A stretch of DNA of 36,712 nt from Clostridia bacterium. GTDB lineage: Bacteria > Bacillota > Clostridia > TANB77 > CAG-508. Location: the NCBI GenBank assembly GCA_045602745.1, contig JAZSCD010000013.1, positions 1 to 36,712 of the forward strand, read 5' to 3'. The first letter of the stretch is position 1, and each line of letters opens with the position of its first letter. Shown here piece after piece: positions 1-36,712 of this stretch. The translations under genes were made by a program, and so were the position numbers. The notes below the pieces were generated by a model. That model was not told where the DNA came from. It searched no databases and saw only the letters and a list, made by a program, of their open reading frames with translations.

Positions 1-381
1 AACGTAAGAATTTTTTGCTATAGCAGGAGCCATAGAATCATCTCTTACTTTTAAAGCTATTGCTGAACTTGGTATATCTGGTGGGCAATCAACAAATCCA
101 CCGATACTATCAACAGCAATTAATTTGCTATAAGATATATGTTTAACAAGGTTATAACTTTCTTGTTCTTCATTAACACATTTGTCATATGTAAACATTA
201 ATTGTTGGTATGGAATATTAAGTGCTCTACAAATATTTCTTAAAGCTTTATGGCTTGGATTTCTTTCTCCTTTTTCAATATGAGTAAGATGTCCTATATT
301 AATATCTGTAAGTCTTGCTAATTCTGTTTTAGACATACCTTTTTCTTTTCTTGCTTTCGCAATCATGTCACCAATCATCAT
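1..381 (-). CDS. XRE-family HTH repressor with LexA/CI-type S24 peptidase domain (3' end runs off the window)
   Basis: Absent from the ORF track because no stop lies in the window. Reverse complement of 381..1 reads MMIGDMIAKARKEKGMSKTELARLTDINIGHLTHIEKGERNPSHKALRNICRALNIPYQQLM...ALKVRDDSMAPAIAKNSYV. The N-terminus is an HTH_3-type helix-turn-helix. DDSMAP matches the S24 catalytic-serine motif G-D-S-M-x-P. GAGG lies about 9 nt upstream of the ATG at 381. Confidence 0.75.
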   Translation of the reverse strand, partial: MMIGDMIAKARKEKGMSKTELARLTDINIGHLTHIEKGERNPSHKALRNICRALNIPYQQLMFTYDKCVNEEQESYNLVKHISYSKLIAVDSIGGFVDCPPDIPSSAIALKVRDDSMAPAIAKNSYV

Positions 382-488
382 AATTAATTACCTCTTTTTC
401 TATAATTTTACATTATTATACACAAAAAAACACAAGTTGTCTAGTAGTAAACTTAAAAAACTTTTTTTATAAAAATATCACAAAAAGC

Positions 489-528
489 TTGACTTGTCAA
501 ATTGAAATATGATAACATTTTTGACAAG
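489..528 (+). promoter_or_regulatory. Candidate promoter/operator between divergent HTH genes
   Basis: TTGACT at 489-494 and an extended -10-like TG-a-TAACAT at 510-518 (18-nt spacer). The inverted repeat CTTGTCAA (493-500) / TTGACAAG (521-528) brackets the -10 region. Confidence 0.4.
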
Positions 529-545
529 AAAAAAGAGGTGATTAT

Positions 546-743
546 ATGTATAAAAATAAAATAAAAAAATATAGAATACAAAAAGGATTAACATTAAAGG
601 AAGTAGCTGATAAATGCGGAATTTCAGCAGGATATTTATGCCATTTAGAAAAAGGGAGTAGAAAGAATCCTTCTATAGAGGTTATGCAAAAAATAGCAAA
701 AGCACTAGATAAAACAATTACAGAAGTGTTTTTTATAGAATAA
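546..743 (+). CDS. Small XRE-family HTH regulator (Cro-like, 65 aa)
   Basis: LTLKEVADKCGISAGYLCHLEKGSRKNPS is a classic HTH_3 signature. RBS AGAGGTG lies 5-6 nt upstream. The gene is divergent from the S24-HTH gene. Confidence 0.8.
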   Translation: MYKNKIKKYRIQKGLTLKEVADKCGISAGYLCHLEKGSRKNPSIEVMQKIAKALDKTITEVFFIE

Positions 744-913
744 TAAATAGAAAGAAAATAAGCAAAAATAAAAATTTTGTAATATATATTATAAAAAAGC
801 GTAGAATTTAATATAAGAAAAAAATGGATAATAAATAAAAAATATTGTAAAAAAAAAATAGATATGATAATATAAATTTGAAAAATAATGTATTCTGTCG
901 AGGAGATAAATAT

Positions 914-2749
914 ATGAAGTTCTACGAGGAAAAAGAGAAAGAAAAAACTATAGAAAAAAATACTATGTTAGAAAATAAAATAATAGAAGAAAAGTTAGAG
1001 AATAAACAGAAAAAAGTAAAAATAAAAGTTGAAAAAGAAAAAAGGAAAACTTTAATAATAACTAGTGTGTTTATGGTTGTAATGATTATTATTTTATTTT
1101 CTTGTACAATTTTTTCTTTATTAAATATAAATAATGCAAGAATTATGAAGGGTGTAACAGTAAATGGAATTAGTGTACAAAATCTAACAATAGAAGAGGC
1201 TAAACAAACTATACAAGAAAAGATGGAAAAAGAATTAAATAAGGATATTAAAATAAATTCAGAAGGTTTTGAGTATTCAATTAAGTTAGAACAAATAGGA
1301 GTAGAATATAAAATAAAAGAAGCTATACAGAATGCATATAAAGTAGGAAGAGATGGAAATATATTTACTAATAATTTTGATATTTTAGAATCTATGATAA
1401 AAGGAAAAAATATACAATTAGAAAATTCTTACAACAAAGAACTACTTGAGGCAATAGCTAATGACATAGCAGTAAAAATACCAGATGCAGTAGAAGAAGC
1501 AAGTTACTATATAGAAAATGAAAAGTTATATATACTAAAAGGAAAATCTGGAAATACTATAAATCAAGAAATGTTAAAAGAAGAAATTTTAGATAAAATA
1601 AATAATGATAGCAATGAAAAAATATTGTTAAAAATTTATCACACAGAACCAGAAGAAATAAATATAGAAAAAATATATAGTGAAGTATATAAAGAGCCTA
1701 AAAATGCATATTATACAAAAGATCCATTTGAAGTTTTTCCACATGTTAATGGGGTAGATTTTGACATAGAAGCGGCAAAAGAAATTTTAAAGGAAGAGAA
1801 AGAAGAATACGAAATACCACTTATAATAAAAATACCACAAATAACTATAAATGAAATTGGAACAGAAGCATTTCCAGATTTAATATCTTCTTTTAGTACA
1901 AAATATAATGGAAATGATGTTCCTAGAACAACAAATTTAAAATTAGCAATGAAAAGTTTAAATGGAATCATTGTAAGCCCAGGAGAAACGTTTTCATATA
2001 ATAAAGTTTTAGGTAAAAGGACAATAGGTGCAGGATATAGAGAAGCAGGAGGATATGCAGGAGGAAGATTAGTTCAAATGGTAGGAGGAGGAATTTGCCA
2101 AATATCATCAACTTTATATAATGCTGTAGTTTATGCTAATTTAGAAATAGTAGAAAGACATAATCATATGTTCGTAGCAGGATATGTAGGTGCAGGAAAA
2201 GATGCTACAGTATCTTATGGAACATTAGATTTTAAATTTAAAAATACAAGAAACAATCCTATAATGATAAAAACATCTATAGGAGGGGGCGTTGCAAAAA
2301 TAAGTATATATGGAATAAAAGAAGAAGTTGAATATGATGTTGAAATTTCTTCAAAAATATTAAATTACACACCATATAAAGTTATATATGAAGAAGATAC
2401 TAGCTTAGGAGAAGGGAAAGAGAAGGTTGAGCAGGGAGGGATGAATGGTTGTAAAAGCATAACCTATAAAATAGTAAGATTAAATGGAGAAGAAATATCT
2501 AGAACAGTTCTTTCTTCTGATACATATAAAGCTATGAATAAAATTATAAAAAGAGGGCCAGTAAAAGAAGTTGGAGTAGTTGTACCACCACAGGATACAC
2601 AAATAGATACTAATCCACAAGAACCACCTATTTCAGAACCAACAATTCCAGAAGAAAGTGTACCGGAAGAAAATATACCAGAAGAAACTGTACCAGAGGA
2701 AGAAGGAGAGAAAGAACAAATACCAGAAAAAGATATAGAAGAAATATAA
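914..2749 (+). CDS. VanW-family protein with N-terminal TM anchor, G5 domain and Pro/Glu-rich tail
   Basis: GGGICQISSTLYNAVVYANLEIVERHNH is the VanW core. EKVEQGGMNGCKSITYKIVRLNGEE resembles a G5 domain. One TM helix (LIITSVFMVVMIIILFSCTIFSLL). Start moved from 878 to ATG 914, which has a GGAG RBS 8 nt upstream. Confidence 0.85.
   Translation: MKFYEEKEKEKTIEKNTMLENKIIEEKLENKQKKVKIKVEKEKRKTLIITSVFMVVMIIILFSCTIFSLLNINNARIMKGVTVNGISVQNLTIEEAKQTIQEKMEKELNKDIKINSEGFEYSIKLEQIGVEYKIKEAIQNAYKVGRDGNIFTNNFDILESMIKGKNIQLENSYNKELLEAIANDIAVKIPDAVEEASYYIENEKLYILKGKSGNTINQEMLKEEILDKINNDSNEKILLKIYHTEPEEINIEKIYSEVYKEPKNAYYTKDPFEVFPHVNGVDFDIEAAKEILKEEKEEYEIPLIIKIPQITINEIGTEAFPDLISSFSTKYNGNDVPRTTNLKLAMKSLNGIIVSPGETFSYNKVLGKRTIGAGYREAGGYAGGRLVQMVGGGICQISSTLYNAVVYANLEIVERHNHMFVAGYVGAGKDATVSYGTLDFKFKNTRNNPIMIKTSIGGGVAKISIYGIKEEVEYDVEISSKILNYTPYKVIYEEDTSLGEGKEKVEQGGMNGCKSITYKIVRLNGEEISRTVLSSDTYKAMNKIIKRGPVKEVGVVVPPQDTQIDTNPQEPPISEPTIPEESVPEENIPEETVPEEEGEKEQIPEKDIEEI
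2648..2707 (+). repeat. 4 x 15-bp tandem coding repeat (P-E-E-x-x)4 in the VanW tail
   Basis: ccagaagaaagtgta / ccggaagaaaatata / ccagaagaaactgta / ccagaggaagaagga, in frame with the CDS. Confidence 0.8.
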
Positions 2750-2773
2750 AATCTTAATAATTGAGTATATAAA

Positions 2774-2793
2774 GGGTCGACTTTAGTCGACCC
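2774..2793. repeat. REP-like hairpin (reverse-orientation member of the GTAG-hairpin family)
   Basis: gggtcgac-ttta-gtcgaccc. On the minus strand it reads tttTAGGGTCGACtaaaGTCGACCC, which resembles the other copies. There is no T-run on the + strand, so it is a poor classical terminator. Confidence 0.5.
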
Positions 2794-2871
2794 TAAAATT
2801 GTGAATTATTTATTTATCATTGCATTGACAAAGCTTGAATTTGGTATTATAATAAAAAACGTTAAAAATAT

Positions 2872-2947
2872 GTGCCATTAGCTCAGTTGGTAGAGCATCC
2901 GACTCTTAATCGGCAGGTCCAGAGTTCGAATCTCTGATGGCGCACCA
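2872..2947 (+). tRNA. tRNA-Lys (anticodon CTT)
   Basis: Hand-folded cloverleaf. Acceptor GTGCCAT/ATGGCGC, D arm GCTC-AGTTGGTA-GAGC, anticodon loop C-T-CTT-A-A, T arm CAGAG-TTCGAAT-CTCTG, encoded CCA. Confidence 0.9.
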
Positions 2948-3174
2948 AAAACTGCGACTTGCAAGTTACAGCTAATAATGAATAGTGAAGAGTTAATAAT
3001 GAATAGTTTAGGTGATAAATTACACTTTTATACTATTTAATATTAACTCTTTAATTTTAGTGTTCGTATATAGTTATTATTTAAGAAATAAGAGTAATAC
3101 CAGAATGATTACTTACAAACGGATATTTATTTTGATTTGTAGTTTTCATATCCATATGTTATATTTCCTGTATA

Positions 3175-4005
3175 TTAAAATAGTTTAGTAATTATAATTT
3201 TAATAAAAAATGCTGCAAAAAGTATACATATTAGTCCGATTAATATTGTTATTATAGTAATATTGTTTTTTTCTTCTAATTCGCCAATTGTTTTTATATG
3301 AGTGTTTTTTGATTTCCATTTAAGTAAATTTATAGGTAACCATAGTCCATAAATACCAATAGTTATAGCACTTAAGAAATACCAAAGAAGATATTTTCCA
3401 AATAAAGAGAGTCCATTACCAGTAAAAACTAGTTTTTTTCTGTTAATTATGGTGTGCTTATTAATCCATCTTAATTTATAGCAAGACGTAAATGGATATA
3501 AAAGTCCCAAACTGATACAATTAAGCATGAAGCATAGAATATTTACTCCAAAAAGATGAATAGGTTTTCCGTAAAAAAAACTTTCATTTCTAACGAAAGG
3601 TTCATCTTCAAAATGGATATTGGATATAACCCAGTTTGCTTTTTTTGCAGGAACAAATAAAAGATAGATACCAAGTGTTATAATAGAGAAAAATCTCCAT
3701 TTAAACATATTTACATATAAATCTCCGCCATCTCCTTCGAATTTTAATCTTTTACCATTGTAAACAGTATGATTTATTTCATAAGAATATAACATACATT
3801 TAGCCCAAGAAGAACCAACACCTAGAGATATTATAGATATTAAAAAAGTTAAAACTCTCCAGCCTATTAATTCAAGTAAAGTTCCGTCGAAGTAAGAATC
3901 TGTTCTCAAAGATTTTGCCGTACGAGGTACTACAATTTCTTCAAAGTTATTTTTAGTATCTATAAATTCGTGTTTAGTAGGATTATTAATAGTTTCGGTG
4001 TTCAT
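3175..4005 (-). CDS. Multi-pass membrane protein, DUF898 (YjgN)-like
   Basis: Two repeated units match the DUF898 pattern as I recall it: 'F-x-G ... TLGIY ... W' (FDGTLLELIGWRVLTFLISIISLG...; LKFEGDGGDLYVNMFKWRFFSIITLGIYLLF; LVFTGNGLSLFGKYLLWYFLSAITIGIYGLWLP). RBS AGGAGG upstream. Confidence 0.55.
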   Translation of the reverse strand: MNTETINNPTKHEFIDTKNNFEEIVVPRTAKSLRTDSYFDGTLLELIGWRVLTFLISIISLGVGSSWAKCMLYSYEINHTVYNGKRLKFEGDGGDLYVNMFKWRFFSIITLGIYLLFVPAKKANWVISNIHFEDEPFVRNESFFYGKPIHLFGVNILCFMLNCISLGLLYPFTSCYKLRWINKHTIINRKKLVFTGNGLSLFGKYLLWYFLSAITIGIYGLWLPINLLKWKSKNTHIKTIGELEEKNNITIITILIGLICILFAAFFIKIIITKLF

Positions 4006-4234
4006 TTTTTACCTCCTTATTATTTTATTTATAGTCAAATTATATCATAAGATAAATTTTGTGGAAACAAAATTTAGAAATTTATAATATTTTAATAAAT
4101 TTTTGTTATGATAAAAAGTTATTATAACGAAATTTAAAATTTAATATAGGACTACTCAAGGAAATAAAAATATGGTATAATACTAAAGATTGTGTAAAAA
4201 AATATAGTAAAAGAAAATAGAAGGGGTGATTTTT

Positions 4235-5176
4235 ATGTTGAACATATATATAACAGACTTAAAAACCAATAAATTTGAGAAAATAAAAGAGTTTAGACCA
4301 GGGTCCTGGATTAGTTTAGTAAATCCATCAGAAGACGAAATAAAAGACGTTTGCTCAAATTTAAAAATAGAAGATGAATTCATAAAATATCCTCTTGATT
4401 ATGAAGAACAAGCCAGAATAGATATAGAAGATGACATGACTTTATTTGTTATAGATGTTCCTGTAATAGAAGAAGATAATGAAGGGAAAACTTATTCTAC
4501 AATGCCATTAGGTTTAATTGTAGTTAGAGATGAATATTTTATTACGGTATCATTAAAGAAAAATAGAATAATAGACAGTTTTGAAAAAGGAAGAGTAAAA
4601 GGAATGTTTACATACAAAAAAACTAGATTTCTTTTACAGGTATTATATTTAAATGCATCTTATTATTTAAATGACTTAAAGAAAATTAACAAAGAAGCTG
4701 AAAACACAGTAAATGATTTGAAAAAAACAATGAAAAATCAAGATTTAATGAAATTATTAAGACTAGAAAATAGCTTGGTTTATATAACAACATCATTAAA
4801 AGCAAATGAAGTTGTTATGGAAAAAACAGCTAGGGGAAAAGTTTTAAAATCTTATGAAGAAGATGATGAAATATTAGAAGATGCTATTATAGAAAATAGA
4901 CAAGCAATAGAGATGGGTAAAATATATAGAGAAGTCTTAAATGGAACAATGGATGCATATGCTTCTATAATATCAAATAATCTAAATGTTGTAATGAAAC
5001 TTCTAGCTTCAATTACAATTGTATTATCACTACCAACATTAATTGCAAGTGTTTGGGGAATGAATGTTCCATTACCATTTGCAAGTAATCCTTACGGATT
5101 TGTTATAGTTTGTGGAATTTCCATATTAATATCTGTAATAGCTTTTGTGTGGCTTAAGAAGAAAGATATGCTATAA
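4235..5176 (+). CDS. corA: CorA-family Mg2+/Co2+ transporter
   Basis: C-terminal two TM helices with the WGMNV (GMN) signature. About 314 aa. Start moved to ATG 4235 (RBS AAGGGG at 4221-4226). Extended -10 TG-g-TATAAT at 4173-4181. Confidence 0.85.
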   Translation: MLNIYITDLKTNKFEKIKEFRPGSWISLVNPSEDEIKDVCSNLKIEDEFIKYPLDYEEQARIDIEDDMTLFVIDVPVIEEDNEGKTYSTMPLGLIVVRDEYFITVSLKKNRIIDSFEKGRVKGMFTYKKTRFLLQVLYLNASYYLNDLKKINKEAENTVNDLKKTMKNQDLMKLLRLENSLVYITTSLKANEVVMEKTARGKVLKSYEEDDEILEDAIIENRQAIEMGKIYREVLNGTMDAYASIISNNLNVVMKLLASITIVLSLPTLIASVWGMNVPLPFASNPYGFVIVCGISILISVIAFVWLKKKDML

Positions 5177-5213
5177 GTAATTTTTAAATTAAAAGGAAGG
5201 AAAGGGATAAATA

Positions 5214-6794
5214 ATGTTAAATACTGTAGGAGTAACAGTGAGATTTGGAAAGAGAGTTCTATTTGAAGATGTAAATATAAAATTTTCTAAAGGTAATTGT
5301 TATGGATTAATTGGAGCTAATGGGGCTGGAAAATCTACTTTTTTAAAAGTATTATCAGGAGAAATAGAACCAAGTAAAGGTGAAGTTTCAATGAATAAGG
5401 GTGAAAGACTTTCTACCTTAAAGCAAGACCATTTTGCTTATGAAGAAAATACTGTAATAGATACAGTTATAATGGGTAATAATGAACTTTATAGTATAAT
5501 GAAGGAAAAGGAAGAAATTTATTCAAAACCAGATTTTTCTGAAGAAGATGGATTGAAAGCTGCGAAGCTAGAAGAAAGATTTGGAGAATTAGATGGTTGG
5601 AATGCAGAATCTGATGCAGCGACATTACTTAACAACTTAGGAATACCAGCAAGTGAACATTATAAATTAATGAAAGAAATAGAAGCGAAAGATAAAGTAA
5701 AAGTATTACTTGCTCAAAGTTTATTTGGAAATCCAGATGTTCTATTATTGGATGAGCCTACAAACGATTTAGATTTAAAAAGCATAAATTGGTTACAAGA
5801 ATTTTTAATGGATTTTGAAAATACAGTAATAGTTGTATCACATGATAGATATTTTTTAAATAAAGTTTGTACACACATAGCAGATGTTGATTTTGGGAAA
5901 ATTAAAGTTTATCCAGGAAATTACGATTTTTGGTACGAATCTAGCCAATTAGCACTAAAACAAGCAAGGGAACAAAATAAGAAAAAAGAAGAAAAAATAA
6001 AAGAATTACAAGAATTTATAGCAAGATTTAGTGCAAATGCTTCAAAATCAAAACAAGCAACTTCAAGAAAAAAATCATTGGAGAAAATTGAGCTAGAAGA
6101 AATAAAAGCATCAAACAGAAAATATCCATACATAGATTTTAAACCAGATAGGGAACCAGGAAAAGAAATACTTACAGTAAAAAATCTATGTAAAAGTATA
6201 AATGGAGAAGAAGTGTTAAAAAATATATCTTTTTCAGTAAAAGCTGATAATAAAATAGCAGTATTATCAAACAATGAAATTGCAACAACACTTTTATTTC
6301 AAATAATAGCTGGAGAGGTTGAACCAGATAGTGGAGAAATAATTTGGGGACAAACTATAACAAAAGATTATTTTCCAAAAGATAACTCATATTTATTTGA
6401 AAATGATGAAATACTTGTAGATTGGCTTAGAAAATATTCAAAAGATCCAGATGAAACATATGTAAGAGGATTTTTAGGAAGAATGTTATTTTCAGGAGAT
6501 GAAGCTCTAAAAAATGTTAAAGTTTTATCAGGAGGAGAAAAAGTAAGATGTGTATTATCTAAACTAATGCTTTCAGGAGCTAATTTCTTAATATTTGATG
6601 ATCCTACAAATCATTTAGATATGGAATCAAATACAGCACTAAACGAAGGAATGAAGAAAATTAAAGGTAATATGATATTTACATCCCATGATCACCAATT
6701 AACGGAGACTGTTGCAGATAGAATAATAGATTTAAGAAAAGATAAAATAGTAGATAGAGAATGTACATATAATGAATATCTTGGAATTGAATAA
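5214..6794 (+). CDS. ABC-F family ATPase (YbiT/YkpA-like, two NBDs, no TMD)
   Basis: NBD1 has Walker A GANGAGKST and Walker B LLLDEPTNDLD. A K/E-rich interdomain linker follows. NBD2 has signature LSGGEKVR and H-loop SHD. NBD2 Walker A and the NBD1 signature are degenerate (see findings). Confidence 0.9.
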   Translation: MLNTVGVTVRFGKRVLFEDVNIKFSKGNCYGLIGANGAGKSTFLKVLSGEIEPSKGEVSMNKGERLSTLKQDHFAYEENTVIDTVIMGNNELYSIMKEKEEIYSKPDFSEEDGLKAAKLEERFGELDGWNAESDAATLLNNLGIPASEHYKLMKEIEAKDKVKVLLAQSLFGNPDVLLLDEPTNDLDLKSINWLQEFLMDFENTVIVVSHDRYFLNKVCTHIADVDFGKIKVYPGNYDFWYESSQLALKQAREQNKKKEEKIKELQEFIARFSANASKSKQATSRKKSLEKIELEEIKASNRKYPYIDFKPDREPGKEILTVKNLCKSINGEEVLKNISFSVKADNKIAVLSNNEIATTLLFQIIAGEVEPDSGEIIWGQTITKDYFPKDNSYLFENDEILVDWLRKYSKDPDETYVRGFLGRMLFSGDEALKNVKVLSGGEKVRCVLSKLMLSGANFLIFDDPTNHLDMESNTALNEGMKKIKGNMIFTSHDHQLTETVADRIIDLRKDKIVDRECTYNEYLGIE

Positions 6795-6800
6795 TATAAA

Positions 6801-6830
6801 AAGAATGTGACCTTTCGGGCACATTCTTTT
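6801..6830 (+). terminator. Rho-independent terminator after the ABC-F gene
   Basis: aagaatgtg-acctttcggg-cacattctt followed by tttt. 9-bp stem. Confidence 0.7.
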
Positions 6831-6844
6831 CGATAAGAGAATAA

Positions 6845-7036
6845 TTATCTCTTTATACCCCTCGGAGATTCAGCTCTTTCTTCCGGAGATTCAGGAGTTA
6901 TAAATTTAGAATTCTTTCCGGCGGGATACATGTCTGGCGTTCTGGGTAACTGATAATAAGGAGCTTTCTTTGTTGCTTTTGCTCCTGCTAAGAATCCACC
7001 AGAATGAGACTTCTTCTTATCTTTGCGTATAAGCAT
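6845..7036 (-). CDS. Small basic hypothetical protein (63 aa; 69 aa if ATG 7054 is used)
   Basis: MLIRKDKKKSHSGGFLAGAKATKKAPYYQLPRTPDMYPAGKNSKFITPESPEERAESPRGIKR. RBS GAAAGGTAG precedes ATG 7036. It has its own near-consensus promoter (7099-7127). Visibly higher GC than its surroundings. I recognise no family. Confidence 0.45.
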   Translation of the reverse strand: MLIRKDKKKSHSGGFLAGAKATKKAPYYQLPRTPDMYPAGKNSKFITPESPEERAESPRGIKR

Positions 7037-7098
7037 GGTGTCACTACCTTTCATAAAATAGTATTAACTTTTTTCATTTTATAAAGAAAGTTGATGGT

Positions 7099-7127
7099 AT
7101 TATATAACAAAAACACCCTAAAGTCAA
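7099..7127 (-). promoter_or_regulatory. Near-consensus sigma-A promoter for the small ORF
   Basis: On the minus strand: TTGACT (7127-7122), 17-nt spacer, TATAAT (7104-7099). Confidence 0.55.
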
Positions 7128-7193
7128 CATAAACGGAATGTTTGAATGTTGCACCAAGAGGATTAAATTTAATGTTCAGTAGGCAAATAAAAA

Positions 7194-7377
7194 TTGTAGA
7201 GAAATTGTAGGGGCGACTAGTAGTCGCCCGCCCTTCGAAGGCATTTCTTAAAATTTACAAAAATTAATAAAAATTTAAAATAATAAAAAACCTAGTTTGA
7301 ATATAAAATAACTAGGTTCTTTTAGTATGCCTCTGGAGCACGGGCGACTACTAGTCGCCCCTACAGTTTCTCTACAA
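7194..7377. repeat. REPIN/MITE-like doublet: 37-bp inverted repeats, each containing a GTAG-headed hairpin
   Basis: Left arm 7194-7230 is ttgtagagaaattGTAGGGGCGACtagtaGTCGCCCg. The reverse complement of right arm 7341-7377 is ttgtagagaaacTGTAGGGGCGACtagtaGTCGCCCg (36/37 identical). The arms flank 110 bp that contain a terminator. Confidence 0.8.
7283..7318 (-). terminator. Terminator downstream of the HD-GYP response-regulator gene
   Basis: aacctagtt-N12-aactaggtt, a 9-bp stem. The A-run at 7284-7290 gives a T-run on the minus strand. Confidence 0.65.
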
Positions 7378-7400
7378 ATAATTATCATGCTATATTTGTT

Positions 7401-8462
7401 TTATATTTCTGGATTATATTTTTTTCTAATTTCTTCTATTTTCTCATAGTCATTATTTAATATATCCAAAAATGCATCAGCACAATTTGGATCAAATTGT
7501 GTACCTTTACATTTTTCTATTTCTTCTTTCACAGTTTCTAAAAACAAAGAATCCCTATAAGTCCTTCTAGAAGTCATAGCATCAAATGCATCTGCTACTG
7601 CAGTTATTCTTGCTAAATAAGGTATATCTAGTCCTTTTAGCCTAGAAGGATAACCATTACCATCAAAACGCTCATGATGATGTTTTACAATAGGAATTAC
7701 ATTTTGAAAAATTGTGGCATTAGATAAAATATGAGAACCTATAGTAGGATGATTTTTAATTTCTGAATATTCATCATCAGTTAATTTACTGTTTTTTAGT
7801 AAAATACTATCAGGAACACCGATTTTACCAATGTCGTGGAACAAACCACCTATTTTTAAAGTATTTATATCTTCGTCTGAAAGATTTAGTTTTTGTCCTA
7901 TTAGAACAGAATATTCGGAAACTCTATCTGAGTGACCTCTTGTATATGTGTCTTTTGCTTCTACTGTAAAACGTAAAGTTTCAATACTTTCCAAATATGC
8001 TTTTTCTAATTTTTCATAAGTATCTTTTAGTTCAATATTTATTTTTTTAATTAAATTCATTTGAGAAATTACTTTTATTCCTGATTCTACAAGTAAAAGC
8101 AGTTGGTCAAATTTGTCACTTTTTTCACAATATCCTTGAATATCTAATCTTCTAATTGTTTCTAATGGAGGAGCCAAATCTTTGTGACCAGTAAGAAGTA
8201 AAATATATAAATTTTTATTAAATTTTCGAATTTCTTCTACTACTTGATCTCCATGAATAGGTGTCATTATAAAATCTAGCAACATTAAGTCAAAATGTTC
8301 TTGTTTAACTCTTTCTATAGCTTCCATAGGATCTGTTATTCCAACAAAATTATAGCCAGCTTTATTAAGAAAAACTTTTAAGGAATCTAAAATTCCAGAT
8401 TCATCATCAACTGCTATTATTTTATATTGAGAATTTTCGTTAGAATATATGTTTTTTCTCAT
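7401..8462 (-). CDS. Response regulator with HD-GYP output domain (putative c-di-GMP phosphodiesterase)
   Basis: REC domain (KIIAVDDE...DLMLLDFIMT, phospho-acceptor Asp context). HD-GYP signatures HDIGK and HHERFDGNGYP. Start moved to ATG 8462, with GGAG 8 nt upstream. Confidence 0.85.
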   Translation of the reverse strand: MRKNIYSNENSQYKIIAVDDESGILDSLKVFLNKAGYNFVGITDPMEAIERVKQEHFDLMLLDFIMTPIHGDQVVEEIRKFNKNLYILLLTGHKDLAPPLETIRRLDIQGYCEKSDKFDQLLLLVESGIKVISQMNLIKKINIELKDTYEKLEKAYLESIETLRFTVEAKDTYTRGHSDRVSEYSVLIGQKLNLSDEDINTLKIGGLFHDIGKIGVPDSILLKNSKLTDDEYSEIKNHPTIGSHILSNATIFQNVIPIVKHHHERFDGNGYPSRLKGLDIPYLARITAVADAFDAMTSRRTYRDSLFLETVKEEIEKCKGTQFDPNCADAFLDILNNDYEKIEEIRKKYNPEI

Positions 8463-8615
8463 AAGCAACACTCCTTTTTACTAACTTAAAAGAATTATAT
8501 GCAAATTATGTAAAAAATGCAATAAAAAAGTAAAAAAAACAAGTAACATATTCACAACTAAGCAGTTTTATGGTATAATCATTCAAAACCAAATTAATTA
8601 TACAATAATAAAGAT

Positions 8616-8645
8616 GTAGGGGTGGGCGATTTTAGTCCGCCCGCG
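8616..8645 (+). repeat. Degenerate GTAG-headed REP-like hairpin
   Basis: GTAGGGGTGGGCGAttttagTCCGCCCgcg, with an imperfect stem. Confidence 0.5.
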
Positions 8646-8696
8646 AAAAGTGAATAGTACAAAATTTGTTTGCAAATTTTGTAGGAGGATGTTGAA

Positions 8697-9603
8697 ATGA
8701 TTTTTAAAGATTATTATAAAATATTAGGGTTAGATACAAATAAAGTAAATAGTGAACAAATAAAAATAGCATTTCGTGAACAAGCAAAAAAATATCATCC
8801 AGATGTGAATGGAGGAAATGCTAGAATAGAAGAAAGATTTAAAGATATAAATGAAGCATATGGAGTATTATCAAATTCTTCTACAAAAAGAAAGTATGAT
8901 AGAATGTGGAACTCATATGTAGCTAAAAAACAAGCAAAACAAGATTATCAAGAAAGTAAAAGAGATAAAGACTCAATATTTAGTGATTTTTTTAATATGT
9001 TTTTTGGAACTCCAATTGAAACAAGGCAAGAAACTAATGTAAAAGAAAAAAAGAGAAACCCTATAAAAGGAGAAAATGTAGAAACAGAAATAAATGTTGG
9101 TATAGAAGATGCATATTATGGAACAGAGAAAAAGATTTCTTTAAGAACTGTTAATCGGTAAGATGAAAACATTTTTAGTAAAAATTCCAGAAGGAATAAG
9201 AGATGGTGAAAAAATAAGATTATTAGGTCAAGGAAAACAAGGGCAAAATGGTGGAAAAAACGGGGATATGTTTATAAAAATAAACATACAAAATAATAAC
9301 AAATTTAAATTACAAGGATATGATGTAGTAACTGATTTGTTTTTAACACCATGGGAAGCGGCTTTAGGAAAAAGAGTAAATATAGATTCAATAGATGATA
9401 CAGTTTCTTTATATGTACCACCAGGAATACAAAGTGGAGAAAAAATAAGAATTGCACAAAAAGGTTATAAAGATGGTAGAGGAAGTAGAGGAGATTTAGT
9501 AGCAGAAGTTAAAACAGTTGTGCCTAAAAAATTAACAGAAGATGAAAAAGAATTGTTTGAAAAACTGAAAAGCATATCAACATTTAATCCAAGAAGCAAA
9601 TAA
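8697..9603 (+). pseudogene. CbpA/DnaJ-like J-domain protein split by a +1 frameshift (extra C at 9156)
   Basis: J domain DYYKILGL...AKKYHPDVN lies in 8697..9161. The DnaJ C-terminal beta domain KTFLVKIPEGIRDGEKIRLLGQG lies in the frame of 9163..9603. The 0-frame reads aat-CGG-TAA. Deleting c9156 gives ...SLRTVNGKMKTFLVK... (about 301 aa, typical CbpA length). Confidence 0.8.
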
Positions 9604-9757
9604 ATTAATAGGGGAGATGTTCCACTTACGGGAGAAAAGATACAAATAAATTATAGGGGAAGGACTTGCTCTGCACAAATGAAAAATATTAAAATTTGAA
9701 TGAGACCAACCTAATCCTTACAAACATAAAAATAGTTCACATAATTTAGAAAAAACG

Positions 9758-9786
9758 TTGACATATAAATTAAAAAAAGGTATAAT
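9758..9786 (+). promoter_or_regulatory. Perfect-consensus sigma-A promoter
   Basis: TTGACA (9758-9763), 17-nt spacer, TATAAT (9781-9786). Confidence 0.6.
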
Positions 9787-9851
9787 TATAAATATGATTG
9801 TACGAACGATAAAATGCATTAAAATATGTAGAAATGAGGTGCTTGAAAAGC

Positions 9852-10376
9852 ATGGATGAATTTATGCAAGGGAAACATTTTAGTATAACAGATCCACAAG
9901 GAGTAAATACAGTAATTTATCAAATCAATAAAACAGAAAAAGAAATGGCCAAGGATTCGCCTAAATACACCGTAGAGAGATTAGACTATATAGAAGAGTT
10001 AGTAGGGGAAAAAAAGAAAAAAACTTTCTATGTAAATGAGCCTAAACCTGATGGAAATGATTTAATAATACTTTCTTTTGGAAATGAGAAAGTTGTTGTT
10101 AATACAGGTGTATTAGACGGAGATATGGTAAAAATTTGTAAAAAACCTATACCTATGAACTTTAGAAGTATTTATAGTGAAGATGAGCAACCGGAAGAAG
10201 AAGTAGAATACACACCAAATTTGAAAAGACCAATTTCCATAATTGATCCAGAAACTACAGAAGAAATAAAGCCAATATTATATTTTGATGAAAAAACAAA
10301 TGAAGTAAAAGGAAAATGTAAACTAAAACCATACAAAAGTTATTTTGCATTTGAAATAAGAGAAATTAATAAATAA
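9852..10376 (+). CDS. Hypothetical protein (about 174 aa)
   Basis: Long ORF downstream of the consensus promoter. GAGGTG at 9835-9840 favours ATG 9852 over the track start 9834. I recognise no motif. Confidence 0.5.
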   Translation: MDEFMQGKHFSITDPQGVNTVIYQINKTEKEMAKDSPKYTVERLDYIEELVGEKKKKTFYVNEPKPDGNDLIILSFGNEKVVVNTGVLDGDMVKICKKPIPMNFRSIYSEDEQPEEEVEYTPNLKRPISIIDPETTEEIKPILYFDEKTNEVKGKCKLKPYKSYFAFEIREINK

Positions 10377-10415
10377 TTTAAGAAAATCGTTCATTTAATT
10401 AAAGGAGGATATAAA

Positions 10416-10670
10416 ATGAATACAGCAGGATACGAAATAGGACTAACAATCCCTGTTCAAGTCGGTAAAGGGAAAATGGAAAAAGGAAAAAATCATACAG
10501 AGGTAACTATAGAAGACGCGAAAGAAAGGGATAAAAAATATAATTTTGTAGGGATAAAGCTTTCAAAAACTACAGAAAAAGATTTTACTCATAAAGCAAA
10601 AGTGAAAGCTGAAATGGCTAAAAGGAAAGCCGCAAATAAAAATATCGGAAGTGGTGAAATGACAATTTAA
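10416..10670 (+). CDS. Hypothetical small Lys-rich protein (84 aa)
   Basis: RBS AAAGGAGGA lies 7 nt upstream of the ATG. I recognise no family. Confidence 0.5.
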   Translation: MNTAGYEIGLTIPVQVGKGKMEKGKNHTEVTIEDAKERDKKYNFVGIKLSKTTEKDFTHKAKVKAEMAKRKAANKNIGSGEMTI

Positions 10671-10698
10671 TATAATACAAATGAAAAGGTGAATAATT

Positions 10699-12649
10699 AT
10701 GGGATATAAAATAAAAAACACTTTAAAAAAGAGTAAAATGGCATTTATAATAGGAATAGCAATATGGATAGCATTATCCATATTGCTTTCTGCGCCTATA
10801 ACAGTTAGTAAAATTGAAACAACTGTAGGTGGAAAAATTAATTTAAACGAGTTTATGAACTGTTTCTTTTCAAATATTTTACAAATAAAAGAAAATTTTT
10901 CAAAAGTTTTTACTTCTGAATATATTAGTACTTTTAGAAAAACAGAGGGATATGTAACTATAGGAGTTTTAATATTTTTTGTTATAGGATTTATAAAATC
11001 AATGCCTAAAAATGAGTATACAGATATTGAGCATGGTTCAAGTGATTGGGCAGATGGAGAACAGTATAGTGTATTAAGTAAAAATAAAGGAATACTTCTT
11101 GCAGAGAAACATTACTTACCAGTAGATAAAAGAGGAAATGTTAATGTTTTAGTTGTAGGACGGATCAGGTTCTGGTAAATCTGCATCATATGTTATACCA
11201 AATGCTTATCAATTATTAGGTTCATATGTTTTTACAGATCCAAAAGGAGAATTATACGATAAAACAGCTGGATATTTAAAAAGTAAAGGTTATGATATAA
11301 AAATATTTAACCTAGTTAATCCAAAAAATAGTGATGGATATAATCCATTAATGCATATACAAAGTGAAATAGATGTTGATGTTATAGCAAATACAATAGT
11401 TAAAGGTCAATCAGATGTGCAAAATCAAGCAGATCCTTATTGGGATGATATGGCTGAAATGTTATTAAAAGCATTGATATATTATTTGCTTGCAACTAGA
11501 CCAGAAGAAGAACAAAACTTAGCAAGTTGTGCAGAACTTGTTAGAGCTGCAAATAGCAATGGAGCGGGAAATTTATTAACAGAACTTATGAATCAATTGC
11601 CATATGATCATCCTGCAAGAATGAATTATAAATCTATTGAAATTGCACCAGAGAAAACATATAGTTCTATACTTTCATCACTTCAATCAAAACTTGGTAA
11701 GTTTGATTCAAAAGATATAGCAGAGCTTACATCAACAAATACTATAGATTTTGAGGAAATTGGTAGTAAAAAGACAGCAGTATATGTAATATCATCAGAT
11801 ACACATGCAGCATACGATTTCTTGCTTACAATATTTTTCTCTCAAATGATACAAAGATTATACGATTTTGCAGATTTAAGTGGTGGAGCACTTCCACAGC
11901 CTACATACTTTATATTAGATGAGTTTGCAAATATAGGTAGAATACCAGATTTTGATAAAAAAATATCAACATCAAGAAGTAGAAAAATTTCATTTAGTGT
12001 TATATTACAAAATTTAGACCAGTTAGAGGCAGTATATGAAAAATCTCATGAAACTATAATTGGTAACTGTGATACAACATTATTTTTGGGAAGTAACTCG
12101 CAGAAAACAGTTGAATATTTTTCCAAAGAATTAGGAGAAAAAACAATAAATAGAGATAGTTGGTCTGTAAGTAAAGATAAGCATATGTGGAGACAAGGAT
12201 ATAATAAATCTGACCAAATTATGGCAAGAGCACTTATGACTCCTGATGAATTGAGAAGATTAGATAATGATTTATGTATTATATTTGAAAAAGGTATAAA
12301 ACCAATAAAAGCACCAAAATATTATTATTTTAAATATGATACTGTAAAACTTGTAAATAAGTTTGCTTGTAGCCATAATGAGATAGACCCAATAGATAGA
12401 GGAAAATGGAGAAAATATAATCCATATAATCCATATGTAGAAGAATTAGATGAAAAAGAGAATACTAAAATAGAAACATTAGATGATTTATTTGAGGATG
12501 AAGATATAATAACTAAAAAAGATGATAATGCACCAGAATTGCCACAAGAAGATATAACTAAAGAAGATGATGTTTTAACTTATGATGTACAAAAAGAATT
12601 AGAAGCAAAATTTGATGAATTATTTGGAGCATTAGAAGATGATGAGTAA
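10699..12649 (+). pseudogene. VirD4/TraG-family type IV coupling protein interrupted inside the Walker A motif (extra C at 11161)
   Basis: N-terminal TM helices. The 0-frame reads ...NVLVVG-CGG-atc-agg-ttc-tgg-TAA. The +1 frame from 11162 reads GSGSGKSASYVIPN... and continues through Walker B TYFILDEFANIG to 12649. Deleting c11161 restores NVLVVGGSGSGKS (about 650 aa). Confidence 0.8.
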
Positions 12650-12657
12650 AAATAAAA

Positions 12658-12690
12658 AACAACTTCTTAAAAAAGAGGTTGTTTTTATTT
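12658..12690 (+). terminator. Rho-independent terminator after the coupling-protein gene
   Basis: aacaacttc-ttaaaaaa-gaggttgtt (9-bp stem with one G-U) followed by tttattt. Confidence 0.65.
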
Positions 12691-12733
12691 TAAAAATTTG
12701 AATCTAGCTCTGGTCGATTAAATTATAAATATT

Positions 12734-14545
12734 TTATTCCAGAGGAATTTCAACAAAGAATGAAGTTCCTTTTCCTTTTTGAGTTTCGTATTTTATATTT
12801 CCGCTAAAGTGTGCTCTAATGTTAGAATAAGACATAAATAATCCAAGGCCTGTTCCATTTTTACCTTTTGTTGTAATCATTTCTTTAAACAATTTATCTT
12901 GAACTTTTTGAGGTAATCCACTGGCAAAATCTTCTATTTTAAAGATTATATTATTTCCATCTTTGTATATCGTAAAGTTTATATTCTCATTCGTTTTTCC
13001 TTTAGATTGATAAGCTTGAATAGCATTTGAAATTATATTATTAATTACTTGAACTAAGCTGTTTATATTTCCTTTAACAACAGTAGAGGTATCTATATTA
13101 GCTTTAGTATTTAAATTAGTTAAACTATTCTTTAATTCATGCTTCATTAAAATATCTACATAGTTTATGAGTTCTCTAACTGTAAATTCACTTGCAGTTT
13201 GTTCTGAAAATGCAACTGCTTGTCCTTTTATTGCAGTAATTACATCAGACATATATGATAAATGCGTTTTGGTTTTTTCTATCCATAATTTCATATCATT
13301 TGCAATTTCGTGATGGTCAGCAACGGTTACTTCAGGGTCCTCTATACTAGAATCATATTCTTTAATTAAATCAGATAAACCTTCTGCAGCACCGGCAATT
13401 GACATTATAGGAGTCTTTAAGTTGTGTGCAATTCCACCAATCATTTGTCCAAGAGATGCTAAACGTTCTTTTTCAACAAGCATATCTTGATTATCTCTAA
13501 TTGTTTGCATATCAAGAGTATGCTGTGTTATATCTTTAAAAAGAATAAGGGTTCCTAAGAAATTTCCTTTCGACTCTATGCGAGTTATTTCTATGTGGAA
13601 ATACTTATCTATTTTATTGAAATATTTTTCTAATGTTTTTATATCATCAGCATCTTTAATTAATTTATTAGTAGTCATATTAAAATTGTCATGTTTCTTA
13701 AACAATTCAAACAACTCTTTATTTCTAACATCGTTAGCTGATACTTTAAATGTTTTTAAAAATGTTTCATTAAAATCAATAATAACATTATCTTCATTAA
13801 CAACTACATAAGAATCTGATATTCTATCGACAACTTTTTGAAGTGCAATAGGTGCCACCTTTAAAAAGTCGAATTTAAATATAGCTAAAGTAAAACATAT
13901 TACTGATACAGAAAATGCAATTGGTGTAGCAAAAACTGTCATGGGTATTACTTTTGCAACTCCTCCCAATACATTTACAAATAAAGGAGCAATAAATCCT
14001 AAAATTATTAATAAAGATTGTTTTGAAAAGAATCCAGAGTTTTTAATAGAGAATTTTAACAATCTAATTATACCTATAAATAGTAAAGCATATGAATAAA
14101 TTGTATGAACAAACATATAAGGACCATTAATAGTGTCAGTAAAAGATTGAGAATATTTTACATAGAACAAATGATGAAAGTTATTTGTCCATAATATTAT
14201 TAATGACAATATAGGTATTATAAATAATAATAAATATGATTTTTTAAATTTAATTTTTGTATCTGTAAAAATTAAGCTTGAAAAAAATATTGAAACAGGT
14301 AAAAAACAAGTACCAATATATATAAAATTTTCAAAAATTATAGCATCAATATCAAATAAATTTGATAAAAGCCATTGACTTAGTACACCTATTGATATAA
14401 TTGATGTACATATCATGTTAATTATAAAAATGTTACGCATTTGACTGTTATTTTTATCTTTTCTTTTAAAAAGATAAATACATAAACTCAAACAAAGTAT
14501 AATAGATGCTAATAGTAACCAAAAATCTAAACTCAAAGAAATCAT
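12734..14545 (-). CDS. Sensor histidine kinase with N-terminal 6-7 TM domain (HisKA_7TM-like), PAS-like linker, HisKA and HATPase_c
   Basis: About 230 aa of TM helices. H-box LGQMIGGIAHNLKTPI. N-box NNIISNAIQAY. G-boxes EDFASGLP and GTGLGL. RBS GAGGGG sits in the 12-nt gap after the NRPS stop. Confidence 0.85.
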   Translation of the reverse strand: MISLSLDFWLLLASIILCLSLCIYLFKRKDKNNSQMRNIFIINMICTSIISIGVLSQWLLSNLFDIDAIIFENFIYIGTCFLPVSIFFSSLIFTDTKIKFKKSYLLLFIIPILSLIILWTNNFHHLFYVKYSQSFTDTINGPYMFVHTIYSYALLFIGIIRLLKFSIKNSGFFSKQSLLIILGFIAPLFVNVLGGVAKVIPMTVFATPIAFSVSVICFTLAIFKFDFLKVAPIALQKVVDRISDSYVVVNEDNVIIDFNETFLKTFKVSANDVRNKELFELFKKHDNFNMTTNKLIKDADDIKTLEKYFNKIDKYFHIEITRIESKGNFLGTLILFKDITQHTLDMQTIRDNQDMLVEKERLASLGQMIGGIAHNLKTPIMSIAGAAEGLSDLIKEYDSSIEDPEVTVADHHEIANDMKLWIEKTKTHLSYMSDVITAIKGQAVAFSEQTASEFTVRELINYVDILMKHELKNSLTNLNTKANIDTSTVVKGNINSLVQVINNIISNAIQAYQSKGKTNENINFTIYKDGNNIIFKIEDFASGLPQKVQDKLFKEMITTKGKNGTGLGLFMSYSNIRAHFSGNIKYETQKGKGTSFFVEIPLE

Positions 14546-14557
14546 TTGTATCCCCTC

Positions 14558-17500
14558 TCATATAAAATTTATTTTTCTTAAGTAATCAATATATCTTATT
14601 ATATATTCTTTATCAATTTTTTTCCACTTAAATCCTAATTTATTTAAATATTTTTCTGTAAAATTACAAATTAATCTAACATTAGATGTATATATTAAAT
14701 TTTTATTTTCATCTAAATCATAGATAATACCAGATAATATATCTTTTCTATCGTTATCTGCAAGAATTCCTGTAAGAATATCTTTCATCATTACATCGTT
14801 AACTGCAAGAAGTTCTAAACTTAAATCATTATTTAAAGTATCCATCAATAACTTAATAGGTAATAATTTAGTATTATAAATATGAAAAACATTACATTTA
14901 CTTTTGTGATTTAATATTTTCATAATTGCATCTGTAGCTAAGTCAACTGGAGTAAGCTCTATAGAATGTGGTAGCAAGTATTTAGGAAATGCATTTATTT
15001 CAATAAATGATTTAATACGTTTCGCGAAAGCATTTTCATCAGCATTCATTTGGAATACACCATCTGAATATCTGTTAGTAATATTACCCATTCTTAATAT
15101 TTGTGCATCTAGACCATTTAGAATTGATTCTAAAACTAAAAGTTCAGCTCTAAACTTAGTTGTAGAATATACTCCTTTAATGTCTTGTCCAACATAAATA
15201 TTTGTTTCTCTAAATATTTTCTTTTTATTAATATTTTCGGATGTTTCTACTATAGTTTCCTCTTTTTCACCATTACCAGAAATACTTATTGTTGATATAT
15301 GCAATAATCTCTTTTTAGTTTTTTTACAAAAATCAATTACATTTTGTGTACCATTAACATTAATTTCTTCGAATTTTTTCTTTATACCAAAATGTTTAAC
15401 TAATGCTCCAGAATTAATAACTGCATCAATATTTTCTGACAACATAGTATAATCTTTGCTTGATAAACCAAGATTTTCTTCTACTATATCTCCATGAATT
15501 ACTTTAATTCTGTTTGAAAATTCTTTTTTATATTTGTCTCCAAAATAAAATTTTAAAGTATCTTTTAAACGTTTATCAATATTAATACTATTTTTAGGTC
15601 TTACTAAACAATAAATTGTTCCCTTATTATTTTTCATAAATGCATCTAAAATATGAGCACCTAAATATCCAGTTGCACCTATTAATAAAACATTTTTTAT
15701 TTTTGCTTTTTTAATTGTTTTTAAATTATCAATAGTATTTCTACTTAAAACTTCTTTTAATTTGTTATAATCATAATTTTTAATAAATTCTTCATCACTG
15801 CGGTTTGATTTTTCAGATAATTCTTTTATTGTAGGATGTGTAAATATATCACTATATTCAAAATCTAGACCATATTTAACTGCTTCTATTTGCATACTGA
15901 TAGCAGCAACTGAGTCTCCTCCTATATCAAAGAAATTATCAGTTATAGATATATCTTCTATTTTTAAGATATTCTTCCATATTTGTAATAGCTTTTCTTC
16001 ATTAGAATTTAATTCTTCTATATTTACTTTACTATTTACAACAGGTTTATTAGGCTCTGGCATAGGAAGAGCTTTTCTATCAATTTTTCTGTTAATTGTA
16101 TATGGCATTTGTTTTAGTTTTACAAAATATGTAGGTACCATATATGGTGGAAGAGCTTTTCTAAGAGTATCTCTAATTAAATTCTCTTCCACATTATTAG
16201 CTGCATAGTAGCCACATAAGAATTCGTTACCATCTATTTCGATTTTATTTACTACTGCAGATGTTACGCCTTCTATATTTAGCATTACGTTTTCAATTTC
16301 ACCAAGCTCAATTCTTAAACCTCTTAATTTTATTTGATGATCTATTCTACCTAAGCATTGAACTTTTCCATCAAATGTCCATCTTCCAATATCACCTGAT
16401 TTATACATTTTTCCTTCGCCAAAAGGATTCCTTAGGAATTTTTCAGCTGTAAGTTCAGGTTTTCCGATATATCCTAGACCTACTTGGATTCCAGAAATAT
16501 ATATTTCTCCAACAACACCAACAGGAACTCTTTTCATGTTTTTATCTAAAATATGAATTTGTGTATTCATTATTGGGGGACCTGTTGTAATTTCTGTTTC
16601 TCCATCTAAATTTTGAACATTAGAAAGTATAGTAATTTCACTAGGGCCATAAATATTGTATATTGTTATATCATCTGCGAGTGCCCTTAAATCTTGAACA
16701 AATTTTTCTGGTAATGGCTCTCCACCGAAAACCATGTTTTTAACTCTAGCTAAAGCTGTATCTGGTTCACGATTATCATAATTAATTTTCATTAAGCTAG
16801 GAGTTACAGTCATTACATCAACATTGCATTTTTTAATTAATGCATCTAATAATTTTGGATTTCTATGTTCAGCATTATTAGCCATTGCAATTTTTAGTCC
16901 ATGTGTTAATGATACTATAATTTCATATACAAATATATCAAAAGGTGTAGATGTTACAGAAGCTATACAATGTTTATTTCCTTCTTTTAAGTAATCTAAT
17001 ACTAAAGTCATTGCTTTAACCATATTTGCAAAACCAACATGGTTTAGCATTGTACCTTTAGGTTTTCCTGTAGAACCAGATGTGTATATTAAATATGATA
17101 AATTTTGTTTATCTATTTTTATATTAGGATTGTTAAAGTTTTTACCATAAATTTCATCAATATTTAAATCTATTTCAATACAGTTTTCTATTGATTCTAC
17201 TCTATCTTTTAATTCTTTTTGAGTTAATACATAACGTGTTTTACTATCTTCTAAATAATATTTTGTTCTTTCAATAGGGTAAGTAGGATCAACATTAAAG
17301 AATGCTGCTCCAGCTTTTAAAATTCCCATCATACATACAATAGTTTCAAAAGAACGATTTGTCATTATACAAACAATGTCATTTGATTTAATACCTTTTT
17401 CAATTAAATGATGTGCTAAGCTATTTGCTTTTTTATTTAATTCTTTGTATGTAAGAGTTTTATCTTCACAAATTATAGCTATATCATTAGGATGATTTTT

Positions 17501-20500
17501 TACTTGTTCTTCAAATATTGAAACAACAGTGTCATCATTAATAGGTCCATCTGTATTGTTAAATTTATCAAGTATAGCAATTTCATCTTTAGTTAAGATT
17601 TCTAAATCTTCAACTGTTGTATCAATGTTTTCAAGCATTTGATTTAAGATAAACATATAATGATTTAAGAAACTTTCTATTGTTTCTCTTTTAAATAAGT
17701 CTGAATTGTATTCCAAATTAAATGTACAAATGTCTGGAACTATTTCCATCCAGATATTAAATTTTGATGTTTTTGTGTCAGCAGTAATTAATTCTAATGT
17801 TGCATCATCGATTTTATATTCATCTTTTTTAGTATTTTGATATGTTAAAACTATATCTAATAAAGATGGATTATTATTTAATTTTTTTGCAACCAATTCA
17901 TAAGGATATGGTTGATTTGAAAGACTAGCCGTTACAGTATCTTGAACTGATTTTAATAAATCAGAAATACTGCTATTAATTTCTATATTTTTTCTTAATA
18001 CTATATTGTTTACAAACATTCCGATCACATCAGAAATTTCTTCAAAATTTCTACCTGCAAATGGACTTGCTACTATTAAATCAGTTTGTGAAGTATATTT
18101 GTATAGCACAACATATAACGCAGTAAGGAATAAGGTATATTCTGAAACATTTAGTGATTTTGCTAAATCTTGTAGTTTCTCAAATATTTCCTTTTGCATA
18201 GCATATGATATTTTATCTCCATTATAGCTTTTTGAATTAGTAGCGGGATAATCATATGGCAAATTAAGTACAGGTATATCTGTATTTGAACATACAGATG
18301 ACCAATACTTATCGTATTCTTTTATTTCTTCACTATTTATATAATTGTTTTCCCAAATAGAATAATCAATGTAATTAAAATCTGATTCTTGTAATTCTTC
18401 ATCATTATATAATTTGCAGAAATCTCTCATTAATATATTTAGAGAAACACCATCAACTATAATATGGTGAGAATCTAATAAAATTAATGTTTTTTTGTTA
18501 TCTAATGCACATACAGATACGCGAAGTAGAGGTGCTTTAGATAAATCAAAAGGTCTTGGAAATTCATTAATAATTTTATTTATATCTTTTTCATGACCAT
18601 TAAATACATCTATGTTTATATCTTTTATATCTAAAACTTCTTGTACTAATTCTTCTCCATTTAGTACGAAGCGAGTTCTAAAACTAGAATGTAATTCTAG
18701 TATTTTTGAAAATGCATTTTTGATTTTACCAATATCTAATAATTTATCTACAAGTAATGCTCCAGAAATATTATATACTAAATTATTTTCAGATACTTTT
18801 TTACTAGAATAATATGTTCTTTTTTGAGCAGAAGATAATGGATAATAAATTTGTTTATCTGCTTTTGTAAGTTTAATATTATTAATTATATTTTCACTAT
18901 TAGCAATTAAATCAGACAAATCTTTAATTACAGGATTTTCTAAAACATCCTTAACAAAGAGTTGCACACTAAATTTACTATAAATCATAGTACATAAATT
19001 TATAGCTGTTAAAGAATCTCCTCCTAGTTCAAAGAAAGAGTCATCAATACTTATATTTTCTATTTCTAATAAATCTTTTAATAGATTAATTAGTAGTTCA
19101 TCCATACTATTTCTAGGTAACAAAATTTCTTTTGACCTTGCTTCGAAATTTGGCATTGGTAGTTTTTTTCTATCAATTTTTCCGTTTACATTATATGGCA
19201 TTTGTTCTAGTCTAACTAAATAGTGAGGTATCATATATTGTGGTAGTTTAGCTCTTAAATAATTTCTTAAAGCAGATTCATCTATATCGTTTTTAGATAA
19301 ATAATAAGCAATAATATATGTGTGAGCTAAATCTTTGTGTGTTATAACTATACAATTTGTTATATTTGGGTAAGAGTGCAAAACTGTTTCAATTTCCTCT
19401 AATTCTATTCTAAACCCATTAACTTTTACTTGAAAATCATTTCTTCCTAAAAAGTGAATTTGTCCATTATTATCTATGTATCCTAAATCTCCTGTTAAAT
19501 ACATAGAGCTATCATTGAAGAATGGATCAGTTATAAATTTTTCTTTGTTATAAGTAGGATTATTTATATAACCATTTCCAACACAATCCCCAGATATGGC
19601 AAGTTGTCCTACTATATTGTTAGGAAGTAAATTATTTCTAGCATCTAGTATATATACACGTGAATTAGAAATAGGTTTTCCAATAGGTGGTTCTGCATCT
19701 GAAATTGATGACTCTACAACAAAAGTTGTAGCTACGTGAGTTTCAGCAGGACCATAGTGATTGTGTATTTTTATATTATTAGAAAGAAGAGTTCTAATTC
19801 CGTTTGTAAGAACTAATTTTTCTCCAGCTGTGATTATATTTTTTACATTGTTAATTAATAATTCTACTGCTTTATCATTATCTGCCAAAAGCTTTAAATA
19901 AGCAGGAGGAATAAATAATGTATCTATAGAATGTTTATCAATATATTCTGATAGTGTTTGAATATTTTTTCTGATATCATCTTTAATTAGAACAAGGGCT
20001 AATCCATTTAATAATGCAGAATATATTTCTTGATAACTTACATCAAAACTCATAGTAGCAAATTGTAAGATACTATGTGCATTATCTAATAAACCTGTTT
20101 TATTTTTTTCAAATATTACAAGGTTAATCATATTTTTATGAGTTATAGTTACTCCTTTTGGTTTTCCGGTTGAACCAGAAGTAAATATTATATATAAATT
20201 ACTATTTGGATTAAAATCTTGTTTTATATTAAACTTACTAGAAAAGCTATTATAATTATTTATAGCTATGTTTATTAAAGATATATCACAATTAATATTT
20301 TTTAAAACAGACATATCTTCATTACCCAATATATAGTTGATAGAAGAGCTAGAAATCATATATTCAATTCTATCGATAGGATAAGTAGGGTCTATTGGAA
20401 CATATGTACAATTTAATTTTAGAATGGCTAAAATTCCAATAATAGAATCGAATGAGCGAGATGTAAGAATTCCTACATTAGTTTTAGAATTTATTCCATT

Positions 20501-22000
20501 ATCCAACAAATAATTAGCTAATTTATTTGCTCTTTCATTTAACTCTCTATATGTTAATTGCTCATTTTCAAAAATAACAGCAACATTATCAGGTGCTTTT
20601 TCTACTTGTTCTTCAAAAAGCTGTGTGATTGTTTTATCTTTTGGATAATCTGCTTTTGTATCATTAAAATCATATAATATTTTTCTTTTTTCATCAGGTG
20701 TAACTATTTCTATTTCGTTTAATTTAATTTCTTTATTTTCTAGAATTTGATTAATTATATGCAAAATTCTAGCATGAATAGAGCAAATATCATCAATAGT
20801 ATATTTGCTGATTAAATAATCATATGCAATATTTATATTTCCAGTATCATTTACATCAAAAAGATGTATATCTATATCATCAGAAATATTGTTGTTTTCA
20901 ACCCATCTAGAAGTATATGGAACTTTAACAGTTTCACTACTAGTTTTTGAGTTTTGATAAGAAATTAATACATTATATAAATTTGGAGTACTATTATTTT
21001 TAACTCTTAAATCTTCTAATAAATATTGATATGGATATTTTTGATGTCTAAACACTTTCAAAAAGTCTGTTGAGATTTTAGAAATAAAATCACCAAATAT
21101 TTCATTATGATTTAAAGATACTTTAAATGGAATAGTACTTATAAACATACCAGGTGTTTTCTTTTCTTTAAAATTTCCTCTGTTTAGAATAGGAGTTCCA
21201 ATAACAAATTCATCTAAACCTGAAACTCTAGATAAATACACAGAAAATACACCCATAAAGAAATTAAAAATAGATGATTTTTTTGTTTTACAAAATTCAT
21301 TTATTAGAGTTATAGTTTCTTTTGGAATAGTAAACATCTTTCTTTTGGATTTACAGCTTATTTCCTTAGTTTCTTGTTTCATACTAGGAAATGTTGCTAC
21401 TTCTGGAATCGTTTCAAACATTTCATTCCAAAAAGCTTTATCTTTATTAAATTTTTCACTATTTAAATATTCATTTTCAGAATGAATATAGTCTATATAT
21501 GAAGGTTGTTCATTTGGAATTTCTTGATTAGTAATTAAAGATTCATAATTTCCCATTATTTGATTACAAATAATACCTGTTGTCCAAGCATCAAAAATTA
21601 AATGATGTGCATTTATTATAAAGCCACCATGTCCATCTGGGAATTTAAATAATTTGAAATCAAAAAGAAAGCTATCTAATGTGTTAAAAGGAATATCACA
21701 TACCTTTCTTTCCAAAGATTTTAAATCTTTATCAGTTTCAACTGATATTAATTCTATATTAAATTCAGTAAAATTATCTACATACTGCATAGCAGTACTA
21801 TCTTTTACTGTGAATTTTAATCTAAAATTATCATTATTTTTTACAGTAAGATTTATTGATTTTTCTAAAGCCTCAAAATCTACTTTTTGTGAAACGATTA
21901 CAGTACCTGTAATATTTTCGATCGACGTCCCTTTATAAAATTGCTCTGTTAGCCATATTGATTTTTGGGGATTCGTTAAAGCGTACATGTTTTTTGACAT
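14558..22000 (-). CDS. Bimodular non-ribosomal peptide synthetase, C-A-T-C-A-T-R (2480 aa)
   Basis: Start set at ATG 22000 (RBS GAGGGTGA). Motifs: C1 HHLIFDAWT (aa 132-140); A1 LTYRELN, FTSGSTGKPKG, NHYGPAE, NGKIDRKKL; T1 GGDSLTA (Ser996 = nt 19013-19015); C2 HHIIVDGVS (aa 1178-1186); A2 LTYKELN, YTSGSTGKPKG, NIYGPSE, NRKIDRKAL; T2 GGDSVAA (Ser2030 = nt 15911-15913); R domain GATGYLGAHIL plus YSTTK. Approximate nt spans: C1 20711-21988, A1 19151-20638, T1 18911-19117, C2 17576-18853, A2 16061-17533, T2 15806-16018, R 14561-15703. Confidence 0.95.
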   Translation of the reverse strand: MSKNMYALTNPQKSIWLTEQFYKGTSIENITGTVIVSQKVDFEALEKSINLTVKNNDNFRLKFTVKDSTAMQYVDNFTEFNIELISVETDKDLKSLERKVCDIPFNTLDSFLFDFKLFKFPDGHGGFIINAHHLIFDAWTTGIICNQIMGNYESLITNQEIPNEQPSYIDYIHSENEYLNSEKFNKDKAFWNEMFETIPEVATFPSMKQETKEISCKSKRKMFTIPKETITLINEFCKTKKSSIFNFFMGVFSVYLSRVSGLDEFVIGTPILNRGNFKEKKTPGMFISTIPFKVSLNHNEIFGDFISKISTDFLKVFRHQKYPYQYLLEDLRVKNNSTPNLYNVLISYQNSKTSSETVKVPYTSRWVENNNISDDIDIHLFDVNDTGNINIAYDYLISKYTIDDICSIHARILHIINQILENKEIKLNEIEIVTPDEKRKILYDFNDTKADYPKDKTITQLFEEQVEKAPDNVAVIFENEQLTYRELNERANKLANYLLDNGINSKTNVGILTSRSFDSIIGILAILKLNCTYVPIDPTYPIDRIEYMISSSSINYILGNEDMSVLKNINCDISLINIAINNYNSFSSKFNIKQDFNPNSNLYIIFTSGSTGKPKGVTITHKNMINLVIFEKNKTGLLDNAHSILQFATMSFDVSYQEIYSALLNGLALVLIKDDIRKNIQTLSEYIDKHSIDTLFIPPAYLKLLADNDKAVELLINNVKNIITAGEKLVLTNGIRTLLSNNIKIHNHYGPAETHVATTFVVESSISDAEPPIGKPISNSRVYILDARNNLLPNNIVGQLAISGDCVGNGYINNPTYNKEKFITDPFFNDSSMYLTGDLGYIDNNGQIHFLGRNDFQVKVNGFRIELEEIETVLHSYPNITNCIVITHKDLAHTYIIAYYLSKNDIDESALRNYLRAKLPQYMIPHYLVRLEQMPYNVNGKIDRKKLPMPNFEARSKEILLPRNSMDELLINLLKDLLEIENISIDDSFFELGGDSLTAINLCTMIYSKFSVQLFVKDVLENPVIKDLSDLIANSENIINNIKLTKADKQIYYPLSSAQKRTYYSSKKVSENNLVYNISGALLVDKLLDIGKIKNAFSKILELHSSFRTRFVLNGEELVQEVLDIKDINIDVFNGHEKDINKIINEFPRPFDLSKAPLLRVSVCALDNKKTLILLDSHHIIVDGVSLNILMRDFCKLYNDEELQESDFNYIDYSIWENNYINSEEIKEYDKYWSSVCSNTDIPVLNLPYDYPATNSKSYNGDKISYAMQKEIFEKLQDLAKSLNVSEYTLFLTALYVVLYKYTSQTDLIVASPFAGRNFEEISDVIGMFVNNIVLRKNIEINSSISDLLKSVQDTVTASLSNQPYPYELVAKKLNNNPSLLDIVLTYQNTKKDEYKIDDATLELITADTKTSKFNIWMEIVPDICTFNLEYNSDLFKRETIESFLNHYMFILNQMLENIDTTVEDLEILTKDEIAILDKFNNTDGPINDDTVVSIFEEQVKNHPNDIAIICEDKTLTYKELNKKANSLAHHLIEKGIKSNDIVCIMTNRSFETIVCMMGILKAGAAFFNVDPTYPIERTKYYLEDSKTRYVLTQKELKDRVESIENCIEIDLNIDEIYGKNFNNPNIKIDKQNLSYLIYTSGSTGKPKGTMLNHVGFANMVKAMTLVLDYLKEGNKHCIASVTSTPFDIFVYEIIVSLTHGLKIAMANNAEHRNPKLLDALIKKCNVDVMTVTPSLMKINYDNREPDTALARVKNMVFGGEPLPEKFVQDLRALADDITIYNIYGPSEITILSNVQNLDGETEITTGPPIMNTQIHILDKNMKRVPVGVVGEIYISGIQVGLGYIGKPELTAEKFLRNPFGEGKMYKSGDIGRWTFDGKVQCLGRIDHQIKLRGLRIELGEIENVMLNIEGVTSAVVNKIEIDGNEFLCGYYAANNVEENLIRDTLRKALPPYMVPTYFVKLKQMPYTINRKIDRKALPMPEPNKPVVNSKVNIEELNSNEEKLLQIWKNILKIEDISITDNFFDIGGDSVAAISMQIEAVKYGLDFEYSDIFTHPTIKELSEKSNRSDEEFIKNYDYNKLKEVLSRNTIDNLKTIKKAKIKNVLLIGATGYLGAHILDAFMKNNKGTIYCLVRPKNSINIDKRLKDTLKFYFGDKYKKEFSNRIKVIHGDIVEENLGLSSKDYTMLSENIDAVINSGALVKHFGIKKKFEEINVNGTQNVIDFCKKTKKRLLHISTISISGNGEKEETIVETSENINKKKIFRETNIYVGQDIKGVYSTTKFRAELLVLESILNGLDAQILRMGNITNRYSDGVFQMNADENAFAKRIKSFIEINAFPKYLLPHSIELTPVDLATDAIMKILNHKSKCNVFHIYNTKLLPIKLLMDTLNNDLSLELLAVNDVMMKDILTGILADNDRKDILSGIIYDLDENKNLIYTSNVRLICNFTEKYLNKLGFKWKKIDKEYIIRYIDYLRKINFI

Positions 22001-22086
22001 ATAATCACCCTCGCTATTTGCAAATTTTATATATTTAATATATCTAATATATCGTAAAATAATTGATAAATCAATAATTCTTCTAT

Positions 22087-22116
22087 ATTGTAACATAAAA
22101 TATAAATTTCTGTAAA
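22087..22116 (-). promoter_or_regulatory. Candidate promoter of the NRPS-kinase operon
   Basis: On the minus strand: TTTACA (22116-22111), 18-nt spacer, TACAAT (22092-22087). This gives a leader of about 80 nt containing the palindrome ATTGAT-tt-ATCAAT. Confidence 0.4.
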
Positions 22117-22177
22117 CAGTTTGATAGAAAGTTATAAAAATAGACAATTTTCGACAATTATGCAAATTTTACAAATC

Positions 22178-22248
22178 GTAGGAGTCGATGCCCACATCGA
22201 CCCGAAAAAACAGATTGATTTCGGGCTGATGTGGGCATCGGTCCCTAT
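22178..22248. repeat. REP-like inverted doublet (second sequence subtype)
   Basis: GTAGGAGTCGATGcccaCATCGACCCG (22178-22204) and, inverted, cgggctgatgtgggcatcggtccctat (22222-22248). About 21/27 identity between arms. 17-bp A-rich spacer. Confidence 0.75.
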
Positions 22249-22337
22249 AACATTTGTAATAAAATTAATTATAAAAAACACGGATTTTCTATGACTAAAA
22301 TAACAAAAAAAGGAAAGTATAATATAGAGGTGGAAAG

Positions 22338-23474
22338 ATGTACGAATACAAAAAAAGGGAAAGCAAATTCAAGAAAGCTATTGGTTTAATTATATTAATG
22401 CTAATTGTTGCATCTGTTAGTATATTTATATACGATATGTATGTAAATATAGATGTGTATTCAAGTGAACAACAAAATCAAAATTCAGGAGCAACTAGAG
22501 TTTCGTATACTCAAGATGTAAAAACAAATTCAAATGATGGTATTACTAACATATTGGAAAACACTATAAAATGTGTAGTTGGTATTTCAAAGATAAAAAA
22601 TACAGGTAATTCAATATTTTTAAACAATAGTACAGAAGCCCTAGGACTTGGAACTGGAATAATAGTTTCAGAGAATGGATATATTTTAACAAATTGGCAT
22701 GTTGCAGGAGATAAATATAGCAGATGCTATATTACACTTGAAAATGGTAAGACTAATGATGGAAATGTAGTATGGGCAGATAAAGATTTGGATTTAGCTA
22801 TTGTTAAAATAAATGGAACTGGATTAAATTGTATAACATTAGGAGATTCAGATGGTATAAAAATTGGACAAAATGCTTATGCAATAGGAAATCCAATTGG
22901 TGTTGAATTTCAAAGAACAGTAACATCAGGTATTATAAGTGGAATTAATAGAACAATAAAAATAGATGAAGAAAATACTTGGGCATATATGGAAGACTTA
23001 ATTCAAACAGATGCAACGATAAATCCAGGAAATAGCGGTGGGCCGCTTATTAATTCAAATGGAGAAGTAATTGGAATTAATACTGTGAAAATAACAGAAG
23101 CAGAAGGTATAGGTTTTGCTGTTCCAATTAATATAGTAAAACCAATAATAGAAAGTTTTAAAAAGAACGGAGAGTTTAATGAGGCATATCTTGGGATTTT
23201 TGCTTATGATAAAAATGTGATTCCATATTTAGATTCAAGTATAGATTTTAATTCAGGAATATATGTAGCACAAATTTCAGCAGATGGACCAAGTTATAAT
23301 TCAAGATTAAGAACAGGAGATATAATAACTAAAATTGATGAGATAGCTATAAATAAAATGAGTGAACTAAGAACATATATATATACTAAAAAAATAGGAG
23401 ATCAAGTAAATCTTACAATATTAAGAAATAATAGGGAGAAAGTTATAAGTATAAAACTGGGAAGAAAAAGTTAA
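22338..23474 (+). CDS. htrA: HtrA/DegP-family serine protease (S1C) with TM anchor and PDZ domain
   Basis: Catalytic triad contexts TNWHV, DLDLAIVKI and GNSGGPL. C-terminal PDZ-like region GDIITKIDE. RBS GAGGTGG. Confidence 0.9.
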   Translation: MYEYKKRESKFKKAIGLIILMLIVASVSIFIYDMYVNIDVYSSEQQNQNSGATRVSYTQDVKTNSNDGITNILENTIKCVVGISKIKNTGNSIFLNNSTEALGLGTGIIVSENGYILTNWHVAGDKYSRCYITLENGKTNDGNVVWADKDLDLAIVKINGTGLNCITLGDSDGIKIGQNAYAIGNPIGVEFQRTVTSGIISGINRTIKIDEENTWAYMEDLIQTDATINPGNSGGPLINSNGEVIGINTVKITEAEGIGFAVPINIVKPIIESFKKNGEFNEAYLGIFAYDKNVIPYLDSSIDFNSGIYVAQISADGPSYNSRLRTGDIITKIDEIAINKMSELRTYIYTKKIGDQVNLTILRNNREKVISIKLGRKS

Positions 23475-23540
23475 TATTTTTATTGCCAACAATTTACTCT
23501 AATGATAGAATTACATTAAGATTTAAAAGGAGGAGTAAAT

Positions 23541-23924
23541 ATGAAAGATAAAAATACAGTATTTTATAAATGCCCAATATGCGAAAACCTTATAGGTTTA
23601 ATAGATGGAGATATTAATCACATGATGTGTTGTGGAAGAAAAATGGAATTATTAGTAGCAAATAGTGAAGATGCAGCAACAGAAAAACATGTTCCAGTTT
23701 ATGAAAAAGTTGAAGATGAAATAGTAGTAAGAGTTGGAGAAGTAGATCACCCAATGGATAAAGACCATTATATAATGTGGATTGCACAAGTCAGTGATAA
23801 TCAAACAACAAGAGTAAGATTATATCCAGAACAAGGAATTGCAGTAAGATTTAAATATATACCAGGTTCAATATTATATGCATATTGCAATAAACATGGA
23901 CTTTGGAAAGCTGATGTGAAATAG
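23541..23924 (+). CDS. dfx: Desulfoferrodoxin (2Fe superoxide reductase)
   Basis: N-terminal desulforedoxin-like CPICEN...CCG. Centre II motifs EKHVPV, HPM and the C-terminal C-N-K-H-G. 127 aa. RBS AGGAGGAG. Confidence 0.9.
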   Translation: MKDKNTVFYKCPICENLIGLIDGDINHMMCCGRKMELLVANSEDAATEKHVPVYEKVEDEIVVRVGEVDHPMDKDHYIMWIAQVSDNQTTRVRLYPEQGIAVRFKYIPGSILYAYCNKHGLWKADVK

Positions 23925-23951
23925 GATTTTGGGGACTGCCCCCAAAATCCT
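23923..23951. terminator. Bidirectional 12-bp-stem hairpin between convergent dfx and the peptidase gene
   Basis: aggattttgggg-actgc-ccccaaaatcct. There is no clean T-run, and it abuts the stop codon of the minus-strand gene. Confidence 0.55.
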
Positions 23952-23952
23952 A

Positions 23953-25227
23953 TTAAAGTATTGCCCCTAAAACCAAAATTCCCAAATTATCATTATAAAT
24001 TTCGTTAAATTGACTAATTGGAAGCGGGCTTCTGCCAATTCCTGCTTCTATTGTAAACCCGGGGCGCCTGTATTCTTGTAAAAACCAGTCTTTGTACCCT
24101 GCAAAACTAGATTCAAAAGGAACATCAGCTAATTTATATCCACTAACATTTGCAAAAGTTTGACCAATTGATTCTGCTTCTAGAGGAGCATAATTTTGAA
24201 ATTGCCAATAAATTTCTTGACCTTGTGTATGATAAGCAAGGATTAATCTAAAATTATGGAAAAGTGTAAAATTATATAAAGCAAGAGATTCAGGTTCGGT
24301 AAGAGGACCAAAACCTACAAAATCACGAGGTGCAGGGGTTTTAAATCCTTGAGAAAATTTTATTTCTCTCGCCTCATCCCAACCTGCAGGAAACTGCAGA
24401 TTTAAATCTACACCTCTAATGTTTGCTTTCCATCCATTTGGGAAAGAAATAGAAGGATAATTATTTGCAATTGCTTTAGCTTGATTATAAATTGTAGTCT
24501 CAGGCTTAATTTGACCTGTAACTAAATTAACACCATCTGGATTGCACATAGGAACAATATAAATAGAAGTGCTATTAAATAGCTCTCTTGCTCTGTAACT
24601 ATAAATAGTAGTATTATTAACATATGCTAAACAAAACTCTTCAATAAATTTCATAAGTAGAGGAGAAGTAATCCATTCATTTGCATGAATTGATGCACTA
24701 TAAAAAACTTCTGTATTTCCAGATCCTATTCTAATATATGGAATAGAGTTATTAAGAACACTATTACCAATTAAGCCAATTTCCAAAAACGGATATATTC
24801 TAGAAAGAGCATTAATGTTTAATTCTAAAATATCTGAACTATAACTTATATTAGTAGGAACAATATTTCCAAATGGCACAATAATTGTTTGACCAATTTG
24901 CAAATTGTTTGCATTAATGTTAGGGTTAGCAAAAATAATTCTAGATACAGTAGTATTAAAATTTCTTGCAATACTATTTAAAGTATCGTTTTCTTTAATT
25001 GTATATGCAGTTCTTCCGTTTATATATGGGAAAAGTGCGTCCCAAGTTGAAGGACCTACAATACCATCAGGAGTTAATCCAAAATTCCTTTGAAATCTAA
25101 TTACAGAGTTTTCCGTTAATTGTCCAAAATTTCCATCTATAATTCCAGAATAAAAACCTAATTTCATTAATGTACTTTGTAAAAGCTCCACCATTGGACC
25201 TGTTGAACCAAAACGTAATGTTTCCAT
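23953..25227 (-). CDS. PG_binding_1 + LysM + M14 metallopeptidase (gamma-D-glutamyl-meso-diaminopimelate peptidase, ENP1/YqgT-like)
   Basis: N-terminal [20 protein letters not shown]...DGNFG (PG-binding). Lys[21 protein letters not shown]14 zinc motif HANEWIT. No signal peptide. Confidence 0.8.
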
Positions 25228-25284
25228 ATAATCACCTATAATAATATATTAATATTAATTAGTTTTTGTGAATTTTAGGAAATA

Positions 25285-25316
25285 TAAAAAATCCCAAATA
25301 AATTTAGGGATTTTTT
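25285..25316. terminator. Bidirectional terminator downstream of the opine-dehydrogenase gene
   Basis: aaaaaatccc-aaataaattta-gggatttttt. Confidence 0.65.
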
Positions 25317-25337
25317 GATGATTGTTTATAAAATATT

Positions 25338-26408
25338 TTAAAAAGTTTTATCATTTAATATTTTATCTATATTATCTTTTCCAAGCTTTTCTGGTGTTCT
25401 ACCATTTTCACGCATATCTCTTCCAAGAGCAGCAGATGCTATTTCTATTAAAGAGGTACATATTGGAGTTTTTACATTAAGTTTTTTTCCAAGTGATTCT
25501 AGCATAACTAATCCTTGAGGAACATCCTCTGAAATATAACGAGAATCAACAACTATTGGACCTTTTGCTCTAGTAGGCATTGCAGCATACCAAAAGAATA
25601 CTTCTTTTGCATCTCTTGTATCATCTAATGAATTTCTAAATTTACATGCTTCAACATATGGTAGACGATCAAAACCAAGTTTTTCAAGAACATCCATTTT
25701 TTCTGCATCAAGTTTTTCTAAAATATTCCATGTACTAGGAGTAAAAACTTCGTGATACATGCAGTAATCTCCATTAGTTTTTTCAATTCTAGGAATACTC
25801 ATAATTGCTCCAACTGTATGAACAATAAGATTAGGATTGTGCAGAGCTGCTTCAACAACACTTGAAAGATAAGTGAATGGAAAACCAAGACCATTTAATT
25901 TATTAATAGCTTCTTCACGTCTATTACATGGATATATACCAATAGGATTACGAACATTTCTGAAACCAACTTTGATTACTCCTGGTTCAGAAATTCTACA
26001 ATCAATAAATGAACTTTGAGCTTCTGCAACAATAATTTTTTTGTTGCAATGCTTTAAAACATAGGCAGTAGAAAGATAGCCTGGATTTATTAGAAGAATT
26101 TGGTTATCTTGTAGATATGGTGATATTTTTTGAATTAATTCTTCATGATAATTAGTTTGTATGTATATAATTACAACTTCTGCTTCAGATAATAAAGATA
26201 AATCTCTTGTAACACGGTAAATATTAGAAGTTTTTACTTCACCTGATTCGTGTAAAGATATTTTTCCGTTGTTTTGGGCTAGATAATTAAAATTTTCATC
26301 ATGCATAGCATTAGAAGTCTTTATTAAAGTAACTTCATGATTTCTATAAGATAAATCTCCTGCAACAGCGCATCCGGCATTACCAGCACCTAATATAGCA
26401 ATTTTCAT
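25338..26408 (-). CDS. NAD(P)-dependent octopine/nopaline (opine) dehydrogenase-family protein
   Basis: Rossmann start MKIAILGAGNAGCAVAGDLS. Length (356 aa) and the central/C-terminal region are typical of the opine DH family. Its ATG overlaps the stop of the upstream ATP-grasp gene (ATGA at 26405-26408). Confidence 0.75.
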   Translation of the reverse strand: MKIAILGAGNAGCAVAGDLSYRNHEVTLIKTSNAMHDENFNYLAQNNGKISLHESGEVKTSNIYRVTRDLSLLSEAEVVIIYIQTNYHEELIQKISPYLQDNQILLINPGYLSTAYVLKHCNKKIIVAEAQSSFIDCRISEPGVIKVGFRNVRNPIGIYPCNRREEAINKLNGLGFPFTYLSSVVEAALHNPNLIVHTVGAIMSIPRIEKTNGDYCMYHEVFTPSTWNILEKLDAEKMDVLEKLGFDRLPYVEACKFRNSLDDTRDAKEVFFWYAAMPTRAKGPIVVDSRYISEDVPQGLVMLESLGKKLNVKTPICTSLIEIASAALGRDMRENGRTPEKLGKDNIDKILNDKTF

Positions 26409-27382
26409 TTTATTTTACCCCCTGTAATTTTATTAAATAACTCTTTAGATCCATAAGTTTTACCCATTTGCTGACCTAATATACCAGGTTTATCATTGGC
26501 TTCAATTATTACAATTTCATTATTAGAATTAAGTGTAAAGTCAAATCCAATAATTTTCAAATCTGGTGATTGTTTTGCAGTTTCAACTGCGGTATTTACA
26601 ATTTCGTTCCACTTTGGAATTTTAAATCCTTTAAATTTTACATTTGTATTTGGATGAAATGGTATTTTTTTACCAATAAAATTTAGTGCATCAGTTGATA
26701 CTTCTCCATTTGTAATATCTATAGGAGCGCATAATCCACTGCTAGATAAATTATCTATTATTGATCCGTTGCTTCCAATTCTTAAAAATGCAGCATATAC
26801 TTTTATAACATTATCTAAATTAGATGTAAGAACTCTTATAGTATTAACACTTTGAGGATGTAATGAAGAAAATTCATCACATTGGACAACTAGTTCTTCA
26901 ATAATTCGATTTTCATTTTTTAATTGTTCAAATAATTCATTCAAATTATTTTCATTGGCTTTTACAATACATACACCAGTTCCACCATATCCATCATCAA
27001 TTTTAGAAATAAATGAAGGATGTTTTTTACAGAAAAATTGAAAGTTTTCAAAAGAACTATCATTAGGATATAGCCAATCTCTTCTTAATAAATCATTATA
27101 TTTAGTATTAAATAAATGTTTTTTTCTAAACAAATCATGAAAAGTATCATTATGTAGTTTGTCCCAAATAATTTCTTCGTAGAATGAACCTACAAAAGTT
27201 TTTCTTTGCTTTCTATTTTTGTTATAAAATTCAAAAAAGAAATATTCTTCAGATTTTATTTTATAAAAGCATGAACAAAAATGCATATCAAAAACAAGTG
27301 ATATAAATTTTAAATTTGATAATTTTTTGAAGTGCGTTTGTGCAACTTCTTTCAATGATAAATATTTTTCTTTACTATTCAA
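26405..27382 (-). CDS. ATP-grasp protein (sugar-transfer-associated / alpha-L-glutamate-ligase-like ATPgrasp_ST type)
   Basis: SKIDDGYGGTGVCIV, IIEELVVQ, NTIRVLT and IIGFDFTL...IVIIEANDKPG match the ATP-grasp fold pattern. TTG start with an AGGAGG RBS. Confidence 0.65.
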   Translation of the reverse strand: MNSKEKYLSLKEVAQTHFKKLSNLKFISLVFDMHFCSCFYKIKSEEYFFFEFYNKNRKQRKTFVGSFYEEIIWDKLHNDTFHDLFRKKHLFNTKYNDLLRRDWLYPNDSSFENFQFFCKKHPSFISKIDDGYGGTGVCIVKANENNLNELFEQLKNENRIIEELVVQCDEFSSLHPQSVNTIRVLTSNLDNVIKVYAAFLRIGSNGSIIDNLSSSGLCAPIDITNGEVSTDALNFIGKKIPFHPNTNVKFKGFKIPKWNEIVNTAVETAKQSPDLKIIGFDFTLNSNNEIVIIEANDKPGILGQQMGKTYGSKELFNKITGGKIK

Positions 27383-27501
27383 TTTTCTCCTCCTAATAAA
27401 AAAACAAACAAATAACTTATATCATATTTCTACAATATTTGCAATAATAGACAATAATATTAACATTGCAATTTTTATATAATTATATTATTATAAATAA
27501 T

Positions 27502-27526
27502 GTAGGGGCACAGCCTTTGAGGCAGA
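27502..27526 (+). repeat. Degenerate GTAGGGG-headed REP-like relic
   Basis: GTAGGGGCACAGCCtttgaGGCAGAC. It shares the GTAGGGG head but has a poor stem. Confidence 0.3.
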
Positions 27527-27557
27527 CAATATAAAAATATGAAAGGTAATAAAAAAT

Positions 27558-28142
27558 ATGGATAAATTAGAAATATTAAAAAAAGTGGATCACACAATTC
27601 TAGCACAAACTACTAAATGGGAAGATATAAAGGAAATATGTGATGAGGGAATTGAATACAATACAGCATCTGTATGTATACCACCAAGCTATGTAGAACA
27701 AGCAAGAAAATATGTAGGAGACAAACTAAAAATATGCACAGTAATTGGCTTTCCAAATGGATACAATACTACTAATGTAAAAGTTTATGAAGCATTAGAA
27801 GCAATAGAAAAAGGTGCAGATGAAATTGATATGGTTATAAATATCGGATGGCTTAAAGATAAAAAATATGAAGAAATTGAAAATGAAATAAAAGCTATAA
27901 AAACTGTATGCAGAAATAAAATACTAAAAGTTATAATTGAAACATGTTTATTAACAGAAGAAGAAAAAATAAAAATGTGTGAAATAGTAGATAAATCAGG
28001 GGCAGATTATATAAAAACATCAACAGGATTTTCAAGTGGAGGAGCTACATTTGAAGATATAAAATTATTTAAAGAAAGTTTAGAAGGAAGTAAGTTAAAA
28101 ATAAAAGCAGCAGGAGGAGTAAAGTCTTTTGAAGATGCTTGA
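27558..28142 (+). CDS. deoC: Deoxyribose-phosphate aldolase, C-terminally truncated (194 aa vs about 220)
   Basis: VDHTIL, ASVCI, CTVIGFPNG, DMVINIG, KVIIETCLLT and YIKTSTGF (Schiff-base Lys context) are present. The ORF ends at ...AAGGVKSFEDA*, without the usual AGA-x-RIG-x-S segment. Confidence 0.8.
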   Translation: MDKLEILKKVDHTILAQTTKWEDIKEICDEGIEYNTASVCIPPSYVEQARKYVGDKLKICTVIGFPNGYNTTNVKVYEALEAIEKGADEIDMVINIGWLKDKKYEEIENEIKAIKTVCRNKILKVIIETCLLTEEEKIKMCEIVDKSGADYIKTSTGFSSGGATFEDIKLFKESLEGSKLKIKAAGGVKSFEDA

Positions 28143-28209
28143 AGAAACAATAAAATGATGATAAAATATTTATGTTAACACCGATAATGTTTGAAGAGAG
28201 GTAATTTTA

Positions 28210-36712: not shown

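Follow-up and report, generated by a model that had tools for sequence, protein, structure and literature searches.

A two-module non-ribosomal peptide synthetase of an uncultured gut Clostridium lies beside a sensor kinase that co-varies with its first adenylation domain

Introduction

Few biosynthetic genes in the human gut are as widespread as the clusters encoding non-ribosomal peptide synthetases (NRPSs) for dipeptide aldehydes, whose native role is unsettled. Such clusters in gut Clostridia were reportedly described by Guo et al. 2017 (Cell 168:517), and the ruminopeptin pathway of Ruminococcus bromii is said to have been reported by Schneider & Balskus 2018. According to published descriptions, a Clostridium cluster (MIBiG BGC0001686) makes N-octanoyl-Met-Phe-H, whilst ruminopeptin is described as an N-acyl Leu-Glu aldehyde (PMC8518294; PMC12327764; PMC8210680). 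The accessible literature on gut dipeptide-aldehyde NRPSs describes no conserved 7TM kinase/HD-GYP partner and no receptor coupling, nor does it describe an invariant second adenylation domain or an allele-matched sensor.

In the agr and com systems, signal specificity and the membrane sensor of the kinase vary together as discrete alleles within species, with conserved flanks. Here we describe an NRPS locus of an uncultured Clostridium, which an earlier note made from the sequence had read as an orphan synthetase of the dipeptide-aldehyde type, and compare it with both kinds of system. The window is the whole stretch of DNA that was analysed (36,712 nt); its features are collected in Table 1.

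Results

A reductase-terminated bimodular synthetase

The ORF that contains the synthetase gene extends over 14558..22165 on the minus strand, and translation credibly begins at the ATG at position 22000, which has GAGGGTG just before it and yields a protein of 2480 aa. Pfam detected two Condensation, two AMP-binding and two PP-binding domains together with NAD_binding_4 at residues 2107–2359, and the Pfam and NCBIfam domain tables place these in the order C-A-T-C-A-T-R on one protein, as the reductase-terminated bimodular NRPS class demands and as the earlier note had proposed. The motifs it had listed (HHLIFDA, GATGYLG and YSTTK) were likewise found, as were HHIIVDG in C2 and GGDS in T1 and T2, and the serines of both T domains are intact, with Ser2030 in the GGDS of T2 invariant in homologs. 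Clostridium sp. CAG:452 carries relatives, as do metagenome-assembled genomes of gut Clostridia and 80 metagenome contigs, many of them labelled human gut. The window gene does encode a two-module synthetase, and its host is an uncultured gut Clostridium.

Table 1. Coordinates of the synthetase, its domains and other features in the window
Feature	Position	Strand	Residues	Basis or remarks
NRPS coding sequence	14558..22000	-	2480 aa	C-A-T-C-A-T-R; ORF, translation and Pfam/NCBIfam
C1, N-terminal condensation domain	20681..21988	-	~5-440	HHLIFDA at 132-138
A1 adenylation domain	19160..20647	-	~452-947	Proline-type by its code, DVQFIAHVAK
T1 carrier domain	18905..19096	-	969-1032	PP-binding match, GGDS motif
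C2 condensation domain	17582..18850	-	1051-1473	LCL-like, HHIIVDG
A2 adenylation domain	16067..17515	-	~1496-1978	Code DIYTVGIILK
T2 carrier domain	15809..16006	-	~1999-2064	Second PP-binding stretch; limits approximate
Terminal thioester reductase	14561..15691	-	~2104-2480	NAD_binding_4, GATGYLG
Histidine kinase	12734..14545	-		Pfam HisKA_7TM, PAS, HisKA, HATPase
HisKA_7TM sensor of kinase	13850-14545	-	1-232	
Response regulator, REC + HD-GYP	7401..8471	-		Pfam Response_reg + HD_5
~4.2 kb insertion between kinase and regulator	8500..12700	+		Pfam
HtrA-type serine protease, divergent	22338..23474	+		Trypsin_2 + PDZ, membrane anchor, His/Asp/Ser motifs
Promoter-like site	22087..22116	-		TTTACA, 18 nt, TG-TACAAT; consensus scan only
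MFS transporter	32153-33427			In window, away from NRPS
ECF/ABC transporter parts	30745-32062			In window, away from NRPS
CorA transporter	4226-5176			In window, away from NRPS

By architecture and published descriptions, the synthetase adds a new member to the known class of gut dipeptide-aldehyde NRPSs, and the earlier note's link to that class was sound. It shares with the class of Guo 2017 a gut Clostridia host, a bimodular NRPS ending in a reductase and an expected dipeptide aldehyde product, sometimes N-acylated. Compared by description, ruminopeptin is likewise a predicted N-acylated dipeptide aldehyde from a gut commensal NRPS, but where that product is Leu-Glu, the window NRPS has a predicted Pro as residue 1 and, for residue 2, a hydrophobic pocket without an acidic or basic residue. 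With AusA/PznA, which makes aureusimine in S. aureus, the window enzyme has in common a C-A-T module followed by a T-R end, a similar reductase and predicted aldehyde release; AusA, however, has the order A-T-C-A-T-R, lacks an N-terminal C domain corresponding to C1, and differs in its specificity codes. As the NCBIfam AusA model NF047350 matched module-wise only, at 1421.5 bits against a curated cut-off of 2500, the window NRPS is not an AusA equivalog.

A promoter-like site lies ~87 nt ahead of the start codon of the NRPS gene, as judged by consensus scan only. No riboswitch was found upstream of the NRPS, the Rfam scan returning only a THF riboswitch and a tRNA, both elsewhere. A GC-rich 90-nt hairpin at 22170-22250 was considered as part of the cassette and rejected because it is absent from related loci. 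Phosphopantetheinyl transferase, MbtH, thioesterase and acyl ligase genes, reported as missing before, were not found among window ORFs of 80 aa or more; the same statement had extended to transporters, which do exist in the window, none of them adjoining the NRPS.

Specificity of the adenylation domains

Specificity codes were read by alignment to GrsA, with GrsA itself as a control (DAWTIAAIC). A1 read DVQFIAHVA(K) and A2 DIYTVGIIL(K), the codes that had been hand-aligned previously. One position of A1 depends on the register: residue 278 is F only in the ungapped GrsA alignment and I in the register of GrsB1/TycB1, the proline call being unchanged either way. Reference Pro codes are DVQF/LIAHVVK. 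The A1 pocket segment scored 93 bits to GrsB1 and 88 bits to TycB1, versus 38 bits to GrsA, and on code and pocket scores alike A1 is of the proline type, in agreement with the earlier call. For A2 no solved A domain gave a pocket-segment match above 39 bits, and its code matches nothing solved, so that the statement that it has no known match still holds within that set.

Across the family the two domains behave very differently. A2 is invariant in 88 of the 89 synthetase/kinase pairs and retains 86–100 % protein identity where C1 has only 40–70 %. Its identity at four-fold sites equals that of other NRPS regions (normal divergence), pointing to strong purifying selection on A2; recent gene conversion was rejected on the same ground. 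A1, by contrast, has been swapped among at least 12 domain types in the 89 pairs (Pro-, Gly-, Val-, Thr-like and others without an assignment), and its identity drops to 33–41 % in close relatives with other codes. Synthetases of the Clostridium sp. CAG:452 type show four A1 alleles, namely Pro, DIFQTAGVF, Thr-like and Val-like. Pro-first chemistry therefore does not define the system, proline being one of at least 12 A1 alleles.

N-capping and release

C1 begins at residue ~5 with no carrier domain upstream, and no second NRPS gene was found in the window or related loci. Its HHxxxD active site is intact, with His133 and Asp137 invariant across 11 diverse homologs. The HHLIFDAWT noted before is present, and the Ala that it carries in place of Gly is no local defect, since Ala or Ser follows HHxxxD in C1 throughout the family. 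Ranked against solved structures only, the best match of C1 was the LCL domain TycC6, at 106 bits; C2 scored 235 bits against the same domain, making C1 far less LCL-like than C2. Against solved starter C domains C1 scored 64 bits (RzmA-Cs) and 48 bits (CDA-C1), whereas both comparisons fell below the E=1e-8 listing cut-off for C2. C1 is the least conserved NRPS domain, yet among the matches listed it is full-length in all homologs, down to 43 % identity. N-capping by C1, as suggested earlier, is thus plausible for an N-terminal C domain that keeps its catalytic His and Asp, although N-acylation is not secured, because the best solved match is an LCL and not a starter domain.

The reductase is of the extended-SDR type, with a glycine-rich NAD(P)H motif (GATGYLG) and an intact Thr2237/Tyr2278/Lys2282 triad that is invariant in homologs. 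It matched 6VTJ over the whole R domain (E=6e-52) and AusA-R (4F6C; E=3e-38) with the Tyr aligned, its YSTTK lying opposite YTRSK in the AusA reductase and YVCSK in 6VTJ; the SDR reductase of the earlier note, with its catalytic Tyr and Lys, is therefore borne out. The closest solved reductase, 6VTJ, is the PCP-R of Mru_0351 from Methanobrevibacter ruminantium, also a gut/rumen anaerobe, but Mru_0351 is an archaeal NRPS without known product and much larger than the bacterial one studied here (PMC8024701). Our reductase is nearer to the aldehyde-forming AusA-R (135 bits) than to MxaA-R (101 bits), which is only a hint of aldehyde release, as the extent of reduction by R domains cannot be read from sequence (PMC8024701). 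The product is probably a capped Pro-X dipeptide aldehyde.

A conserved cassette with a sensor kinase and an HD-GYP regulator

Contrary to the earlier note, the synthetase is not an orphan, because it belongs to a conserved operon with a membrane sensor kinase, within a cassette of the form htrA | NRPS-kinase-(REC-HD-GYP). The kinase starts 12 nt past the NRPS stop codon across a TGA-GAGGGGA-ATG junction that includes a ribosome-binding site, and no terminator-like site was found between the two genes. It is the same-strand neighbour of the NRPS in 98 of 103 loci (median gap 12 nt), and all kinase relatives among the matches listed are members of the family, with at least 62 % identity. The order NRPS-kinase-regulator is kept in ~100 related gut-Clostridia loci and holds also in 43 %-identical trimodular relatives with differing outer flanks.

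The regulator, whose translation carries HDIGK ... HHERFDGNGYP, begins no more than 230 nt after the kinase in 63 of 76 loci. As the regulator lacks a DNA-binding domain, there is no sign of an autoinduction loop. In the window the two genes are separated by an insertion holding split J-domain and DnaJ_C ORFs, three small ORFs and a truncated TraG-like coupling protein; this insertion is confined to the window and loci L001, L002, L006, L011 and L012, kinase and regulator being adjacent in other lineages. The divergent htrA gene lies 105–520 nt upstream of the NRPS in 40 of 55 loci, again including trimodular relatives with differing outer flanks.

Co-variation of A1 and the kinase sensor

Between the related loci L001 and L002 the NRPS DNA is 98–100 % identical except for two blocks 3.9 kb apart, namely the A1 core (52–56 %; the swappable block, aa ~500-940) and the R C-terminus with the 7TM domain of the kinase (61–73 %). 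HtrA was rejected as a co-varying partner, being uniformly 92–95 % identical between the same two loci. In a backbone-matched comparison of synthetase/kinase pairs whose backbones are at least 95 % identical, 7TM identity was 99.2 ± 0.7 % for pairs with the same A1 (n=113) and 60.4 ± 7.6 % for pairs with different A1 (n=17). At backbones at least 85 % identical, the 2x2 table read 127 / 6 / 31 / 3. Partial Mantel tests, which overstate significance and were run on phylogenetically non-independent pairs, gave r=0.39 for 7TM versus A1 (0.37 in the non-redundant set) and 0.10 or less for 7TM versus every other non-adjacent region; the adjacent R C-terminus reached r=0.44, and the kinase PAS domain, which also lies beside the 7TM domain, showed no association with it (r=0.05). 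Clearly independent co-switch events are few, roughly 4 to 6.

Alleles with the same code share a sensor type even on different backbones: L012 and L002 are 78 % identical in A1 and 80 % in 7TM, compared with 62 % in T1-C2 and 50 % in PAS. Of three kinds of mismatch, two are between Thr-like and Val-like domains, which are isosteric, and it is plausible that the exceptions mostly reflect look-alike substrates such as these. A one-to-one relationship between A1 code and sensor type was rejected, as the window's clade has one broad 7TM type (67–82 % whole-domain identity) common to its Pro-, Gly- and Val-like alleles, and P0001 and P0002, which have the same Pro A1, carry sensors only 73 % identical. 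Thus, with exceptions, the presumptively signal-specifying A1 and the kinase sensor vary together within species, as in agr. This co-switching suggests a strain-specific chemical signalling system; it was overlooked in the earlier reading, and it points to a ligand-receptor role beside or instead of protease inhibition.

Discussion

We consider the chances even that the NRPS, the 7TM histidine kinase and the REC-HD-GYP regulator form one signalling cassette. In such a cassette, the carrier domains would be primed by a phosphopantetheinyl transferase encoded elsewhere, A1 would load L-proline, and C1 would add an acyl cap from the acyl-CoA or acyl-ACP pool. C2 would then couple the capped proline to the hydrophobic amino acid that A2 loads, the same one throughout the family, and the reductase would release an N-acyl-Pro-X aldehyde. 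This acyl-dipeptide aldehyde, or a cyclised form, would be the signal sensed by the system's own kinase, and the co-variation leads us to infer that the 7TM domain of the cognate kinase detects the lipophilic product in the membrane. The kinase would control the HD-GYP regulator, presumably a cyclic-di-GMP phosphodiesterase like RpfG of the DSF system. With residue 2 of the signal constant and residue 1 variable and group-defining, strains would form specificity groups like agr/com pherotypes, the window representing a Pro allele paired with a sensor allele of its own. Besides signalling, the aldehyde may also inhibit proteases. A different kinase cue that correlates with A1, for example a free amino acid, is also conceivable.

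The likeness to agr (AgrD/AgrB/AgrC) and com lies in allele-wise variation of signal and sensor, here read from the sequence; in contrast to those systems, the putative signal would come from an NRPS and not a ribosomal peptide, processing genes like AgrB or ComQ are lacking, and a REC-HD-GYP regulator takes the place of a LytTR DNA-binding protein. The Rpf/DSF system (RpfF, RpfC, RpfG) likewise sets the synthase of a lipophilic signal beside a membrane kinase and a REC-HD-GYP regulator. However, the window synthase is an NRPS and not a crotonase as RpfF is, its kinase is 7TM-PAS-HisKA-HATPase only, without the hybrid receiver and HPt domains of RpfC, and its host is Gram-positive.

The locus might instead be a protease-inhibitor factory secreting an N-acyl-Pro-X aldehyde against host or microbial proteases, with A1 diversity tuning the P2 residue to different targets and a two-component system that regulates or is unrelated. 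The enzyme class is known for protease-inhibiting dipeptide aldehydes, a P2 residue that varies beside a fixed C-terminal one (P1) suits inhibitor logic, and a conserved HtrA-type serine protease adjoins the NRPS; this protease does not co-vary, however, and inhibition gives no account of a sensor replaced along with A1 across 3.9 kb of 98–100 % identical DNA. We find such a role, which is compatible with signalling, somewhat doubtful as the full explanation. It is quite improbable that A1 and 7TM are merely hypervariable islands held together in old haplotypes or single long recombination tracts, the kinase sensing an unrelated cue such as envelope stress and working with htrA. The distance between the blocks is indeed only ~4 kb, the R C-terminus next to the 7TM domain correlates with it too, and in the window's clade the sensor is not sorted by Pro, Gly or Val code. 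Firmicutes htrA genes are, moreover, often under the control of a nearby two-component system, e.g. CssRS. Nevertheless, the DNA between the blocks is 98–100 % identical between haplotypes and tracks species backbone, not allele type; recombination therefore does separate the blocks, and mismatched pairs are still nearly absent. The lack of association of the PAS domain, although adjacent to 7TM, and the concentration of exceptions on chemically similar residues also argue against simple linkage.

As to the molecule itself, C1 could be silent or structural, in which case the enzyme would release a free Pro-X aldehyde that closes on its proline nitrogen into a bicyclic imine or enamine; by the same chemistry a dihydropyrazinone would arise from the Gly, Val and Thr alleles, and activity would reside in the cyclised heterocycle. 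AusA and other A-T-C-A-T-R enzymes form pyrazinones by aldehyde cyclisation (PMC8210680), and the low conservation of C1, its Ala/Ser where Gly should stand and its LCL best match would agree with a lost function. Set against this are the retention of a full-length C1 in all homologs listed, the invariant His133 and Asp137 in diverse members, and scores placing C1 relatively nearer than C2 to solved starter domains, and we regard a silent C1 as unlikely.

The boldest form of our reading, that uncultured Clostridia of human and animal guts carry a quorum-sensing-like system with an NRPS-made autoinducer, groups within a species defined by joint exchange of A1 and sensor, and HD-GYP output, is tentative and falls a little short of even likelihood. 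The exchange of a whole A1 core, with C1, C2, A2 and R staying 98–100 % identical, is also a natural NRPS engineering experiment, and it shows junctions that tolerate swapping. A conserved, allele-matched receptor beside the synthetase would offer a candidate target for a dipeptide-aldehyde product. If the signalling reading is true, the cassette would represent a non-ribosomal equivalent of the agr/com pherotypes, signalling would be the primary function of some gut 'dipeptide aldehyde' clusters, and there would be a strain-level social structure in bacteria that have never been cultured.

Domain organization and predicted specificity of the synthetase

Within the window (∼26 % G+C), an ORF scan placed the synthetase frame on the minus strand, from 22165 to 14558, with a credible start at the ATG at 22000, preceded by GAGGGTG at 7 nt. 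Translation from this ATG bore out the length of 2480 aa given in an earlier note, and all motifs quoted there were found in the product. NCBIfam models, including AusA and MxcG, matched module-wise, every score being below the equivalog cut-off.

Specificity codes were extracted by alignment to the GrsA segment, which returns DAWTIAAIC for GrsA itself; this reproduced the earlier readings of both A1 (DVQFIAHVA + K) and A2 (DIYTVGIIL + K). The A1 pocket segment scored higher to module 1 of the proline-activating GrsB (93 bits) and TycB (88 bits) than to GrsA-Phe (38 bits). At 'position 278' of this pocket alignment the GrsB and TycB modules are offset by one residue, and the A1 residue in their register is I, not F; the proline call is independent of this choice. 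For A2, no close relative was found among solved A domains (scores of 39 bits or less). As its pocket contains no charged residue, the predicted substrate is a hydrophobic amino acid.

C1 starts at residue ∼5 and no second NRPS gene lies nearby, so that C1 either has a free-standing donor or is idle. Its HHxxxD[A/S] motif is found family-wide, and 11 homologs of 53–73 % overall identity all retain His133 and Asp137. Among solved structures, the TycC6 LCL domain was the top match to C1 (106 bits; RzmA-Cs 64 bits, CDA-C1 48 bits), whilst C2 scored 235 bits to TycC6, with RzmA-Cs and CDA-C1 short of the listing cut-off of E = 1e-8. These scores suggest a divergent C domain that may lean towards the starter type.

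The reductase aligned over its full length with the PCP-R structure of Methanobrevibacter ruminantium Mru_0351 (6VTJ; E = 6e-52) and the AusA reductase (4F6C; E = 3e-38), and the Tyr of its YSTTK motif coincides with the catalytic Tyr of both. Its C-terminal, putative substrate-binding subdomain lies inside the second divergent block of a Pro vs non-Pro comparison (L001 16950–17500, equivalent to window ∼14558–15070); in other clades this subdomain does not track A1 consistently (window vs L012, 94–95 %; window vs Gly-like alleles, 76–82 %).

A conserved synthetase–kinase–regulator cassette

Contrary to the earlier description of the synthetase as an orphan, a kinase lies 12 nt downstream, a regulator is encoded on the same strand and htrA lies upstream; ECF-type transporter genes and an MFS transporter are also present where no transporter had been reported. 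The absence of PPTase, MbtH, TE and acyl ligase genes held across the scanned window ORFs of 80 aa or more. No terminator-like site was found in the synthetase–kinase junction.

Features of the window, of cassette junctions and of the L001/L002 comparison
Feature	Position	Strand	Details
Synthetase	14558..22000	-	Pfam: Condensation x2, AMP-binding x2, PP-binding x2, NAD_binding_4 at 2107-2359
Histidine kinase	12734..14545	-	HisKA_7TM, PAS, HisKA, HATPase; directly downstream of synthetase stop; 12-nt gap includes GAGGGGA
HtrA-type protease	22338..23474	+	Anchored, PDZ domain; upstream of synthetase, divergent
REC + HD-GYP regulator	7401-8471	-	HDIGK and GNGYP motifs
∼4.2-kb insertion	8500-12700		Parts kinase from regulator
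M14 carboxypeptidase (PG-binding + LysM), octopine-dehydrogenase-like oxidoreductase, ATP-grasp enzyme	23953-27382	-	Three genes beyond htrA; the last two form a pair
CorA, ABC-F protein			Further genes
THF (tetrahydrofolate) riboswitch	28671-28771		75 bits (Rfam); upstream of Mur-ligase-family gene
Mur-ligase-family gene	29093-30652		Possibly FolC-like; THF-riboswitch-controlled
ECF-type transporter components	30745-32062		After Mur-ligase-family gene
tRNA gene	2872-2944		67 bits (Rfam); after gene for VanW/G5-domain protein
Synthetase–kinase junction			Median gap 12 nt; -30 to +60 nt in 92/98
Kinase–regulator junction			Median gap 116 nt; 230 nt or less in 63/76
htrA–synthetase junction			Divergent; median gap 263 nt; 105-520 nt in 40/55
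L001/L002 divergent block 1	A1 core		52-56 % identity
L001/L002 divergent block 2	Last ∼170 R codons + 7TM region		61-73 % identity

The insertion is limited to the window and five close loci (L001, L002, L006, L011 and L012; protein identity 63–94 %). It encodes a TraG/VirD4-like coupling protein of 432 aa lacking its N-terminus, a split DnaJ (J-domain ORF, 8697–9161; C-terminal-domain ORF, 9163–9603) and three small ORFs that Pfam does not match. Its appearance is that of a conjugative-element remnant. Between htrA and the synthetase (22170–22250) is a near-perfect, GC-rich 90-nt hairpin (-49 kcal/mol, z = -8.8, in a genome of 26 % G+C) that is absent from all related loci; its core, CGATGCCCACATC, reappears at 33453–33465 in a terminator-like hairpin behind the MFS gene. 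An M14 peptidase is also close to the cassette in L021.

Protein searches returned thousands of homologs, including > 100 of equal length (53–95 % identity) and trimodular relatives of 3500 aa (41–46 %). Genome matches were to Clostridium sp. CAG:452 and uncultured Clostridia from the guts of humans, Hadza, rabbits and other animals, and a scan of metagenomes contributed a further 80 contigs, many of them with human gut titles. The kinase follows the synthetase on the same strand in 98 of 103 loci, and cassette order is kept in trimodular and 54 %-identical relatives, despite differing outer flanks. In L011, A2-T2-R is also replaced (A2 code DIYQVAGYY; identities of such replaced segments, 47 % and 37 %), and trimodular relatives among L011, L023 and L024 carry module codes that are Gly-like, DIFQTAGVF and Gly-like. 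All three loci retain the htrA/kinase/HD-GYP context; thus, even the 'constant' product end has been exchanged in some lineages. Broken or shortened frames in L006, L017 and L018 (longest pieces 2333, 824 and 1897 aa) could be assembly errors or pseudogenisation.

A1 and the kinase sensor switch together

Sliding-window identity revealed a mosaic synthetase, in which A2 is 85–100 % identical where C1 is 30–60 %, and the A2 code DIYTVGI[I/V]L occurs in 88 of 89 full synthetase/kinase pairs. Identity at four-fold degenerate sites is equal across all regions (e.g. 54–58 % for the window vs L001), which rules out recent conversion as the source of A2 conservation and identifies purifying selection instead. 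The A1 core (aa ∼500–940) falls to 33–41 % identity in relatives with 85–100 % identical flanks, and comprises 19 codes in 12 domain clusters, including Pro-like, Gly-like (DILQLGVVW), Val-like (DAFWLGGTF) and Thr-like (DFWNIGMVH) types and several without assignment.

Region-wise comparison showed that the kinase 7TM domain (aa 1–232) departs from backbone relationships. This is most evident between L001 (Clostridium sp. CAG:452, Pro allele) and L002 (DIFQTAGVF allele), whose synthetase DNA is 98–100 % identical bar two blocks, 3.9 kb apart. On this backbone (97–99 % identical) we found four A1 alleles and three sensor alleles, one sensor being common to Thr-like and Val-like alleles (89 %). 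Conversely, L012 and L002 share A1 (78 %) and sensor (80 %) on differing backbones (T1-C2 62 %, PAS 50 %). Neither HtrA nor the regulator co-varied with A1 between L001 and L002.

Comparing the 89 pairs at backbone identities of at least 95 %, sensor identity was 99.2 ± 0.7 % with the same A1 (n = 113) and 60.4 ± 7.6 % with a different A1 (n = 17); at 85 % or above, the 2 × 2 counts for A1 and sensor were 127, 6, 31 and 3. Given all other regions, the partial Mantel correlation of sensor with A1 was 0.39 (0.37 on a non-redundant set); the value for the neighbouring T2-R region was 0.44, and none of C1, T1-C2, A2, PAS and the catalytic core exceeded 0.10. Exceptions with different A1 and the same sensor were Thr-like vs Val-like (twice) and DAQFLGGIC vs DVCYLGGIC, whilst the same A1 with a diverged sensor was seen for Pro alleles only (73 % identity). 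The window's own clade has a broad sensor type common to Pro-, Gly- and Val-like alleles (67–82 %).

Over locus positions 8000–25500, L001 and L002 synthetase DNA outside the two swapped blocks is 99–100 % identical, whereas identity is 90–96 % in the genes on either side (htrA, the catalytic part of the kinase and downstream genes). The synthetase backbone itself may therefore have spread or been homogenised recently.

Interpretation

The synthetase adds a member to the class of gut NRPSs that end in a reductase and yield dipeptide aldehydes, part of them N-acylated (PMC12327764, PMC8518294, PMC8210680). The conserved operon and the co-switching of A1 and sensor argue that its predicted product would be the ligand of the adjoining 7TM kinase. 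For the steps from ligand to receptor, we infer that the invariant residue 2 would form the common element of the signal and residue 1 its discriminating element, with output through the HD-GYP regulator. No description of such a synthetase product being coupled to a kinase was found in the literature searched, which did not extend to the two original publications on this NRPS class; an earlier mention is possible. Protease inhibition as a second role would be compatible with signalling. The putative signalling cassette resembles DSF/Rpf in its synthetase–kinase–HD-GYP wiring and agr in its population structure.
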